A stretch of DNA of 62,804 nucleotides from Balamuthia mandrillaris. Its lineage: Eukaryota. How positions within the stretch are numbered: position 1 is the first letter of the stretch; every line of letters begins with the position of its first letter. Of this stretch, positions 1 through 62,804 are shown in pieces. The notes under the pieces were generated by a model that was not told the DNA's origin, made no database searches, and saw only the letters and a program-made list of their open reading frames with translations. A program made the position numbers and the translations under genes. The stretch covers positions 124,001 to 186,804 of the forward strand of contig JAVKOQ020000086.1 in NCBI GenBank assembly GCA_031835245.2, in the 5' to 3' direction.

Positions 1-306
1 GCAGTGATGGAGGAGGAGGGTGTGCAAGCCACGGGGGAGCAGCTCCAGGAGGCGCTGGTCCAACTGCCTGCAGTACTCCGCGGAGAAGGTGTGGAGGGCT
101 GGGGTTTGTTGGGAGAGGGAGAGGAAGCCCTCGGCCGTGAAGTTGCCACAGTGAGAGAGGACCAGCTTGCGGAGGGTGGAGGGCAGAATGCCCAACACCT
201 TGTTGTTCAGTTTGTGGCAGTACGCGAAGTCTTTTGTTCGTTTGCAATGCGTGTGAGAGAGCAGAAAGAACATAAGAGGAGAGAACAAGGGGGAGGGAGA
301 AGCATT

Positions 307-338
<32 letters not shown>

Positions 339-1119
339 GAGAGAGAGGAGAAAAGAAGGAAGCAGAGAACCAACCCAAGACCTGAATGGAGGAAGAGATG
401 GAGGAGAGGCGGCGCAACAAGGAAGTGGCAGCATTGTTGCTGAGCCTGGCGGGCATGCGGAAGTAATAGAGCTGGGAGAGGGCCAAGGAGCGGAGCTCCC
501 CGTTGCTCAGGCTGATGGCCAAGAGGTCCTTGCTGTCCAGGTAGGAGAATATCACTGCCAGCATCTCCGGTGGAAGTGTCCCCACCCCTTCTTCTTCTTC
601 CTCCTCTTCCTCCTCCACCTCCGCTTCTTCTTCTTCTTCTTTTTGTTCTTGTTCTTCTTGTTGTGCTTCATCGTGGAGAGGTGCCATGGCTTGTTCTTTG
701 TCTTCTGTCCCATGTGGTTCTGCGCCTCCTCCACTTGCTCCTTCTCCTTCTTTTTGGTCTGCTGCTTCTGCCGCTTCTGCTTGGTTTTGTGGTGGTGTTG
801 TTTGTTCTTCCTCTTCTACTCCTTCTACTTCTGCTTCTGCTTGGTCTTGTGGCAGTGGAAGGGGGAGGGCAGCTTGTTCTTTTTGTTGTTGTTGTTGTTC
901 TTTGTGCCGCTTTCTTCTGAGTTTTGTTGCCATCTTTCTTCTTTGTTCCCTTCCGACCTCCCACTCATCCTCCTCTTCATCTTCATCCTCTCCACATTCC
1001 TCCTCCTCCTCCTCCTCCTCCTCCTGCTTCTCCCCTTCCGCTTCCTCCTCCTCCTCCTCTGCTTCCTCCTTCCTCCTCGCCTCTTCTTCTTGGCTTGTTA
1101 TCTCCTCTTTTCTTTCCAT
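1..1119 (-). CDS. F-box/LRR protein, 5' part only (runs off window start); inverted paralog of 10464-12149
   Basis: Reverse complement matches 10464-11555 almost base for base. ATG at 1119 (MERKEEITSQ), acidic N-terminus, F-box (LPPEMLAVIFSYL), GT-AG intron 374..231, then LRRs. Confidence 0.85.
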
Positions 1120-1311
1120 TTTTTATTATTTGTGAATTACTGTCGACAAAACTTTACTCAGATGGCAAAATGTCCCAATTTATCGATATCAACGGAAATT
1201 ATCGATAACCTGGAAAAGTTGTTCACAAAATGGCAAATATTCAATAAATATTAACAATGTCGACAACATTCACGTTCATCGCAGAAGAAGAAGACTGTCG
1301 CATTCTCTGGT

Positions 1312-2966
1312 TCAACAACGCGCGATAGCCAGGCCATCACCACGAGGATCAGAGCCACCCCACATCACCCATCTCCCTTCCCTCTCTTTCTTCGCCAGAA
1401 TAATTTGGCCTCTTCCAAACAACGAACGCTCGTTGCCGCTGATAACAAAGCCTCTTCCCTCCTCTCCCTCTTCTGCTTTCCTTTCTTCCACGCTGTGGCC
1501 TTTTTGCTTTAATCCCTTGATCACTTGTTCCGAGATTCCTTCTTCCAATGCCACTCTGCTTGTCGTTGTTCCTTCTCCTTGTTGACCGATGGAAGTGGTT
1601 GCCAAAATACAACAGCGAGGAGCGTCCAGCGCTTGTTGTGGGTCCATCTTAAAATCGATCATGTTGAGAAGCACTTGAAGATGTCCTTGTGGCTGCATAA
1701 ATGCGCCCATCACGCCGAAACAGCAAAAGAGGTCTTCTTTTTGTTGTCCGTTTGGAGGTATTCTTGTAGCCATTCCTTTTTTTTGTTTTTTTGTTAGTTC
1801 CCATTACAGAATAAAAGAAAAGGCAGAGAAGAGCAATACGAACCGGGAATAATGGTATGATAGGGCCGTTTGCGAGGAGCTAAGGCATTGGGATGGCCTT
1901 CCAACATGCTGAAATTGTGCCCTCTGTTATGTAACGTAAATCCACATCCTTTTATATTGTTGAAACGATATATGTGAGAAAACTCAAGCAAGAAGAAAGA
2001 AGAGCACTGACAAACCTTTAGGAATGATGCCAGTCCCAAAGCCCATGTAGTTAGAGTTGATGAAACTGCAAGCATTTCCTTGCTCATCCACAACCGCCAA
2101 GTAAACAGTGCAAGAGCTGTTCTCAGGGTGTCCTCTTTGTATTTCTGTAGATGCTTTCTCTGAGCTAAAGTACCGTTCGACTCTTTCTTTGGCATATTCT
2201 TCGGATAATAATATTTGCAATACTTGTTCGTAGGATGCATCATCTTCGTTATTGTTCGAAGAAGAGTAAAATGTCGGATCGCAGATAAAATGATTTCCAT
2301 CCGCAAATGCCAAACGAAGGCTCTCGATCACACGATGCAACTGCTCCACCGAGTTGTGTTCCACCTCTTCCTCTGTTGCTTTCTTCTCCTTCTCTTTGAT
2401 CGCTTTCCACAAATTCAGAGCCATCAACGCTACAATACCCTGTCCATTTGGGGGCAATTCCCACACTCTCACTCCTTCATACTCCACTGAAACTGGTTTC
2501 ACCAACTGTTGTTCTTCCGATGTAAGGAGATGATCCTTCAAGTCTTGCAATGTCATCGTCGATGTATCGTCATTCTCTTGAAGAGCAGCAACGATTGCTT
2601 CTGCAATTCTTCCCTCGTAGAAGGCTTTCTTTCCATGTTTCGCCAACTCGCGAAACGTTCTCGCCAGTTCTGGCATTCTCATGAGCTCTCCTGCTCTTGG
2701 AGCCCTCAAACTCACGTTCGCTTTGGTTTTGTCTCCGCTGCTCTTATCGTCACCATCATTATCTTGAACGAGCATTTCAGCAGCGTTTGGACCGCCGTTG
2801 AGTAGCTGTGTAAGACCGGATGACCATAGATGAGCGGTGATAGGCGCGACGGGGTAGCCTTCCTCTGCCAGTTGGATGGCTGGCTGAAGGATGTCCCCCA
2901 GGGCGAGCCTACCGCTCCCAAAGTGGGCCACTGTATCCACCCATCCTTTTCGAGAGAGAGAGAGAG

Positions 2967-3006
<40 letters not shown>

Positions 3007-3619
3007 AGACTTTGTGAATAAGATGAAAGAAAGCACAAGCAAACCAGCAGCAGCTCCAGGAACAGTGACGGTGTGGACGGAGTATGGCGGCAGCTGCGTT
3101 TGGTCCTTTGACTTGAGAACCCCCAACTCTCGCAACAAAGGAATGGAGAGAGCGGCAGGAGCACGACCACTGCCGTTCAGCCCTCGAACAGTACCAGACC
3201 CTGCGTCGTAGTACAGGCAGAAGCAGTCTCCTCCTATTCCCGTGCTCGTTGGCTCTGTCACCTTTGGTTGGGATGTTAACAAACGCAACAATGAGAAGAG
3301 AGAAGCGAGAAGGACAGAAGAGAGAAGTAGAGAAGAGGAGAACGAGAAGAGAGAAGAGAACGAGAGAAGAGGGAAGCAACGAGAAGAATACATTGAGAGC
3401 AGCAGCAGTGGCGATAGCAGCATCAGCAGCGTTGCCCCCCAGTTCAAGTATTTTGAGGCCAGCTGGTACGTATGGAAACAAAAGTCAGGCCTGAAAGAAA
3501 GAAAGAAACAAAGTTCGCAATGTTGAAAACAAACCAGCAGCAGCCAAGGGCTGGGTGCACGCCACAATGCCCTTGGTGCCCAACACAGGCGACCGTCGTG
3601 ACCTCCAGCTGCCCTCCAT
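1312..3619 (-). CDS. Gamma-glutamyltranspeptidase family (Ntn hydrolase), about 6 exons
   Basis: Motifs [55 protein letters not shown], nucleophile Thr in [57 protein letters not shown]. Segments are separated by pyrimidine-rich GT-AG introns. Confidence 0.93.
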
Positions 3620-3654
3620 TCTCTGGTGTCTGTTCAAGGTGGAGGTTGATATAA

Positions 3655-3775
3655 CCACGTCGACACGGATATGTCGCCTTAATTCCGTCGACAAATAATC
3701 ACAGATATGTCTATGCTTACCACGTCGACAGTAAATTTTTGATGTCGACATTTAGACTTATTTGTCGACGAAATT
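3655..3775. promoter_or_regulatory. Bidirectional GGT/CHFR promoter region with five GTCGAC copies and an 18-bp inverted repeat
   Basis: GTCGAC at 3659, 3687, 3724, 3744 and 3764. Arms 3681-3698 and 3758-3775 are 17/18 complementary. Lies in the 200 bp between divergent ATGs (3619 and 3819). Confidence 0.55.
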
Positions 3776-3818
3776 TTTCTGCTAAAAAACAACATAACAA
3801 AAATAAAAAAAGAAAGAG

Positions 3819-6800
3819 ATGTCGAATGCGGTGTTGGACACTACGGCGGATAAGGAGGAAGGGGAAGAACGAGACGAGCGCGGACACGAATCTCTGCAAC
3901 GACAACAACAAGGACGACTGTGGGGCCGTCTCGTGGCCATCAACAAGAGCTTTGAAAATGTGGACCTGGAGGAGGACCTGTGGATGGGACGCCACAAGAG
4001 CTGCCACCCGTTGTGTCGCTTTGAGGAGGACCGCAAGATCAGCGCCAAGCATTGCCATTTGTTTCGCGAGGAGGAGGAGGGGACGAACGGCCGAAGGGGT
4101 GTGTGGCTGGAAGACCTTAGGTTTGTATTCTCCACTTCACTTGACTTCTCTCCTATCTCCTCTCTCTCTCTCTCCTCAGTCTCCTAATCTTGGAAAAAAA
4201 AAAACAAACAGTTCAAATGGCACCTACGTGAATGGCAAAAAGATCGGCAAAGGCAATCGAGTGGTGTTACGACACGGTGATGAGATCTCTCTCGTTTACC
4301 CGGCCTTCAACACTATGCCCAAGTCATCTCGTTCGTCTCTTCTTCTTGTTGTTGTTGTTGTTCTTCGTCTTGTTCTTCTTCTTGTTCTTCTTCTTCTTCT
4401 TCTTCTTCTTCTTCTTCTTGTTCTTCTTCTTCTTCTTCTTGTTCTTCTTCTTCTTCTTCTTCTTCTTCTTCTTCTTGTTCTTCTTCTTCTTCTTCTTGTT
4501 CTTCTTCTTCTTCTTCTTCTTCTTCTTCTTCTTCTTCTTCTTCTTCTTCTTCTTCTTCGCTCTTCTTCTTCTTACTTTCTGAACTCAACAAACAAAAAAA
4601 TATAATATGATGTGTAGAGTATGCTGCATACGTTTTTCAAGACTTGACACGATCGGAAGAAACCACAAAGGAAGAGGAAGAAGAAAACATTGCAACTCAA
4701 CCTTTGGACGAGGAAGAGGGAGAAGAAGGAGCAAAAGCGAACGAAGAGCCTCAGCAACAACAAGCCGAAGAAAAAACGCTGGTGGCCCCAGATGAAGTGG
4801 ATGACGAAGCCAAAACAAAGGAGCCGATGCAAGCAACAGCTACAACCGAAGAGCCCGATGGCAACTCTCCAAACAAGAGAAAGGTTCGTTGTGTTTGCGT
4901 TTATTTCATTCACTTGCTTACTGGTTGTGTTATTCTTAAATAGAGAGAGGGTGTAGAAGATCCAATAACTATCAATTCTACTTCATCTTCATCGACAACT
5001 TCCTCTTCTTCTACTAGTTCTTCCTCTTCTGCTGTTGACGACGAGGCTGAGCGCGACAGAAAGAAAATGAAGGTTTGTTTGATGTGATCACTGTTGACGT
5101 TGCGGTGAAGAAAACTGAAGACATTTCTTGTTTCTGTGGCAGAAAATGGAAGCAATTTATGAGTCCGAGTTGGTTTGCGTATGCTGCCATGAATTGCTGC
5201 ATAAGTGTGTAACGCTCATTCCTTGTCTACACAACGTCTGTGCCTATTGCTATGGAGAATGGAGGGCACGTTCTCCTGTTTGGTACTTTTTGTTCTTTGC
5301 TACTACTATATCTTTCTTGTTGTTGTTCATGTTCTTGTTATCGTTCTTCATCTTCTTCTTTCTTTCTTCTTGTAATTTCCTATTTGTTTGTTGCTGATGC
5401 ATCACTCATTGCTCAAACTTCAGTCCGCAATGCAGAGGAAAGGTTAAAGGATTGAGTCGAAATCATGCTATTTGTAATCTTATAGGTACACTATTACCAC
5501 TTCTTTGGTTCGTCAACACCTTTGGGGTTTTAAAAAGGCTCTCTCTCTTTCTGCAACAAAAGAATCATACTTGGAAGCCAATCCAGACAAGAAGAGAGAT
5601 GAAGAGGAGTTGAAAGACATGGACGCAAACAGCAAAATTACAGACGAAATGGTAGCATTCCTTTTATAGTTGTGTCTTGCTTTTTCTTTAATTTCTTGTT
5701 TGATATGCTTCTTCCAATTTCTTTCTCGTAGTTTCTCTCTTTCTTTCTTCATTTCGTTATTTCTTTCTGGGTTATGGAACCGTACTAACTTGTGTATTAC
5801 AGTTACGCAACAAAATTTCTTACAGAGATGATGACGAAGATGAAGAAGATGACGAAGAAGAAGAAGAAGAAGAGGAAGATGATGACGGTGGAGACAGGTA
5901 CATAGCACCGGCTCCGGTCGTGAGGTGGGGTTTTCCCAGCATGCCTCTCCCTTCTTTTGGCATGTCTTTCTTCCCTCGTCCCGCTGTGTGCAGTGAGTGC
6001 ACCACTGCAAGTACGGCTTTATTTTAAGCATCCTGTCGCTTATCATTATAACTCTGTTCTCTACTCCGTTGCTTGTCCTTCTTATCTCTTGACCCCTTCT
6101 TTCTGTTTGTCTGCTTCTTTCCACATATTCTCTGCGCCTCTTCGCTTATATGGCCAGAATCTAACTCATATTTCAACAATAACAGGAATTGGCGATGGTT
6201 TCAAGTGTCCAACAGGTGGCGCCCATCATACTTGTACAAGCTGTCTTCGGGTGCCTATATCTGCTTTCTTAGTTATTTTTTGCATTATTATTAATGTATC
6301 TTTGTTGTACCAGTCCTTTCCTAACCGTACGGATGTACCTGTGACTGTTCAATGTACTTCCCGTTCTTATTCCTTTTTTCTAGTTTTCTTCTCTTCTTCT
6401 CGCTTCTCTGCTTCTCTACTCTGTTGTTCACATGTTCATTGTTGTCAAAAAAAAAAAGGTGAACTTTGCCATCGTTATTACTGTGACAACTATTGGGGTT
6501 GTACCGCTGGCGCAGGCAGCTCGTTGAAACCTCTTTCTGAACACACATTCACTTCTCTACCTTCCAACTGTCTAAAGTTTGTTCTCTCACTCTTCCCATT
6601 CTTCTTCTTCTTCTTCTTCTTCTTCTTTTCTTATTCCTTTTTTCTTCTGTGGTTCCAATACTCGATTTTTTTTTCAAGCCACAATCAAGCAGAGCAAGAC
6701 ATTCTTCTCAAGTATCTCAGTAACCAGGGAAAGGGCGTATCTGACCTTTGGGCGGACTGTCTTAATTCTCTGGACTCTGGAGACATGATATTCAGTTTCG

Positions 6801-7203
6801 TTCTTTTCTCTTTTATTTTTTAAACTTTTTAACTCCGATAAACACCAACAAATGCTGGCCAAAACAAAAATAGGCGATGTGCTAACCCGGATAAATGTGC
6901 AGTCGACCAACAACAGCTGCGAGAGCTGCGCCCAACACGTCTTCAAGTCCCTCGTCTATCCTTATCGCAGCAGCATCGACGCGGAAGATCTCCCCGAGGA
7001 GGCCAAAGGCCGGCCCGACTGTCACTGGGGACAAAACTGCCGGACCCAACGTAACGTTTCGAGTCTTCCTTTTCTTCCTTTTTTCCCTCTCTTCCCGTTT
7101 CTCATTTTTTTTTTCCTTTTGGTTACGATGCCACCGAACAGAACATAATATCTCCCATGCCAAACGTTACAATCACATCTGCGAACAAACGCGATTCGCA
7201 TAG
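3819..7203 (+). CDS. CHFR: CHFR-like E3 ubiquitin ligase (FHA-RING-Cys-rich-PBZ), multi-exon
   Basis: FHA (WGRL..MGR..ISAKHC..SNGTYVNG), RING (CVCCHELL..PCLHNVCAYC..CPQCR), Cys-rich region, and C-terminal PBZ (RPDCHWGQNCRTQ..HAKRYNHICEQTRF). Confidence 0.92.
4339..4574. repeat. (CTT)n microsatellite with GTT interruptions, in a CHFR intron
   Basis: Directly visible tandem trinucleotide repeat. Confidence 0.95.
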
Positions 7204-8062
7204 TTTGGATGCTCTAACCTTTGCTTTTTTCGTTGCGTTGTTTTTTTTTTTTTCTTATGTTTCCGGTTGCTGCCCTTCCCCCCCGCGGCCGTTTTGGCCA
7301 TAAAAGCGACGCCTTCCTGGTCCACCCCAAGGAGATCACTGCCCTACCTTGGGCAAATACACAGATCGTTTCTGCAAATGGGAAATTTCTCATCAATTTG
7401 ATTGCCTTTTTATAGAAAACATATCTCGTCAAACTTCAATTTTCCTAATACATCCTTGTATGGCTAATATGGATCTCCGATACGAACCATATCGGGCGTA
7501 AGCCGATAGAAAATGCCGATGAAATTTGCTGTTTATGGAAGGCAAGAGCATAGGTGGAACGTTGTTTAAAACCCAGCCAGCGTAGCAAGCGCGCAATCCA
7601 ACGGGCCGATGAGAAATTTGAGGATTTCCTTCGTTTCTTTTTGGTGGAGCAAAAAAAAAAAGGCGAGAAGGAGAGAGAGAGAAAAGCGAATATTATTATT
7701 GTTTTTTTTTTGGGAAGCGCGTTCGGAGAGGAGAAAGAACGGTCCAACCAAGGGGGATTGGTGGGGGGTCACGACGCTTTAAATACAAAAAAACGAGAAA
7801 GAAAGAGCTCGGGGCTTGTGTGACCTTAAAGGTTGGTATTATTATCGTCCGTCAGGACCATCTTTTTTTTTTAAAAAAAAAAGAGTTTTCATGTGTGTGG
7901 TGTTTCCATCTCTGTTTTGATATCCAGAGGAGAAGGAGGAGGAGGAGAAGAAGAAGAAGAAAAAAAAAGATAGCCGGAAGATAACATATTTTTGTTTGCT
8001 GAAGGAAAAAAAAAACAAAAGGAAACATCCTCCCCCTCTGGAGTGGAACAAACAAAACGACG

Positions 8063-8859
8063 GTGGAGCCACCACACCAGCATCGGCGTGACGAAGAGGA
8101 GGAAGCACAAGAAGAAGCTCACATAGCAGAGGAAAGCGGCTCGTTGCCAACAGAAGAAGCACAACACCATCGAAGCAGCAGAGAGGACGACATGCAGTAT
8201 GAAGGAAGAGCGGCCTCTCGGGAACCGGTCAGCATGTCGCGCCACCACCAACACCATCTTCACCATTTGACCGGAGAGGAGGAAAGCGAGGGATTCCTTT
8301 CTGCTTCTTCTTCATCCGTCGCTTCGTCTGCTGCAGCTGGTTCTTCCCTGGGCGCTGGCACGGGACTTGCTGATATGGAGGGGCTGATGTCAAGCTTCAA
8401 GTTGATGGCTAATACGCCCACTGAATTGGAAACCCGTTGGCAAGAGGTCTCCTTTCTTTGCTTTCGTTTCGTTCTTCCTTCTTGATGTTTCTATCTGCTT
8501 TCGACTTTCTTTTCTCTCTTTATCTTTAACCTTCTTTTCTTTTTTTTTTATAAAAAGGTTTTGTTGCTTTCGTTGAGACTGACGGAAACTTCACGACAAG
8601 CGATGGTGAGGGAGCTCTCTACCACTGAACATAGACAAGCTTTGGCGGATGCAAACTTGCTTCACTCTCTGTTGACTGCACGTGCTGGAATCCTTGTCTG
8701 CTATCACTGTGGTTCGCATTCTTGGTCTTCTACTTGTTTGTTTTAGCCTTTTCTTATGCGTATTTGCTTACATAACTATTCCCTTTGGGTGTATTTTTAA
8801 ATAGGTACAACTGCCACTCCACAATGGCGGACTGGACCTACTGGCCCTAATCAGTACCT

Positions 8860-8899
<40 letters not shown>

Positions 8900-9795
8900 T
8901 CTCCTCTTTGTATCCAATGATTCACACAACAAATAGATTGTGCAATGCATGTGGCTTGCGCTATGCCAAGGAGCTGAAAGCACAGGGAAAATCTCTGCCA
9001 AAAGTGGAAGGCACAGAGGCAGGTCTTTTTGGTGGTCGCCGAAAGAGTTCTTCCAAACGAGAACGAACCGAGTTTCAATGGACCCGAACTCCACTAAGAG
9101 ATATTCCAGTCTCTCACAGCGCTCATGAAGAGCCGGAAGAAACATGGACAGATGCGGACAGTCGACATGAGCAACTTCACTGTCGTCCCATTTTTGAGCA
9201 AGAGCGACATATGGATGCTTCAGTTTCTTCTCCATCTGCTTATCATGGCACAGAGTTAATGCATCACGACTTGCCTACTGCGAACAAGAATGACATTAAC
9301 AACAGTAATGTCAACAAAGGAACGAGAAATAGAGCCATCAGAGGAAAGAAACGAACTGCGTTTACTTATTCCTTCCCTATAGATTTTGAAAGAGAAATGC
9401 AGAAAGAGAGGGAGAAGAAGGAAGGAGAAGAAGATGAAATGGCAGTCGCCAACGAAGAAGAGACCGAAGATGATGAACCTTCATTGGAAGTAAAGACTAC
9501 AAAGAAACAGTCTCACAGAAACAAGAAGAAGGCCGATAAGAAGCAGGCTAAGCACAAAAAGCAAGACAAGAGAACATCATCACCGGAGAAATCTCCCTCA
9601 CCGGAGCAACCCCATTTCTTCACTTCCAGCTCATTTCAACCCATTCATAATTCGTCTTCAGAGGCACAAGAACACAACAAAGATGACGAAGGCGACGAGT
9701 TAGTCATCAAAGAGGACAAGAATGATAGGCAAACGTCACCATCCACACCAAGTGGATCTCCAACTAAGTTGAACCTCTCGTTCGTTCTCAACTGA
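8063..9795 (+). CDS. GATA zinc-finger transcription factor (true start uncertain)
   Basis: The finger is split over exons: LVCYHCG | TTATPQWRTGPTGPN | LCNACGLRYAK. Acidic/basic low-complexity tail ending LNLSFVLN*. Confidence 0.85.
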
Positions 9796-10463
9796 GAATG
9801 CAAGAGCGAGAGGAGAGTTTTGTTTTGGCACCTTTTTTTTTTCAACAGTTTTGCTTTTTTTGTTTTGTTTGGAGAGAGAATTTGGTTTTGAGAAGTTGCT
9901 GCTTTATTAACTTTTCTCTTCTCCCTTTTTTTTTTCTCAGTTTTTTTGTTTTTGTTATTTCTGTTTTTTGTTCACACAACTTGCACATTCATTTTTTTGT
10001 TTTATTTTAAAGTTTTTGTTTTGTTGTTAAGTCAACGACAACTTATTTAAAAGTAAAGTATCACAATTTTGAAGTTTCACAGCGCATCCATTGTTTCTCT
10101 CTCTTGTCCTCCCCATCCTTCCATTACTTCTTGTCATACCGATTCCTTTCGTTCACCTCTATATCCTTTTTTTTTTTTGGGAATGCGCGGACACATCACG
10201 ATGACCAGCACAGGCACTGTCCCCGTTGGCCAAGCTTGCTTCTCCTCATTTTTCCTACCCTCCTTGTACTGGGCGCACCGCCGAACAAGAGGACAAAAGG
10301 ACGAAAGAGAGCAAGCGCTATGGCAGATAATAGCGTCTGCGATTATCGGTACATTTTTCTAGTTTCATGATATTTGTCGACATATTATCGATGTTTCGAG
10401 ATAATTGAAAGTATTGCAACAATTGTGGAAAGGTGAAAAATATATTTGCAACTATCAGAAAAG

Positions 10464-12149
10464 ATGGATAGAGAAGAAGAAGAGGAGAGGAAGGAGGAAG
10501 CAGAGGAGGAGGAGGAGGAGGAAGTGGGAGAAGAGAAGGAGGAAGATGAAGATGAAGAGGAGGATGAAGATGAAGAGGAGGATGAGTGGGAGGTCGGAAG
10601 ACAACAAAGAAGAAAGATGGCAGCAAAACTCAGAAGAAAGCGGCACAAAGAACAACAACAAAAAGAACAAGCTGCCCTCCCCCTTCCCTCATCACCACCA
10701 CCACACAACCAAGCAGCAGCAGAAGAAGTAGAAGAGGAAGAACAAACAACACCACCACAAAACCAAGCAGAAGCGGCAGAAGCAGCAGACCAAAAAGAAG
10801 GAGAAGGAGGAGAAGAGAAAACCAAAGCAGCAGAACCACATGGGACAGAAGACAAAGAACAAGCCATGGCACCTCTCCACGATGAAGCACAACAAGAAGA
10901 AGAAGAAGCAGAAGAAGCGGAGGCGGAGGAGGAAGAGGAGGAAGAAGAAGAAGAAGGGGTGGGGACACTTCCACCGGAGATGCTGGCAGTGATATTCTCC
11001 TACCTGGACAGCAAGGACCTCTTGGCCATCAGCCTGAGCAACGGAGAGCTCCGCTCCTTGGCCCTCTCCCAGCTCTATTACTTCCGCATGCCCGCCAGGC
11101 TCAGCAACAATGCTGCCACTTCCTTGTTGCGCCGCCTCTCCTCCGTCTCCTCCTCCATTCAGGTCTTGGGTTGGTTCTCTGCTTCCTTCTTTTCTCCTCT
11201 CTCTCCTCTCTCCTCTCCTCTCTGCTCTCTCAATGCTTCTCCCTCCCCCTCTCCTCTCATGTTCTCTCCTCTCTCTCACATGAGTTTAAACTCACGCATT
11301 GTAAACACAACTAAAACAACAAAAGACTTCACGTACTGCCACAAACTGAACAACAAGGTGTTGGGCATTCTGCCCTCCACCCTCCGCAAGCTGGTCCTCT
11401 CTCACTGCGGCAACTTCACGGCCGAGGGCTTCCTCTCCCTCTCCCAACAAACCCCAGCCCTCCACACCTTCTCCGCGGAGTACTGCAGGCAGTTGGACCA
11501 GCGCCTCCTGGAGCTGCTTCCCCGTGGCTTGCACACCCTCCTCCTCCATCACTGCCATCCCGACTTGTTGCAACGCTTTGGCGAAGTGGTGCACGCTCTT
11601 CCTCCCCATTTGCACGTCTTCTCTCTGGGCGGTGGGTTTAGCAAGCTATCGATGGCAAGGAGGAAGCAGCAAGAATGTGATGCTAAAGATTGTTCAGACA
11701 ATGAAGAAGAAAGAGTGCCAACGGTGAATCGGCTGTGTAAGAGCTTGCCAAGGACGTTGAGAAGCTTTTGCTTATTGGAGTGTGGCGTTGCGAACAGCAT
11801 TATGTGCAATGAAAAGGTAGAAGCGAGCTTCTCCGATCTTCCTTCCTCTCTTCGGCGCTTGTACTTGCTGCACACAATCTTTCCGCGCTGCAAGGCGAGC
11901 ATCGCAGAGCTGTTGAAGAGAGGTCTTCCTACCTCCGTGCAAGAGGTGTTCATTCTGCCGATGCGTCTGCATCCCAACCGTTACAGATGCGTGCCATCTA
12001 CATCGGATACAGACCGAGAATTGGGCGAGTGGATGAGCCTTGTGGAAGGGTTGAATGACTATTTTCGAAGAGGAGGATGCGCCACTCGCGTCATATGCCT
12101 GGACAATTGGTATTCTCATTGGGAACAGCTTACTCCGGATGCTTTGTAA
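10464..12149 (+). CDS. F-box/leucine-rich repeat protein
   Basis: Acidic N-terminus and F-box LPPEMLAVIFSYLDSKDL. Removing the 156-nt intron 11170-11325 restores IQVLDFTYC. Repeated LPxxLxxLxL units follow. Confidence 0.9.
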   Translation: MDREEEEERKEEAEEEEEEEVGEEKEEDEDEEEDEDEEEDEWEVGRQQRRKMAAKLRRKRHKEQQQKEQAALPLPSSPPPHNQAAAEEVEEEEQTTPPQNQAEAAEAADQKEGEGGEEKTKAAEPHGTEDKEQAMAPLHDEAQQEEEEAEEAEAEEEEEEEEEEGVGTLPPEMLAVIFSYLDSKDLLAISLSNGELRSLALSQLYYFRMPARLSNNAATSLLRRLSSVSSSIQVLGWFSASFFSPLSPLSSPLCSLNASPSPSPLMFSPLSHMSLNSRIVNTTKTTKDFTYCHKLNNKVLGILPSTLRKLVLSHCGNFTAEGFLSLSQQTPALHTFSAEYCRQLDQRLLELLPRGLHTLLLHHCHPDLLQRFGEVVHALPPHLHVFSLGGGFSKLSMARRKQQECDAKDCSDNEEERVPTVNRLCKSLPRTLRSFCLLECGVANSIMCNEKVEASFSDLPSSLRRLYLLHTIFPRCKASIAELLKRGLPTSVQEVFILPMRLHPNRYRCVPSTSDTDRELGEWMSLVEGLNDYFRRGGCATRVICLDNWYSHWEQLTPDAL

Positions 12150-12234
12150 CTCCTCTCTTTCCTTCTCTTTCAAGTTTATCCATCCTCTTCTTTTGTTCAT
12201 TTACAAAAAGAACCAAGTCGTTCTTCCATTTTAT

Positions 12235-13246
12235 TTACTCATCAACAGGCCAACCCCCGTTATTCCACGGATTCCTCTTCTGTCCTCGATTCTCTCTTCC
12301 TTGCCTCCACCTCCTACTCCTCGCTCCCGCCGATGCTTCCTCCTTCTTTCTCCTTCCTCCTTTGTTTCTTCCTTGTTCATCCCCCTCTTCTTCTTCTTTC
12401 ACATCCTGTAACACAAGATCGCCAGCCAATTCAAAGGCTGCTCGGAATGGCAACAGCTTCTTCTCCCTCTTATCATCCAATACCGCGAACACAACCCTCT
12501 CAAAGCCATATCCGTTCTCCTCTTCTTTTCTCAAGCAGTCTCGAAAGTATCTCGCCACATCGACGGCTCTGTTTCGAAAGACGCCACACCCAAAGGCGCC
12601 CAACACCAACACTCGGTGCTCGTGGTGCCGCGCCACGCAGAGGATGCGGCGTATGCGCTCCTTCATCACGACCGCTATGGCTCTCTCCACGTCCTCCTGC
12701 CTGCAACGAGGGAGCAGCTGCGAGCGAACGGCGCCGGCGTTGACGGCGGGGCTGCTGATGAAGGAGACCAAGTAAGGCTCATCCAGGAGGAGGCCCTCGT
12801 CGTCCCTAAAGACCGGCACTTGCGGCGAATAGATCATATGATGCGTGTAGAGGCAGTGATGGGAGAACGCCTCCGAAGAAGACGAGGCAGAGGAAGAAGC
12901 ACCACTTGAAGAAGAACGTGAACGACGAGGGCGGGAGGCTCGAAGAGAGGCATGAGCAGAGTACATGGCGCTGGCGATGGGAGAGGTGAGCGTGGCGTAG
13001 AGGCCGCTGCTTCGCGCCAGGGACTCCTCCTGCGCGGAGGAGCCTTTGAGGAAGCCCCCGCCGGGGTTGTGCGCCGAGGCAAAGTTGAGCACGCATACGT
13101 CGCGCTCGCCCTCCTCCACCAGCCGTCTGGCCGCCTCCAGGGTGGTGCAGTTCTCCACCTCTATGATGGGAAGCTTTGGCTTGTTATCCTTCTGCTCCGC
13201 TTCTTTTTGTTCTCCTTCTACTTCTTTTTCTTTTTCGACTTCTTCT

Positions 13247-13278
<32 letters not shown>

Positions 13279-13602
13279 ACTTTCTTCTTCTTTTGCTCTT
13301 TCCTCGTCGATGGTGTTCTTCTCCGCTTCGCCTTCTTCTCTTTCTTCTTCTTCTTCTTCCTTTAGCGTGGTCTCCGCTTCGTCCGTTGTTGGCGCCGAGT
13401 CGTTGGCTCTCTTCCGTCGCTTGGGCTTTTTGGGCTTCCATCGAACGTCAGGCACGTAGAGAATGGTCCCTTCGACGGCCGTCTGCAGGTCCTCCTTGAC
13501 GCTGACCCTCTTTCCGTTCTGGCTGAGGTACTTCCCTTCCTCCAAGATCTGCAGGGTGTGAACAGCGAGTGAGGCGCGATGCGACTTGCCAGCCGAACTC
13601 AT
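12235..13602 (-). CDS. TIGR02452/DUF2263 macrodomain protein (bacterial-type poly(ADP-ribose) glycohydrolase)
   Basis: Intronless ORF with VLNFASAHNPGGGFLKGSSAQEESLARSS (GGG-x6-QEE catalytic loop), IYSPQVPVFR, SPAVNAG and LVLGAFGCGVFRN. Confidence 0.93.
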
Positions 13603-13948
13603 GTTTTATTTTTGTGTGGGGGTTTTGCACAAAAAGTCCAAAAAAAAAAAAGAAGACTTTGGGGTCTTTCTTTCTTTCTAAATTTATTTATAGGATGAAG
13701 GGATGGTAAAAACAACAAGAAAAAAAAAACAACAAGTTGAGAAGAAAGCGGGAAGGCAGCAGAAATGAAGTGGACACCACCACCACCAGTCGTAGTTGCT
13801 CTTTGTTTTTTTTCACTTCCCTTTTGTTTTTGTTTTTGATGAATATTTTCTGTCAGGTCGTCATGGAAGAACATATTTTTGTCGAATTATTCAATTTTTT
13901 GTGGAAAAATTTATGAAATAAATATTTCACTTAATTTTGAAAGATAAG

Positions 13949-14015
13949 TTCATGACGACATTAAAATAAACTTTATATAAAGTATATTTTAAGTTTATTT
14001 TAATGTCGTCATGAA
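13949..14015. repeat. Perfect 25-bp inverted repeat with 17-nt spacer
   Basis: TTCATGACGACATTAAAATAAACTT (13949-13973) and AAGTTTATTTTAATGTCGTCATGAA (13991-14015). Confidence 0.92.
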
Positions 14016-14382
14016 TCTATCGAGCGGAGAGAGCGTGAAATGGCCGAAAAAAGACACAACAGGGAAGAAAGAAGCAAGCCTTTTCGGTCGCGACCGAACA
14101 GGGGCAAGATTGATTTGACACGGTATGGGTGAGAGAGAATTGAAAAGGATGGCTGTCGGCACGCATTCGCTAGGTAACGGAACAGAAGCAGAAGAAGAAC
14201 GGTCATTCGTATGATTATGTGGATTCATTATTACGAAAACATAATAACGGGACGTTGACCAAAGCAGAATGAAGAGGAACACCTGAGAATAACGAAAAAC
14301 AAGAAGAGTCACACCCATTCCATAGAGTACCCCTGTGCGGCTCAACGGCCGATAGGAAACTTTGAAAAAAGGTTCTCCTCCC

Positions 14383-14946
14383 ATGACCAGCCCATCAACG
14401 AGGCTCTCCAACCAACGAGGCTTTCGGTCTCCGCTTTGGTTATTACCGTTGTGGTTGCTGTGTTTGCGGTGGAGCGATGCAACAACACTTTCTACTTTGG
14501 CTTCGTCTGCGACCACCTTAGACGCTTCTTCTTCTTCTTTTTTGAGGGTGGCAGAGATAACATGGGTCGTGGTGGAGGAGGAAGAGGAGAAGGCCTCCAC
14601 CGTAACGGCAGGGATGGCGGTGGGGGTGGGGGTGTACATGGCCGCAAGGGATGAGGCTTGGTTCTTTGCTTCCGCGGATGCCGCTTTCGTTTATCACTTT
14701 GGTTCGTTCTTGTTTTCAAGTTCACAAAGCAAGAAAGAAAGAAAGATTAACACCGGTGTGCTGAACACAGCGACAAAGGAAAGATCCAAAGTGGAGATAT
14801 TCTCTCGTACGGCGGCAGGGTGGATCGCCTCGCCTGGCGGCGTGGTTGCCATCAAGGACAGGTTTTATGCGGTAGGGGGACAGTACTCTGAAGTTGAGAA
14901 CTTGAGCAGCGATGTTCTTTCTCTTGGTAAAGAACTGTTATTCTGG

Positions 14947-14998
<52 letters not shown>

Positions 14999-15224
14999 CG
15001 TCGCCCTCTTCATGTCTCATCGTTACTTTGGATTGCTTAGACCCTTCGGAGGCATCGACGACGGGATGGACGTTTGTGGAGCCACGGGGAGGAGGAGGCC
15101 CAAGGCCTCAAGGACGCTCTTTCATTGGAGCGGTTGTCGCTCACGGCGCCAACATGTACATATACAGCAGCTTCCCTGGCGCACCCGCTGCCCTTTGGGT
15201 CTTTGACACAGGTTAGCTTTTGTT

Positions 15225-15263
<39 letters not shown>

Positions 15264-15269
15264 CTCTCT

Positions 15270-15300
<31 letters not shown>

Positions 15301-15995
15301 TCTAGCCTGTTTTTCTCTTTTGTTATACAAAAACAATAACAAGCTATTATGGCTATATAGTAACGAGTCAATGGACCCAAAAGACATCCCCGCCAGCAGC
15401 AGCCAGTTCCATGGTTATAGTGACCAAAGGAACGGCGGCCAGCAACTTTCTGCTCTTCTACGGTTACCTTGAGAATACCGTTGGCTCTCCGCAGCTGTCG
15501 CGCTACGACCCAGCAAAGGACGAATGGCTTGTGCTGCAGCCGCCAGCGGACGGACGGACGACAAGGACTACGTTGGAGGGTCAGTCTGCTGCCGCTTCCT
15601 CTCTGGCGCTGAGGGGACGCGACGACGTTCTTCTCTTCGATGAGCCCGGTCTCGCACTTTTCATCGTGGATGACGCGGGCTATGCCAGAGTGAACTTTGA
15701 GGATAACACTTTGAGCAACTATCATATCCAGTACTTGTCCAGTAGGGAGCGTTGCAACTCCAGCATTATACTGCATTCTCCCACTAACGCACCTTATTGT
15801 GGTATGTGCCATTTTTTCTTTTCGGATGTTGTTCAAACCGTTTCAAGTTTACTCATCAGCTCTGTTTTTGTATTTGTGCATGGGCAAGTAGTCATGGATG
15901 GAGATATGGTGGAGATGAGGTTGAAATGCCACTATGAAGGAGGCTGTCCTCCCTTTGTACCATCTTCCACATGTCCTGCCTACAAGCCCTATCGG

Positions 15996-16027
<32 letters not shown>

Positions 16028-16365
16028 TTTGCTCTTGCTCCCTCTTGCTCCATTACATTCGCCTCTTTTTTTTGTCAAAACCCACTGAACTCTATAACGA
16101 ACAGATGTCCATCGATGCTATGTGTGGCTGATTTAAGCGAATGTCAAGGCCTCATAAAGAGTTGTGGCGGAACTCATTTGTGCTCAAACGGTGACTGTGT
16201 GACGAGCTGCTATTCCTGTAACGTTCCAGAGAGGAGAGTGTTGCCATGCGCAGCAGGAATGATTCGATGTTGTGACGGCTCGTGTCGGCATGGATTGGAG
16301 CAATGCCTATCTCACCATTGTTCATGGCCTGCTCCCTTTAGGTGCCTCTTCCTCCCTCCCTCCCT

Positions 16366-16412
<47 letters not shown>

Positions 16413-19400
16413 CTATCTGGTTTGTTTTTTCTCTGCTAATCGAGTTCTGATGTTAGGTGCTTGAGTGATCAATGTGCAGCATCAAGCGAAGACTGCGCGG
16501 TTTCTGCAAGTTGTGGACTAGGAATGGAGTTGTGTGAAGATGGCGTTTGCAGAGAGCTTTCGCAATGTCCTGCTGTTTCCACCGAGATGTGTCCGTTATC
16601 TAGCACCCTTTGCCCCGACCTTAGTTGTGCCCCACAGGTAAGTTTTTCCTCTACTTCCGCCTATTTCTTATGTTTCTTGTACTGCTTCTTCTCCTCTATA
16701 GTTTTTTTCTAGTCTCTCACCTTTTGTCAAACAGGGGACGGAATGTAACGCGTTCCAATCTTATTGTGGAAAGAACAAGATCAAGTGTTGGGATGGGTCC
16801 TGCATTCCAAACGACAGACTGTGCCCTCACCCCTCGCTTGCTATCCAAACTACTCCGTACTCTGTCACTGCTTATGATTTCTCCACTGTATGTCTTCTTT
16901 CGCTTTTCTTTTCATGTTGTTTGCTTTTGTGCTTATGAATGTTCTGTCAATTTTGGTATTTCAGAAGTCATTACCATTGGTAGATTGGGAGACGGGCGAA
17001 GTAATGGGTGGTGTAAGGCTGAACACCTCCAACCTTACTTCTGGTGTGGAGGTATCCGTGAGCAAAGCGGACTTGTCTGTGGTAAGACAGGCCAGCTTTG
17101 CAGGTAGCAAAGAAAACATGCATCATATTCTGGGTCCGTGTTTCCAAGTGTTATCCTCACCAGATAACGAAGTCGGCGCATTAGTGGAGATGGAGTTGAC
17201 GACAAACATTGCCAGGCATCTGGTGCGCATTTTTTTTTCATGTTCTTGCTTCTGCAGTTCTTCTTCTCTTAATACTTTTCTTCTTTTCCTCTGGTTCTCC
17301 TTTTCCATCTTCTTCTTATCGGTTTCTTGAAATAACTCGGTTCCTTTGGAAAAATAACGTTGGCACGATGCATTCTAGCGGGCCAACGAAGTACATATGG
17401 TGCTTATGAACAATAGCCAGCAATGGCAACGGATACCTACTACAACAGATAGAGCGTCCTCACAGACTGATCCCGAAACAACTACCGTCTCCATTTTTGC
17501 GTCTTCACCGGATGCGTTTGGGACTTACTGTGTAGCCTACTTTGGAGACACAAGGATCGCCGTTTCTGTGACGGTTTCTGGTCCCTCCGTCATAGTTCTC
17601 TCCAAACCGACAACCGTAACGGTATGCATATCTTCTTTTTATCTTTCTTTCCTCCTTGCTTTTCTTGAAAATGTCTTCATTTTTATCTCATCGCTGATGT
17701 CTCCACCAATAGATATCGTTGCACCTGTCGGCTGCAGTTTGGGACGATGTTGTATTGCCTTTCTCCATTGGTGGTACCGCAGTGAACCAGCAAGATTATT
17801 TTCTCATTTCTTCTCCTCACTTTCTCCAAATGATGGTACTCCCACATCAGACACCTCCTCTTCCTTCTTCTTCAAGGCCGGAACGTCTTCTTCATCGCCT
17901 CACACAATATTATTTCCAGCCTTGAAGGAGTTTAAGGGTTATCGTACCTTAGAACTGCTTCTCACGGAGGAGGCCGTGCCTTCCCAGCTCTTTATCTCTC
18001 CTAAAGCAAGGAACACGACCATTCTCTTGACCAAGGAATTGCAGAGCATCGTCACTCCACGAATGAAGGTCATCTTCTCTAGAGACAGTCTTCTTCATCG
18101 CCTGGTTCCTTTGCATGGAACGGGGAGAGAGGAACAACCTCAACTCGAATTAGCGGTCAAGATCGTTGGAGTGGCAGAAGTGAACAGAGACGGGAAAGCG
18201 GTGGTCTATCATACCTTTACGCACGGACATTCCTTCAACACAGAGTCAATACAACCACGAAGCTTAGTGTTGTCAACGGCTCACTTCTCGTTGGGAGAGA
18301 GCGGAAAGAACACATCCTTGAGGGCTGCGTTCAAAGTGTCTTCTACTGTTTCCTCCTACTCCTATCTCTTCTTGTTGACTCCTTCCTCATCAGTTCCTCA
18401 AACGCTCGCTCTGGACACGTTGAGCATGGACGTAGAGATGAAAAGATGGAAGCTTCACGCGTCAACAGCGTGGTTGGAGGTCATCACCCATTTGACTAGC
18501 AACGATGGTCCCCTGAACGTAATACTGCAAGACGAGGAAGAAGGAGAACAAGAAGGCAATGAGCGAGTACCACATGGATCAACGAAATCTTTTGCTTCTC
18601 CTGTGTTTCGGTTGAGCACCACCAACACAACTTTCACGTTTCAAACAAGGAGTGATGATGGCATTCAAGAAGAACAGGTGCCTCGCTTTTCTGAACTGAA
18701 TGACGAAGGCAACGAGAATGGATTGGAAGTGGTAGTAAGGATTCCTTTGTTCAAATCTACAGCAACGACCAACAAAAGGATTCGCTATAGCACCGACATT
18801 TCCTTGCAAACACTGCTTGCTTTGTCCAAGGATGATAGTGATTTTCTTGACGGAGGAGGAAGAGACACAGAGGACGAGGAGTACCAAAAGAACAAGACGA
18901 TCATTATGTCAGTCAGTCTTTCAGTGGTTGGAATGGTGTTGCTGCTCACTGGAGCGGGAGCTTTGCTGCTGTTTGCGTGGCGCCGAGTGAAGCGAAAGTT
19001 CTCCATAATGATCATCGACAGGGAGACCGCTTCGTCAGATATGGAGCTTGGCCCACTCCTGGCTGAAGGGACTTCACCCACCGAGGAGGAGGAGGAGGAG
19101 GGAGAGATGCAAATAGAGTGCAAGCTGTTTCTCCACAGCGACGGACAGAAGGAAAAAGCAGAACATAGAGACAAGACCGCAGCAAGTTGCGCTCAATCCG
19201 CGATATGTTTGGAGTTTGATGAAATAGAGATCGGTGCATGCATCGGACAAGGCTCCTTCGGAGTGGTCCATGTAGGAACTTGGCAATGGACCGACGTGGC
19301 TATCAAACTCATCGACACCATCCGACCGGAACTACTGGAAGACTTTGCCAGAGAGGCAGAAGTCATGCAACGGCTGCCGCCACATCCCAACGTGGTGCTA

Positions 19401-20120
19401 CTGTTTGGGGTGTGCATGGATGCGGAGAATCCCTTGTGCATTGTCACGGAGTTCCTCCCCAACGGCAGCTTGTTGGATCATCTCCACGACATCAAGAAAA
19501 AGGGAGCACGAATGGAGCACGGAGACATGATGAGGATAGCAAAAGGGATAGCAGCCGGAATGATGCATTTGCATGCGGAGAGGATCTTGCATTGTGACTT
19601 GGCTGCTCGCAACGTGCTGTTGACGGGAAACTTGGAGGCCAAAGTTAGCGACTTTGGCATGGCCCGGGTGCTCCGCGAAGGTCAGGCCCAGCACCAAACT
19701 AATTCTAATGAAGGACCAGTTCGTTGGATGGTACTGTTTCTTTCTATTCTCGCCTTACTTTATTCAAGTCTTACTTCTCTTCCTCCTTCTTCCATGCGCT
19801 GCGAACAGGCGCCAGAGAGTCTGAGAGAAAGAGTCTATTCCGAGAAGACCGACGCTTGGAGCTTCGGGGTAGTCTTGTGGGAGATTGCCACCGCTGGTAA
19901 AGTGCCCTTTGCGGACAAGTCCAACGCGCAGGTATGCGTGGAGGTCTTGTCCCAGGGGCTGCGGTTGGCGGCCCCAGAGGACGCTCCTCTTGTGTTTAGG
20001 CATCTGATGGAGGCGTGCTTTCGGGAGAATGCAGAAGAGCGGCCCAGTTTTGCCATGATGTTTGAAATGTTGAAACAAGCCAGAAAGGAAGTGAAGCGGA
20101 AGTTTACTTCGTCGTTCTAA
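14383..20120 (+). CDS. Single-pass receptor kinase: signal peptide, kelch-like and Cys-rich ectodomain, TM helix, tyrosine-kinase-like catalytic domain
   Basis: Hydrophobic leader PLWLLPLWLLCL, kelch-like FYAVGG segments, CxDGxC repeats, TM IIMSVSLSVVGMVLLLTGAGALLLFAW, and kinase motifs GQGSFG, VAIK, HCDLAARN, DFG, GPVRWM|APE, DAWSFGV. Exon joins in the ectodomain are approximate. Confidence 0.85.
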
Positions 20121-20227
20121 CCCAGAAGTTTTATTATACACTCTCTTTCGTGGAATCATCATCAAATCAGTTTCCTAGCTCCTCTAGATGCTGCTTTGCT
20201 TCTCTCCAACCAAGGCAAGGAAGCGGC

Positions 20228-20274
<47 letters not shown>

Positions 20275-20465
20275 CAAGGGGCAGCCAGGGGGATGAGGAC
20301 AAGGAGGACAAGGGAGACGATAGGAGCGAGGACGAGATCCAGTTATCTCGGAGAGGAGCGAGGACAGGAGAGCACAAAACCGTTGACCCCTCAGCAAATA
20401 TCTTTTTTTTGGTTTAACGGACAAAAAGCGTAGCGAAAGAGTAGCAGCAGTGGCGCGAAGAAGAC

Positions 20466-20514
<49 letters not shown>

Positions 20515-21055
20515 TTTTCTTCTAGTTTGTTTTTCCCTCCCTTTGCATCACGTTGCGTAGAAAGAAGGGGTTGCTTTTTTTTTTGGGGTGTGGTTGAACG
20601 TGTGAGGTTAACCGTTTTTTTTTTCATTGCTGTCGGTGAGAATGAAAAGCACGGCATTAGCGAAGAAGAAGAAGAAAGCAGAGGTAATGAGACACTCTCG
20701 TTGCGTTTCATTCTCATGTTTCACAACTAACACGTCCTTCGTTGTCAGCCCGCAAGGAAGCCTCCTCCTGAGGGCGCTTGGTACACCTGCCCGCAGGGCA
20801 TACGTCTCTCTTGGTGTGACCAGAACGATCCATGCCTTTTCTGTGCAGACTACATCGACTGCCAGAAGAAGAGGATGGGTAACGATTTCGTTTTTGCTTC
20901 ATTAAAAGCTGCTCTCTTTCTCACAGTCTCTGTCTTTTCTCTTCTTCGTCTTTTGTTTAAATATTCACTCTCGCTCGCTTCCTCACTTTCTCCTTTCTCT
21001 TTTCCTTCTTCACTTTCGCCTTATCTCGCTTCTCTTGTCCTCTTTCCTCTTACTT

Positions 21056-21091
<36 letters not shown>

Positions 21092-21250
21092 CTCGCTCTC
21101 GCTCTCGCTCTCGCTCTCTCTCGCTCTCTCTATTCATAGCGTCTATTAAGAAACAGGCATGTAAAGAACGACCATCCGGTTTGCGGTACATAATTTTTCA
21201 GCTGTTATGCAGCACCTCGCAAAGAGCTTACTTCCCTCCTACTCTTTAGC

Positions 21251-23073
21251 ATGCCAAGAAACGCAAATAGCAAAAAACGAGCGTTGGAACAAAATGGAAA
21301 GAAACCTAAGAAGAAGGCTAAAAAGAAACCAAAATATAACTATTCTAGTGAAGATGAAGAAGAACCAGTCGAAGAGGAGGAAGAGGAGGAAGACGAGTAC
21401 TACAAACCAAAAGCGAAAAAGCCACCATCAAAGCAGGCAAAAGCTAAGAACGGAGATACAGGTTCGTTACGTAGAGATAAAAAACGAGCGATAAAGCAAG
21501 GTATAGAAGAGTGTGAGATAAGTTTCTTACTGATGTACCTCAACAGTGCAGTGGGTGGGACGAGCGACTAAAGACGACGCCTCTCGCAGAAAACTATATA
21601 AACGGTTTGAGATGAATGGAGAGAAATACATACGAGGCGATTTTGTCTATCTTGCTGCGCCACAAGAAGGTTTCCCTTCGTTCTCCTTCTTTTGCCTTCA
21701 TGTTGCTGTTTTTCTTTACTTTGCCCTCCACTTTTGTTCGTGAGGCTTATTCCTTGATGATCTATCACAGCTTGTGATCGAGGTGTAGCGTCTTACGTTG
21801 CTCAAATCTTGGAAATGTGGGAAACTTACGACAAACAAATGGTAGTCTCAACAAGATGGTTTTATAGACCTGCAGAGATTCCTTCTGAAGCCGTATGTGT
21901 AAACTCATTCTCTCACTCTCTCTCTCTCTCTCTCCTTCTCCTCTAAATGTCCCTCATTCTTTTGGCTTAAAATCAACTTCAGTTACAAGCGCTCGTCTCA
22001 GAGGATAGCGGCTCGGAAGGTAGCTTGCTTGGGTTAGGATCCTCCGAGCAAGAGGTGTTTGTGTCAGATGACACGGACGAAAATCCTGTATCCTCTGTGG
22101 AAGGCAAGTGCTTCATCAAACATGTTAAAGAAATAAGTACGTATAAGTTCCTCGTATGTACGTGTTGCTGCTTTAAAAAATAGTATCTCTTAGTTTATAT
22201 TTTCCTGCTTTGCTGAATAGGCAATGTCAAAGAATGGGCGAAGCAGAAGGACCATTATTACTATCAGCGGTGGTACTCTGAAGGTCGCTTTGGGATAGTT
22301 CACGAACCATTGAAAGGTGCCTGAAAGCCTTCACTGTTATCTCTCGTTTCGTCTCATCCTCTCTATCTCTCTATCTCTATCTCTCCATCTCTTTTTAGCT
22401 TCATTTTCTTTAAAATCACGTTTCACTTGTTTTCTTATTTTTTTCCGTTGTTGCAAAAGGAAACTTTGACGAACCGCTGGCAAAATCCAATCCGTACTTG
22501 GATAACTCCTACAATAATCATGTCTACATTACAGAGGAAGAATTTCAACGGCAAAGACTTGCCATTCATGCTCAAAACGGCCATATCGAGGCGATCAAAG
22601 GAGATGAAGGTAAAAGCGCAAGTGAAACGAAAGAAGGAAGTCTTGGCGATGAGTCAAGTCAAAATTCGAATGATGGAGAAGAACAAGACGAAGAAGAGGA
22701 GGATTCCACTAAAAAGCGAAGAAAACGAAACAAAGGCAAAGAAGTGATGGATGCGAAGCATAGTAATAATGATAATGGATGGGATAGAGGAGAGCTTATC
22801 TACGAGAGCAACGTAACCGATGATAGGGACCCATTGACGATGATTCCTTGCACTAGGTTCTCTCGTGGCCCCACTTTTGACTACTTTGGCCTTAACTATC
22901 ATGCCTCGAATGGCTTTGGAGCGCAGCCATTCGCCGTGCATGTGCGATCCAACGTGCTTCTTATGATCGACTTTCATGCCCACCTCCTAGACCATGAGGT
23001 TATTGGCTTTCTTGGCGGCTTTTGGGATCCTGTTATTAAAGGTTCTCCAGTGACCTCTTTATTAATTTCGTTG

Positions 23074-23145
<72 letters not shown>

Positions 23146-26100
23146 ACTCGGGTTTATTTGGTCAACAGAATTAGTAGTAGCAGAGGCGTTTCCGTGTGAC
23201 TCATTAGAAGGGACGGAGACAGATGGCATGAACGTGGAAATTGACCCGGTATCCGAACTTAAGATGGCAGAGGAGATTCGTAACAAAAACATGTGCATAG
23301 TCGGGTGGTACCACTCACACCCGCTTTTCCAACCCGACCCTTCCGTTAGGTACAATTTATTTCAGCTCGCTTCTTTCTTTTATGTCGTTTCTTTCTTTTT
23401 TCTCGTCTTTGTTATTCGTTCCGTTGTAAATTTCCTTTTCCAACAACCCCAACACCTCAGGGATATACAAACCCAAAAGAACTATCAAACTCTTTTTAGA
23501 AATGGCAAGTCAGAACCATTTATTGGTGCTATTGCAGGTATCAAACATACGCTCCAATTTGTCTTTTTTTTTTTCATTTAATTGTTGTCTGTTTGTTTGT
23601 TTGTTTTTGTTGACTCAACCATCGCACTAACGAATGGATAGCAACATATGATGCTCGGCTACCTACCGAGCAAACAGTTTATAACTGGTTTTGGGTCAAA
23701 CAGAACTCACAAGAAGAGGATGAACTAACCGGCGATGGTACTTTCCGGAAACGACGGCGCAGAACGAAGAACAACGCTGCCTCCTCCCATCTCCCCATGA
23801 GTATTTCCTATCAGATTATACGAGAAAAAACGGTTCCTGAATCCCTTGAACGTGCTATGGTACTTATTGTCTCTTTTTCTTTCTTTGTTAGTGTTGCTGT
23901 TCTTGTAATGTTTGATAATTACTCTTTTTTATCGTATTGAAACGAGCTAACATCGCCAAAAACACGCAGCGAGTTGTGGTGGACAAATGTAAGTCGAACA
24001 AACATCGAACGGACTTTAATGAGATTTGGCGATTTCAAACGATACGAGAACAAATTAAACAAGGGGCAGTACCTGCCGAGAAGAATGTAAAGAAAGAAAA
24101 AGGAAAACGGTCGTCATTACCTTCTTCGTCGGAGGAAGACAATAAGACAATGAAAGTGGATGTGCAAGCTCGAAACGAAGAAAGCGGGGATGGAGCACAA
24201 AACGAAAATGATGACGCGGGGACTGATTTGTTGAAAAACGAAGAAGATAAAGGGACAGAAGATACCTTCGCCAAAGAAAAAGGAGAACAGGAGAAGGAAG
24301 AAGAAAGAGATGCAAACAAACAAGAACAAGAGGAGGAAGAAGAACAAGAGGAACAAAAAGAAAAACACGAACAAAACGAGGATAAGGCGCAACAATATAG
24401 CGAAGATCCCCAGGAGGCAGCGCAACCAATGCTAGAGGAAGAAAGCAAACCTAACGCAAAAGAACACAAAGCGGAAAACGAAATAAGCGACGAAACAGAG
24501 GGCAAAGAAGAAGAAGAAGCAGAGAAGGAGGACCAGGAAAAAGAAGTTTATAAAGAAGAAAAAGAACAACAAGCGCGAAACAATTGTGAAGAACACAGGC
24601 AAAATGTGGAGCAGAGAGAAGCCAGGGATTCATTAGAGGTGATGGAAGTGGAGGTAACACCATCATCGCCTAAACATGCCCCCATAGCTACTCCCGAGCA
24701 CCCAGCAAAAGTACTAAGCGAAGCATCAAAGCAAGACCTCCTTGGCAGCAGTATCCCTCCTTGCTCGCGACCATTTAACTTGCCAGAACTTCCTTCCTGG
24801 TTACCTTCCTCTTCCCCCAGTGCTTCCACTTTCTCAATTCCCTCTTCCTTTCTGCATCAGCAACAACCATCGCAACGAGTGCAATCACGCCTACAACCTC
24901 TTTCTCTTTCCTCTCCACAACACGAGATGCATTATAGGCCCAGGTTGACTGTTGCTGCTGCCACATCGTCTTCCTTTCATTTACAATCACACTATGAGGG
25001 CAAAAACGACAGCACATACTTTCAACATCAACGAGCTGCTCATCACTCTACTACTGCTTCATCTCTTTGCGCCCACTCACTTAGTACTGCGTTTTCTCCA
25101 CCCCCCAAAACAACTCATACGCATGTCAGCAACTACTGCACATCGACCTCTGGACCCTCTTCCACTGCTGCGTTTGCCTCCTCTTTGGCAGGACTCCCTC
25201 CTTTGCGTCCAAAGTCTACTTCTTCCGTACAGACAGCAACACGGCCTTCGACTTCTGCCCCATTTTCCCCATCTTCTTCATCTCCCTATATGATGACGCC
25301 ACCTTCACCGTCATCGCGTTTGATTGGTCAACAACATATGCAATCTTTCCCTCAAACTTACCACAACTCGGCGATGTATGCTATGTTTGACCTTGCAGCA
25401 GCACCACACCTTGCCAACAATGATCTTAATGATAGCCGTCATCGCCATCGTGTGCATCAAGATTCACGTCCTCATTCTTCTCCTGCCTCTCCTTATCCTC
25501 GTGCTTACCTATCTCAGCGGCAACAACTCCCACAACAAGCTGCTAGTTACTCCAGTTTTTCATATCCATCCTCTCCTGTCACAGTTCCACAGCGTCACTA
25601 CAACTTTACCAATCATCACCACAACTATGAATCAATTCCTCATTCCACTTGTTACAATTCTACTTCTTTCTCTACTCACAACAACCACAACGGTAACAGC
25701 AGCATCAACCACAACAACCATATTTATTCTAGGACGCCTTATTGTCATCAGCATCGAGCATCTGCTCCAGCCTCCATTTCTCCCTGCAAATCTGATTCTC
25801 ACGTTTTAAATCTCAACCATTCCTCCGCTTCTTACCAAGAAGATGACACCGCTTATCTTCACCATTATCTTCAAGACTGCCAACAAACGCAACGACAACA
25901 ACAAGCAAAAGAAGATACTTTGCTGGACCCTACTCTCTTTTACTCAGCTGACAATCCTCCTCTACTCCAACAACAGCAACAAACACCTTCAGAGACGGAG
26001 ATAATAATGCGTTCAGAACGGAACAGCAAGCCCATAAAAGCGGCAAGAGAAGAAGCAGAAGAACAAGAACGGCAACAACAAGAACAAGAACAACAACAAC

Positions 26101-26891
26101 AAAACGATTATCGGATAGCTCCAATCTCAAACCTGATCCCGAAAGTAGAAGAGCGAGAAGGGAAAACGAACGAAGATGAACGTGTCGAAAAGACAGAGAA
26201 CGAAAAGAACGAAAAAGAAAACCAAGAGAAGGATTATGCGGAAGTAAAAGAAGTTACAGAAGAGGAAATAGCAGAAACGGAGAAAGGAGATTATGAACCA
26301 GAGGAGGACGAAGAGAATATTGGAGAATCTTCTTTGCAGGATGAACAGGTAGAAGAAACCATACAAGAAGAGGAAGAGGAAGTAGCCACAACACCAAGGC
26401 GAGGAAGAGGCAGACCAAGAGGCAGCACAAAAGCTAGGGGCAGAGGAAGGGGAAGAGGCAGAGGAGGGCGAGGAAGCAGAGGCGGAAGAGGAAGCAGAGG
26501 TGGTAGAGGACAAGGCAGAGGAGGAAGAGAAGGCACAGCAACAACAGCAGAACAAGATGCCGATGTAGAAATCGAACGAGAGCATGAAGAGAGTGAACAT
26601 GACAGGAAAGAAGAGATGGAGAGACACAACGATGGAGAGTATGGTGATGAGCGAGAACACCGGCTAAGAACACCGTCACCAGCGCCAAACAGCAAGCAAC
26701 AAAATGAACAAGGATCGAGCAGCAGTAGCGCGTTATCGTCCAGCGAAGAGAATCAACAACAAATAAGCAAGTTAGAGAAGCTAAAACGTGCGTTACGCGT
26801 ACGTCTGCCGACGGCCATGGCCGAAGAGGAGAAAGATGCCTTCCTGCAAAGCATCATCGACTATTTGACCGCCGATTGGTATCAATGCTGA
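21251..26891 (+). CDS. BAH domain + MPN+/JAMM metalloprotease (MPND/MYSM1-like) + AT-hook protein, multi-exon
   Basis: BAH (YIRGDFVYL..YVAQILEMWE..RWFYRPAE) and JAMM (HEVIGFLGG..VGWYHSHPLFQPDPSVR|DIQTQ). Long disordered tail with RRGRGRPRGS AT-hook and RGG repeats. Confidence 0.82.
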
Positions 26892-26992
26892 CATCTATAT
26901 AACAAAGGTTTTTTCTTTTTCTTTTTTTTTTTGTGTGTGTTTTGGTTTCAACATGGTTCGCATCTTTTATCAGGGAAGCAGCTCTTATGCGT

Positions 26993-27024
<32 letters not shown>

Positions 27025-27140
27025 TTGTCGACAATAGATTTTGTCGACATTTAACTTTTTTGATTGTTGATTGCTTTGAAACAATTCAATTGAAATCAAA
27101 TCATTGGTCCGCCGGAAGAAATTAAACCAATTATGGGAAT

Positions 27141-27162
27141 GGGTATTGAAATTTCAATACCC
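27141..27162. promoter_or_regulatory. Perfect 22-bp palindrome upstream of the sterol desaturase gene
   Basis: GGGTATTGAAATTTCAATACCC is its own reverse complement and lies about 80 bp upstream of ATG 27241. The regulatory role is inferred. Confidence 0.45.
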
Positions 27163-27240
27163 CAAAATAAAATAAAAAACGGAAATTAAAGAAAAAAAAT
27201 TTTAAAAAAGAAAAGAAAAGAAGAAGAGGAGAAGAGAGAG

Positions 27241-28391
27241 ATGGAGGCGTGGTGGCAGGGACTGACGGAGCGCTTCTCCGATAGGACGCTCTTTGCGTTC
27301 TCCTCATTGCTGCACTCGGCCGTGTTCTTCGGGCTGAACTTCTTGCTGCACCTGGCGCACCGCCGCAACCTCTTCCAGCGCTACAAGATCCAGAAGCACA
27401 AGTACCCCTCCCCCGAGCTGCTGCGGAAGGCCCTGTGGAACGTGGTGCCGAAGCACGTCACCGCCCCTGTGGTGCTCTGGTTGACATGGCCCGTTTTTCA
27501 GATGTGCGGCGTCCACACAGGTACTTTTTTCTTTTTTTCATTTTATTTTTTCTTTTTTTTCTTTTTCTTTTTTTCTTTTTTCTTTTTTTTCTTTTTTCTT
27601 TTTTTCTTTTTTTTTCATTTTATTTTTTATTCTTTTTTTCTTCATTTTTTCATTTAATTTTTTTTATTTTTTTATTTTTTCATTTCATTTTTTTTGTTCA
27701 GATTCTTTTCCATCGATGCTGGAAGTAGTTGGGCACATATTCGTCTATATTATCATCCAGGACACGCTCTTCTACTGGAGCCATCGTCTCTTGCACACCT
27801 CCAAATGGCTCTACAAGAACGTGCACAAGCAGCACCACGAGTTCTACACCCCTGTTGGCATATCCGCTGAATACGCGCACGGTCTTGGTCAGCACTTCTT
27901 CCTCTTCCTTCGTCGCTTCTCTCTTCTCTCTTCTCCCGTTCTGCTCTCTACTTCTCTTCTTTCTTCTCTTTTAGTGTTCTGCGGCTTTCTCTTCCCTCTT
28001 CCACTCTCCTCGTTCTCTCATTCACCTTTTGTTTTCAACAGAGGATTTCTTCAACACGACGGCGATGTTGGCGGGACCATTGCTGCTCGGCTGCCACCTG
28101 TTTACATTGTGGGTGTGGGTTTTCCTTCGCATATGGGAGACGGTGGACGCTCATAGCGGCTACTCCTTCCCCTTGTGGCTCTCACCCTGGTCCTTGTTGG
28201 AGGTTGCAGACTCTCATGACTTTCACCACTCCCACAATCAAGGCAGCTTTGGCTCCTTCTTTGGCACATGGGATTGGCTCATGGGCACTGACGTTGCCTT
28301 CAACGAATGGAAGAAGAAGCAAACTGCTGCGCCAACTACATCTGACCGACCAAAGGAAAAGAAGATTGACGCCGATGCGAAGAACAAGTGA
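27241..28391 (+). CDS. Sterol desaturase / C-4 methylsterol oxidase-like (fatty acid hydroxylase superfamily), 3 exons
   Basis: His boxes FYWSHRLLH, HKQHH, DAHSGY and HDFHH. YKIQ motif near the N-terminus. Introns at about 27521-27701 and 27881-28042. Confidence 0.92.
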
Positions 28392-28537
28392 TACTGCAAC
28401 TGCTTACAATCTTCTTAGTTTCTTTTTCTCATTTCATTGTGTTTTTATTCTTCCTCAACATCAGCTCAGTTTATCCTTTCTATTACTCTGTTTTCTCTAT
28501 GGCACTGTGTTTGTTCTTGCTTACTTGCTCTCGCTCC

Positions 28538-28592
<55 letters not shown>

Positions 28593-28613
28593 ATTCTTTA
28601 TTCTTTTGTCATT

Positions 28614-31600
28614 TTACAACTTAAATACTTCGCTCTTATTAAATAGATAAAACATAGAGACAGTGTGTTCTTTGATGAAGAACATGACTGCAGACGTTAT
28701 CATCGAATGCAGCAGTTTCATCTTCAATCCGCGATGGTACATTGGTAACACCTCTCCAAAGATACTTATCACCATTCCACATCTCATTTGGTGGCGATAC
28801 CGAGGTAATTGCTTTCCTTCTTCATCTTCCTCTTCGTCGCCTTTATCTTTGAGGTTTCTGATCTCTCGAAAGTCAGAAGTTGGACACAAAAGAAGACCGG
28901 CTTGATGTCTAACTCGCAAAACTTGGATGGGGTATGTCAACGTTGTGGCTATCATTGATGACAACGCGCCGAGAGACAGGCTCAGTAACGGGAACGACAT
29001 GTGGAGTTGAGTGGACTGCAGGAATGGGACCCCATTGCTATCCACTGCGAAGAACTCCATGGCGAATCCTTCCAACATTACGTATACGTTGGACTGCACG
29101 ACTGGAAACAAAATCATCACCTAGGACGATGACAGGACATTAGGAAGGGCAGAACAAGGGAGGATTAGAAGAAGCAGAAGGAAACGGGGAATGCATGAAG
29201 AAGATGGGATGAAGAAAGAGAGAAACAAACCAAGTTAGGGAAAAGACCTCGCCAAAAGCCAACAAATCCTTCTTCCTTCCACAACCGTAGCACTTCATCA
29301 GAAAAACCCACACAATTTTCTGATGAGGGTGACGCAACTTGCAACCGAGTGATAATGACCCAAAGCGGTGTTGACACCAACACGTTCGCCACTCCACCCA
29401 TAAAAGCAGGTATCCAGCTCGTCGTTATCGTCCAGTTCTCACCATCTTCATCTGAGGAAGAGGATATAGCCGAAGAAGAGAAAGAAACAGATGAAGAGTA
29501 GGATGACATGGCGTGAAATACCAACCAAAAGATAAAGCTCGACAGACCGGCAGTCAAAATAGACAACATTCTTCCAGGCACGGATGATGAAGAGGAAGAG
29601 GAAGAAGAAGAATGTTCATGCGGCGTTTGTTGACCGCTATTGTTGGTTTGTTGCACGATAATACCAGCTGCTTGTTGGACGTGTTTCAAAAGGAGGCTGT
29701 AAGCAACGGCTTGACAAACCATTGCTCCCAACGCTCCTCCCAATGCTTTCACAAAGACTGAAGGCTCTTTGCCTTCTTCTTCTTCTTTGTTTCCTGCTTC
29801 ATTTTCATCTTCGCGACGATCGTGACGATGAGGAGAAGCATATGAAGGCAGAGATGAAGAAACAATTTTCTTCAACAGAACGCGACGCAAGATGTCCACT
29901 TCACCGACAGTGCTTTTCCACAGAGGGCCTCCTGTTTGTGCTGGCAAGAATCTGGCATACCCATCTCCTCCTTCTGCTAGCCACTCCGTCACAACTATCC
30001 ATATCCCATCCTCATCATTTACTTCCTTCCATACTTCTCCTTCCTCGTCATCTTCTTTTTGCGAATAGTAATGTCGCAACGCTTCGTCCTCTTCATTGCA
30101 TTGCTTCAACACGGCAGCTCTCAGCCAAGTCACTTTTGGTGTGGAGTTGTTGTCGGAGATGCCAAACCGAAGACCGGCTGTTTGCAAGACTGCACCTCCG
30201 TAAGAGGCAGCATCTCCTTCCAGCCCATTCATTACTCGAAGCGAACGTTCTACCATTTGACGGAGTTCTCCTCCTGTTGCCTTCAACATGACCAACTGGT
30301 TGTTCCATGGCAGCATCTCGCGAACGTGTCTGTCATGCAGCGGGCCGCTCCAAAGTTGAGATCGAATTGACCCTGATTCACGAAGAGCGATCACCAGTTC
30401 TGTTTCTTGAAGGAGTGAAGATGACGAGACTTCGCAAAGAGCATACCGGCGCATCGCGTCAGCAATGAACTTGCCCATTACGCATGGTCCCACTCTGCAA
30501 GAAGTTCGACTGTCGCTCAGCAACGTCCTTCCGACTTCTTGTTCTCGATCTTGCAGCTTATTCCTCCTCTTCTTCTTCTCTTTCTGTTTATTCCTACGCT
30601 GCACCATTTTGTCGTCTGCATCGTTATTCTCTGCTGAAACGATAGACTCGTGTCTATTTTGGATGATGGCCAATAGAGGACCCAACTGCAAAGCGTTCAA
30701 TCGAGGTTGCAACCATTCATGAACGCTCTGTTTGGTTGCAGTATGGTGAAGACGCAGCTTCTCCTCCTCCTTCGCTACTTCCACATCCATAATCACAACA
30801 TTTTCCTTCATCGCACGAAGAGCGTTCCGCTTTGACTTTGACGGAAGTGTCTCTACTCCATCTATCTCTTCCTTCCATACAAGACCGACCAACCCAAGGT
30901 ATTGCATGGAGTGGCCCGCATGAATCACTAATACCGAACCGCTTCTCCCTTCTCCTTCTCCTTCTTCAACGTGTAAGGCATGTGCATGGCCACCAAGAAT
31001 CACATTAATCAGTCCTTTCGTGCGAGCTGCAAGGAACGAGTCCAGTTCAACCCCTCCGTGGCCTAGCAGAATTACCGCATCGCAACCCTTTCTACGCAGC
31101 TCCTTTGCTTCCTCTCTTACCAACTCCAAAATGTGGTTCCTTTCGCTCACTCCAGTGAGCATTGCCGACTCTGCATCCGTATACCCCATCACCCCAATCT
31201 TCTTTGCGTGACTTGCTTCGTCATCGATGTTGACGATGACAGAGGGCTTGACTCCATTCGCTTTGACATTGACAGAAAGCACAGGAAAACCAGCACTTTG
31301 CACGAACGCTGGAATATCCGATAAGAACTCCATGTCATGATTTCCAAGGGCCATGGCCTTATAGCCCAATATCCGCATGAGATGAGCCATCCCCAAGGGA
31401 CCGTGTGCAGCGAAGAATTCGGAACCCACAAAAGAATCTCCAGCAGACAGCAGCAACACGGAAGAAGCAGAAGTTGACAATTGGCGATGCATAGTAAGAA
31501 GATCTAGATGAGCGGCGAGCAAAGGAGCCAAAGAGACGTGACCATGAACATCGCTGTTGAAGGCGATGAGGAGGTCTGCAGAGCCAACAAAGGAGGGCAA

Positions 31601-33489
31601 CGGCGATGATAATGTGATAATAGGAAGAGAAGTCGAGGAAGAAGATGAGGGAGAGAGAATCAGATTGCTGTCAGGAACCACGATAACCGTTCTCGGGTTG
31701 TGAACAGCGAGAGAGAGGAAATGAGATTCGTCTGGCGGTTCGTTCGTTTGAGGAGGAAGCAACGCAATAGGAGAAGAGGTTGGGGCGGGTGAAGCTTCAA
31801 AGGAAATACTTCCCAACTCGCACTTGATAGCAACCGCGCTTGTTTGCAAACTTCCGGCGTGGGCGCTTCTTGCTATGTTGCCCGAAGCAGGAGAAGAACA
31901 AGTTGCTATGTTCGAGGCTTTGAGTCGTTCGATGGCCTCATCAGCGAGTTTGGAGAATCGTCCCACAACGTCGTCATTCGCGTCTTTATTGTCTCCCTGC
32001 GCAACTACAACGTGGCATGATGGACCTGCTTCGGCGGAAAGATGTTCCACAAAGTCCATCACCTTTCCTTCCACTTTGGCCAGAGCTAACTGCATCCTCG
32101 TTGAATGCATTCCATCAGGATCAAACAATGACCACAACGCGGTGGAGTTTGCCTCCTTCCCTCGTCCTTGTGGGTGAAGGGGAGGATGTCGAAGCAAAGC
32201 GACAAACCCAGAACCCCTGCAATGCAGAAACTCCTCCGAAGAGTCACAAAGACAGGGAGCAAGGCTGGCCTGCCATCCCGTTCGAAACAAGGAGAGGTCC
32301 CCATGGCAAGTGTCTCTCCCTCCAGACATTGCCAAGGGCAGCTGCATCAGCTGCTGATGAGTGAGGGAAAGGAGATGTTCAGTGTCACGAACGCCGATGG
32401 GGAGGCGGGCTTGCACGTTGTCGCGCAGGTCTAGTATTTCAAATGTTGTCGTCTCGTTGTACTCAACAAATACGTGGGAAAGATACTGTAAGAAGGTGAC
32501 CACGAGAAAGTTCAGTGGCGCAGCTGCTGGCGCAAAAGAAAAGCGGAGGATACTAACCTGAACACTATCATAGCCGGCCTCGCGAGCTTTCACACGCACG
32601 AAAGGATTCACCACGTGAATTTGATGTCGTTCAGCTGGCACAGTGCTGCTCTCGTTTGTAACACACCTCCACCCTCCGCCAAAGTGATTGCATGCCTCAA
32701 CATGAGTGCTGTTGTTTTCTTAAATGAGCTGCGGAGAACGAGAAAGAGCAAGGAAGAAAAGAAGAGAGGCTGAGGATAGAAGTGAGACAAAGAGAGAGTA
32801 AAAAGAGCAGAACTAAACTGAAAAACAATTGTTTTGCCGAGGTTGTAGAAGATGCCTGTGCCAACGTTGAAGAACATCCAAAACCCTTCTGGAAGGTACT
32901 CGCAGCATCTATGAGTAACTTCTACCCACGACCCCGAAGGTATGCCCTGTGGAAACCTTCTCAGAAAAGGCCCTGATTTGTGCTGTTTCCCCCGTTCCAT
33001 ATCTCCAAATGCGTGAATGGTGTAACCATGGTCTTCTGGTTTGAGGCTTCTAAATGACTCCAGATAGACATCCCCGAATCTTACCTCAGCCCGTCGCATA
33101 CGGTCATGTAAATAACGTGCATACACGGTGCGTATGTCTTGTTTCAACCTGAGCGGGAGATGACGATGGTAGAAGAAGGTGAAGTTTCGCGTGTCGATGG
33201 GAAAGCCAAGGAGATGAGGGCCGCCGTAGACGGAGGAAAGGTAGAGGAGCCACTCTGGTTCCTGGAGGAGCTGCTGCTCGTTCCCAAAGAGAGGAAAGGC
33301 CAAGGCGCGGGTGCCGTAGAAGTTTGGTCCCCATTCAACACAGCTGTGTGCAATCGAAGGTGCCAGAGGCGTTTCTGCGCCTATTGCAGCGCAACTCAAG
33401 CAAAGCAGCGCAAAAACTGTGAGTGCGAGGTGGCGTTGCATCCGTATCGATGCGCATCGGTTCTCCTCCTTCCACCCTAGAACTAGCAT
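28614..33489 (-). CDS. Fusion protein: signal peptide + uncharacterised domain + 5'-nucleotidase/apyrase + SLC25 (PMP34-like) carrier
   Basis: Exons 33489-32819, 32708-32558, 32485-29231 and 29120-28614 join in frame through GT-AG introns. Metallophosphoesterase motifs SDVHG, AGD, LGNHD, GH, GGHAH. 5'-NT C-domain (GKFIADAMR, ESGSIRS, LPWNN, LAEGGDGY). Carrier motifs STPLWVIITRLQ, EEGFVGFWRGL, TYPIQVLRVRHQ. The start may be Met 33441. Confidence 0.8.
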
Positions 33490-33639
33490 CCGCCTCACCT
33501 AGTTCCGCCGAAAGGCACACTGTCGACACAAAACATTTTTTCGATTATTGATCGGATTGATTATTTGTCGCCTAAATTTAAAAGTTTGTAATTTTTTCGA
33601 AATATTGTGATATATTTCCGATTTAGTATCGCAATAAAC

Positions 33640-33762
33640 CTCCGGCGTGCCTAATCACGGCTTGTCTTACGACTCGCTATAAGCAACGGTGCCGGCACCA
33701 AAGCAACCTTACCGCCTACCGCCCCCTCACAGAGGAGGAGGAGGTGGTGGTAAGTGCTTGTA
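33640..33762 (-). ncRNA. Putative Fanzor omegaRNA scaffold / element right end, overlapping the ORF stop
   Basis: Long stem CAAGCA-CTTACC..CCTCCTC/TGT/GAGGGGG..GGTAAG-TGCTTTG spans the stop codon. It is followed by GGTGCCGGCACC, TTGCT-TAT-AGCGA and GTC-GTAA-GAC (GNRA loop), then a switch to AT-rich host DNA near 33640. The position matches known TnpB/Fanzor omegaRNAs. Exact ends are unknown. Confidence 0.65.
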
Positions 33763-35455
33763 ACGTAAAAAAGCGGATCAAGATGTTTCGGGAGGCGTTG
33801 GCATCTCGATCGGCCTGGTAGCCACACTCGGGTTGGGGGCACCGAAAGGTCTTGTTTCCCCCCAACTGGTGGTGGACTTGGCCGCACTTGCCGCAGGTCT
33901 TGGAGGTGTATTCCTCATCGCAGAGGCAGACCGTACAGGACGGAAATTGCTTGGCCTTGTTGAGGAGCCTCTGCCTGAAGCTATAGTGGGACCAGGTGAG
34001 CATGGCTCTGGCCGTTCGTGAGCCAATGCGTCGGTGGCCTCGCCGCACCATCTGCTGGCTCCTGAACTCTGGCAGAAGGATGAGGGAGAAGTTCCTGACC
34101 AACCAAGACACGAGCTTCTTGTGGAGGTCATCCACCAGGTTGCGGATCCTCTGGCGAAGCCGAGCAGCGGCCCTTCGGAGACGGCGCCGTTGCCTGTGGT
34201 TGACCTTGGTGCCCTTACTCTGCATGCGGTCCAGGCGGTGGCACAGCTTGCCTATCTCGTTGATGTCCGCTTTGCCCCACTCGGTGACCTCCCCGCAGCC
34301 GTTGTAGGTGGTCATGAATGTGCGCACTCCTGGATCCAAGGCGATGATGCCTGCCTCTCTCCTTCGGTGCTCACGGACTTGGCTCTCGCCCATGAGCTTC
34401 AAAGGCTGAGGCACACAGAGGTAGTAATGGCCCAGTCGAGTGTCTTTCACCAGACGAACGGCATAGAGCACCTCCGACGGAACTTTGTAGTTCTTGTCCC
34501 TCGCTTTGATTCGCGTCTCCCCGAAGAAGAGTTGGCGGATGGACTTGCTGTGGTTCCACTCCCTGGCTTGGATGCTGAGAGACTGGCTCTTGTCCTTCCG
34601 ACCACGGAACTTCATCTTGAATCCAGTCCTGCCCGCCGCCAAGCTGGTTTTCACGCCGTTGAAGAAATCATCGACGGCGTCACTGCGAATGTATCGAGGA
34701 GTTTCCAACACCCACGCAAGGCTCTTGTCCTCTCCGTTGAAATTGCCGTTATTCAGGAATTTCTCCCTGACTTGTTCCTTCATCTCCTTAAGAGGCATTC
34801 CTTTATGTTCACGATGAAACTCCACGGCCTTGTTGTAGGTCCATCGTACTGTGCCGAACCACTTGGCCAGCGTCTTCTTTTGTTCCGAGCGCGGATAAAG
34901 GCGGATCTTCTCCAATCGCCCCACTACCGGTTTCTCCTCTCCATTCTTGCCTTTTTTGGTGAGCTGTACGGCTGGGCGAGACGGAACGAGTCCCTCGATG
35001 AGGCCTAACAAGCCTTTCTGGTTTTTCTCCTCTTCTTCCTTCTCCTTCTCCTTCTCCTCTTCCTCTTCCTCCTTCTTCTCCTTCTCCTTCTTCTCCTCCT
35101 CCTCCTCCTCCTCCAACACCTTTTCTCCGTTAGGAATGTGCTTGCAGGCGGTGAACCATCCTGAACCACAGGCAAAGGGTTCTTCCAAGCACAAGGCTTC
35201 TGGGCGTATTAATCTTCTCCCGATTTCGCTGGAAAACTGGTTCCAAAAGGGCTGGGCGGGTGCAGCCTGCGGCCTTCCACGCTTCTGTGCCCTTGCCTGA
35301 GGTGCCGCTGGGGCGTTTTCCGCTCTTCTTTTCCGAGTAGCAGTGGGAGTAGAAGAAGTAGTGGTGCGACCCCCTTCCTTGTGGACCCGACCGAAGTGAA
35401 CGGCCAACCCGTGAGAGGTAGCAAACTTTTTTCGGCACTGTGGGCAACTTGCCAT
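33716..35455 (-). CDS. Fanzor2 (IS607/TnpB-derived RNA-guided endonuclease) with N-terminal C2H2 zinc finger, 579 aa
   Basis: OrfB-type HTH (KIRLYP..QKKTLAKWFGTVRWTYN), MKFRGRK, RuvC-I IIALDPGVRTF (D374), Pro at the canonical RuvC-II position (ILLPEF), alternative Glu in DEEYTSKTCGKCG (E514), Zn ribbon FRCPQPECG, RuvC-III DRDANASRNI (D551). N-terminal CPQC-x12-H-x4-H. Intronless with no stops. Confidence 0.95.
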   Translation of the reverse strand: MASCPQCRKKFATSHGLAVHFGRVHKEGGRTTTSSTPTATRKRRAENAPAAPQARAQKRGRPQAAPAQPFWNQFSSEIGRRLIRPEALCLEEPFACGSGWFTACKHIPNGEKVLEEEEEEEKKEKEKKEEEEEEKEKEKEEEEKNQKGLLGLIEGLVPSRPAVQLTKKGKNGEEKPVVGRLEKIRLYPRSEQKKTLAKWFGTVRWTYNKAVEFHREHKGMPLKEMKEQVREKFLNNGNFNGEDKSLAWVLETPRYIRSDAVDDFFNGVKTSLAAGRTGFKMKFRGRKDKSQSLSIQAREWNHSKSIRQLFFGETRIKARDKNYKVPSEVLYAVRLVKDTRLGHYYLCVPQPLKLMGESQVREHRRREAGIIALDPGVRTFMTTYNGCGEVTEWGKADINEIGKLCHRLDRMQSKGTKVNHRQRRRLRRAAARLRQRIRNLVDDLHKKLVSWLVRNFSLILLPEFRSQQMVRRGHRRIGSRTARAMLTWSHYSFRQRLLNKAKQFPSCTVCLCDEEYTSKTCGKCGQVHHQLGGNKTFRCPQPECGYQADRDANASRNILIRFFTLQALTTTSSSSVRGR

Positions 35456-36067
35456 TCAGGCCAGCTTCCAGCAGCGTTGTGGAAGAGGCGCACAGAGGTT
35501 CGTGATGCTGTTCTTTTTTAAACAAAAGAAATCATTAGTGAGTGGTTGGTAACAAATTTTTTTTCCATCATCAAAAAATGTAGTGAGCGAGCAGAGAAAA
35601 AAGAACGCTACCTTTTCAATCGGAGCGGTGCCCCTGCCTGCTGCTGAACCGCTTCGGTTTCCACCTGTGCCTCCTTCCGCCGCTGGTTTCCTCCTTGTGT
35701 AGTAGAAGCGTAGCAATGAGAAATACGGTGGTGCGTGGAGCTTCGTGGATGTGTGTGTCTGTGTGTTTACTTTTGAAAAGAAAGAAACGACAAGAAAAGA
35801 AGAGAAGAAAAGAAAACGAGTAGCAGAAAAGTGTCAAGGCGAATGACGAGTACCAAAAGTTTATTGGCGGCAGCAGCATGAGCATCCATTCCATTCACCC
35901 CACCCCACACCCCAACCCACCACTTTGCCTTCGAAGACGTGGGAGAAGGAAGGGTTGTTTTGGCGGGAAAAATGCTCATTGGCCCAAAAGACGAATGTCG
36001 GGATTTCTTTTTTGTTGTCCTTAGATCTTATGATCTTTGCGTCGCCTTACAAGCAACACTGGTGTAA

Positions 36068-36272
36068 CGCAGCGCTTCTCTTCTTCTGGACACAAAACAT
36101 GGGGAAGGGAGAAGGCAGAGCAAGCGAAGGGACTACCACACCTTTATCTACAAGGTGCTTGCACAAGCAAGTGCACCCCAACAAGAGCATCAGCAATCAA
36201 GCTATGCTCATCACGGACTCCTTCATTAGGGGCATTGCCTATCCGCTCTTGCAGGAGGCCACCATGCTGTTG
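36068..36272 (+). pseudogene. Frameshifted histone H2B-like fragment
   Basis: RRQSKRRDYHTFIYKVL + 4 extra nt (GCAC, 36161-36164) + KQVHPNKSISNQAMLITDSFIRGIAYPLLQEATML. This aligns with the H2B consensus YIYKVLKQVHP..ISSKAM.IMNSF..I..EA. No in-frame start and no C-terminal helices. Confidence 0.75.
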
Positions 36273-36330
36273 CCTGTTGTTTTTCTTTCGTTCTCGTGCT
36301 TCGTTCCTCTTCTTCATCATCTGTGTTGCA

Positions 36331-37257
36331 CTACCAACCACGAGGCAAAAACTGCTCTAACTCCTTCATGACCCGCTGAATGCCAACCACTAAAGGGGAC
36401 TCCTGGTATGTCCTGCTCCTCCACTGTTGTTGCTGTTGTTGCAGAGCTGCCTTCTTCCTCTTGATCCGGTGCAAGGAGCCATGCTTGTGGGCCTGCCACT
36501 TGAGGAAGAAAGGCATCCAGCGGGCCATCATGCACAGCAGGCAACCCCAAAGGAAACACCTCCTGGCCGCACTCCACTCCTGCCGCTTCCTCAACCTCTG
36601 CCGGTGGTCATAGTAGACCGAGTAGGTGCAGTAGCGCAGGAGGGCTCCCACAAAACACAAGAGGAAGCCCGCACGCAGGCCATAGCGCAGGGCACCCACC
36701 ACAGGGAGGAGGTAGCCCAGGTAGAGGCCCAGCAGGTGGCGTTTGGTGGCAAACTCCACGTCCACCACCGTGCTGCCCTCGTAGTGCACCAACATCACCG
36801 CGTTGCCTTCACTGTTTGTGTTGGCAGGCAAAACAAAAAAAAAGAGAGTGAATACACAAGATTAAGAAAAAGGGTGGGAGAAAGAGTAGCATGCATACAA
36901 GATTTGTTTGTGGAGGTCCCATGCTTGGAGGAGTTCTTTGTGGCGGAGACGAAGGCCCACGTTGCGCAGGTGGAAGAAAAGGGCTTTTTTGGATTGCCAA
37001 CGGTCCGGGCGGAGGGACTGCTGCTCCACGTACTGAGGGGAGAGGTAGCCCTTCCACTCGCCATGGCAGAGCTCCTGCCGGATGCGGCGCTTCCAGTGGA
37101 CCTCGTCGTTGCCGAGGGCGTGGAACCGTTTGTTGGCGAGGGTGAGGTTCAAGGCGTCGTTCTCGTTGAGGAGGACAAACACGTTGAACCATACCTCATC
37201 CGGGAGGTCGTACAGGATCGACGGCTTCTCCTCCTTCCATCTCTTTCCTCGAAACAT
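36331..37257 (-). CDS. F-box protein with two predicted C-terminal TM segments, 2 exons
   Basis: F-box LYDLPDEVWFNVFVLL..LTLANKRFHALGNDEVHW. Intron 36898-36812 joins in frame (QIF|EGNAV). Hydrophobic segments in exon 2. Confidence 0.75.
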
Positions 37258-37749
37258 GGTCTCTTTTTTTTTCTTTTTGTTTATTCAGGACGACATGGGC
37301 ATACTTTTCAAGACGACCTGGAGATACGCTCTCTTGTCTAATAATCGTGTCGACATGAAATTAGGATATCTCATGTCCATTCTCACGTCTTACAAAATGG
37401 CAGGAAAAAAATTCCGAATAAAAATAATATTTTAACGGCTCCAAAACGCACCGCGAAAAAAAAAGAGTCGAAGGGCACAGAGGAGTAGCGGAGAGAGCAA
37501 GCAAGTGCCGAGCCGAACGCTGCCAGTCCAGTTCATCCGCTGTGTTTTTTTTTTTCTAAAAAAACCGCAGTAATTCTTGGAACAAGTGATAGAGAGTTAA
37601 CGAGGTGAGTGCAATCAATCAATCAAAAAAAACAATCTGATCAGCACTGAAAACTGGAATTCTTTCTACGCATCAGATTTTGATAGTGATCTGCAAGAAG
37701 AACCAGAGAGTTCTGACGAGTCAGTGTGGGAACAAGCGCTTCCGAAAGA

Positions 37750-37788
<39 letters not shown>

Positions 37789-37789
37789 G

Positions 37790-39125
37790 ATGGAGTCAGC
37801 ATTGACAGAGGTAGAGGTCACTTCAACTCCCTCCCAAGCCCAAGAACGGGAACAAGCAGCAGAAGCCCAAGCAGACATCGACAAGAAAGAGAAGAGCACA
37901 GAGGAGGAGAACTGCTCGGAGGCTACGTCGAACGCGGCCAATGGCAACGACCACATGGAGGAAGAAGAAGCAGAAGACAGTGCAAATAAGGAGGAAGAGA
38001 AGAAGGTTCGGAACTCTGTTGCTTCTTTTGTTTCGTGTATTTTTACTCTGCTCTTGTTGCTGTTTGTGCTTCTCTCTTGTCTCGTTTTGTCCTTCCTCTT
38101 GTCTCTCCATTGTATTCTCTCTTTGTCTTGTTAGTTGTCACACTCTTTTCTCTACATGTTTGCTTTTTGTCTTTTCTTTTGCTTTCTGTGTTCCTCTTTT
38201 CGTTCTCTGTCCTCAGTCGGTCCCGGTTCTCTCTTCTTAAATAACCTTTATTTCTCTCAGTCTCCAACTCCTTCCGGAACAACAGCAGAGGACGAGGAAA
38301 GGCTACAAAAGCAAAGGGAGTTGCAGGAAAAGCTCAAAAAATTGCAAGACATAGAGTCTAAGCTGAGCGCTATTTCCAAAGTATCCCAAACGGCAACTGT
38401 TTCCTCTCCTTCATCTTCCACACGACCCGCCAAAGACTCAAAGAAGAGAGTGCGCCTTCCCTTCCCTGCTTTATACGCTTTCTTCTTGCTTCTCTCTTCG
38501 TTTTAGTAATAGTGCAATTGCAGAAAACACCTCCCGATGAGTCCGACCGAAAAACATCCGACGAAAAGGTGAACAAAAGATCGCAGCGGCCACGGCGCAG
38601 TGCTCAAAGACACAAAGACGACTTGGGGTTTGAGACCGCTGTTACATCGACTGCCAACGCAGATGCTCGTCTCTCCTTTGCCTTGAAGCAATGCCAACCC
38701 ATTCTAAAATCCCTCATGAATCACAAGCACAGTTGGCCTTTTCTTCAACCGGTTGATCCCGTCGTGTTGCAGATTCCCGATTATTTTGATATCATCAAAC
38801 ATCCAATGGACTTGGGCACCATTAAGGTATTCCGTTGGTGCCTCCCTCTTGTTCTAGGCGAACTTTTCTTTTTACCCTCTTTTCTCTGTTCTGATCCTCG
38901 TTTTTTTCTAAATAGCGACGCATGGAGGAGAATTACTACAAAAGCGAGGATGATTTCGCGGCGGACGTACGTTTGGTGTGGAGCAACGCCTTAACCTACA
39001 ATCCTCCGGGACATGATATCGCTCTCATGGCGAAGACCCTCTCTGACATTTTCGAGAGTAGATACGCCAAAGCCAAGATCAAAATAGCTGATAGTACTGT
39101 GTTCTTGCTTTCGCTCTCCCTTTTG

Positions 39126-39171
<46 letters not shown>

Positions 39172-40024
39172 TCTTTCATCTCAGGCGGTTCTCTTTCTCA
39201 CCGATAGTTGTGCAACAGAGGAGAGAGCGTTAGCAGCAAGCAGCGCTCGCCGCCAATCTCTGAATGGCAGCAGAGGTAAAGCTGCTCATCCTCCAACCAC
39301 ATCCACGGTAACAACTACATCGACAGCAGCCACAACGACTATCAACACTCGGCCGATGACTTACGAGGAGAAGAAGAATCTCAGTCTCAACATCAACAAG
39401 CTGCAAAGCGATGCGCTGGGCATGGTCGTGAAGATTATCCACGATAGCATGCCAGCTCTCGCTGAGCCGGGAGAGGAGATAGAGATCGAGTTGGACGCCC
39501 TTAACGCCACCACCCTTCGAAGGTTGGAACAGTATGTTAACTCCGCTTTGGGATTGCCCTCTCCTTCTCCTGCTCCTTCTGCGACAAGTAAGAGAAAGTC
39601 ATCGTCTGTCAGAAGCAGTAGAAAGAGCAGCAGCAAGAGTGGTAGGAGCAGTTCAAGCGGTAAGAGCAAGAGCAGCGGCAAAAGTAAAACAGCAACAACA
39701 AAGAAAGAAGCAAAGGGCAAAGGCGGGGAAGGAGAAGGAGACAAGGGCACAACTCAACAAAAGATAGAAGATGTGGAAAAACAGATTCAACTGTTGAAAG
39801 AGAAGATGGAAAACGCAGCAGCTGCTGCAACAACAACGATGACGACAGAACCAACGAAGAAGGACGGGAAGAAACCAAAGAGAGACGCAAAGAGAACGCA
39901 GCAGAAGAATAAGGCCAGCTCCAGCGGCTCCGACAACAGCAGTGCATCCAGCAGCGACTCGGATAGCTCCACCGACAGCAACCGCAGCTCTGAGGAGGAT
40001 GACTCGGAGGAAGAGGAAATGTAA
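37790..40024 (+). CDS. BET/GTE-family single bromodomain + ET domain protein, multi-exon
   Basis: Bromodomain [36 protein letters not shown] domain [34 protein letters not shown]. Ser/Asp-rich tail. Confidence 0.92.
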
Positions 40025-40205
40025 GCGGGAGTACCATAGTTCCTCTCTCCCCTCCTCTTCTCTCTGCTTAACCGAGACGGAAGGCAAGCCCAGGGAGTAG
40101 GTCAGCCTTGTGTCGTTCGTGCTTGTTTGCATTGGCTTTAAAGCAGTTGGGGCCTACAATGACTTGTCTACCAAGTTATTTTCAAAAAAAAAAAGTGCAC
40201 ATTGC

Positions 40206-41561
40206 TTAATCCGATCCTTCTTCTGCGTCTTTCTTCTTGTTCTTCTTCTTGTGCTTTTTCTTGTGCTTATTCCTCTTCTTCTTCTGCTTCTTCTTCTCCT
40301 GTTGATCTTCCTGTTCCTCATCGGTGGTGGAAGCTTCCTCTTGTTGTAGTTTCGACTCTGCTTCCTCCTTCCTCTTTTGGATGACAGAAGGGGAGAGGCT
40401 CATGAACCTGCCCTCGCCCGGCGTTGGCTGTGCCGCCATCGTCTTCTGGAGCCATTCCAGGTGGTCAAACTCCAAGTTGCCTCCCAACTCTTTGAGAAGG
40501 TTGTCCTCATCGACATACTCCTTTAGCTCTTCCAGTGTAACCACTCGCACCTTGAGGGAAAAAGGCGTTACTTCACAAAAAGAGAGAAAGAGAGAAGGAG
40601 AGAAAGAGAGAAAGAGAGATAGAGAAAGAGAGAAAGAGAGTAATACCCTATTGATAAGCTTCTCTTTGACTATACCAGAAGCTTTAACCAGACGGATCAA
40701 CCAACGGACATACCACGGGGCGTTCACCAGCAGCACGCCGGGGAAGCGGCCGGGGACATGGTCCTGGAGCTCTCGAGTCAGGTGCTTCATCTCAGCGTTA
40801 CCACCACCTCCTGCCATGTGCACCAGGTCGTTGAAGGAGGCGTTAGTGAAATCTTGGATGAGGAGACAGCCTTCTCTCATGTAGTCGATCCTGTTTGAGC
40901 GGAGAGGAGTTTTGAGAAAGGAGAAAGGAGAAAAGAGAAAGGAAGGAAGAAATAAGAAGAAAGAAGACAGAGGAGACAGAATAGGAAGAAAGAAGTGCAA
41001 AGTAAAAGAACGCACGAATGGTCAAAGATGATATCGCCCATGTAGTAAGTGAACCAAAGGTACTTCTTACAGTCCTGTAGGAAGCTCAACTCAAACTTGG
41101 CCGGAAAGATAAAGTTGACGCCCCGGCCTTGCCTATCCCTGGTACCAGGTACCCACTGCACAAAGCCGGTCTGCAGCATGTCGGCCACCTCCTCCACGTT
41201 GAACTGGTCGATAAAGTACTTCTCCCTCCACTCTCGGTGGTTCCTCAGCAGGGTTAACGCTCGGTCCGTGTCGAGCTTTCTGGCAAACAAGAAGCGAGCC
41301 AAGAAAGCGTCTTTTATGTTTGGCGGTGAGAACAAGGTAGAGAAGACAGAGAGGAAGCATAGAAGAAGAAGAAGAAGAAGAAGAAGAAGAAGAAGAAGAA
41401 GAAGAAGAAGAACAGGTCGAACCGCGAAAGCCTTCACAGAGTTCAGGGCCCTTGGCTTTCATCTCGTCCAGCGCCTCCGCCTCCTTGGGCGTCAACAACG
41501 AGCGGAACTGCTCGTCCGAGACCTCCTCATGGTGCACCTTTTCGTTGGGCACCGCCTGCAT
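40206..41561 (-). CDS. CRAL-TRIO (Sec14-like) lipid-binding protein, 4 exons
   Basis: DAFLARFLFARKLD, HREWR, RDRQGRGV, LQDHVPGRFPGVLLVNAPW, LLKELGG. Confidence 0.9.
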
Positions 41562-41976
41562 TCTCTCTTTATAGAAAAGATTAAAAAATCAAGCAATAAG
41601 AAGAGCACTCACTCGTACCCTAAAAGTTTCGTTGGAACACCAAATGGATTGTGAAAAAAAAATATAAGAAAAAAAAAAGATGTGTTCTTTCTTTCTCGTT
41701 TATATTTGTTGCGGAGAGAAAAGTTTTCCGCAAATTAGGAAAAATCCAGCGGGATGCTGTGCAGTGGCTGTGCTGTAAAGAAGCTCATTTGCTGCAGCCG
41801 AAATGTCGACTGCAAATTCGACACGTCGATAACAATGGTAACGCCTACTTTTCTTCATCTTTTTCTTGGGGACTCCGCACAAATGTAAATCAGCTGCGAT
41901 TGTTCCTGGCCCACCGTTCAGGTATTCCCTCCGTTTCGCTACGGCCATTCATCATGCGTCACCACGCTTGTCCTTC

Positions 41977-42022
41977 AAAGAACCACGAAGCGGCATTGGC
42001 TAATGCCGCTTCGTGGTTCTTT
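41977..42022. repeat. Perfect 21-bp hairpin with 4-nt loop
   Basis: AAAGAACCACGAAGCGGCATT-GGCT-AATGCCGCTTCGTGGTTCTTT. Confidence 0.93.
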
Positions 42023-43095
42023 TCCATTTGGTTCTGAATATTTCATATCCTGATGCATTTTGGAAAGGGTTGCAAGAACTGCCAGCAATAGAGAGAGATA
42101 GAAAGAAAGAGAAAGCCTGCGAGAGAGAGGACAAAGAAACACATATGCCTTAGAGAACGTAGAACAAATTATGCTTATATTGCTTGAAAAACTAACTACA
42201 TGAGATAACAAATAAAAAAATATCAACATATCAAATAAAGAACAATGCAAGGAAGAATGGATTACTTCGTAGAGGCTTTCACAGCAGTCGTGTGAATCAT
42301 AGGAGGAGGAGGTGACGAGCTAGGGCGGGGATCAAAGTCATCAAACCCTGCATTGTTGGCTATTTCGCGAATAGGCGGAAGTATCACATCGTCTTGTTCC
42401 TCTTCTGGTTCTCCCTCCTCTTCTTCTTGGTCCGAATAATTGCCGAAGTAATCATGTTCCTCTTCTCGATATCGTGGATAGTAACCGCTTTCATCTTCTT
42501 CCTCTTCCTCCTCCTGTTCTTCCCGGCTTCTGCTCCGTGAGGTTGGTTGGTATTCCTCTTGCTGCTCTTCTTGTTCTTCCACTTTCGCTTCAGCCACATC
42601 CTCCTCTTCCCCATCAGAGTCCTCTGAAGAGCGCCGTGCCCTATCCAAGAACTCTTTGTAACGCTGTTGGAAATGTTGATGGCTTACACGCTCTTCGTCG
42701 CTTTCATCTTCGTCATCGCTGGAATAGATTTTTCGAGGCTCGCCTGCTTGTTCTTGTGCGTCTTCTTGTGGTGGCAGCTCTTCTCCTTCTGAGCTAGAAG
42801 AGTCCTCTTCATCCGATGATCCATAAACAGTCAACGCGTTACGAGGCTCATCAATACTCGAGGGAAAGGCCTTTCTTCCACCTTTGAACATCTGTTCTTC
42901 TTCTTCTTCCTCCTCCTCTGCTCCTCGTTGAAACTTCCTTCCTCTGCCCGTCAAAGAGTCGTCGTCTTGTTCTCTGCAAAGCCTTCGAGAGTAAGGTCGA
43001 CCTCCATCCTCCGAGCTGCAATCATGGATGGCCCTTTCCAATGGAGGAGCTCCCGATTCGGGCCGGCTGTACTCTTCCAGCTTGCGTTTGTGCAT
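42000..43095 (-). CDS. Hypothetical acidic low-complexity protein; probable short last exon
   Basis: 277-aa ORF 42262-43095 with no recognisable domain. Candidate intron 42265-42079 gives a last exon ending at TAG 42002-42000. Confidence 0.5.
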
Positions 43096-43642
43096 GCTTA
43101 AGAACGGTTCTCAGGTGAGTTCCTATGGAGAGCTGAGAAGAAAGTAAGGTTTGGTTGGTAGGTTACCCCAACGGAGAGGAGAGGAACGAAAGAAAAAGAA
43201 GAACGGCAATAAGAGGAGGAAAAACGGGGTAAGGTGAGGCCACCTTAAATGGAATTCCTCAAAGCATCAAACATGTCACAGCAAAATCCACCTTAAAAAT
43301 CGAGAATCGGAGGAAAACTCGCAAGAAAGATATTTTAGGTGTCGACACGATTTCTTTCGTGAATCCTGAACGGATGCTGCAGCCTTTGACCTCTCGTAGA
43401 GTGTGCTTTCTTGTTATTGCGTTATGCTATTTTTCGCCGACTTCAAGTTGCGTCAGTTCAACGTGCGGCTGTTCGCGCAAATGTCGTTCTGTTTGGGTAA
43501 TGCTTCGACAGCACCCCTCCTTTAACAAGAGAAGAGGGTCTTGCCCGGCCCCTCTCGGGCACTTCCCTCCGGGGAGAAACGGATATCTTGGAGCGTAACT
43601 CCTGATCGGTGGAAACAGTAAAAGCAAAGAGAAGCAGAAAGG

Positions 43643-44892
43643 ATGGATAGCGTGGTGTCCCTTTTGCAACGGTGGTTTGCTGACAAGTCGGAGATTTGCC
43701 AAGGTTGGTTTTTTGCCGGCTCCGCTAAGCATTGCTTTTCCCCAACCTTCAGCAGCTTACTCGCAAACAAACAGAAGAAGGACAAAAACGCCCTTGGGGG
43801 TTTGGAGCGCATACCTCAGCGTATGACTATTATGAGAAGGACTACCGGGAGGTCGTTGCTGAACAGGAAAGAGAACGGTGGAACAGCGAAATACTGCGCA
43901 CCCGTATGAGAAGAATATGCTTATCTTTCCTTGCGTCATTTTGCTCAAGCTGCCTCGTTCATGTTGTTGTCGGAAAGGTGCTTACCCGCATGTACCGGAC
44001 ACAGCAAGCCAGCCGAGGGATGACCTTGCTTCCTCCACTCTCGTTGGAAGACTCATACTTCTTGGGCGAAAAGTATGCCTTGTTGTTTTTGTTGCACATG
44101 TTCTTGGTTTTCTTGTACCGCCGCTAGTAGAAAACTTAAACCATAACAACTATCCTTTAGGGCTGCAGCAATGGCGCACGGCACGTTGATGGGTGGACTT
44201 GGTGGCTTCTACATGATACTCCACAAAAGACGTTTCTCAAAGGAAACGGTGTTCACGTATCCCAAAGAATGCGACTGGTTGTGGGCGGCTTCACTGGGTT
44301 TCCAGGTTCTGTCACTCTGCACTCTGTCCTTCGACTACTGGTGCTTCCCTAACCTCTCTTCCATTGAAAGGTCTATGATATGATGGTAATGACGCTACAA
44401 CGGAACAAGCGAGCCACGATATGGTTTCATCACACGTTAGTTATCGTCGGCTGTCTTTTTTCTTTTGTGCGTATCAAAGCTTGCCATCTCTCCCTATTTC
44501 TTCTGCTGCTTAACGTTCATTAGTTTTATCGCATAGGAACCTTTTATCCTGCAATCTTCACGTTTACAGAGCTCACTCTGGTCACCACGAACCTCTCCTG
44601 GTACCTCGATGTGTTCAAGCTGCGAGGCACCCCAGCCTACACCGCGGCCCTCGTGCTTCGCGTGCTCGCCTTTTATCTCTTTCGGAGCTTCATCGGTCCG
44701 ATCGCCGTCTGGTATGGCGCCTATCGAGGGCAGCTCCATCAACTGTTCAGGATGCCAAGGATGGCCACCCTGTTGGTCCTCTTCAACGTGCTCTCCCTCA
44801 GCTGCTTGAACGGGTATTGGACTGTGGCGCTGACGAGGATGTCGCTTCGCTACTTGCTTCCCCCACCAGTGGGTCAAAAAAAATCGCACTAA
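43643..44892 (+). CDS. TLC (TRAM/LAG1/CLN8) domain membrane protein, multi-exon
   Basis: Multiple TM segments with MVxHH, ELTLVTTNLSWYL, FYLFR and LNGYW motifs typical of TLC domains. 5' exons are uncertain. Confidence 0.7.
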
Positions 44893-45028
44893 AGGCGGCA
44901 ATAATTCGTAAAAATGCAATCAAATTGACTTATTATGGAAATTATTTTCGAATAAATTGCAATAAATCATTCGATAAATGAAAAAAAAAGGCTTGGACTT
45001 TCTGGAGGAATAGTGGGGCAGGAGGAGC

Positions 45029-46129
45029 ATGAAGCTCATGTTGAAGACGTTGGGGCGGGCGTCCCTGGTCTTCTTGTTGCTCGTTACGTTTCTTTGGCTG
45101 ACGGCAAGCAAAGACGAGGGCTTGTACGACAGCGCAGCTGAAGAAGCTGGCGGGCGCGTGATCCTGGTGGACGATCGTGACAGGGAGTTTACCCCAACGG
45201 AACCCCTCTCTTCTCTTCTTTCATCACCTCCTTCTGCTGCTTCTTCTTCTTCTCTCGTTGAACCTCCTCCATTCAACGTTTGGGTGTTTGTTGTTATTCC
45301 CGCTGACCGAGGGGCTATGTTGAACTACTACTTCCACCACTACCTCTCTCTCGGCATGCCACCGGAGAACTTCTACATCATCATCCACGTGAAGGATGAT
45401 ACCAAGCAACGCCAAGGGCTGCTGGAGACGAAAAGGGTGCTCAAGGGCTTGCGGGTTCCTTTCTCTGTGTGGAATGGGGAGTTCACCACGCGAGAGAAGG
45501 CCCGTGTGCTTCGCGTGGCCAAGCAAGAAAGGGGCCTGAAGCCAAGGGACTGGGTGCTACAAACGGACTCGGACGAGCTGCAACAATGGAAGGTCCTCAT
45601 GCAGCAGCCAGAGCTGCGCGGTGTGGGTGAAGGAGGAGAGCCCCTGCGTCGCTTTGACACCATACAGGAGGTGCTCTACGAGGTGGACCGGCGGAACTAC
45701 ACCCACATCATGGGCTGGATGATGGACAGGCTTACGTTGGATGGCTCCCTGCGCGACCCTCTCCCCTTCCGCCCGGAGGGTCCCTCTCTGGAGGAGCAAT
45801 ATCCTCTGGGGTGCATGGTCACCAAGCGCATCGCCCACGGGCTGGACGCCAAAGTGGTGGCCCACAAGGTAGCCTACCCTTTGAAAGGAGGCGGAGCCCA
45901 CATGATGGCTCCCAACCCGCAGCTGAGGCCCTGGGAGAGGAAGATGCCAGTGCACCACTTCAAGTTTGTGCCCGAGATGAGGCCCATGCTGGAGGATCGG
46001 GTGGCAGTCTTTAAGAAGAACAACATCTCGTGGTATGATGAGTCGGAAAAGATCCTGGCGCACTTGAACCAGCACAATGGCAAGTTTTGTGTCAACTGTC
46101 CTGAGCTAAACTGCCAACGAAAGAACTGA
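45029..46129 (+). CDS. Type II membrane GT-A-fold glycosyltransferase-like protein (GT2-related)
   Basis: Intronless. N-terminal TM anchor, Ser-rich stem, YFHHYLSLG, DWVLQTDSDE (DxD motif), VHHFKF. Confidence 0.72.
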   Translation: MKLMLKTLGRASLVFLLLVTFLWLTASKDEGLYDSAAEEAGGRVILVDDRDREFTPTEPLSSLLSSPPSAASSSSLVEPPPFNVWVFVVIPADRGAMLNYYFHHYLSLGMPPENFYIIIHVKDDTKQRQGLLETKRVLKGLRVPFSVWNGEFTTREKARVLRVAKQERGLKPRDWVLQTDSDELQQWKVLMQQPELRGVGEGGEPLRRFDTIQEVLYEVDRRNYTHIMGWMMDRLTLDGSLRDPLPFRPEGPSLEEQYPLGCMVTKRIAHGLDAKVVAHKVAYPLKGGGAHMMAPNPQLRPWERKMPVHHFKFVPEMRPMLEDRVAVFKKNNISWYDESEKILAHLNQHNGKFCVNCPELNCQRKN

Positions 46130-46722
46130 GCTTTGTTTGTGAGAAAGAGCGAAAAACAACAAAAACTATTTATTCCTGTTCACTCGTTGTTCTGCCTTCT
46201 CTGCTTGCTTTCTCTATTTCTTCTTCTGCTAAAGGACTCTCTCGGTTTGCTAGCATTCATTCAGCCGTGCCTCTCCTGCTTCTCTCCGCCAATATCTCTG
46301 GATCTCGTCAGCCACCACCTCTCTCCTTCTCTCTTGTTCTCTCTCACCTCCCTCTTCTCTCCTCTTTCTTCTCCCTTCTCCCTTCTGTCTTCTCTCTTCT
46401 GTCTTCTCTCTTCTCTCTTCTCTCTTCTCTCTTCTCTCTTCTCTCTTTTCTCTCGAAGGGGAAAAAAAGGCGGGAGATGTATGGGTTCGTGTCGTCACGA
46501 ATATGTCGACATAAAATAAAGGAAAAAACGGAACCAAAAGAAAAAAGTGAGTAGCGGCGGACGAGACGCATGAATGCATCGTGGTCGGATGTTCTGTTGT
46601 TTTTGTTGAACCAATGCTAGCAGACCAAAAGGAAAAACCTTACGAACATATCATATCAACAAAACATCCGATCAAACAAAAAAAAATTAAATTAAATTGG
46701 AAAAGGAAGAAAAAAAAAGCAA

Positions 46723-48138
46723 ATGTCGAGATCAGCAACGGGCAACAACGGGCGCAGCTCCTCCCACGGTGGAGGCTCGCGGCAGAGACGTACGGCGCCT
46801 GCCAACAAACACAAGGCTGCTATTTGCAAATGGTTTCGAGAACTGACCCCTGAGCAGAGAGGGAACGTGTTGGTTTGGGAGGACAAGGACGGAACAACCT
46901 TGCTCAAACAAATGTACAAAAAGAAGTGGGCAGAAGGCGATGGCTTCTTCCTTGATGGTACGTTCTACCACATTGTTCATTGTTACCCGCTCTACGCTAT
47001 TCCCTCTCATCACTCCATTCTTCTCCTTTGTTTGTACCCGCGTCGTCTCTTCTCAGTTCTGGCTTCTTGTTTACAATTGTTCTCGTTCTCGTTCTCGTTC
47101 TCGTTATTCTTGTTCTTGTTTCTTGTTCTTCTTCTTTTCTTTTTTTTTCTTCTTCTACTTCTTCTTCGTTTCCTTTTTCTTGTTCTTCTCCTTCGTACTC
47201 ATCAGCCCTTCCCTCATTCACTTCTGACCCAAAATATATACCAGTGGATGATCCACAAGACCGAGTGCAAAGGTTGATGGCACGTGAGCGCGGCGCTAAG
47301 AGAGGCGCATCCCATGCTGGAGGACTTGCCACGGAGGAAGGCTTGCTGCTTCCTGTGGAGAACTTTTGCTTCAACAAACTGTCTCTGTTGGACAATTACT
47401 TTTGTTATCCAGAAGCTGTAATGGAGATGGATGCTCTCTTGGAGGAGAGCGTACGACTGTGTGATACGTGGGAATATTGTGATACTCTCACAGTAGCAAG
47501 CTACATACTCGAGGATGCTGACAAGTACGTTGTTCACTCTTTCTGCTTGTTCCGTTTGTTATAACTGCCGTAGAGTGGCCACCAGGCAAGCTTTTCTTCA
47601 CTTCATTCTGATAACAGTTTATTGTCTTTTCAAACAGATTTTTGGAAATGATGGAAGTGGCAACGCGAGGCGGTTTCCTCATGAAACCTTGCTGTGTATC
47701 TTGGGAGGAAAAGGAGAAGTGCTGGGTATGGGAGAGGCCTTCTTGGTTTGAAAATATGGGCTTCTACAGCCTTGGCACATACATTGCTGCCAAGCTGGAA
47801 CAAGCCCTTTGGCGGAGATATTGGCAATGGAGTAATCTTGATCCACGTTTGTATTTTCCTCCTCTCTCTCGGCTGTATCTCTCTTCCTTACAATGTATTG
47901 CTGTGCGAATCAGGTAAAATATCTGGGGCTGAGATTAACCGTGCAATTCCAAAGGGAGTTCGTGAACGATTATTTAAGTTCCCACCCAATACACAAGGAT
48001 TGCATTCTAAGGCACATCTTGTCAATTTTTGGAATAGTCTCAATGTTGATGGTAAAGTCCATTTCCTATTTCTTTTTTTTTCTTAAAACGATTATCTCAC
48101 TTTATACTCTATTTCTTCTCTTTTTCCTTTTCGCTCTC

Positions 48139-48178
<40 letters not shown>

Positions 48179-51100
48179 AGAGCGTCATCGGTTGGTTGGA
48201 AAAATCGGTGATATTGTACAGAACGTGCTCATTGGAGACATGAAAGTAGTCGACTATCAGAAACCACTGACAGCATTGTTGGATTTATTGCTAACACTAT
48301 TGGATGAACGCATGCTGGAAGGATATCACTTTGATGCCGATCCGTTGGTATCTCGTGGTGTCACTTCGTTGCATTCGCGGCGCTGGCACTCGGATGAGAA
48401 AAACTTTATCGAGTTTGTTTACTTCTCGCCGATGCACAGAGCCTTTGAGCCTTTGGATTATATTGTACGGAAGATGGGCATATGTATACAAAGTGGATAT
48501 ACAGAAAAAATAGGTACATCTGCCTTACTCTTGTGTTGCAATCTCTTTTTCGTGGTAAATAACTATCTCTCATTGTTTAGCAATGGATTTGATACTGGGA
48601 GAAGAAAACGACAAGATAAAGAAAGGTGGAGCTGCTAGAAGACAGCAAAACGGGAGTAACACGAAGCAGCAACAAAGAAGAAAACGGCGCACGCCACAGC
48701 AAGATAAGAAACGGAAGCAGCAACTACAACAGGAAGAGAAGGAGAAAAAGGATCAACGTGACAAAACAAAGAAACAAAAAGAAATTAAAACATACATTGA
48801 ACATCTCCTTCGCACAGTTGTTCTTGATCGCACGCAGTCTGCTGTGGTGAGTTTTTATAACTTGTTCATTATCATTTTAAATGGTTTTTTTTAAAATTTG
48901 TCATTTATTTGGTTAACACACTTTGTCTTTGTGCGCACCAGAATCGAATACACAACGCCAACAAGCCCAGCGCCTCCAAACGAAAACGCGACAAACGCAA
49001 AAAGAAGAAACAGGAAGAGCAACAACGCAAGTGCAAGAGCCAACCTCACTCTCCCACCCAGAGTCCTCGCCAAACCGAGCGCAGCGCACGCAGCAACCTC
49101 TCCAGTCCTCGTAGGAACGAGACGGCCTCTACTACCATCATTACAGAACAACAGGGCGAGACTACGGAAAACAGACAAAAAGACACAACAGGCAATGACA
49201 TTGCAAACGAAGGTAACGCCAACAACAACGTTCGCAAAGATACCTCTGCTTCTACAGGCACGGAACGTCAACAACAACTGCTGATGAAAGTAAGCAGCAG
49301 AGGTCCTCGCTCCTCTCATTCACACTCACTTCCTGCGCCTTACTCTCGTCCTCCGAAGGGTATTAGCGAAGAGGACATGCGATCTTCGTCTTCCTCCTCC
49401 AGAAAAACACTATCCACCTCTGGCAACATGATTAACACGTCAGCCAATAATAGTTCTATCAACAAGAAAAAGAAGGCTCGGCCTGTGTCCCTTTCCCTCC
49501 CCTCCACACCTATTATCGCACAACAACATCACAGCTCAACACCTTCAAAACAGCAACACCATTCACTACTGCCCAAATTGCTACCAATGCAACGAGAAAG
49601 GACGATTCCTAGCCTCTCAGAACGCATTCCCTTGTTCACAGCACACAACAACAATAGCAACAACACAACCCAAACATGGGCATCTACTGTAGCAGCAGCT
49701 GCTGCCACAATGAACGGTGGAGGTTATACCAGCAGCAGTGATAGCAATGCCTACTACTCATACAGCGAGACTGACTCCGATGCCACTCTGAGCTCGGATG
49801 AGACGGACACAAATACCAGCAGCAGGGACTACTATTACTGGGGCGAGGAAGAAAGCGAGACCGATGACAGCGACTCGGGTTGGGAGCTGGCTGTAAGCCG
49901 TCGTCGCTCTTCCTCATCCTCCAGAAGAAGTTCCTCTGGTGCGCGCACTCCTGCTAACATTCACAACAATAGAAGCAGCAACACACACAACAATCGGCAC
50001 GACTCTCTAGCCAGAGGATGGGAGAGCGATGGAGCTCCTTACTATCGCAACAACAACTACAACAACAGCCTCAACAGGAAGGAAGAGAGTCTCTCATCAT
50101 CGGGAGGAGGGAGAAGTCCACTCTCTCGCTCCCGTGAGTGGGAGAGCAACGAGGCTTGGGAGTACGAAGAGGAGGAAGAGGAACTGGCGCATTGGGAAGC
50201 GTTCATGGGCAGTGGAGGTCTTTTGCCTTCTGCTCATCGCACTACTGCCAAATATTCTTCCTCTGCCTCTACTCCTTCAAATATCTACCAGAACAGAGAG
50301 CAAGGAGGCGGAAGGCAAGAGAGCGAAGCTGCTGGTAAACTTGCAGCCAATCGTTCGTTGAGCGGAAACTTTGCTTCTTCTCCCAAAGGTAAAACTCGTC
50401 TTCGTTCAGTCTCCAATGGGCCGGAGCAACTGGAGAGACCCTCCCCTGACTATTCCCTTTTTTCCTTGTCAACAACATCCTCACTTTCATGCCCTCCCTC
50501 TACTGCAACTTCTTCCTCTTCCTCTCCACGTACCATCCCCTCGCGTGAGTCATTGGACTCGTTCTCCAACACAACACCAACAACATTTATTCCCTTTGGC
50601 GACTTTGTTGCCTCAGCCAACAACAAATCGCCACAAACGTCAGTGGTGATATTCTCTCAGAGTACTAACAGTACGGCAACGAGTAAAAACTATGCCGAGG
50701 AGAGCAAACAGCCACAACACAGAGCAATGTCAGCAGGAAACATACGAGTTAACCTGGCATCGAGAGCTGATAGTCATCACCCTACGTCTACCTCTGCCGG
50801 TTCCGCCTCTACCACAAGACGACGCAAACGTACTCGCACAAGAGCACGTTCCCAACCACCCAACAAAGAGCTGTCCATCAGCGAGATCAATAACGCCATC
50901 TCCTCTTCCTATAATAACAATAACACCAATACAAACCCTATACCACCGCGAACCTCCCGAACCACTCCAGCCTCCCCTTCTCCCACTCCACCTACTTCTC
51001 CTACCACCACGCGAGCTGCTTTGACAGCTGCATTGCTAGCACAAGCTTCTTCTGCAGCTGCTGCTGTGGCCTCTTCTTCCTCTCCTGCACCCTCACTGCT

Positions 51101-54100
51101 TACATCTTCATCCTCATCTACACCCTCTCTTGCTCATACTAAACAGCCTAGTTCTACATCTTCTTCCCCTGTTTCTCTATCTCCTACGTCCTCTTCTTCA
51201 TCCTTGTTGTCCTCCTCTCCGCCTTCCTCTGCCACCATGATGATCATGCATTCTTCGGGCAACCTAACATCGTCGGCTGAGGGAGGTACATCGACAAGCA
51301 GCGTGCCTTCCTCGGCAGAATACCAACAGACCACCAATACCACCAATGCTCCTTCCACCAACCCTACTACGTCTGCTTCCACAAGAACCTCTCCTCTTCG
51401 CCCTTCTGTGACCAAGAAACGCCTTCTTCTCTCCTCCAACTCAACTCCATTCTTCCCCAGCATGGTAAAGTCGCATTCTGTCTTGTTTGTTTGTTTGTTT
51501 GTTTGTTTGTTTGTTTGTTTGTTTGTTTGTTTGTTTGTTTGTTTGTTTGTTTGTTTGTTTGTTTGTTTGTTTGTTTGTTTGTTTGTTTGTTTGTTTGTTT
51601 GTTTGTTTTGTGTTTATTGCTTGCTCAATTCTCTATCTTTTTAAAAAATACAGCGGGCATGCACTGAAAGTGACAGATACTTTCCCGAACTTCAACTGGC
51701 CTCCTCCGCGTTACCTCGTGTCAGTAATCGTGTGGAGCTCCTTCCCTACGAAGACGGTGGGGCCATGCACACCAACTACCTACGCTCATACGATGACGTG
51801 GCCGATGTTCCTCCAACCATGGCACATCATCAGGGACTAACAACCATGCTTCATAGGGGAGCAGCAGCAACCATAGATGCAGGTGGCGGTGTCATGATGA
51901 TGGGAGATCATGCTCTCAATCTTATGCCTCATGCTGCCCTCCTCGACAACCGGCGACGGCGACGATCATCTACTTCTTCTACCACATCTCCTTCCACCAC
52001 ATTGCTCTCTTCCATCGACCCTGCTGGTTCCAAGAGCAATAGTTGCTTTGGTCGGTTGCAACAACGCTCCAAACGGTCGTTGTCATCCTCTCCGGCTTTC
52101 ACTTCTGGTTCCACCTCTGCTTCTTCATCATCTACAGCTTCGTCATCATCATCCACTTCTTCTCCGTCTCCAGCAGGATATCCTCCCAGCGCAATGGATT
52201 ATCACGTGCAACACTGGCAAATGCGACTGCAAATGCAAGAAGAGCGAGAACGAAGACAACGCGCTTTGGGCAGAGGTGAGAAGGTGGGTCCGAAGAGCCG
52301 TGTGTGGCGTGGATCCGGTCCTCCTCCGCCTCATCCATTATTACCTCCTCTTTCTCGTTCCTCTATTGCTTCGTCATCTTCTCGCAATCATGTTGCCTCT
52401 TCCTCCTCCACCCCGACTTCGTTTACTTCTAGTACAACTGGTGGAACTTGGAACAACAACAAAGCGGCGAGTAATACTGATGGAAACAGACCTTCACCTT
52501 CCTCTCACCGCTTTCAGTCATATCCCGGTGGTACTGCTACCAGTAATATAGAGTCTCACGAGTCGCGTTACTCTCGCGTCAGCCATCTGTTGACACAGTC
52601 ACTCTCCGACGTGGAACGCGTGCTCTTCCTCCACAAGGAAATAGAGGACTATGTCAACTACACCATTCGCTTAGTGCAAGCCCGCAAGACAGAGCAGGAG
52701 GAGATGATTCAGAAGATGAGAGCCATCGTATACTCCCTTTGGCCCTATCCTGCCGCCAGAGTGGAGTGCTATGGCTCCTTTGCTACAGGCCTAGCTATTC
52801 CTTCCAGTGACCTAGATATGGTCGTGCTGCTTAGTGCTGCTGCAGCTGAACCCATGTTGACGCCTCGCAGCCCTACTACCACGTATAATTCTTTTCCTTC
52901 TCTCTCTCTCCCTCTCTCTCTCTCTCTCCCTCTCTCTTTCTCTCCCTCGCTGGTGTTGCTCTTCTCTTGCTTACCACAAAAAAAAACAGAGGTGATATTT
53001 TAAAAAGAGGATGGAGCCCGATGAAGCGACTTGCAGAAGAGCTGAAAAAACAAGTTTGGTTACATTCACTTCAAATGATCGAGACAGCAAAGGTTTGCTA
53101 TCCGTCTCCTTCATCTTTGCGTCATTCTGTACCTTCCGTTTCGCTAATTACGCACCATCAATAACGAAAACAAGGTGCCGGTGCTGAAAGTGGTCAGCGT
53201 CATTCGAGAAGAACATATCCTCATCGACATCACGTTCAGCATTGATGATCTCCCTACCGAAGGTTGCTCCATGGAAGCATCTGCAGCAGGGGCATCATCG
53301 CCTACAACTTCCAACAACACTTCCTCTCCTCCATTTGGAGCTGGTCCTCATTGGGAAGCCAGTTTTACAGCCAGGTTAACTTCCTTCATGTTTATTATCA
53401 TTTGCTCTTCTATTTTAACACCTGTCTTTTCTTTTTTATCTCTCTTTGTCACTATTTTGTTCTCTCTTATAGTGGCAGACAAGCAGAGTATGGAGTGCTA
53501 ACGAACAGTTCTCCCAACGAACATAGCGGAGTGGCCGCCTCCAAGTTGGTGCGCAGTTACGTGCGCAGCCTTCCTGCTCTCACTCCGTTGGCCCTTGTCC
53601 TCAAGCAACTTCTTCACGACAAAGGTCTCAACAACACCTATACGGGAGGGATCTCATCTTACTGTTTAGTCCTCATGATTGTAGCTTATCTGCGTTTCTC
53701 CAATGTACCTTACGTGGATCATCAACATTCTTCTGTTTCTTCTTCGCAACAAGACAACGAAAGTGCTGGAATGAAGCGAAATAGAAGAAGAGCAAGCCCG
53801 GAAAGAACTTCTTCTGTTAGGAGGGCGCGTTCTCAAACTTCCTTTTCTGGAGAGGGAGAAGAGAGGGAAGAAGAAAATGGGAGAAGGGGAGGAGCACACG
53901 AGGAAGATACGTTTTGGTCGCCCACTTCAACCGATTTGAGAGAGGAAGATGAGAACTTGGGAGCTACGCTGTTAGGCTTTCTCAGGTTTTTCGGATTGTG
54001 GTTCGATTTTGATCGCATGGGCATCACTTTGCAGAACGGAGGGTGCGTTTCTATTGTTCTTTTCTTGTTCTTTTTTTTTTTGTCCTTGTTCTCTTTATCG

Positions 54101-54747
54101 TCTCCATGTTCATTTTTCTTGCACTTACAAAACACAATCACACAAAAAACAGGGCATATTTTTACCTTGCAGAACCCTCCAACACTCTCGTGATAGCAGA
54201 CCCCTTCAATCCACAACGCAACATTGGGCACAGTGTCTTTGGCATGTGGCGCGTCAAGGCGGCCTTTCGCCACGCCTTCTTTGCCCTGACCTCTCCTTAC
54301 ACCTACACTCACGCTCCTACCCTCCTCTCCCGCGTGTTGCAGCCTTCCCCGCCAAAACCGCCCTCTATTCCTTCCCCGCTTAACAGTGCCACGATGGGTG
54401 CGTCGCCGCTGGGTTCTTCCTCGTTTTCACTTGCAGGCAATCGGCAGAGAAGCTCTCGTTTGTCTAATTCTTCTTCATCTTCTTCAACTTCGTCAACATC
54501 TCCAAGCGCCACACTTTCACCTTCGTCACCATCAACAACAGTTTCTGCCCCTCCTGCTTCAAGTACCACTCCTAGCAACAACACAACAACCTCAGTATCA
54601 ACATCTACTTCGGCATCAACAACGCCCACGAGACCGCATCGAAGCATACGATCCACATTGCTTCCAAATCCAAGAAGGACGGTGTTGGTGCCACCTCCTT
54701 GGGCTCCTACTCATGCTGCATACTTGCATCTTGAATTTGGCCCGTAA
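46723..54747 (+). CDS. Trf4/TENT4-like non-canonical poly(A) polymerase with large plant MEE44-like N-terminal region, multi-exon
   Basis: YGSFATGLAIPSSDLDMVV, AKVPVLK, IDITF, LKQLLHDKGLNNTYTGGISSY, NLGATLLGFLRFFG, IADPFNPQRNIG. N-terminal AICKWF..QR..D..LKQM region. Continuity of the whole span as one gene is inferred. Confidence 0.82.
51484..51608. repeat. (GTTT)n microsatellite, intronic
   Basis: Directly visible tandem tetranucleotide repeat. Confidence 0.95.
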
Positions 54748-54817
54748 TAACTTTTTTGTCTAAAACAATCATATTGGTGCGTTCTTTTCTTCTTTTCTCC
54801 TCATGGTTCTCCTCTCC

Positions 54818-54848
<31 letters not shown>

Positions 54849-55053
54849 TCTCTCTCTCTTCTCTTTCTTCTCTCTCTATCTTTCAGCAATCCTGCAATGC
54901 TTTAGCAGCAGTTCTTCAAAAAGCTCCTTATAATTTAAGGCGGTTAATTTTAAAAACTATCCGCACCGATTTTAATTTTTCTCTTTTGTTCCCCCGATAC
55001 AAACAAACAGAACGTACGCAAGGAACACACACACCAAACACACAACCACCAAG

Positions 55054-56299
55054 ATGTCTGCGGACTACGATAAGTTGTCGGAGGTATGCTCTAAGAACTA
55101 CAAGGAACAGGCCATCTGGTTCTTGAACGCCTTTTGGGATGAGTTCTCTGGCGAGGCGGAGAAGATTTGGGGTTTTGTGCATACCATGGCCGAGCTGGAC
55201 CACCAGAAGAAGGCCGAGGGCAGCGCCTTGGACGAGCTGCAAGCGCACCGCTTCTTGGAGAAATACAACGAGACCCTCACTGTACAGTCCATGCGTGACA
55301 AGCTTCGCTCTACCGGCGCCATTACCACTTCTGTACTTTCCTCTCTTTTATTTTTCTCTCTCTTGTATTTTCTCCCTCTTGTTATTTCCTTTCTCTCTCT
55401 CTCTTGTGTGGCTCTCTTTCTTTTCTCTCTCTCTCTCTCTCTTTTCGCTTGTCCTTGTTTTTTTTTTTTTGTTTACTCTCCTCTCGCTTTCTTTCTTTCT
55501 CTCTCTCTCTCTCTCTCTGTTTCTCTGTTTATATGTTAGGGTCTTAACTCACTCCTGTTTACAGGTCAAGTTGGTGCCCCTGCTCCACATCCTCATCTTC
55601 AAGTACAACGTAGACTGGCACTTCATGGTGAACGCCCCTCAGGGTAACAAGGACGAAATCGCCAAGGCCCAAGCCATGTTGGACGAGGTGCAGGCCGCCT
55701 TCTTCGCCTCCGAGGCCCGCGCTGAGGAGTCCCGCCAGGCCTATCAAGCCGCTGCTGCGCGCGAGCGCGAGGCTAAGCAAAAGGAGCAAGAAGCGCGTGA
55801 GCAGGAAGCCCCCTTCAAGGCCGCTCAGGAGGAGGTCGACGCCGCCCTGGCCGAGGTGAACTCCCAGGAGGAGAGCCGCCGCTTGCGCACGGAGGAGCTC
55901 GAGCGGAAGAGCAAAGAGGGAGGCGTGGTGCAGCAGAACAAGGCCAAAGCTGAGTTGGCGCAGCATCTCGCGGAGGACCCCCTGCCTCTGCGCAAGGCCA
56001 AGATCACTCTGGAGGCTGCCCTGAAGAAGGCAGAGAAGGCCAGGGCCCCCTTCGAAGCCGCCACCAAGCAGGCGGAGCAGGCCCGCGCCGCAGCGGAGGA
56101 GGCCGCCAGAGAAGCGGAGAGGGCCAAGGCCGCAGCGGAGGAGGCCCTTGCCGAGGCCACCAGGAGGCTGGAGGAGGCGGAGGCTTACTTGGAGGAGGCC
56201 AAGAACAGGCTGCCCCAGGGACAGATCTGGTGGTTGGACAGGGAGCTGCAGGAGCGCAGAAAGTACTTGCCCAAGGCCAAGGGAGGTATCGACAAGTAA
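55054..56299 (+). CDS. ABP34-family (34-kDa actin-bundling / TolA-like amoebal) protein, 2 exons
   Basis: EQAIWFLNAFW at the N-terminus and GQIWWLDRELQERRKYLP at the C-terminus resemble Dictyostelium ABP34 motifs, with a coiled coil between. Phase-0 intron 55333-55564. Confidence 0.82.
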
Positions 56300-56940
56300 A
56301 AAAAAAACACAACCAAAACTGCGAGAAAAAAGAATGCAGGATTCGCCTTTCTTCTTTCTCTTCTTCGTTGGTTCTTCCCCCTTTCAATCATTTTCCCTAT
56401 GATAAAAAAATATGTAATCTAGATGATTGTTTGATTTACGATTGGACCCCCGGAAATTTATGGTCAAATGAACCGATATCTCGTGTCGTCATGAGCATTC
56501 CTACAGGACGACGTGATGGAATATCATCGTTTTCATGCATCGCCCAAAAAAAAAAAAGCCCCCTCCAATTTCGAAGCAGCAACAAAGAAAAGAAAAGAAA
56601 AGAAAAATAGAGGAGAGGGGTGGGGTTCACTACTACTTTTTTTTTTGTCAGCGCCGGCGTTCGTTCCAACGGGTCCAACCTTCGGCCAAGAAACAACCTC
56701 CCCTCCCTCCGCTCGCTTCTTCTGAAAGACACACAAAAAAAAGGTACCGACTGTTATTTTTATGTATGTGGTGTTTTTTAAATGAAGGGAGGAGAAGGGA
56801 AGAGCTTTAATTATTGTTATGAAAGTTAAGTTTTTTTTTTGGTGTTTGGCCGCACTGAAATACTCATTCATTTTGTTGTATTTTTTTTTATATATATAAC
56901 GGTTCCCCGTTGTCTTCCTCTTCTTCGCTGTTTTCTCGCA

Positions 56941-57098
56941 AAGAAGAAGAAGAAGAAGAAGAAGAAGAAGAAGAAGAACAACAAGAAGAAGAAGAAGAAG
57001 AACAAGAAGAAGAAGAAGAAGAAGAAGAAGAAGAAGAAGAAGAAGAACAAGAAGAAGAACAAGAAGAAGAACAAGAAGAAGAACAAGAAGAACAAGAA
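56941..57098. repeat. (GAA)n/(GAACAA) microsatellite
   Basis: Directly visible repeat upstream of the kinase ATG. Confidence 0.93.
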
Positions 57099-57183
57099 GG
57101 AAAGATTTGTTTTATTGTATTTTTTGATTTTTGGGTTTCGCCAAACGAACAGACGACTATATTAAAAAAACTATATAGAAAAG

Positions 57184-57341
57184 ATGGATGAAGAGGCCAT
57201 GGAGCGCATGTGGGCGGAGCAGCAGAAAAAGTTCGTGCAGGACAACCCTCACCTCCAACAGGAACAAAACGACGACAGCGAGAGCGGCGCTCCTTCCGGT
57301 TTGTTTGCGTTTTTGTTTTTTTCGTTTGGCTTTTTATTTGT

Positions 57342-57373
<32 letters not shown>

Positions 57374-60300
57374 TTGTATGGGGTCATTCTTTTTGCGACT
57401 GTCGTTGTCTTTACTTTCTTTCTCTGATTCTTTTTCATTTTATTTTTTTAATTTTTCCTTTATATTATATTCACTTTTTATTTTCGGTCTTCATGACAAT
57501 AAAGTCGAAGAGGACGACGAAGCCGAACGCTTCTTCCAAGAGCAACAAAAGAAGATCGCCCAAGAGAACGGCCACCTCACGGCTGAAAATGACGAAGGAG
57601 GAGGCGAAGGAGAAGAGGATGAAGAAGAGTTAGACGAGGCAGAGATCATGTGGCGACAAATGCAGGAACGGCTGATGAAAGAGCAGGGCGAGTTGGAGCA
57701 GCTGGAGGAGCTTCGTCAGAAGAACAAGCAAGAGGCGGAGGAGGCCGGCCTGAGCTCTGCCGAAGGCCCCGGTGTGGACGAGGGCCTCCTCTTTGGAGAT
57801 GACCTCTGCCAGGTCAAGTACGAGGACCTGCTCTTTGACGAGCGGTCGGTGGTGGGCGCCGGCAACTTTGGACGTATCTTCAAGGGAGAGTACTTGGGCA
57901 CGGAGGTGGCCATCAAGAAGTTCTTGATGGACAGCGGCAACCCGGAGGAGGATCGCAAGTACTTGGCTCGTGAAGTGGCCAGTCTTAGGTTCGTAGTTTT
58001 GTTTTTCTTGTCCTTGTTCTCGTCCCTCCTTTTTCTTAATCGTCGAACACACAGAGAGATTCGACATCCAAACGTGGTGCAGTTCCTTGGCCTCTGCGAG
58101 CACGAGTCAGGCTTCTACATCATCACAGAGTGGATCCCGAATGGCGATCTGACACATGAGCTCCGTCGAGACAAGTTCATTTCTTGGCGGCAACGCACCC
58201 TCTGGGCCAAAGATACTGCCGCTGCCATGGCCTATCTTCACGCCCACAACATCATTCACAGGTCTATTTCTTGTCTAGAACTTCTTTTCTCCTCTCATTC
58301 TCTTACGCTTCTTTCTCTTCTGTCTTCTTTCTATGAACAGAGATTTGAAGGCGGAAAACCTTCTGCTAACGGACAATGGACGGATTAAAGTGTGTGACTT
58401 AGGCTTTTGCCGTCGTACCAAGAAGTTGACTCGCCAAATGTCCATTGCCGGCACATCGCTTTACATGGCCCCTGAGGTCATGATAGGAGCCAACTATGAC
58501 GAGAAATGTGATGTATTTTGGTACGCTTTCTACTTTCCTTCTCTTTTCTTTGCACTTTCATTTTCTTCTTCCTACATGTTCTTTGGGTCTTTGTATTGAC
58601 TGCTTCTCTTTTCTCCTTTCTATTTAAGTTTCGGAATTGTAATCTTTGAGTTGATAGTGCGTCGCCCTCCGCCCGAACGAAAAATAAGCACTCGCTTTGC
58701 TTTTCCAGAGGGCGAGTTGGAGAGTTTAATGCCTAGCGACTGTACGTTCTTCTCTCTTCTCTTCTTTCTTTCTTTCTTTCTTTCTTTCATAACAACAACA
58801 AAACAGGTCCACCTAGCTTCAAGAAGTTGTGTTTAGATTGTGTAAAAGAGGATCCACAGAGCAGACCGACCTTCAGCATGATCCTTCAACGTCTTCGTAC
58901 TCTCCTCTTCGAACTTCCAGCTGAAGAGGAACCAAAACCAGGAACATGGGTTTCAAAACCCAAACCATCATTGAAAGACGTTGCTGCTGTTTTCGAGGGC
59001 AAAAGTTCTGCTTCGTCATCGCCATCCTCTTCTTCCACTTCTTCATCTTCAAAGAAAGAAATGGTTTCACAACTGCCACCGATCGAGTTGAGTGCTGTAA
59101 AGGACAAAGTAGAGGATGGAAGCGGAGGAGGCAAAGAAAAAAAGAAAGGCAGCAGCAAAAAGGAAAAGAAAGAGTTGCAGAAACAAGAGAAAGACAAGGA
59201 AAAAGAAAAAGATAAGGAAAAGAAAGGGAAGAAGGGCTTCTTTGAAGCAGCTGAACGAGGGTTGAAGCAGCTGAAGAGCCCGAGATCAAGGGGTGGCGGT
59301 AGCGGCAAAGAATCTTCCAAGAATCAAGAAAAAGGAGGCGGAAGAATTAAACCAGAAACACACGTACCACTTTTACATCTTGATATTCTTTATCGTTTGT
59401 TTTGTTTATGTTTAAGTGTCGGTTTTCAAAGTTTGAAGTTCTTCTGCTAACTTTCCTGTAAAACAAAAAAGCGAAAGGGAAGTTTGGACACAACGAAGAC
59501 CGCTCCTCGTTCAGCGCGTGAGCCCAAGTTAGCCCGACCAAAGCTTCCTAGAACATCTTCCTTCCAAAATAACCAGCAAAACATCGAAAATTCCTCTTCG
59601 TCTTCAAAGAAGAAAGCACGACAGGAGAAGATGATAGAGAAAGAGGTCGAGAAGGAAGTGCAGAGAAGATTGGAAGAGGAGAAACGGAGACTGAGAGAGG
59701 AGTTCAAGAAGATGTTGGAAATGGAGAAGAGCAAACTGGCTCAGTCCATGGCTGTTTCGTTTCCCGATCTTGACATTCCTGGGTACGATCCTGCCGCTAC
59801 TCTCAATGGTAACTCAGGTAATCTTTTTTCTCTTTTGTTGTAGTTTGTTTATTGTTTGTTTTTATCTTTTCGTATTATTATGAAGTTTTCGTTTAGTATT
59901 CTTTTCTTCCTTTTCAGAATGCCTAACACAAAGTCTTTAAAGAACTTAAAGGTTCAGGCAGACGAGCAAGTCTGGCCATCACCAATCCAGGTCGTTACAG
60001 AAGCTCGTCTCACAACGTTTCGACCACCAGCAAGGAAATCAGCAGCAACAAAGCTGCCTCCACTTCCGACACGGAGGACGACGGCAGTACTGAACGTAGG
60101 CTTTCTTGGGGTCCTTCTAAAGGCAAACAATTAGGTTTCTTTTTGTTTTGCCTTTATTTTCTGTTTTCTTTTTCATTCTCTCTCCCTTTCTCCCTTCTCT
60201 TCTCTCGTTTTTGTTTTCTTTCTGTTATTTTTCAAAAACAACACGAATAAGGGACTGATAATATTTCTAATAGTAACGCTAAGCGGAAAGCTTAAGACGC

Positions 60301-60614
60301 ACACCACCAAGAAAAAGAAGAGAAGGAACAGGAGGAAGAAGTCTCACGAAAAGGTGAGCAAGTCCATGGACGATCTCGCTAACTACGTCGTCTCTCCTCG
60401 TGAAGGCAAGAAAGCGGCGTCAACCAACAGCGCAGAGGAAATACAACAACAAAACGAACAAAATAACAGCAACGAGAAGGAAGAGAAAGAAAAGAAAGGA
60501 CGGCGCACACCAAGAACTCCTCGCGCCGGAACTGCCAGCAGCAGCAAAGACCAACAACTGAGCCCAAAAGCATCACCATCTCCTGAAATGGAAAGCAACA
60601 ACAACGAGAGCTAG
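57184..60614 (+). CDS. Tyrosine kinase-like (TKL) protein kinase with long charged C-terminal tail, multi-exon
   Basis: GAGNFG, VAIKK, HPNVVQFLG, IIHR|DLKAENLL, KVCDLG, AGTSLYMAPE, DVF, RPTF. 3' exons are approximate. Confidence 0.85.
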
Positions 60615-60836
60615 TGAAAACGGAGCGAAACAAAAAAAAAAATGGTGACTTGCACTTCAGCTTCACTTTGGTACTTTTACTTTTATTACTATTATTATTA
60701 CTTGAAACGTTCGTTTATTTCTTTTTTATTATTGTAAATGCTCACCAACAACAACAAAAAAAATAAATAAGAAATAGTTGCCTCTGTTGTTTCTTTTCTA
60801 TTCCTCTTGGTTTTTGTTAAAGGAGGCTTTCTTTTG

Positions 60837-62795
60837 TTACTCCATAACAGCTTTGATGATATATCCAACAGCAATAACCTTGTTGCCAGAGCAGAGCATT
60901 ACTCTGTTGTTGTTCTCCTCCTCTTCTTTCAAATAATAAACAGGTCTCGGCATGTCCAGTCGCACCAAAACGCGACTCCTGTTTGAACTCGCTTGTTGTT
61001 GGTGTTGTCGAGCCGCCACAAAACGACCGGTTCTGGCATCCCACCGTTCTAGCAGCTGAGTGAGAGTGCATTCCTTCCATTTCGTTGTGAGCGTCGGCAC
61101 GGAAGCAGAGGCAGAAAGAGCAAAGGAATGCAATGGGATGGAAGCAGATTTGCCTGCAGCAATGAAGGAGCGCTCCACAACGATTAAATCTGCGATGAAG
61201 GCTTTGCTTCTTTGCAGAGCCATCCTCTTTGCTCCCTTCAAGAGTTCCTCTGCAACGGGAGGGCAAAAGAGTAAGATACCATCACCCTCAGCTTCGTCTC
61301 CTTCTTCGCCAACAATGGCATCATCATGAAAAAGGCTACTGGGAGTCTCTTTTCCATCACCTTCTGGTTGCTGTTTGTTTAACAGAAGCGTTATCGCAAG
61401 GGCGAAGAAGCTTCAACACCACTCGATCTGACGGCACTGCACAACCTAGTTTACGATGACTGGCTTTGCTGTTGTCTTCATCATTTCCAGAGGACTGTTG
61501 TCGATGACAGTGTTCAAAGCTCGTTAGAAACGAAGAAAGAGTTGAGCTGTTTGCCCCTGGAAAGTAGAAACTAAACCGTTTTCCAGCACGTAATAGTCCA
61601 CTTTGAACTGTTACCTCAACCGTGATTGAAGATGAAGAAGCACGAGGAGGAGGAGGAGGAGGAGAAGAAGAAGAAGAACAAGGAGAAGTAGAAGAAGAAG
61701 AAGAAGAAGAAGAAGAAGAAGGAGCGTTGGCATTGCTCGTTCTGAACCAAACAGCATGTACGGAGAGTCTTAGCGAAGAGTGTATCATCTTTCGTATCAA
61801 CGAACGATACATTCTGTTTGCCACCAGTTGGATTGCTTCCAACAAAGTGCATCCCTTGTACCATGGCGTTACTTCTAGAGACAGTTTCACAATGTTGACT
61901 TGTTTTTTTCTTTCTCCTTGCGCTTGCCAAGAAGAGTAAGGAACGAATAAGAGAGACTTTGGTCGATAGCCCGATCGTTCAACAACTTGCTCCACTTCCT
62001 TCTTTATCTCCTCGAAGCGTTCTCTCTTCATTCCACCCCCACTTTCGCCTCCGCTTTGGTCCTCCACAACATCCGCTTTGCTCACTGCCACAATCACGTG
62101 CTCTACGCCCAAGGTTAAAGCCGTTCTGAGCTGCAGAGGGATGCTGTGTGCGGTGCCGCTTAAAGCGGAGAGACCCGTCTCAAACTCACCAGAGAGTGCG
62201 CTGATGGTAAGCAAAACGGCTGTCGTGGAGCCGTTGGCGTAGTTGTTGGCCCACAGAAGAGAGAGGCATGTGTCCTGAACAAAGGTTTGAGCATTGGAGC
62301 GAGTGGAAGAGTAGACGCTCAAAGAAAGGTCGTAGGGCGTGTTGCTATTGATGAGGTGGGTCAAGAGAGTGCTGTGCAGAGATTGCTTGCCGGAGTAAGC
62401 GTGTCCCATGATCGCTAGGTCGAACGTTACCTTCCTCTCTATGCCTCTTTTCTTTAATGCTTTTTTATGTTTGTTTATTTAGACACAAGAAGAGAGAGAG
62501 AGAGAGAGAAGAACGAAAGATTACCGTAAAGGACCATGGCACGGAGCTGCCAGGTTTGTTGTTCCTGGCCGTCCTCGTCAGTTGCGGTTGCTTCGGCATT
62601 ACATCCGCTTCTTCTTCTATCGGCGAAAGCCAGCTCCAGCGCTTTGGCCTTCCAAAGCGACGCGTCAGCGGCCCACGCCCTCAACGTGCGACTCGTGGCC
62701 TGCAAGGACAGCAGTTCGTTCACCCCTACCGACCGGCATATCCACAGCCCCACCTCGAATGGCATCCTCTTATATCTTCTATCATATTCTCTCAT
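60837..62795 (-). CDS. F-box + degenerate EF1A/HBS1-like GTPase (domains I-III); frame break near 61360-61400
   Basis: F-box-like MPFEVGLWI..LQATSRTLRAWAADASLW, intron 62524-62445, then GHAYSGK, GEFETG, LGVEHVIVAVSKAD, RFEEIKKEV, PWYKGCTLLEAI, VQSGLL. Domain III (FIADLIV..LLERWDARTG..KVIAVGYI) is in a different frame. Confidence 0.75.
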
Positions 62796-62804
62796 GTCCT
62801 TGCT

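What the first reader, a model, noticed from the sequence alone, without database searches (positions are those of the whole stretch)
28614..33489. Secretory 5'-nucleotidase fused to an SLC25/PMP34-like carrier
Seen: nucleotidase and carrier repeats 1-2 lie in one uninterrupted ORF (29165-32641), and repeat 3 follows after one phase-0 intron. There is an N-terminal signal peptide and intact metal ligands (DxH, GD, GNHD, H, GHxH). Established: SLC25 carriers are normally free-standing organelle proteins without signal peptides, and PLWVxxTRLQ is typical of peroxisomal nucleotide carriers. Inference: a luminal nucleotide hydrolase coupled to its own transporter (ER/Golgi/phagosome salvage), or a degenerate carrier reused as an anchor, since repeat 1 lacks the PxD/E signature.
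Basis: partly seen in the sequence, partly recalled or inferred. Interest (0 to 1): 0.75.

Follow-up and report, generated by a model that had tools for sequence, protein, structure and literature searches.

The report
Secreted nucleotidase fused to degenerate carrier
In the brain-infecting amoeba Balamuthia mandrillaris, one reading frame joins a nucleotide-dephosphorylating enzyme with intact catalytic residues to a worn-down peroxisomal-type transporter, which likely sits upside-down in the secretory membrane and likely serves more as an anchor than as a working carrier.

Summary
The fusion is real at the DNA level. The minus-strand gene (33441-28614, Balamuthia mandrillaris) has four exons and about 1511 aa. 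No stop and no plausible intron lies between nucleotidase and carrier. A public DNA contig with five differences bridges the junction, and a second NCBI protein (90% identical) has the same architecture. Nucleotidase metal and substrate positions are kept. The carrier folds as SLC25 (Z 20.3) but matches none of the three matrix-gate or three cytoplasmic-gate motifs, and its first matrix helix is replaced by poly-serine. It is nonetheless the most conserved part between the two copies. The signal peptide would force the carrier into reversed orientation; charge and sequon patterns fit that. Best reading: a luminal or surface nucleotidase anchored by a domesticated, probably non-exchanging carrier (0.5). 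Coupled transport remains possible (0.2). No RNA covers the gene, only one species shows the fusion, and the full HMMER search could not be run.

The parts
32819..33441 (-). Exon 1 (ATG at 33441): signal-peptide-like segment and first half of the unnamed Cys-rich domain
   Evidence: exon end from the P0002-like splice. NCBI model P0001 uses a donor 5 nt further on.
33376..33441 (-). Predicted signal peptide, residues 1-22
   Evidence: Kyte-Doolittle 2.07 for residues 4-22; small residues at -3/-1 at several sites from 16 to 22. No SignalP-type tool was available.
32709..32818 (-). Intron 1, 110 nt, GTTTAG..AACAG, phase 2 (inferred)
   Evidence: 75% pyrimidine; this splice gives TIVF-H-THVEA, matching P0002 and relatives without an insertion
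32558..32708 (-). Exon 2
32486..32557 (-). Intron 2, 72 nt, phase 0, in frame and stop-free (inferred); translated as 24 extra residues in NCBI model P0001
   Evidence: absent from P0002; GT..AG ends; relatives read GYDS-IQF without it
32213..33342 (-). Unnamed Cys-rich domain (WVEVTH ... G.TI.F..H ... GYDS ... R.GW ... C.C), P0001 residues about 34-378, no Pfam match
   Evidence: 4 relatives, E 6e-20 to 6e-5; 8 loci in giant-virus and metagenome contigs; no Pfam or NCBIfam family for it
29231..32485 (-). Exon 3 (3255 nt): end of the unnamed domain, linker, whole nucleotidase, linker, carrier H1-H3 and start of H4
30857..31576 (-). Metallophosphoesterase domain: D599, H601, D637, N669, H670, H763, H787, H789
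29867..30541 (-). 5'-nucleotidase C-terminal domain: R951, R995, W1014, W1122, D1128
29762..29866 (-). 35-codon open linker between nucleotidase and carrier; purine-rich second half, no Met
   Evidence: bridged by X1 contig record 1
28617..29761 (-). Degenerate six-helix SLC25 domain of the PMP34/SLC25A17 group (P0001 1196-1540)
29585..29620 (-). Poly-serine tract replacing matrix helix h12 and the EEG..RG motif of repeat 1
29121..29230 (-). Intron 3, 110 nt, phase 0, inside H4
   Evidence: 81% pyrimidine, GTTTGT..CCTAG; same splice in P0001 and P0002
28614..29120 (-). Exon 4: rest of H4, repeat 3, stop

Best explanation
One reading frame joins an unnamed Cys-rich domain, a CD73-type 5'-nucleotidase and a degenerate PMP34-like carrier, and the protein likely enters the ER through its predicted signal peptide, so that the enzyme would face a secretory lumen or the cell surface while the carrier would sit reversed and likely acts mainly as a six-helix anchor. 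Shown: the contiguous frame, the domain identities, the kept catalytic positions, the lost gate motifs, and conservation between two copies. Inferred: a single mRNA; signal-peptide cleavage; H1 acting as stop-transfer, which puts the carrier's N-terminus, H2-H3 loop, H4-H5 loop and C-tail in the lumen and the former matrix loops in the cytosol; hydrolysis of AMP or related nucleotides to nucleoside plus phosphate in a phagosome, in secretory compartments or at the surface; loss of gated nucleotide exchange.
For: Fusion: stop-free frame. Of the ten most pyrimidine-rich GT..AG pairs in the linker zone, none exceeds 0.69 pyrimidine overall or 0.56 over its last 25 nt, against 0.75-0.82 for introns 1 and 3 and 0.67 for intron 2. 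The first Met available to a separate carrier is M1209, in the middle of H1. The junction is bridged by a DNA contig with 5 differences. A second NCBI protein, 90% identical, has the same architecture. Enzyme: the CD73 positions N117, H118, H243, R354, R395, F417, F500 and D506 (named in PMC7508162 passages) align to N669, H670, H787, R951, R995, W1014, W1122 and D1128; the motifs carrying them are found in both copies. Carrier decay: 0 matches to Px[DE]xx[KR] and 0 to [YF][DE]xx[KR] in either copy, against 1 and 1 in P0026 and P0029. Only 51 of 122 columns shared by three PMP34-like proteins are kept; losses include P>S1217, EEG>SSS1249-51, N>F1377, E>V1386, K>E1389, K>S1427 and R>Q1445. H3, H4 and H5 carry no charged residue, and H1, H2 and H4 are more hydrophobic than in the four PMP34-like relatives. 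The branch is 2.85 changes per column long. Reversed topology: the two c-side loops hold 0 K/R and 7 D/E in 67 residues in both copies, against 3-10 K/R in 8 of 8 free-standing carriers, while the former matrix loops hold 16-18 K/R. An NWT sequon sits in the H2-H3 loop of both copies. Relatives of the N-terminal domain include type II membrane-like proteins with a GT29 sialyltransferase domain (P0016, E 1e-12; L005). Constraint: 12 differences in 345 carrier residues against 47 in 350 linker residues (Fisher p 2e-6), and 2 conservative differences in 130 helix residues.
Against: No RNA evidence: runs X3-X5 gave 7, 11 and 8 mostly partial reads and no splice joint, so expression and a single transcript are unshown. 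The signal peptide rests on hydropathy and (-3,-1) inspection only; in P0002 it scores lower (1.51). The carrier is more conserved between copies (96.5%) than a mere anchor needs, and it keeps six helices, two prolines, one EG..WRG motif and K1507, which argues for a retained function beyond tethering. PMP34-like proteins themselves deviate from the signature in repeats 2 and 3 (P0025 and P0030 also have no strict match). Some gate salt bridges are non-essential in working carriers (PMC9104175, abstract). Some of the lost c-loop lysines are the gate lysines, so the topology and gate arguments are not independent. A sequon also lies in the H1-H2 loop (N1235), which would be cytosolic, so sequons are weak evidence. 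Patchy identity between haplotypes could inflate the conservation contrast. CD73 N390 (numbering recalled) is E990 here.
Confidence: 0.5

Rival explanations
1. Coupled hydrolase-transporter: same single protein and reversed topology, but the carrier still conducts a solute, most plausibly an uncharged nucleoside product or phosphate inward, or AMP/NAD-type substrate outward to the tethered enzyme.
For: All six helices align to the ADP/ATP carrier fold (Z 20.3, rmsd 4.1, 258 aligned). The carrier is the best-conserved region between copies. K1507 in H6 and Q1381 in H4 are kept. SLC25A17 exchanges AMP, CoA, FAD and PAP in liposomes (PMC13299602 passages), which overlaps nucleotidase substrates. 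A more hydrophobic, uncharged cavity could suit a neutral nucleoside (inference). Plant ER-ANT1 and PM-ANT1 work outside mitochondria (PMC3355725 passages).
Against: Neither gate motif is matched in any repeat. h12 is replaced by poly-serine, and the model's H1 is one unkinked helix, residues 2-42. Family members that lose the charged network residues (MTCH1/2, SLC25A46) are the 'peculiar' ones with non-transport roles (PMC7611774 passages).
Confidence: 0.22
2. The open frame is real but the products are separate: the nucleotidase mRNA ends early or uses an unseen splice, or the precursor is cleaved, and the carrier is made or released on its own.
For: No RNA covers the junction. A 35-codon in-frame stop-free gap would arise by chance about 10% of the time with local intergenic composition. 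A 55-nt frameshifting GT..AG pair exists in the linker (29863-29809).
Against: There is no room for a 3' UTR plus promoter in 105 nt. A separate carrier would start at M1209 and lose half of H1. The linker GT..AG pair lacks a pyrimidine-rich 3' end (0.56). Both NCBI models are fused and differ in the linker by whole residues. The X1 haplotype insertion in the upstream linker is 9 nt, in frame.
Confidence: 0.14
3. The protein is a peroxisomal or other organelle membrane protein in normal carrier orientation: the N-terminal hydrophobic stretch is not used as a signal peptide and the nucleotidase hangs in the cytosol.
For: The carrier groups with PMP34-like proteins (97/99 support). The signal peptide was not tested with a dedicated predictor. 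An out-of-frame ATG lies 16 nt upstream (33457), so start-site use is uncertain.
Against: The Cys-rich N-terminal domain occurs in type II membrane-like GT29 proteins. N-glycosylation sequons N86, N231, N400 and N1066/7 are kept in both copies. c-side loops have lost all K/R. CD73/UshA-type enzymes are typically extracytosolic (established knowledge).
Confidence: 0.09
4. A recent accidental fusion or decaying gene with no function.
For: Found in one species only. Long branch. A TnpB/Fanzor-like gene ends 275 nt upstream of the ATG and may disturb the promoter.
Against: No stop among the 32 X1 variant codons examined, and no frameshift. Catalytic motifs are kept in two copies 10% apart. Differences concentrate in linkers.
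Confidence: 0.05

Closest known systems
CD73 / UshA / NadN 5'-nucleotidases (Metallophos + 5_nucleotid_C)
   Same: Two-domain layout, dimetal ligands, catalytic His, two substrate Arg and the ribose Asp; best PDB hit is CD73 (E 3e-26); N-terminal signal-like peptide.
   Different: The two stacking Phe are Trp and N390 is Glu. There is an extra 340-residue N-terminal domain. The C-terminus is a six-helix carrier in place of CD73's GPI anchor (GPI anchor recalled). It scores far below all NCBIfam equivalog cut-offs, so substrate specificity is not assigned.
SLC25A17 / PMP34 / PMP47 / PXN peroxisomal cofactor carriers
   Same: Top sequence hits (E 7e-15 and 4e-14; one hit is named 'adenine nucleotide transporter 17'), the PLWV..TR and YPIQ motifs, and a clade with 97/99 support among 11 rows.
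   Different: Only 26-27% identical. Repeat-1 signature, h12 and both gate networks are lost. It is fused behind a 1190-residue ectodomain with a predicted signal peptide, implying reversed orientation.
Repurposed SLC25 members: MTCH1/2, SLC25A46, carrier-fold subunits of Tetrahymena complex IV
   Same: Carrier fold kept while the charged network residues are lost (PMC7611774 passages). The model also matches the Tetrahymena complex IV chains 7w5z_M1 and 8b6h_DS at Z 15.0.
   Different: Those are mitochondrial and free-standing, and MTCH1/2 and SLC25A46 keep the signature prolines. Here one proline is lost and the domain is fused to an enzyme.
SLC25 carriers with extra domains or outside mitochondria: APC and AGC (EF-hand N-termini), plant ER-ANT1 and PM-ANT1
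   Same: An N-terminal domain joined to a carrier (PMC7611774), or a location in ER or plasma membrane (PMC3355725).
   Different: Their extra domains are regulatory EF-hands, not enzymes. ER-ANT1 and PM-ANT1 are free-standing, transport-competent AAC relatives without a large ectodomain.

Membership tests
5'-nucleotidase (CD73/UshA type) | Metallophos plus 5_nucleotid_C domains | tested here: met
   Both above Pfam cut-offs in the window ORF and in P0002; Metallophos was not listed for full-length P0001
5'-nucleotidase (CD73/UshA type) | Dimetal ligands and catalytic His | tested here: met
   D599, H601, D637, N669, H670, H763, H787, H789 in both copies. GD, GNH, GH and GGH align to CD73; the DxH strand lay outside that alignment and is assigned by motif.
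5'-nucleotidase (CD73/UshA type) | Substrate site: two Arg, two stacking aromatics, ribose Asp | tested here: met
   R951, R995, W1014, W1122, D1128 against R354, R395, F417, F500, D506. The last two come from a weak second segment (score -1.9) with the motif LA.GGDG.
5'-nucleotidase (CD73/UshA type) | Measured nucleotide hydrolysis | not testable with these tools
   needs an assay
SLC25 fold | Six transmembrane helices in three repeats | tested here: met
   AlphaFold2 model, pLDDT 68.6, 11-sequence alignment; Foldseek 6gci E 2.9e-4, TM 0.58/0.67; VIA Z 20.3
SLC25 transporter (functional) | Px[DE]xx[KR] matrix gate on H1, H3, H5 | tested here: not met
   0 strict matches. H3 and H5 have the PMP34-type variants PLWVIITR and PIQVLRVR; H1 lacks the Pro. 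Two of four PMP34-like relatives also have no strict match.
SLC25 transporter (functional) | [YF][DE]xx[KR] cytoplasmic gate on H2, H4, H6 | tested here: not met
   0 matches; three of four PMP34-like relatives have one
SLC25 transporter (functional) | Three matrix helices with [DE]Gxxxx[YWF][KR]G | tested here: not met
   1 match (repeat 2). Repeat 1 is replaced by poly-Ser and is disordered in the model.
SLC25 transporter (functional) | Solute transport | not testable with these tools
   needs liposome assay
SLC25A17/PMP34 subfamily | Phylogenetic placement with PMP34-like carriers | tested here: inconclusive
   97/99 support, but on a 2.85-long branch with only 9 reference rows, none of them a characterised protein; the PMP34-like label rests on one JGI name and recalled motifs
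SLC25A17/PMP34 subfamily | Peroxisomal location, free-standing protein | tested here: not met
   Not free-standing. Location itself was not testable.

The most novel reading that the evidence does not exclude
An SLC25 carrier that is inserted co-translationally at the ER, upside-down, as the C-terminal part of an ecto-nucleotidase, and that still conducts solute. This would be a one-polypeptide nucleotide scavenging unit (hydrolyse, then import) at the phagosome or surface of a human pathogen, carrying in addition an undescribed Cys-rich domain shared with giant viruses and algal-type glycosyltransferase proteins.
Probability: 0.2. Interest if true: 0.85.

Novelty: new variant of a known kind. 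Interest (0 to 1): 0.62.

Why it matters
In the reviews read here, SLC25 carriers are free-standing or carry EF-hand domains. A natural fusion that places a carrier behind a signal peptide and a 1190-residue enzyme ectodomain would show that the fold can be inserted through the ER in reversed orientation and reused outside organelles. That makes a question about carrier biogenesis and topology directly testable with one gene. It would add a secretory-pathway case to the short list of repurposed carriers. For Balamuthia it identifies a candidate membrane-bound ecto-5'-nucleotidase, a class linked to purine salvage and to adenosine-mediated immune damping in other parasites (search listings; not tested here). 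The limits are that it is seen in one species, without RNA evidence.

Tried and rejected
No whole genome was held, so paralogues and a canonical Balamuthia PMP34 could not be looked for. No RNA holder was listed; three RNA runs with the same species label gave no useful coverage, which says nothing about expression. The HMMER search of 1.84 billion representatives never ran (queue full on 10 of 10 tries), so absence of the fusion elsewhere rests on one word-indexed search: 2 hits among the 7989 candidates scored, lengths 636-2025 aa. ESM Atlas gave no usable hit for the N-terminal domain and only ordinary nucleotidase clusters at 0.85 for the nucleotidase-plus-carrier part; neither shows absence. 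The AlphaFold2 model of the N-terminal 514 residues was unusable (pLDDT 34.8) and was not searched. The N-terminal domain was not found in prokaryote genomes (0 of 69 candidate stretches). None of the 8 related loci gave a tblastn match to P0002 outside residues 77-339, so no nucleotidase or carrier was seen beside the domain. No Rfam match in 28000-37000. Candidate hidden introns were rejected. For 31687/31678 to 31576, the acceptor AG appears absent in P0002 (GSAD against ASAN, inferred from protein). For 31687/31678 to 31554, the splice would remove the first metallophosphoesterase strand. For 29521-29452, it would remove H2 residues that align with relatives. Paper searches for such a fusion returned nothing relevant by title and abstract start. 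Supplements of PMC8569187 and PMC10471605 (one file each) held none of the terms; bioRxiv supplements are closed, and those of 10.1101/2025.02.25.640156 (listing only) may hold expression data. Earlier scan findings: nothing that bears on this. The model's closer match to the matrix-open state was not used as evidence of mechanism. No complex prediction was run, since no binding claim is made.
Full report
Source and gene structure. The long ORF matches an NCBI protein of Balamuthia mandrillaris at 100% (P0001, KAL6065546.1, 1540 aa) and a second at 90% (P0002, KAL6057424.1, 1512 aa); both are named only 'Metallophos domain-containing protein'. Joining window 33441-32814, 32718-29231 and 29120-28614 reproduces P0001 exactly. 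Comparison with P0002 and with relatives of the N-terminal domain indicates that P0001 is slightly mis-spliced. Intron 1 is better placed at 32818-32709, and a 72-nt in-frame GT..AG intron at 32557-32486 accounts for 24 residues that P0002 lacks. The corrected model has four exons and 1511 aa (my arithmetic from the coordinates). Whether P0002 is an allele, a paralogue or another strain's copy is not known. Run X1 shows two haplotypes at 32414-32549, and differences that match P0002 at some codons and not at others.

Is the fusion real? Nucleotidase and carrier lie in exon 3, separated by 35 open codons (29866-29762). Chance alone would give such an in-frame gap about 10% of the time, so the open frame is not proof; the other evidence carries the case. 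The ten most pyrimidine-rich GT..AG pairs starting in 29990-29740 have at most 0.56 pyrimidine in their last 25 nt, whereas introns 1 and 3 are 75-82% pyrimidine overall. A separate carrier could start only at M1209, inside H1. A 2329-nt Logan contig of run X1 covers 28600-30904 with 5 other letters and no gap, which removes the assembly-join objection; X1 may be related to the source sample, but it is not identical to the window. I examined the 34 coding-region differences among the 40 rows shown (4 further rows were not shown). They fall in 32 codons, none creates a stop, and the one insertion is 9 nt, in frame. RNA runs X3-X5 gave 7, 11 and 8 reads, nearly all partial, and no splice joint; transcription is therefore untested.

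N-terminal part. Residues 4-22 are hydrophobic (2.07; P0002 1.51), with several possible cleavage sites. No dedicated predictor was available. Residues about 34-378 form a domain with no Pfam family. Fourteen columns are invariant over seven rows, including WxEVxH and GxTIxF, and GYDS is shared by all rows that cover it. It occurs alone in the viral contigs, and behind a membrane-anchor-like segment, a proline-rich stalk and a GT29 sialyltransferase domain in GC-rich eukaryote-like sequences (P0016; L005 and L008; GT29 was seen in P0016 and, below cut-off, in P0004). This fits a luminal or extracellular domain (inference). Its function is unknown and its model failed.

Nucleotidase. The best solved relatives are CD73 chains (E 3e-26). 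Metal and catalytic positions D599, H601, D637, N669, H670, H763, H787 and H789 lie in motifs found in both copies. CD73's substrate residues R354, R395, F417, F500 and D506 (PMC7508162, passages) align with R951, R995, W1014, W1122 and D1128 (construct offset of 25 worked out by me; the last two rest on a weak segment). N245 is H789. N390 (numbering recalled) is E990. I infer an active metallophosphoesterase on nucleotides; the substrate is not assigned, as all NCBIfam scores are far below cut-off.

Carrier. The 8 hits among 7989 scored candidates are all Mito_carr proteins, and the best are PMP34-like by motif and by one JGI name. In an 11-row tree the two copies join the four PMP34-like rows at 97/99 on a branch of 2.85 changes per column; long-branch caveats apply. 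The AlphaFold2 model (pLDDT 68.6, 11 sequences) matches the ADP/ATP carrier 6gci (Foldseek E 2.9e-4; Z 20.3, rmsd 4.1, 258 aligned). The gate motifs that PMC7611774 (passages) calls key components are not matched: 0 Px[DE]xx[KR], 0 [YF][DE]xx[KR] and one [DE]G..[KR]G. Against this, PMP34-like relatives also deviate: two of four have no strict matrix motif. The same review notes that PMP34 has a weak matrix network, and PMC9104175 (abstract only) shows some bridges are dispensable. The additional losses here go beyond that: the H1 proline, the whole h12 helix, N1377, the YE..K motif of H4 and the H5 lysine. Kept are two prolines, the repeat-2 matrix helix, Q1381 and K1507. Between the two copies the carrier differs at 12 of 345 residues against 47 of 350 in linkers (p 2e-6), with 2 conservative changes in 130 helix residues. 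The domain has changed fast and is now held, though haplotype mosaicism could contribute.

Topology. In SLC25 carriers both termini face the cytosolic side (established knowledge). No hydrophobic segment above 1.5 lies between the signal peptide and H1 in P0001; P0002 has one marginal window of 1.51 at 548-566, which overlaps the first nucleotidase strand. If the signal peptide is used, the ectodomain and the carrier's N-terminus are luminal and the carrier is reversed. Consistent with this, the H2-H3 and H4-H5 loops hold 0 K/R and 7 D/E in 67 residues in both copies, against 3-10 K/R in 8 of 8 free-standing carriers, while the three former matrix loops hold 16-18 K/R. An NWT sequon lies in the H2-H3 loop. 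Caveats: some of the missing lysines are gate residues; free-standing carriers also have basic matrix loops; a sequon also lies in the H1-H2 loop; and the H1 alignment of three distant rows (P0027, P0028, P0031) was off, so I compared H1 only with the four PMP34-like rows.

Mechanism. Most likely (0.5), a single ER-inserted protein displays an active 5'-nucleotidase in a secretory or endocytic lumen or at the surface, and is held by a reversed PMP34-derived bundle that has lost gated exchange. The main rival (0.22) keeps solute flux coupled to the enzyme. Separate products (0.14), normal-orientation organelle protein (0.09) and a functionless fusion (0.05) follow.

Novelty. Each module belongs to or resembles a known family, except the unnamed N-terminal domain. 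The combination was found only in the two Balamuthia proteins, but that search is word-indexed and scored 7989 candidates, and the sensitive search could not be run. Four full-text searches found no description (listings and abstract starts only). Papers seen: PMC7611774, PMC3355725, PMC7508162 and PMC13299602 as passages; PMC10471605 as passages plus one supplement search; PMC8569187 as a supplement search only; PMC9104175 as abstract and outline. I rate this a new variant of known kinds, interest 0.62. It is surprising to a carrier specialist and cleanly testable, but restricted to one species and without expression data.

Noticed in passing
window 33716-35455 (-): Intron-less 579-aa TnpB/Fanzor-like ORF (weak C2H2 finger, HTH_OrfB_IS605, OrfB_IS605, Cas12f1-like_TNB) ending 275 nt upstream of the fusion gene's ATG. 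No second copy in the window and no Rfam match nearby. The Fanzor label is recalled.
   Followed up: partly
L001:4968-5864, L002:4521-5882, L005, L007, L008; window 32213-33342: An unnamed domain family (WxEVxH / GxTIxF..H / GYDSIQ / RxGW / CxC) shared by giant-virus contigs, GT29-containing proteins and this amoeba gene; it has conserved His, Glu and Asp residues that could be catalytic, and no Pfam model.
   Followed up: partly
window 33455-33457 (-): Out-of-frame ATG 16 nt upstream of the main ATG, opening a 40-codon ORF that overlaps the signal-peptide region.
   Followed up: no
window 28614-28625 (-): The protein ends in FKL in both copies, resembling a non-canonical PTS1 tripeptide (recalled); probably irrelevant for a membrane protein.
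   Followed up: no
window 31785-32049 and 32414-32549: Run X1 shows patchy divergence (19 differences in one 791-nt contig against 5 in 2305 nt downstream) and two haplotypes at depths 3.4 and 11.5, suggesting polyploid, mosaic alleles.
   Followed up: partly
window 27190-28391 (+): Convergent FA_hydroxylase gene (resembles a sterol C4-methyl oxidase, recalled); its stop is 222 nt from the fusion gene's stop.
   Followed up: no
window 12235-13605 (-): Microbial-type PARG catalytic domain, two matched stretches (E 8e-44), in a eukaryote gene.
   Followed up: no
L001:8690-10621: ABC-F/EF3-like ATPase ORF on the giant-virus contig near the unnamed-domain gene (identified by eye).
   Followed up: no

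What the first reader, a model, noticed from the sequence alone, without database searches (positions are those of the whole stretch)
33620..33762. omegaRNA-like structured 3' end and candidate guide reading into the neighbour's promoter
Seen (minus strand): a ~60-nt imperfect hairpin spanning the stop codon, then three small stems including GTC-GTAA-GAC, and possible GCGGT/GCCGT long-range pairing. The sequence continues ..CCGTGATTAG GCACGCCGG AGGTTTATTGCG, where it turns AT-rich. Inference: the scaffold ends either after TTAG (33651; guide GCACGCCGGAGGTTTATTGC, TAG-type TAM) or after CCGG (33642; guide AGGTTTATTGCGATACTAAA, CCG/GG-type TAM). Either guide comes from the ~150-bp promoter of the nucleotidase-carrier gene.
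Basis: partly seen in the sequence, partly recalled or inferred. Interest (0 to 1): 0.78.

Follow-up and report, generated by a model that had tools for sequence, protein, structure and literature searches.

The report
Fanzor2 guide-RNA end, boundary corrected
This is the end of a many-copy mobile element in an amoeba, predicted to fold into the guide RNA of a known kind of RNA-guided DNA-cutting enzyme (Fanzor2); its guide would simply be the DNA next to the insertion, so the overlap with the neighbouring gene's upstream region is likely incidental.

Summary
The region is the right end of a multicopy Fanzor2 element (intact D374-E514-D551) in Balamuthia mandrillaris-type DNA. Other copies share the sequence through ...GCCGGAG (33640; loose ends at 33640, 33638 and 33636), so GCACGCCGG is inside the element, not guide. 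The same layout with other letters occurs in 11 of 97 homologue 3' regions (0.7 in shuffles; pattern drawn post hoc) and in the tested NlovFz2 scaffold. The predicted guide starts at 33639 (GTTTATTGCG...). The TAM likely ends in AG, by analogy with NlovFz2 and MmeFz2. The guide differs from copy to copy, so it is insertion-site flank, which would target the empty site; promoter regulation is unsupported. Long-RNA reads cover the family, but no processed small RNA was shown. The left end is unmapped. No IS607 transposase is present, and the N-terminus carries a C2H2-like finger. Verdict: new member of a known kind.

The parts
33716..35455 (-). Fanzor2 ORF, 579 aa: C2H2-like finger (aa 4-25), thumb-type PFWN motif, E/K-rich insert, HTH, RuvC D374 (DPG), E514, C4 zinc finger, D551
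   Evidence: best PDB hit 9B0L ApmFz2 by sequence (7e-26) and by fold (5e-20)
33701..33759 (-). Stem 1: long imperfect hairpin over the stop codon, directly before the pseudoknot hairpin as in several homologues
   Evidence: pair probabilities; stem in front of the hairpin in L001, L004, L007, L081, L083
33688..33699 (-). Pseudoknot (nexus-type) hairpin GGU-GCCGGC-ACC; loop strand CCGGC 33695-33691 (predicted)
33647..33686 (-). Short 3' domain: small stems UUGCU/AGCGA (33686-33674, weak), GUC-GUAA-GAC (33673-33664), and GCC/GGC or GUG/CAC (33661-33647, alternatives). 44 nt lie between the pseudoknot strands, against 53-168 nt in the homologue hits
   Evidence: listed paralogue variants fall in loops or keep a G-U pair
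33640..33646 (-). Element right end and predicted scaffold 3' end GCCGG-A-G; GCCGG is predicted to pair with the loop CCGGC
   Evidence: (depth step; loose ends at 33640, 33638, 33636)
33620..33639 (-). Predicted guide (flank), GTTTATTGCGATACTAAATC; start uncertain by about 1-2 nt, length unknown
   Evidence: inferred from the end; single-copy depth from bin 33536-33602 outward; no exact match in viral or prokaryote collections
33442..33639 (-). Host intergenic DNA (about 200 nt, AT-rich) upstream of the neighbour gene; promoter role untested
28617..33441 (-). Neighbouring host gene: signal-peptide-like start (by eye), metallophosphoesterase/5'-nucleotidase, mitochondrial-carrier domain (annotated as one 1540-aa protein)
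35456..35979 (-). 5' part of the element (shared with other copies at least to 35979); the true left end is unmapped, probably between 35980 and 36330; no transposase found
   Evidence: (paralogue gene models map to 35979)

Best explanation
33640-33760 is the shared right end of a multicopy, transposase-less Fanzor2 element and is predicted to fold into its omegaRNA scaffold, with the guide likely read from the host flank starting at 33639. Shown: the multicopy family, the end position to about 2 nt, the intact catalytic motifs, family-level RNA reads, and different flanks in different copies. Inferred from TnpB/Fanzor2 biology: a read-through transcript is trimmed to stem 1 + pseudoknot hairpin + short stems + terminal GCCGG-A-G plus about 15-20 nt of flank; it loads on Fanzor2, from this or another intact copy; the complex cuts dsDNA carrying a 3-nt TAM that likely ends in AG, followed by the flank sequence. 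That sequence is the element-free version of this site, so the cut would drive copying of the element back in by homologous repair. The occupied site offers GAG before the flank and would escape if the TAM is TAG-like.
For: Protein: DPG, shifted Glu, C4 finger and RD are all present and invariant in 107 aligned relatives; best solved relative ApmFz2. Family: 12 annotated B. mandrillaris proteins on contigs of 12 different lengths; summed contig depth rises from 47-117 on the flank to thousands on the element in run X1, and from 0-2.7 to 700-2600 in X5. End: other copies match through 33640, 33638 and 33636 and then carry unrelated flanks. Three related ends in one giant-virus bin stop matching right after GTAGG-C-G. 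Pseudoknot layout in 11 of 97 homologue regions against 0.68 +/- 0.84 (max 4) in 100 shuffles, with G as last base in 11 versus A 1, C 5, T 0; a hit ending within 2 nt of 33640 arose in 5 of 5000 shuffles of the window stretch. The tested NlovFz2 scaffold has the same hairpin/terminal layout and ends ...AAAGG-C-G (TAM CCG); the MmeFz2 scaffold ends ...C-A-G (TAM TAG) (read by eye). The two helices alternate in nested folding (0.03-0.9 each), as expected of a pseudoknot. Homing at empty donor joints is reported for an IS607 TnpB (10.1101/2023.11.20.567912, passages).
Against: No small RNA was seen: the RNA runs are long-read-through type libraries (150-nt reads) read at 3-5%, with no pile-up of ends, zero depth on this copy's flank, and both strands about equal, so DNA carry-over is possible. 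The pseudoknot pattern was drawn after looking at the data and is found in only 11 of 97 regions. A covariance model from 10 homologue hairpins did not find the window's site at E <= 10 (weak model, 0.44 bits per position). The 33640 end rests on 3 reads with 0.81 agreement; the other two loose ends run 2 and 4 nt further, and only 24 of 138 loose ends were shown. Left end and TAM are not mapped. No empty allele is visible in X1 (junction contig depth 49.7 versus flank 46.8), so this guide may have no current target. 11 of 12 annotated paralogues lack at least one catalytic motif, so the family may be decaying.
Confidence: 0.82

Rival explanations
1. The stems are a decaying relic or only DNA-level transposon-end sequence; no functional guide RNA is made from this family any more.
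For: No processed RNA seen. Most annotated copies are broken. Folding z-scores like this are common in the window. The top of stem 1 is a CCT microsatellite pairing with a G run.
Against: This copy has an uninterrupted ORF with all motifs. The pseudoknot strands differ in sequence from homologues yet stay complementary. The listed variants in the 3' domain spare the pairs (70 of 110 variant rows were not shown).
Confidence: 0.12
2. The locus is domesticated: the guide is aimed at the neighbour's promoter to regulate it, like TnpB-derived repressors (TldR).
For: The guide lies in the 200-nt region upstream of the neighbour's ATG. The protein has an extra C2H2-like finger (E 0.07). The neighbour's first exon had zero RNA depth in two runs.
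Against: Catalytic residues are intact. The guide varies between copies and is simply the adjacent flank. The element is multicopy. At the occupied site the bases before the guide match are the element's own end. Zero depth may reflect shallow reading or strain difference.
Confidence: 0.03
3. The guide is an acquired anti-viral or anti-symbiont spacer.
For: Relatives occur in giant-virus contigs.
Against: No exact match of the 20-mer in viral contigs or genome contigs (exact matches only). The sequence runs on seamlessly as single-copy host DNA.
Confidence: 0.01
4. The scaffold ends after TTAG (33651) and the guide begins GCACGCCGG.
For: TTAG resembles a TAG-type motif.
Against: Other copies share GCACGCCGGAG (loose ends at 33640-33636 in three runs). 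The pseudoknot partner lies at 33646-33642.
Confidence: 0.02

Closest known systems
Naegleria lovaniensis Fanzor2 (NlovFz2) with its omegaRNA (PMC10432273)
   Same: Multicopy amoeba Fanzor2. Same PFWN/PFWD thumb motif, HTH, DPG and shifted Glu; about 46 of 70 residues identical in the bridge-helix/RuvC-II stretch of an N. lovaniensis Fanzor listed in PMC10711439 Table S2 (counted by eye). Scaffold layout: stem, CNTT linker, GGN-N-C.... hairpin, terminal complement + N + G.
   Different: Pseudoknot letters CCGGC/GCCGG instead of CCTTT/AAAGG. 44 nt instead of about 86 nt between the strands. End AG instead of CG, so the TAM is likely NAG instead of CCG. N-terminal C2H2-like finger and E/K-rich insert. 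Activity untested.
ApmFz2 / ISvMimi IS607 Fanzor2 (PDB 9B0L; PMC11832414, PMC10530073)
   Same: Best solved relative by sequence and fold. Catalytic triad aligns (D324/E467/D501 with D374/E514/D551). Its 3'-terminal bases form a pseudoknot with a 5' loop.
   Different: ApmFz2 sits with an IS607 TnpA, has a ~205-nt scaffold and a GGG TAM. This element has no TnpA and about 120 nt from stem 1 to the end.
MmeFz2 and other Fanzor2* carried by eukaryotic cut-and-paste transposons (PMC10711439)
   Same: No IS607 transposase in the element; scaffold ends in AG; multicopy.
   Different: Fanzor2* have terminal inverted repeats and target duplications. None was found here (no inverted 10-mer at <= 1 mismatch between the right end and 35960-36420), but the left end is unmapped. 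By eye the MmeFz2 protein is far less alike than NlovFz2.
TldR, nuclease-dead TnpB repressors (10.1101/2023.11.30.569447; seen only as a search listing, features recalled)
   Same: An RNA guide overlapping an upstream region.
   Different: Catalytic residues are intact, the guide is in cis and differs per copy, and the element is mobile-type.

Membership tests
Fanzor2 nuclease | RuvC-I DPG motif | tested here: met
   D374-P375-G376, invariant in alignment A5; criterion from PMC10711439
Fanzor2 nuclease | Rearranged RuvC-II: Glu just before the zinc finger, canonical Glu replaced by Pro or Gly | tested here: met
   E514 six residues before C521; P462 invariant; aligns with ApmFz2 E467
Fanzor2 nuclease | C4 zinc finger and RuvC-III RD | tested here: met
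   C521, C524, C539, C544, R550, D551
Fanzor2 nuclease | Encoded in a eukaryote or its virus; closer to Fanzor2/IS607 TnpB than to Fanzor1 | tested here: met
   Paralogues and neighbour are named B. mandrillaris; 9B0L ranks first, SpuFz1 rank 34; 105 of 159 relative loci carry a TnpA-like ORF. No tree was built.
Fanzor2 nuclease | Guide- and TAM-dependent dsDNA cleavage | not testable with these tools
   Needs a bench assay
Fanzor2/TnpB omegaRNA | Conserved stretch from the ORF end to the element right end, followed by variable flank | tested here: met
   depth step, and different flanks beyond 33640-33636 in three runs
Fanzor2/TnpB omegaRNA | Pseudoknot between a hairpin loop and the 3'-terminal bases | tested here: met
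   Predicted only: CCGGC/GCCGG; same layout with other letters in homologues and NlovFz2. The covariance-model test was negative.
Fanzor2/TnpB omegaRNA | Expressed as a discrete small RNA ending about 15-20 nt past the end, bound to the protein | tested here: inconclusive
   Two RNA runs show family reads (about 5-25x) running 55-99 nt into flanks and no end pile-up; the library type cannot show a small RNA
Autonomous IS607 element | Serine-recombinase TnpA overlapping the nuclease gene | tested here: not met
   A TnpA profile from 5 relative loci gave no positive score in six frames of the window; nothing at E < 0.1 in Pfam for the upstream frames
Autonomous IS607 element | Matching core dinucleotide at both junctions, no TIR or TSD | tested here: inconclusive
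   Right end has the invariant terminal G; left end not mapped
Fanzor2* (eukaryotic cut-and-paste carrier) | Terminal inverted repeats and target-site duplication | tested here: inconclusive
   No inverted match found; left end unknown
TldR-like RNA-guided repressor | Inactivated RuvC and a fixed guide to a site in trans (features recalled) | tested here: not met
   Triad intact; the guide is the cis flank and differs between copies

The most novel reading that the evidence does not exclude
A Fanzor2 element that lost its IS607 transposase, gained a C2H2-like finger not seen in 117 relatives, shrank the 3' domain of its guide RNA, and still spread to tens or hundreds of copies. It would do so by a carrier or a cut-and-copy route not yet described, leaving one amoeba genome with a natural library of guides that a few intact copies use in trans to fix insertions across homologous chromosomes.
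Probability: 0.2. Interest if true: 0.65.

Novelty: new member of a known kind. Interest (0 to 1): 0.36.

Why it matters
It adds a close relative of NlovFz2 with an intact nuclease, a short scaffold (about 120 nt from stem 1 to the end), a different pseudoknot sequence and a predicted AG-ending TAM, ready for an ordinary TAM screen. The simple rule seen here (pseudoknot strand + 2 nt, matching the last two TAM bases in NlovFz2 and MmeFz2) lets scaffold ends be predicted from sequence. What Fanzors do in their native hosts is still open (PMC10530073 discussion). A high-copy, polymorphic family in a culturable amoeba with several sequenced strains makes the homing idea testable from genomes. The promoter-targeting angle that drove the first score does not hold up.

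Tried and rejected
Whole genome not held, so no direct multi-copy alignment was possible. Rfam: no meaningful match (best E 1.4). Single-protein scan of viral contigs: nothing. Nucleotide BLAST of the 3' end against 159 relative loci: only the coding motif matched. Exact-pattern scans of viral contigs: the homologue pattern gave 5 loci, of which 1 was already held (L162 = L083), 1 was a Fanzor-less copy of the same end (L164) and 3 were unrelated. The window's own pattern gave 120 loci with one Fanzor-profile hit on the opposite strand, that is chance. The covariance model from 10 homologue hairpins missed the window site; in 100 other loci its best hits were L009 (just behind its Fanzor, E 0.016) and, fourth, L164. 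RNAalifold on 11 ends predicted only the 3-bp hairpin. Left-end search by repeats: CCGTGATGAG at 36216 resembles the right end, but 45 of 100 shuffles do as well; rejected. Sigma-70 scan not informative for a eukaryote. No RNA holder was listed by the run index. The scan's earlier findings held nothing.

Full report
Observation. The quoted motifs lie at the stated places on the minus strand. A 579-aa ORF runs 35455-33716. The long hairpin 33759-33701 is well defined. The finding's stretch folds at z -2.5 and 33651-33790 at z -3.4, but the plus strand also gives -2.6, and 20 of 314 sampled 143-nt windows reach -2.5 and 6 reach -3.4. Energy alone therefore proves little. The GCGGU/GCCGU pairing has zero probability in three stretches. 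Rfam has no match.

The protein. Pfam finds HTH_OrfB_IS605, OrfB_IS605, the Cas12f1-like TNB domain and a weak C2H2 finger (E 0.07). The Fanzor fingerprints of PMC10711439 (Results part 1 and passages read) are met: D374 in DPG, E514 six residues before the zinc finger, and D551, all invariant among 107 aligned sequences. ApmFz2 (9B0L) is first by sequence and by fold of the AlphaFold model (mean pLDDT 83, residues 1-63 below 50). None of 117 other relatives has a C2H2 pattern in its first 300 aa, and a search with residues 1-110 returned only two B. mandrillaris clusters (proteins of 318-1014 aa only). Of 159 relative loci from metagenome and viral contigs, 105 carry a TnpA-like ORF on the same strand; five examples are Resolvase proteins in Pfam. 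The window has no positive-scoring TnpA stretch.

The family and its end. Twelve annotated B. mandrillaris proteins, on contigs of 12 different lengths, are 78-94% identical where listed. Their gene models map to the window from 35979 down to 33654. Eleven of the 12 lack at least one catalytic motif, and by eye the twelfth lacks a zinc-finger cysteine pair; gene-model or homopolymer errors may contribute. Four of 23 listed runs were laid on 33000-35000. In X1, summed contig depth is 47-117 up to 33602, 5850 in bin 33603-33669 and 5000-14000 beyond; in X5 it is 0-2.7 versus 700-2600. The tool warns that this is no copy number; tens to a few hundred copies is my rough reading. Loose ends of other copies sit at 33640 (X21, 3 reads, agreement 0.81), 33638 (X5, one contig) and 33636 (X22, 7 reads); 24 of 138 loose ends were shown. 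All three share ...GCACGCCGGAG and then differ. So GCACGCCGG is inside the element, and the flank differs per copy. One X1 contig spans 33537-33667 at depth 49.7, equal to the flank (46.8): no sign of an empty allele with the same flank in that run, though contigs drop rare variants.

The pseudoknot. Reading the 3' regions of the best relatives, I noticed a small hairpin with loop CCTAC or CCTAG and a later GTAGG or CTAGG followed by N-G. A scan built on that, and so post hoc, found 7 of 86 regions versus 1.1 +/- 1.0 in shuffles. A generalised version found 11 of 97 versus 0.68 +/- 0.84 (maximum 4), with six different 5-mers; the 97 are unique regions of at least 250 nt among 110 motif hits in the 159 loci. 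The window fits with CCGGC (33695-33691) and GCCGG-A-G (33646-33640), after a CTTT linker like the C-N-T-T in most hits. Twenty of 1000 shuffles of the window stretch give any hit, and 5 of 5000 give one ending within 2 nt of 33640. Three independent checks agree. First, three related ends in one giant-virus bin stop matching right after the terminal G. Second, MAFFT aligns both motifs without structure input, the window's loop one column off. Third, the tested NlovFz2 scaffold in the supplement of PMC10432273 (two rows seen) has CGTT-GGG-T-CCTTT-CCC and ends AAAGG-C-G, while MmeFz2 ends C-A-G. A pseudoknot to the 3' terminus is reported for ApmFz2 (PMC11832414, parts 1-2 read) and is required in ISXfa1. 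In nested folding the hairpin and the CCGGC/GCCGG helix trade places (0.03/0.93, 0.77/0.19, 0.89/0.04). Of 40 variant rows shown (of 110), three fall in 33640-33700: 33653 and 33680 are unpaired and 33664 turns G-C into G-U; a fourth, at 33667 (from P0125's translation), is in a loop. Against: a covariance model from 10 homologue hairpins missed the window site, and exact-pattern scans added no new Fanzor locus.

Guide and TAM. The predicted guide starts at 33639: GTTTATTGCGATACTAAATC. It has no exact match in viral or prokaryote collections. The last two scaffold bases equal the last two TAM bases in NlovFz2 (CG, CCG) and MmeFz2 (AG, TAG), and in CboIStron (scaffold ...UCGG, TAM TGGG; passages). 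I therefore infer an NAG-type TAM (about 0.55). The left end was not mapped; it lies beyond 35979 and probably before the F-box gene's stop at 36331. TAG occurs on the minus strand at 36333, 36241, 36204, 36150 and 36135; none is singled out. The neighbour is annotated as one nucleotidase + carrier protein starting at 33441, so about 200 nt separate it from the element. The host genome is compact (mean intergenic distance 664 bp) and full of unannotated transposons (10.1101/2025.02.25.640156, passages), so an insertion upstream of a gene is unremarkable.

Expression. Two RNA runs, read at 3-5%, gave 159 and 227 reads, about 5-25x over the element, both orientations, none on 33000-33602, and no pile-up of ends. 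Some reads run 55-99 nt into other copies' flanks, compatible with read-through precursors or with DNA carry-over. A processed omegaRNA is neither shown nor excluded.

Mechanism. Shown: family, end, intact motifs, variable flank. Inferred: folding, processing, loading and cutting of the element-free site, followed by repair from an occupied homologue, as reported for IS605 and IS607 TnpB. How this TnpA-less element moves is unknown; a TnpA elsewhere in the genome is the simplest guess and could not be checked.

Novelty. A full-text search for Fanzor with Balamuthia returned 0 papers (also none among 40 listed of 120). The name is absent from the readable supplements of three Fanzor surveys (one file unreadable). 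Amoeba Fanzor2s are known from Acanthamoeba (PMC3627910, passages and section 13) and Naegleria. PMC10530073 and PMC12923547 were seen as passages. Interest 0.36.

Noticed in passing
reads laid on window 34832-34869 and 34316-34350: RNA reads (6+6 in X21; 18+16 and 8+8 in X22) match only 35-38 nt at the HTH and DPG motifs. Their loose ends read by eye as Fanzor2-like peptides, suggesting a second, divergent Fanzor2 family transcribed in the same organism.
   Followed up: no
window 28617-33441; P0131, P0132: The neighbour is annotated as a fusion of a signal-peptide-like start, a 5'-nucleotidase and a mitochondrial-carrier domain. A second copy at 86-91% amino-acid identity lies on another contig, hinting at diverged homologous chromosomes or a duplication.
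   Followed up: partly
window 35381-35446 (aa 4-25 of the ORF): C2H2-like finger at the Fanzor2 N-terminus; absent from 117 relatives; in the place where relatives overprint TnpA. Low confidence in the model.
   Followed up: partly
L164:2501-2643 (-), with L083 and L086: A copy of the same 3' end without a Fanzor gene directly upstream, in the same giant-virus bin as two Fanzor2 loci: a ghost-like omegaRNA locus.
   Followed up: partly
window 33793, 33982, 34031, 34377: The window's copy differs from nearly all laid contigs and reads at these places: private changes, strain difference or assembly errors.
   Followed up: no
reads laid at window 34288 and 34972/34002: Reads join the element's middle to inverted 5' sequence (like 35580) or to right-end letters; 265-413-nt internal skips are also listed. 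Rearranged and deleted copies exist.
   Followed up: no
window 36331-37257 (-): F-box gene directly upstream of the element. Its stop codon TAG (36333-36331) is one of five TAG candidates for the TAM at the unmapped left end.
   Followed up: partly
L071:1110-1400 and 2501-3726: Two Fanzor2 3' ends in tandem on one metagenome contig.
   Followed up: no

What the first reader, a model, noticed from the sequence alone, without database searches (positions are those of the whole stretch)
33716..35455. Intact stand-alone Fanzor2 RNA-guided nuclease in an amoebal gene-dense region
Seen: an uninterrupted 579-aa ORF with OrfB-type HTH, RuvC D374/E514/D551 and a Zn ribbon. The canonical RuvC-II Glu is replaced by Pro and there is an alternative Glu in EEYTS. 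No serine recombinase or other transposase is nearby. Established: this rearranged RuvC marks Fanzor2/IS607-associated TnpB nucleases that use a 3'-encoded omegaRNA. Inference: a probably active, compact eukaryotic RNA-guided endonuclease, either non-autonomous or domesticated.
Basis: partly seen in the sequence, partly recalled or inferred. Interest (0 to 1): 0.9.

Follow-up and report, generated by a model that had tools for sequence, protein, structure and literature searches.

The report
Amoebal transposon carrying a Fanzor2 nuclease
This gene is one copy of a 2.4-kb repeated, transcribed DNA element of an amoeba. The element lacks its own transposase and encodes a Fanzor2 protein that likely cuts DNA under RNA guidance to help the element persist, so it is a new member of a known family rather than a domesticated host gene.

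Summary
The 579-aa ORF and its rearranged RuvC site are real (D374 in DPG, P462, E514, D551, zinc ribbon). Its best solved match is mimivirus Fanzor2.

It is not a lone or domesticated gene. It fills a ~2.41-kb element (33638 to ~36049). At least 15 related gene models lie on different contigs labelled Balamuthia mandrillaris, read depth jumps at both ends, and one other DNA run has an empty site here. No transposase lies in the element or the window, although 125 of 160 related loci carry an IS607 TnpA.

The family is transcribed. A structured 3' end fits an omegaRNA (predicted only). This copy departs from its sisters at two conserved residues and its own transcription is not shown, so 'probably active' is unproven.

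Unusual features: an N-terminal C2H2 zinc finger, absent from 117 homologous proteins and 236 locus ORFs from elsewhere; ends without terminal repeats; and a dominant spliced RNA antisense to the gene.

Amoebal Fanzor2 elements are known (Acanthamoeba), and this scan earlier noted IS607/Fanzor2 relics on other DNA. I found no Balamuthia Fanzor in print. Verdict: new member of a known kind.

The parts
33638..36049 (-). Non-autonomous transposable element, ~2.41 kb. Right end at 33638-33639, left end at 36046-36049.
   Evidence: Depth steps and loose ends at 33636/33638 and 36046-36050 in DNA-like and RNA runs; empty-site joint 33615->36050 in run X13
33716..35455 (-). Fanzor2 ORF, 579 aa
35381..35446 (-). 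N-terminal C2H2 zinc finger, aa 4-25 (motif level)
   Evidence: Canonical C-x2-C-x3-F-x5-L-x2-H-x4-H spacing; the only such match in 125,604 six-frame codons of the window. Pfam zf-C2H2 E=2e-4 to 9e-4, below cut-off. PDB matches are mostly C2H2 fingers. A single-sequence fold did not give the finger.
35273..35335 (-). Basic clusters RKRR (41-44) and KRGR (58-61), candidate nuclear localisation signal
   Evidence: Seen in the sequence; function inferred from the N-terminal NLS described for ApmFz2
35153..35251 (-). Fanzor2-type N-terminal block (PFW...WF, aa 69-101), likely the RuvC-R part
   Evidence: Conserved in about 45 of ~50 full-length homologues; model aligns to 9b0l from residue 67 (chain residue 53)
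35021..35116 (-). Glu/Lys low-complexity repeat of variable length among copies
34334..34336 (-). RuvC-I D374 (DPG)
34070..34072 (-). P462 at the canonical RuvC-II Glu position
33914..33916 (-). Alternative RuvC-II E514
33824..33895 (-). C4 zinc ribbon, aa 521-544
33803..33805 (-). RuvC-III D551
33638..33800 (-). Predicted omegaRNA scaffold: long stem over the stop codon, short hairpins, candidate pseudoknot with the last 15 nt
   Evidence: Fold z=-3.28, 0 of 200 shuffles as stable; lowest of 43 windows; layout compared with relatives. No small-RNA data.
33618..33637 (-). Predicted guide segment: host flank just beyond the right end
   Evidence: Inferred from known Fanzors; this stretch is kept in the empty allele
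35508..35611 (-). Sense GT..AG intron in the 5' leader
   Evidence: Joint 35507->35612 in run X5 only, depth 85
35498..35583 (+). Antisense GT..AG intron, 86 nt
   Evidence: Joint in X5, X12, X16, X21 (8 reads), X22 (2 reads); 0 contigs in DNA-like X1, X2, X13
36008..36049 (-). Left-terminal ~40-bp segment with a short hairpin; also occurs in other sequence contexts
   Evidence: Depth peak and loose ends at 36008-36014 with varied inner flanks; hairpin

Best explanation
The ORF is a Fanzor2 gene inside a 2.4-kb multicopy, transcribed element that has no transposase of its own, likely descends from an IS607-type transposon that lost TnpA, and is likely moved by an enzyme supplied in trans. Shown: protein family, element limits, many copies, one empty allele, family-level transcription. 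Inferred from characterised Fanzors: the structured 3' end plus about 15-20 nt of host flank forms the omegaRNA; the complex recognises a short motif like the left junction (predicted A/G-rich, ending in GG) next to the guide-matching sequence; it cuts sites from which the element has excised, and repair from a filled homologue restores the element. The lineage has added a C2H2 finger and spliced leader introns. This particular copy is probably drifting neutrally since insertion and may or may not still cut.
For: Best sequence match in PDB is ApmFz2 9b0l, E=7e-26, against 2e-11 for the next. Best fold match is also 9b0l: Foldseek E=2.4e-20; VIA Z 22.1, rmsd 4.2, 419 aligned. In a 119-sequence tree it nests (SH-like 0.97) in a 14-member clade with TnpA-linked loci L001 and L015, inside the DPG/alternative-Glu group; 11 of 13 prokaryotic-genome representatives branch outside the 69-member clade that holds it. 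15 related gene models lie on contigs of 15 different lengths, all named Balamuthia mandrillaris (12 at 72-97% identity; 3). Depth rises sharply over 33640-36050 in 4 of 4 runs, loose ends cluster at both limits, and X13 joins the flanks without the element. Two raw RNA runs of one study lay 255 and 278 reads, nearly all on the element, and none on 33100-33543. The 3' end folds at z=-3.3. Among the differences listed between this copy and the family, 11 of 31 are synonymous, not distinguishable from neutral (p 0.08-0.24; truncated list).
Against: The ends do not show the relatives' terminal motif at the very end: 10-20 conserved bases follow the best candidates. The single empty allele does not read as a clean IS607 target: it has 6 bases that are the reverse complement (5 of 6) of the 6 predicted. 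No omegaRNA ends were seen (table 6 empty), and Rfam gives nothing. 0 of 12 sister gene models keep the full catalytic pattern, though short-read runs mostly keep the frame at the homopolymer concerned. Cleavage is untested.
Confidence: 0.68

Rival explanations
1. An IS607-derived Fanzor2 cassette was captured by a different, non-IS607 transposon of the amoeba (Helitron2/Helentron-like or tyrosine-recombinase type), which supplied new ends and a spliced leader: a further independent 'Fanzor2*' capture.
For: Conserved sequence runs 10-20 nt past the candidate ancestral end motif. The left 40 bp carry a hairpin and recur in other contexts. The 590-bp leader has introns and no TnpA trace. Fanzor2 in non-IS607 transposons, Helitrons included, is reported (PMC10711439 section 22; PMC10530073 section 7).
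Against: No significant inverted or direct similarity between the ends (p 0.17-0.60). The Helitron2 end layout (PMC3627910 section 9) is not matched. Junctions fit a shared GG core with a fixed base after the right end, as described for IS607. No fused partner among longer proteins (weak).
Confidence: 0.2
2. The whole family is a decaying relic: the gene rides along passively, is held down by antisense RNA, and no copy yields a working nuclease.
For: Many internal deletions among copies; broken sister gene models; antisense-spliced form about 11 times deeper than the sense-spliced form in X5 (936 against 85); low read counts; neutral-looking differences.
Against: All catalytic and zinc residues are intact here. 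Majority letters in RNA runs keep the conserved Arg and Ala. Insertion is polymorphic, so movement is recent on a strain scale.
Confidence: 0.09
3. A domesticated single-copy host nuclease.
For: Intact ORF in a gene-dense region, no transposase in cis, added C2H2 finger.
Against: At least 15 dispersed related gene models, sharp element ends, and an empty allele in X13.
Confidence: 0.03

Closest known systems
ApmFz2 (Acanthamoeba polyphaga mimivirus Fanzor2, PDB 9b0l)
   Same: DPG RuvC-I, Pro at the canonical Glu, alternative Glu, zinc ribbon, N-terminal extension; best sequence and fold match.
   Different: 21% identity in the structural alignment; cellular host; extra C2H2 finger and Glu/Lys repeat; TAM and guide not measured here.
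ACa-1/ACa-2 IS607-like Fanzor2 elements of Acanthamoeba castellanii (PMC3627910)
   Same: Amoebozoan Fanzor2 in an element without terminal inverted repeats or target-site duplication.
   Different: Those carry a serine recombinase; this element has none.
NlovFz2 and MmeFz2 (PMC10432273); 'Fanzor2*' (PMC10711439)
   Same: Eukaryotic Fanzor2 with no transposase at the locus.
   Different: The mollusc and algal Fanzor2* elements have terminal inverted repeats and target-site duplications; none found here.
Environmental IS607-Fanzor2 loci (L001, L002, L012, L015) and cyanobacterial pro-Fanzors
   Same: 42-49% (environmental) and 33-38% (cyanobacterial) identity in the core; stem plus short hairpin after RuvC-III.
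   Different: They carry TnpA upstream and end in a conserved motif paired to the hairpin loop; this element lacks TnpA and its end has diverged.

Membership tests
Fanzor / pro-Fanzor (PMC10711439) | RuvC-I DPG motif | tested here: met
   D374-P375-G376
Fanzor / pro-Fanzor (PMC10711439) | Alternative Glu six residues before the zinc finger; canonical Glu replaced by Pro/Gly | tested here: met
   E514-x6-C521; P462
Fanzor / TnpB (PMC3627910) | C4 zinc finger followed by RD | tested here: met
   C521/524/539/544, R550-D551. The second knuckle has 4 residues between the cysteines, so it misses the paper's strict CxxC pattern; both Cys are invariant in the alignment.
Fanzor2 | HTH_OrfB domain and compact TnpB-like architecture with N-terminal extension | tested here: met
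   PF12323 E=7e-10; top fold match 9b0l; SpuFz (Fanzor1) at Foldseek rank 37
Fanzor2 | Phylogenetic placement with IS607-linked Fanzor2/pro-Fanzors | tested here: met
   FastTree, rooted on 6 plasmid TnpBs. No Fanzor1 or named reference Fanzor2 was in the tree, so separation from Fanzor1 rests on architecture and fold.
Fanzor2 | Encoded in a eukaryotic genome | tested here: met
   Sister proteins named Balamuthia mandrillaris; intron-bearing neighbours with F-box, kinase and carrier domains
Fanzor2 | 3' omegaRNA with pseudoknot, extending past the right end | tested here: inconclusive
   Structured (z=-3.3); at least two candidate 5-6-bp pseudoknots; no RNA ends seen
Fanzor2 | RNA-guided, TAM-dependent dsDNA cleavage | not testable with these tools
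   Needs a bench assay
Autonomous IS607EU element | TnpA serine recombinase in cis | tested here: not met
   No profile hit in the window; control 125 of 160 loci
IS607-type element (non-autonomous) | No terminal inverted repeats or target duplication; matching dinucleotide core at both junctions; scarless empty site | tested here: inconclusive
   No terminal repeats; a GG core fits both junctions; the one empty allele has the predicted length but inverted letters
Fanzor2* in cut-and-paste transposons | Terminal inverted repeats and target-site duplication | tested here: not met
   Best inverted alignment p=0.35-0.60; flanks are not a duplication
Helitron2 | Asymmetric terminal repeats, hairpins at both ends, RepHel partner | tested here: inconclusive
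   Left hairpin only; layout not matched; partner could not be searched without the genome

The most novel reading that the evidence does not exclude
A Fanzor2 lineage that has left IS607 for an unidentified amoebal transposon without terminal repeats, gained a C2H2 finger and spliced leader, and is held in check by its own spliced antisense RNA. It would be a native, polymorphic eukaryotic system in which Fanzor homing and its regulation could be followed across strains.
Probability: 0.18. Interest if true: 0.65.

Novelty: new member of a known kind. Interest (0 to 1): 0.38.

Why it matters
What Fanzors do in their native eukaryotic hosts is still argued by analogy to bacterial TnpB (PMC10432273 discussion passage; PMC13565253 section 20). 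A multicopy, strain-polymorphic, transcribed family with public DNA and RNA data lets TAM, guides, empty sites and repair scars be read computationally. It adds an amoebozoan Fanzor2 not found in three published catalogues, with an apparently lineage-specific C2H2 finger. It does not change the concept of Fanzors.

Tried and rejected
(1) No whole genome was held, so copies could not be aligned. Copy evidence comes from protein records and read laying; summed depth is not a copy number.
(2) TnpA remnant in the leader or in the frame overlapping the N-terminus: a KKVCY-like stretch looked suggestive, but the profile gave no hit and the best tblastn hits over the leader were E=0.024-0.2 with 79 queries. 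Rejected.
(3) Terminal inverted or direct repeats: not above shuffles.
(4) Other copies or ends in the window: none (two 3-mismatch hits lie in the duplicated F-box genes). Left-end pattern in viral contigs: 0.
(5) Rfam: 4 chance-level hits.
(6) Longer fused forms: none of 5374 candidates, weak evidence.
(7) Single-sequence fold of the 34-aa finger gave a helix at pLDDT 65; uninformative. In the full model, residues 1-60 were below pLDDT 50.
(8) A protein from the antisense spliced RNA: no ATG-started ORF crosses the joint; the frame across it is 64 codons stop to stop.
(9) Read orientation could not fix the strand of transcripts; the library may be unstranded. The antisense call rests on the GT..AG motif.
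(10) No holder run was on record as RNA; X5, X12 and X16 are judged RNA-like from uneven flank cover only.
(11) The bacterial promoter scan was at chance level and does not apply to a eukaryote.
(12) A second genomic target for the predicted guide: one 2-mismatch 14-mer in the window, not pursued.
(13) The protein atlas gave no result.
(14) Not-in-print searches: Balamuthia + Fanzor, 0 papers. Supplements of PMC10530073, PMC10711439 and PMC10432273 hold no 'Balamuthia' (one scanned PDF not searchable; tables keyed by accession alone could hide it; Repbase not searched). The search for Fanzor with antisense/C2H2 listed nothing relevant in its top 20 of 714.

Full report
Observation. The minus-strand ORF 35455-33716 is 579 aa without a break. 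It has D374 in a DPG motif, P462 at the canonical RuvC-II position, E514 six residues before the first zinc cysteine, C521/524/539/544 and D551. All are invariant in 113 aligned sequences. Pfam and NCBIfam call it TnpB-like. DPG plus the alternative Glu is the published Fanzor fingerprint, found in under 1% of TnpB homologues (PMC10711439, section 22 part 1 read).

Family. The best solved match by sequence and by fold is mimivirus Fanzor2, 9b0l (model mean pLDDT 81). The model aligns with it from residue 67, which includes the N-terminal part described as Fanzor2-specific (PMC11832414, parts 1-2 of 5 read). A FastTree tree of 119 sequences (224 extracted, 105 near-duplicates dropped; loci without an intact frame left out) places it with support 0.97 in a 14-member clade that includes TnpA-linked loci L001 and L015. 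11 of 13 prokaryotic-genome representatives lie outside the larger clade that holds it. No Fanzor1 was in the tree.

It is a mobile element. The closest proteins are named Balamuthia mandrillaris: 12 records at 72-97% identity and 3 more fragments, on contigs of 15 different lengths. Laying four runs shows depth rising sharply between about 33640 and 36050; in X13 it goes from 14-27 on the left flank to mostly 100-540 (summed depth is not a copy number). Loose ends gather at 33636/33638 and 36046-36050. One X13 contig joins the two flanks without the element. This removes domestication as a serious option. A TnpA profile built from 79 relatives finds TnpA in 125 of 160 related loci and nothing in the window, so the element is non-autonomous.

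Ends. There are no significant inverted or direct terminal repeats and no target duplication. The left junction reads TAA then GGCG, with conservation fading over the TAA. The right end finishes GGAGG then T in all three junctions visible. That fits a GG-core crossover with a fixed base after the right end, as described for IS607, and predicts a short TAM ending in GG (inference). Against this, the one empty allele has the predicted 6-base length but in reverse complement. The relatives' terminal motif, which pairs with a hairpin loop in loci such as L002, L010, L021 and L048, has no clear counterpart at the very end here. The left 40 bp also occur in other contexts.

omegaRNA. The last 163 nt fold at z=-3.28, the lowest region of 43 windows scanned, though two other regions reach -2.6 to -2.8. 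A long stem covers the stop codon, followed by short hairpins, with at least two possible 5-6-bp pseudoknots to the last 15 nt. This resembles the relatives' layout but is a prediction; no RNA ends were detected.

Expression. Two raw RNA runs of one study gave 255 and 278 laid reads out of 12.9 million records each, across the whole element, in both mate orientations, and none on 33100-33543. The family is transcribed. At positions private to this copy, reads carry the sisters' letters: all reads at 33793, 34377 and 36042, and 36 of 38 at 33982. This copy's own transcription is therefore not shown; the strain may lack it. A sense leader intron (35508-35611) appears in X5 only. A plus-strand GT..AG intron (35498-35583) appears in 5 of 5 RNA or RNA-like runs and 0 of 3 DNA-like runs, about 11 times deeper than the sense intron in X5. 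It implies an antisense transcript, with no evident protein. A role in silencing is a guess.

State of this copy. It differs from its sisters at two conserved positions: S492 (Arg in 96 of 112 homologues) and S555 (Ala in 109 of 112). Of 31 listed differences, 11 are synonymous, consistent with neutral drift (truncated list). None of 12 sister gene models keeps the full catalytic pattern. Several break near homopolymer runs where short-read runs mostly keep this copy's frame, so assembly error may contribute. Activity is plausible for the family and open for this copy.

C2H2 finger. Residues 4-25 have full canonical spacing, the only such match in the window's six frames, with sub-threshold Pfam hits and C2H2 matches in PDB. 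It is kept in sister copies. It is absent from 117 non-host homologues, 36 of them 540 aa or longer, and from 236 locus ORFs; many of these lack their N-terminus. Among 51 hits to the first 110 residues in 1.84 billion representatives, the only ones tied to this Fanzor were host copies. Its fold and role are untested (uninformative).

Mechanism. Shown: family, element, copies, polymorphism, transcription. Inferred from characterised systems (PMC10530073 passages and section 7; PMC10432273 passages; PMC13565253 passages and section 20): the 3' RNA plus flank guides the protein to cut sites the element has left, and repair from a filled homologue restores it. Confidence 0.68 for this whole picture with IS607-type mobilisation, 0.2 for capture by another transposon, 0.09 for a dead family, 0.03 for domestication.

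Novelty. IS607-like Fanzor2 elements in Acanthamoeba were described in 2013 (PMC3627910, passages and section 9), and Fanzor2 loci without a transposase in 2023. No paper joined Balamuthia and Fanzor, and three catalogues' supplements do not name it. A Balamuthia genome preprint notes many unannotated transposable elements and does not mention Fanzor (10.1101/2025.02.25.640156, passages). Two earlier notes of this scan describe IS607/Fanzor2 relics in other genomes (unchecked). Verdict: a real, new member of a known kind with a few odd features; interest 0.38.

Noticed in passing
window 35498-35583 (+): GT..AG intron antisense to the Fanzor gene, overlapping the sense leader intron. It is the dominant form in RNA-like runs of several studies and has 0 contigs in three DNA-like runs. 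No protein is evident; a genomic deletion in an expressed subfamily is not fully excluded.
   Followed up: partly
window 33637/36050 junction, run X13: The empty allele holds 6 bases that are the reverse complement (5 of 6) of the 6 predicted for a GG-core empty site. One contig; unexplained.
   Followed up: partly
window 36008-36049: The left-terminal ~40 bp is deeper than the adjoining leader in most runs and appears with varied inner flanks: possibly mini-elements or another family sharing this end. One read group and one contig show it with an inverted part.
   Followed up: partly
window 36020-36800: Contigs of RNA-like runs X5 and X12 run from the upstream F-box gene region into the element's left end, so this copy may sit in or near that gene's 3' region.
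   Followed up: no
window 1-1090 and 10472-11555: Inverted duplicate of an F-box gene, 89% identical.
   Followed up: no
window 12238-13605 (-): Microbial-type PARG catalytic domain, E=8e-44.
   Followed up: no
window 29165-32347 (-): 5'-nucleotidase/metallophosphoesterase ORF ending in a mitochondrial-carrier domain.
   Followed up: no
L161, L162: Two ~2-kb contigs in bacterial MAGs fall among the eukaryote-like Fanzor2 sequences and are probably misbinned.
   Followed up: no
NCBI models P0125, P0127, P0140: Fragments of this element are annotated as BRCT, TFIID subunit or chromatin-assembly proteins; these look like misnames.
   Followed up: yes

What the first reader, a model, noticed from the sequence alone, without database searches (positions are those of the whole stretch)
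35000..35455. Fanzor N-terminus has a C2H2 zinc finger, an NLS-like motif and a host-style Glu/Lys repeat
Seen: MASCPQCRKKFATSHGLAVHFGRVH (classical C2H2 spacing), RKRR, KRGRP (AT-hook-like core), and a microsatellite-coded EEEEEEEKKEKEKKEEEE tract like those in neighbouring host proteins. Established: bacterial TnpB lacks such modules. Inference: a eukaryote-acquired DNA-binding/nuclear-import module that may bind element ends or chromatin, with long residence under ORF-preserving selection.
Basis: partly seen in the sequence, partly recalled or inferred. Interest (0 to 1): 0.7.

Follow-up and report, generated by a model that had tools for sequence, protein, structure and literature searches.

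The report
Zinc-finger leader on amoebal Fanzor2
A multi-copy jumping gene of an amoeba encodes a predicted RNA-guided DNA cutter that starts with a zinc-finger motif found in none of the relatives sampled outside its own family, likely a recently captured accessory leader bolted onto an older domain that in bacterial and viral relatives is written inside the transposase gene in a second reading frame.

Summary
The motifs are there, at the start of an intact 579-aa Fanzor2 ORF (33716-35455, minus strand). The ORF lies in a 2.4-kb IS607-type element with GG ends and no detectable transposase, from a multi-copy Balamuthia mandrillaris family.

The interval holds three different things.
(1) Residues 1-68: a canonical C2H2 motif and a bipartite-NLS-like basic pair. 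The finger is confined to this family (0 of 117 other proteins, 0 of 197 loci). Its source is unresolved: equally close fingers sit on haloarchaeal HNH nucleases. The AT-hook reading is weak, and N-terminal NLSs on Fanzors are published.
It is the Fanzor2 N-terminal domain. In relatives it is overprinted on tnpA in the +1 frame (70 of 71 loci; 0 stops against 223 expected). This scan noted that before on other DNA.
(3) The Glu/Lys tract: a linker that varies from 20 to 40 residues between copies, not a module.

Copies are 93-98% identical in the core and one strain shows an empty site: an active young family, not long domestication. Finger function is untested. Verdict: new variant of a known kind.

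The parts
33639..36046 (-). Non-autonomous IS607-type element, about 2.4 kb, GG at both ends, no inverted repeats joining the ends; left flank reads TAA-GG here and mostly (T)AA-GG in other copies
   Evidence: Loose ends pile up at 36046-36050 and 33636-33638 in RNA and DNA runs; depth steps up inside these limits; none of the 25 longest inverted repeats links the ends; empty-site contig in run X13
33716..35455 (-). Fanzor2 ORF, 579 aa, RuvC triad D374 / E514 / D551 and C4 ribbon intact
   Evidence: AlphaFold model pTM 0.74; VIA-align Z 23.3, rmsd 4.3, 427 residues aligned to 9B0L
35381..35446 (-). Single C2H2 zinc-finger motif (C4, C7, H20, H25), family-specific
   Evidence: absent outside the family; fold not confirmed by prediction
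35270..35335 (-). RKRR (41-44) and KRGR (58-61), 13 residues apart: predicted bipartite nuclear import signal; AT-hook reading weak
   Evidence: positions; bipartite consensus recalled, not from a call; present in 8 of the 15 other family models
35153..35251 (-). Conserved PFW...WF block, residues 69-101: Fanzor2 N-terminal domain (RuvC-R-like), inferred descendant of a +1-frame overprint on IS607 tnpA
   Evidence: profile of 59 relatives scores it 15.6 bits, 0 of 300 shuffles reach that; both Trp invariant in 42 rows; overprinting in relatives
35024..35113 (-). Glu/Lys trinucleotide tract, 30 residues, in the linker before the thumb/WED region
   Evidence: 20-40 residues among copies; low pLDDT; K/E-rich linkers also in P0010 and P0108
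35508..35611 (-). Sense GT-AG intron upstream of the ATG; it contains three ATGs
   Evidence: joint in one contig of run X6, depth 84.6; ends and ATG list; same intron used in NCBI models
35498..35583 (+). GT-AG intron on the opposite strand: a spliced antisense, apparently non-coding transcript over the 5' end of the gene
   Evidence: 14 reads in three RNA runs plus a contig in X11, contig depth 936 in X6, zero in X1, X4, X13; no long ORF after splicing
35131..35531 (-). Open -1 frame (the frame tnpA occupies in relatives); no detectable transposase homology
   Evidence: open over codons 1-108 with P=0.054 under synonymous shuffling
33639..33790 (-). Predicted omegaRNA scaffold overlapping the last codons of the ORF and running to the right end
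   Evidence: 33620-33800 folds at z=-2.86, 0 of 200 shuffles as stable; no Rfam match; pseudoknot not resolved

Best explanation
This is the 5' end of an intact Fanzor2 gene in a multi-copy IS607-type element with no detectable transposase, and its first 68 residues are a family-specific leader, likely captured from another gene, that probably supplies a start codon, a nuclear import signal and an accessory low-specificity nucleic-acid tether in front of the old N-terminal domain. Shown: the motifs, the ends, the multi-copy family, transcription, absence of the finger from all relatives sampled, and overprinting of the PFW...WF block on tnpA in relatives. Inferred: in the ancestor the nuclease start lay inside tnpA; in this lineage the front of tnpA was replaced by a foreign 5' segment with spliceosomal introns and the finger, tnpA decayed, and the PFW-to-WF spacing was freed (30 residues against 40). 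The nuclease would use a right-end omegaRNA to cut empty (T)AA-GG sites and so keep the element, moved in trans by a serine recombinase not found here (by analogy with IS607 TnpB; untested). The finger is predicted to be dispensable for cleavage, and the Glu/Lys tract is a tolerated slippage expansion of a flexible linker.
For: Finger in 0 of 117 proteins, 0 of 134 and 0 of 63 loci; a search with residues 1-66 returned only two family members among 45 candidates. Residues 1-68 do not match the profile of the overprinted segment they replace (-1.2 bits, 227 of 300 shuffles as good), while residues 60-115 match the N-terminal-domain profile (15.6 bits, 0 of 300). The model aligns to 9B0L from residue 67, and 9B0L works with a disordered 53-residue NLS leader (PMC11832414). 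tnpA lies in the -1 frame of the nuclease in 70 of 71 loci and 20 of 22 prokaryotic genome loci; +1-frame stops 0 observed against 223 expected in 62 loci. Motif spacing is 40 in 49 of 50 loci with intact tnpA, but 40 in only 17 of 28 without. In a quick tree the protein sits in a 12-row group (SH-aLRT 91) that includes a locus with intact tnpA. M1 is the only in-frame ATG before M220. The finger's recognition-helix positions -1, +2, +3, +6 are T, H, G, V/I, without the Arg/Asn/Gln typical of base-reading fingers (recalled rule).
Against: No source gene for the leader was found, and no host genome was available. AlphaFold did not fold the finger (pLDDT under 50 for 6-66; no beta-beta-alpha). 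The better-supported splice joint is antisense, the sense intron rests on one contig, and five ATGs lie further upstream, so translation from M1 is not shown. The N-terminal-domain profile did not retrieve 9B0L by sequence. The tree is a quick one with no branch of 95 or more holding this protein. The overprinted loci are related, so the counts are not independent events. Only 37 of the 117 proteins show the N-terminal motif, many being fragments.
Confidence: 0.6

Rival explanations
1. The finger is a passenger: it came with the captured start exon, and only the start codon and basic residues matter.
For: Sub-threshold Pfam score; not folded in prediction; the family is too young for conservation among copies to mean much; 5 of 6 listed variants in codons 1-40 are non-synonymous.
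Against: All six consensus positions are intact and none of the six listed variants in codons 1-40 touches C4, C7, F11, L17, H20 or H25; the long terminal branch (0.86) would allow decay if the leader were old.
Confidence: 0.2
2. One reading: the finger reads specific DNA (element ends, sequence upstream of the target motif, or chromatin) and has been kept by long selection, as the single N-terminal C2H2 finger of R2Bm does.
For: A single finger on the R2Bm protein binds the minor groove upstream of the cut site (PMC10499050 passages) and the window finger matches it weakly (E=1.1); similar fingers head HNH nucleases; basic clusters follow the finger.
Against: Absent from every relative outside the family; R2Bm's finger works together with a Myb domain, none here; TnpA, not TnpB, recognises IS607 ends (10.1101/2023.11.20.567912 passages); copies are young and one site is polymorphic.
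Confidence: 0.13
3. The finger arose in place, by overprinting on the remains of the tnpA active-site codons, not by capture.
For: The -1 frame is open across the finger (P=0.054) and holds a faint look-alike of the tnpA catalytic motif at about the right place: 1.4 bits, rank 9 of 930 background windows.
Against: True motifs score a median of 29 bits; the test was post hoc; the tnpA profile finds nothing in any frame; Pfam finds no resolvase; the +1-frame profile does not match.
Confidence: 0.07

Closest known systems
Acanthamoeba polyphaga mimivirus Fanzor2 (ApmFz2, PDB 9B0L; PMC11832414)
   Same: DPG / shifted Glu / RD triad, same overall fold (Z 23.3), disordered basic N-terminal leader, structured N-terminal domain; its residues 82-85 read NSWY, like the family's SWF motif, and N82/S83 contact the omegaRNA pseudoknot.
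   Different: No C2H2 finger or Glu/Lys tract is described for it; its element carries a tnpA, this one does not; target motif GGG there, (T)AA-GG inferred here.
IS607-type eukaryotic elements and cyanobacterial pro-Fanzor TnpBs (PMC3627910, PMC10711439, PMC3673617)
   Same: No inverted repeats or target duplication, GG junctions, DPG and alternative-Glu signature, conserved PFW...WF block.
   Different: tnpA lost; 5' part replaced by intron-containing sequence and a finger; motif spacing shortened to 30. The passages read mention at most that the two ORFs overlap, not a domain overprinted over more than 100 codons.
Fanzor N-terminal NLSs (PMC10530073)
   Same: Basic clusters in a disordered N-terminus; about 60% of Fanzor ORFs had a predicted NLS and 21 of 22 tested worked.
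   Different: No C2H2 or Balamuthia hit in its two supplementary text files; figure S1B on domains could not be seen.
Single N-terminal C2H2 fingers of mobile nucleases (R2Bm N-ZnF; haloarchaeal HNH endonucleases)
   Same: Similar GLx(V/I)HxGRxH-type finger ahead of a nuclease.
   Different: Similarity is at the level of any two fingers of this subtype (at most 15 of 26 residues); no homology beyond the finger; R2Bm pairs it with Myb.

Membership tests
Fanzor2 | RuvC1 DPG motif | tested here: met
   DPG at 374
Fanzor2 | Alternative catalytic Glu about six residues before the C4 ribbon, and RD after it | tested here: met
   E514 invariant in 50 rows, C521; DRD 549-551
Fanzor2 | TnpB-like fold with an extra N-terminal domain | tested here: met
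   model 67-569 aligns to 9B0L 53-518, Z 23.3, rmsd 4.3, 427 residues
Fanzor2 | Structured omegaRNA with pseudoknot at the right end | tested here: inconclusive
   stable fold z=-2.86; pseudoknot not resolved; no small-RNA data
Fanzor2 | RNA-guided DNA cleavage | not testable with these tools
   needs a biochemical assay
IS607-type element | GG core at both junctions, no inverted repeats or target duplication | tested here: met
   ends from loose reads, sequence, repeats
IS607-type element (autonomous) | Serine-recombinase tnpA in the element | tested here: not met
   tnpA profile from 63 relatives finds nothing in six frames of 35000-36046; no resolvase in Pfam for the open -1 frame
Classical C2H2 zinc finger | C-x2-C-x3-F-x5-L-x2-H-x3-5-H consensus | tested here: met
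Classical C2H2 zinc finger | Pfam gathering score and beta-beta-alpha fold | tested here: inconclusive
   16.7 bits against 27; prediction without usable alignment did not fold it
Classical C2H2 zinc finger | Zinc binding and nucleic-acid binding | not testable with these tools
   bench test
AT-hook | RGRP core with basic residues on both sides (recalled consensus) | tested here: not met
   followed by Q-A-A; no AT_hook match at E up to 1
Bipartite NLS | Two basic clusters about 10-12 residues apart (recalled consensus) | tested here: inconclusive
   RKRR and KRGR are 13 residues apart; no predictor or localisation test run

The most novel reading that the evidence does not exclude
This family is a natural zinc-finger-Fanzor fusion in which an R2-like single finger reads DNA beside the target motif and adds protein-based specificity or chromatin tethering to RNA guidance, built on an N-terminal domain that was itself born by overprinting inside the transposase gene and freed when that gene died.
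Probability: 0.15. Interest if true: 0.75.

Novelty: new variant of a known kind. Interest (0 to 1): 0.45.

Why it matters
It gives a stepwise picture of how a bacterial RNA-guided nuclease became a eukaryotic gene. The extra N-terminal domain of Fanzor2 appears to have arisen in a second reading frame of the transposase gene. After the transposase was lost, this lineage gained a foreign 5' leader with introns, a finger and an import signal. The overprinting is the stronger result (about 0.85 likely in my judgement) and is directly testable by recoding. The finger is a one-family accretion of unknown use; if it binds DNA it would be a natural precedent for adding a DNA-binding module to a compact RNA-guided nuclease.

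Tried and rejected
No whole genome is held for this window, so copy number, a partner transposase and a host source for the leader were not searched. A single-protein scan of viral contigs found nothing; the alignment scan worked. A 21-nt direct repeat near both ends (D10) was considered as an end motif and dropped: it runs past the mapped left end. AlphaFold on the finger alone gave no fold: no verdict. The N-terminal-domain profile did not find 9B0L by sequence. The ESM Atlas feature search of residues 1-66 gave small unnamed and C2H2 clusters at 0.91-0.93, a lead only; a second Atlas search could not be run. A ZNF207/SUF4-type host origin was considered from PDB hit 6j0d (E=0.0019; family label recalled) but not confirmed. 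The 13-23-nt 'introns' that I infer NCBI models use inside the finger have no matching deletion or joint in the RNA reads listed and were treated as prediction artefacts. A slippery A AAA AAG heptamer inside the finger would shift out of, not into, the nuclease frame; set aside. No sigma-70 promoter or terminator pattern in 35400-36100; no Rfam family in 33400-36300. No indexed holder was on record as RNA. Depth ratios between element and flank were not used as copy numbers. Literature searches: 'Fanzor'+'overprint' listed one paper, PMC11071296, seen as a listing only; none of the 25 papers listed of 366 mentions Balamuthia.

Full report
Observation. The interval is the 5' end of a 579-aa ORF on the minus strand, 33716-35455. 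The quoted finger, RKRR, KRGRP and the Glu/Lys tract are all present. The finger has the full classical spacing, is the only strict match in 125,604 six-frame positions of the window, and arises in 4e-5 of shuffles of residues 1-110. Pfam scores it below threshold (E=0.012). Its PDB matches are nearly all C2H2 proteins.

What the gene is. It carries DPG374, E514 and DRD549-551, the Fanzor signature described in PMC10711439 (parts 1, 3 and 4 of 7 read). The best structural match is mimivirus Fanzor2 9B0L: Z 23.3, rmsd 4.3, 427 residues, model 67-569 against chain 53-518. The closest proteins are Balamuthia mandrillaris gene models: 12 in three clusters, two more named, and one assigned by sequence.

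The element. Loose read ends pile up at 36046-36050 and 33636-33638, giving a 2.4-kb element with GG at both junctions. None of the 25 longest inverted repeats joins the ends. Most left flanks read (T)AA-GG. This fits IS607 chemistry, which needs a GG core (10.1101/2023.11.20.567912, 12 of 28 passages; PMC3627910 passages). One contig of run X13 (depth 12.5) joins the two flanks without the element, so this insertion appears polymorphic. No tnpA is detectable. The 3' end folds stably (z=-2.86) and is the likely omegaRNA.

Is the finger translated? M1 is the only in-frame ATG before M220 and a TGA precedes it, so a later start would lose the N-terminal domain and part of the core. Three RNA-seq runs of one study (3-5% of each read) put 261, 281 and 164 reads on 33000-36700, nearly all inside the element, with none on 33000-33619. 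These reads come from all copies and the library looks unstranded. A sense GT-AG intron at 35508-35611 is seen in one contig of run X6, which is labelled DNA? but which I infer to be RNA. It removes three ATGs; five more lie at 35879-35979. Against expression: the better-supported joint is an antisense GT-AG intron at 35498-35583 (14 reads; depth 936 against 85 in X6, zero in X1, X4, X13). Translation from M1 is therefore likely but not shown.

Is the finger conserved? Within the family the His half is present in 9 of the 15 other models and the Cys pair is read in frame in 2. None of the six listed variants in codons 1-40 hits a ligand or core residue. Outside the family it is absent: 0 of 117 proteins (the best 120 of 277 hits less three Balamuthia ones; only 37 show the N-terminal motif), 0 of 134 viral and metagenome loci with a long open frame, and 0 of 63 prokaryotic genome loci. 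A loose pattern flagged one locus, L155, which is not a consensus finger. A search of 1.84 billion representatives with residues 1-112 gave 49 hits: five family members and 44 others matching mainly at the finger. I scanned 27 of the 49 with Pfam; none of the 24 non-family ones has a TnpB domain and two have HNH domains. The closest fingers (at most 15 of 26 residues) come from unnamed metagenome proteins, a foraminiferan, a tapeworm and haloarchaeal HNH endonucleases. So the finger is a one-family accretion and its donor is open. A single N-terminal C2H2 finger on R2Bm binds the minor groove together with a Myb domain (PMC10499050 passages); the match to it is weak (E=1.1).

Basic motifs and Glu/Lys tract. 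N-terminal NLSs are published for Fanzors (PMC10530073 passages), and 28 of 37 relatives have a basic cluster upstream of PFW. RKRR and KRGR 13 residues apart read better as a bipartite NLS than as NLS plus AT-hook (consensus recalled). The Glu/Lys tract varies from 20 to 40 residues among copies, lies in a low-confidence linker, and has K/E-rich counterparts in P0010 and P0108. Trinucleotide slippage keeps frame by itself, so it is no evidence of selection.

Age and selection. Seven comparable copies match at 176-187 of 190 core residues, and none of the 15 other models shows both the Cys pair and DRD, though assembly errors may add to that. Of the 40 variants shown (87 more not shown), 30 lie in the ORF; 13 are synonymous against 22% expected (p=0.008). 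That fits purifying selection on source copies of an active family, not domestication of this locus. More diverged relatives (72-80% over matched stretches) and a long terminal branch (0.86) show the lineage is older than the present burst.

The conserved part. Residues 69-101 match a profile of 59 relatives (15.6 bits, 0 of 300 shuffles), while residues 1-68 do not match the segment that precedes it in relatives (227 of 300). In 151 loci with a DPG frame, 71 hold an intact tnpA, and in 70 of them it lies in the -1 frame of the nuclease, overlapping the open nuclease frame by 332-1013 nt in the 62 unique cases. Over the PFW-SWF stretch the +1 frame has 0 stops against 223 expected from synonymous recoding, while the +2 frame has 165 against 241 (62 loci). 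Spacing is 40 in 49 of 50 loci with tnpA, 40 in 17 of 28 without, and 30 here. The same arrangement holds in 20 of 22 prokaryotic genome loci with intact tnpA, mostly cyanobacterial. These loci are kin, so the counts are not independent. The block probably corresponds to the RuvC-R part of ApmFz2 (PMC11832414, parts 1-2 of 5 read): residues 82-85 there read NSWY and the model aligns from residue 67, but the profile alone did not retrieve it. I had this reading before the look-up; earlier finding e1-5378383 reports the same on a phage.

Print status. PMC3673617 (passages) says only that the two IS607 ORFs overlap. PMC10711439 has no 'overlap', 'overprint' or 'N-termin' in its main text and none of my terms in its one supplementary file. 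PMC13565253, PMC11423790 and PMC10432273 (passages) do not describe it. 'Fanzor' with 'overprint' listed one paper, seen as a listing only. The two supplementary files of PMC10530073 hold no C2H2 or Balamuthia. Figures, preprint supplements and subscription journals were not seen.

Verdict. Observation confirmed; interpretation partly supported. A standard Fanzor2 in a non-autonomous IS607-type element with a family-specific finger-and-NLS leader of unproven function, sitting on a domain that very likely arose by overprinting on tnpA. New variant of a known kind; interest 0.45.

Noticed in passing
window 33616-33638 and 36047-36050; run X13 contig 9: The empty-site allele does not read as the simple rejoined target: the six bases at the junction look like the target motif inverted. 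One contig, depth 12.5, in a diverged strain; possibly a repair footprint or an escape from cleavage.
   Followed up: no
window 33635-33645: Loose ends suggest several other copies end in GGAGGTGG(G) while this one ends at GGAGG, so two right-end GG positions may be used; the ORF's last codons hold a complementary CCACCTCC.
   Followed up: partly
window 35228-35677, + strand: Spliced antisense, apparently non-coding RNA over the finger and start codon is the best-supported spliced form; it may silence the element.
   Followed up: partly
window about 35768-35853, - strand: A second sense intron is predicted from sequence and NCBI models; reads were cut at this repeat, so it is untested. With both introns removed an upstream ORF would run in the old tnpA frame to 35131.
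   Followed up: partly
run X1, X4, X6 joints across 33718-36007: Many internally deleted copies exist (skips of 55-1699 nt), suggesting short non-autonomous derivatives.
   Followed up: no
P0063, P0076, P0087, P0088, P0097, P0099, P0100, P0119: Lipomyces yeasts carry close Fanzor2 relatives with short leaders that keep the PFW block; their DNA was not examined for tnpA.
   Followed up: partly
window 29165-32347, - strand: A 1060-codon intron-free ORF combines a 5'-nucleotidase (metallophosphoesterase plus C-terminal domain) with a mitochondrial carrier repeat.
   Followed up: no
window 36862-37257, - strand: F-box gene next to the element's left flank.
   Followed up: no
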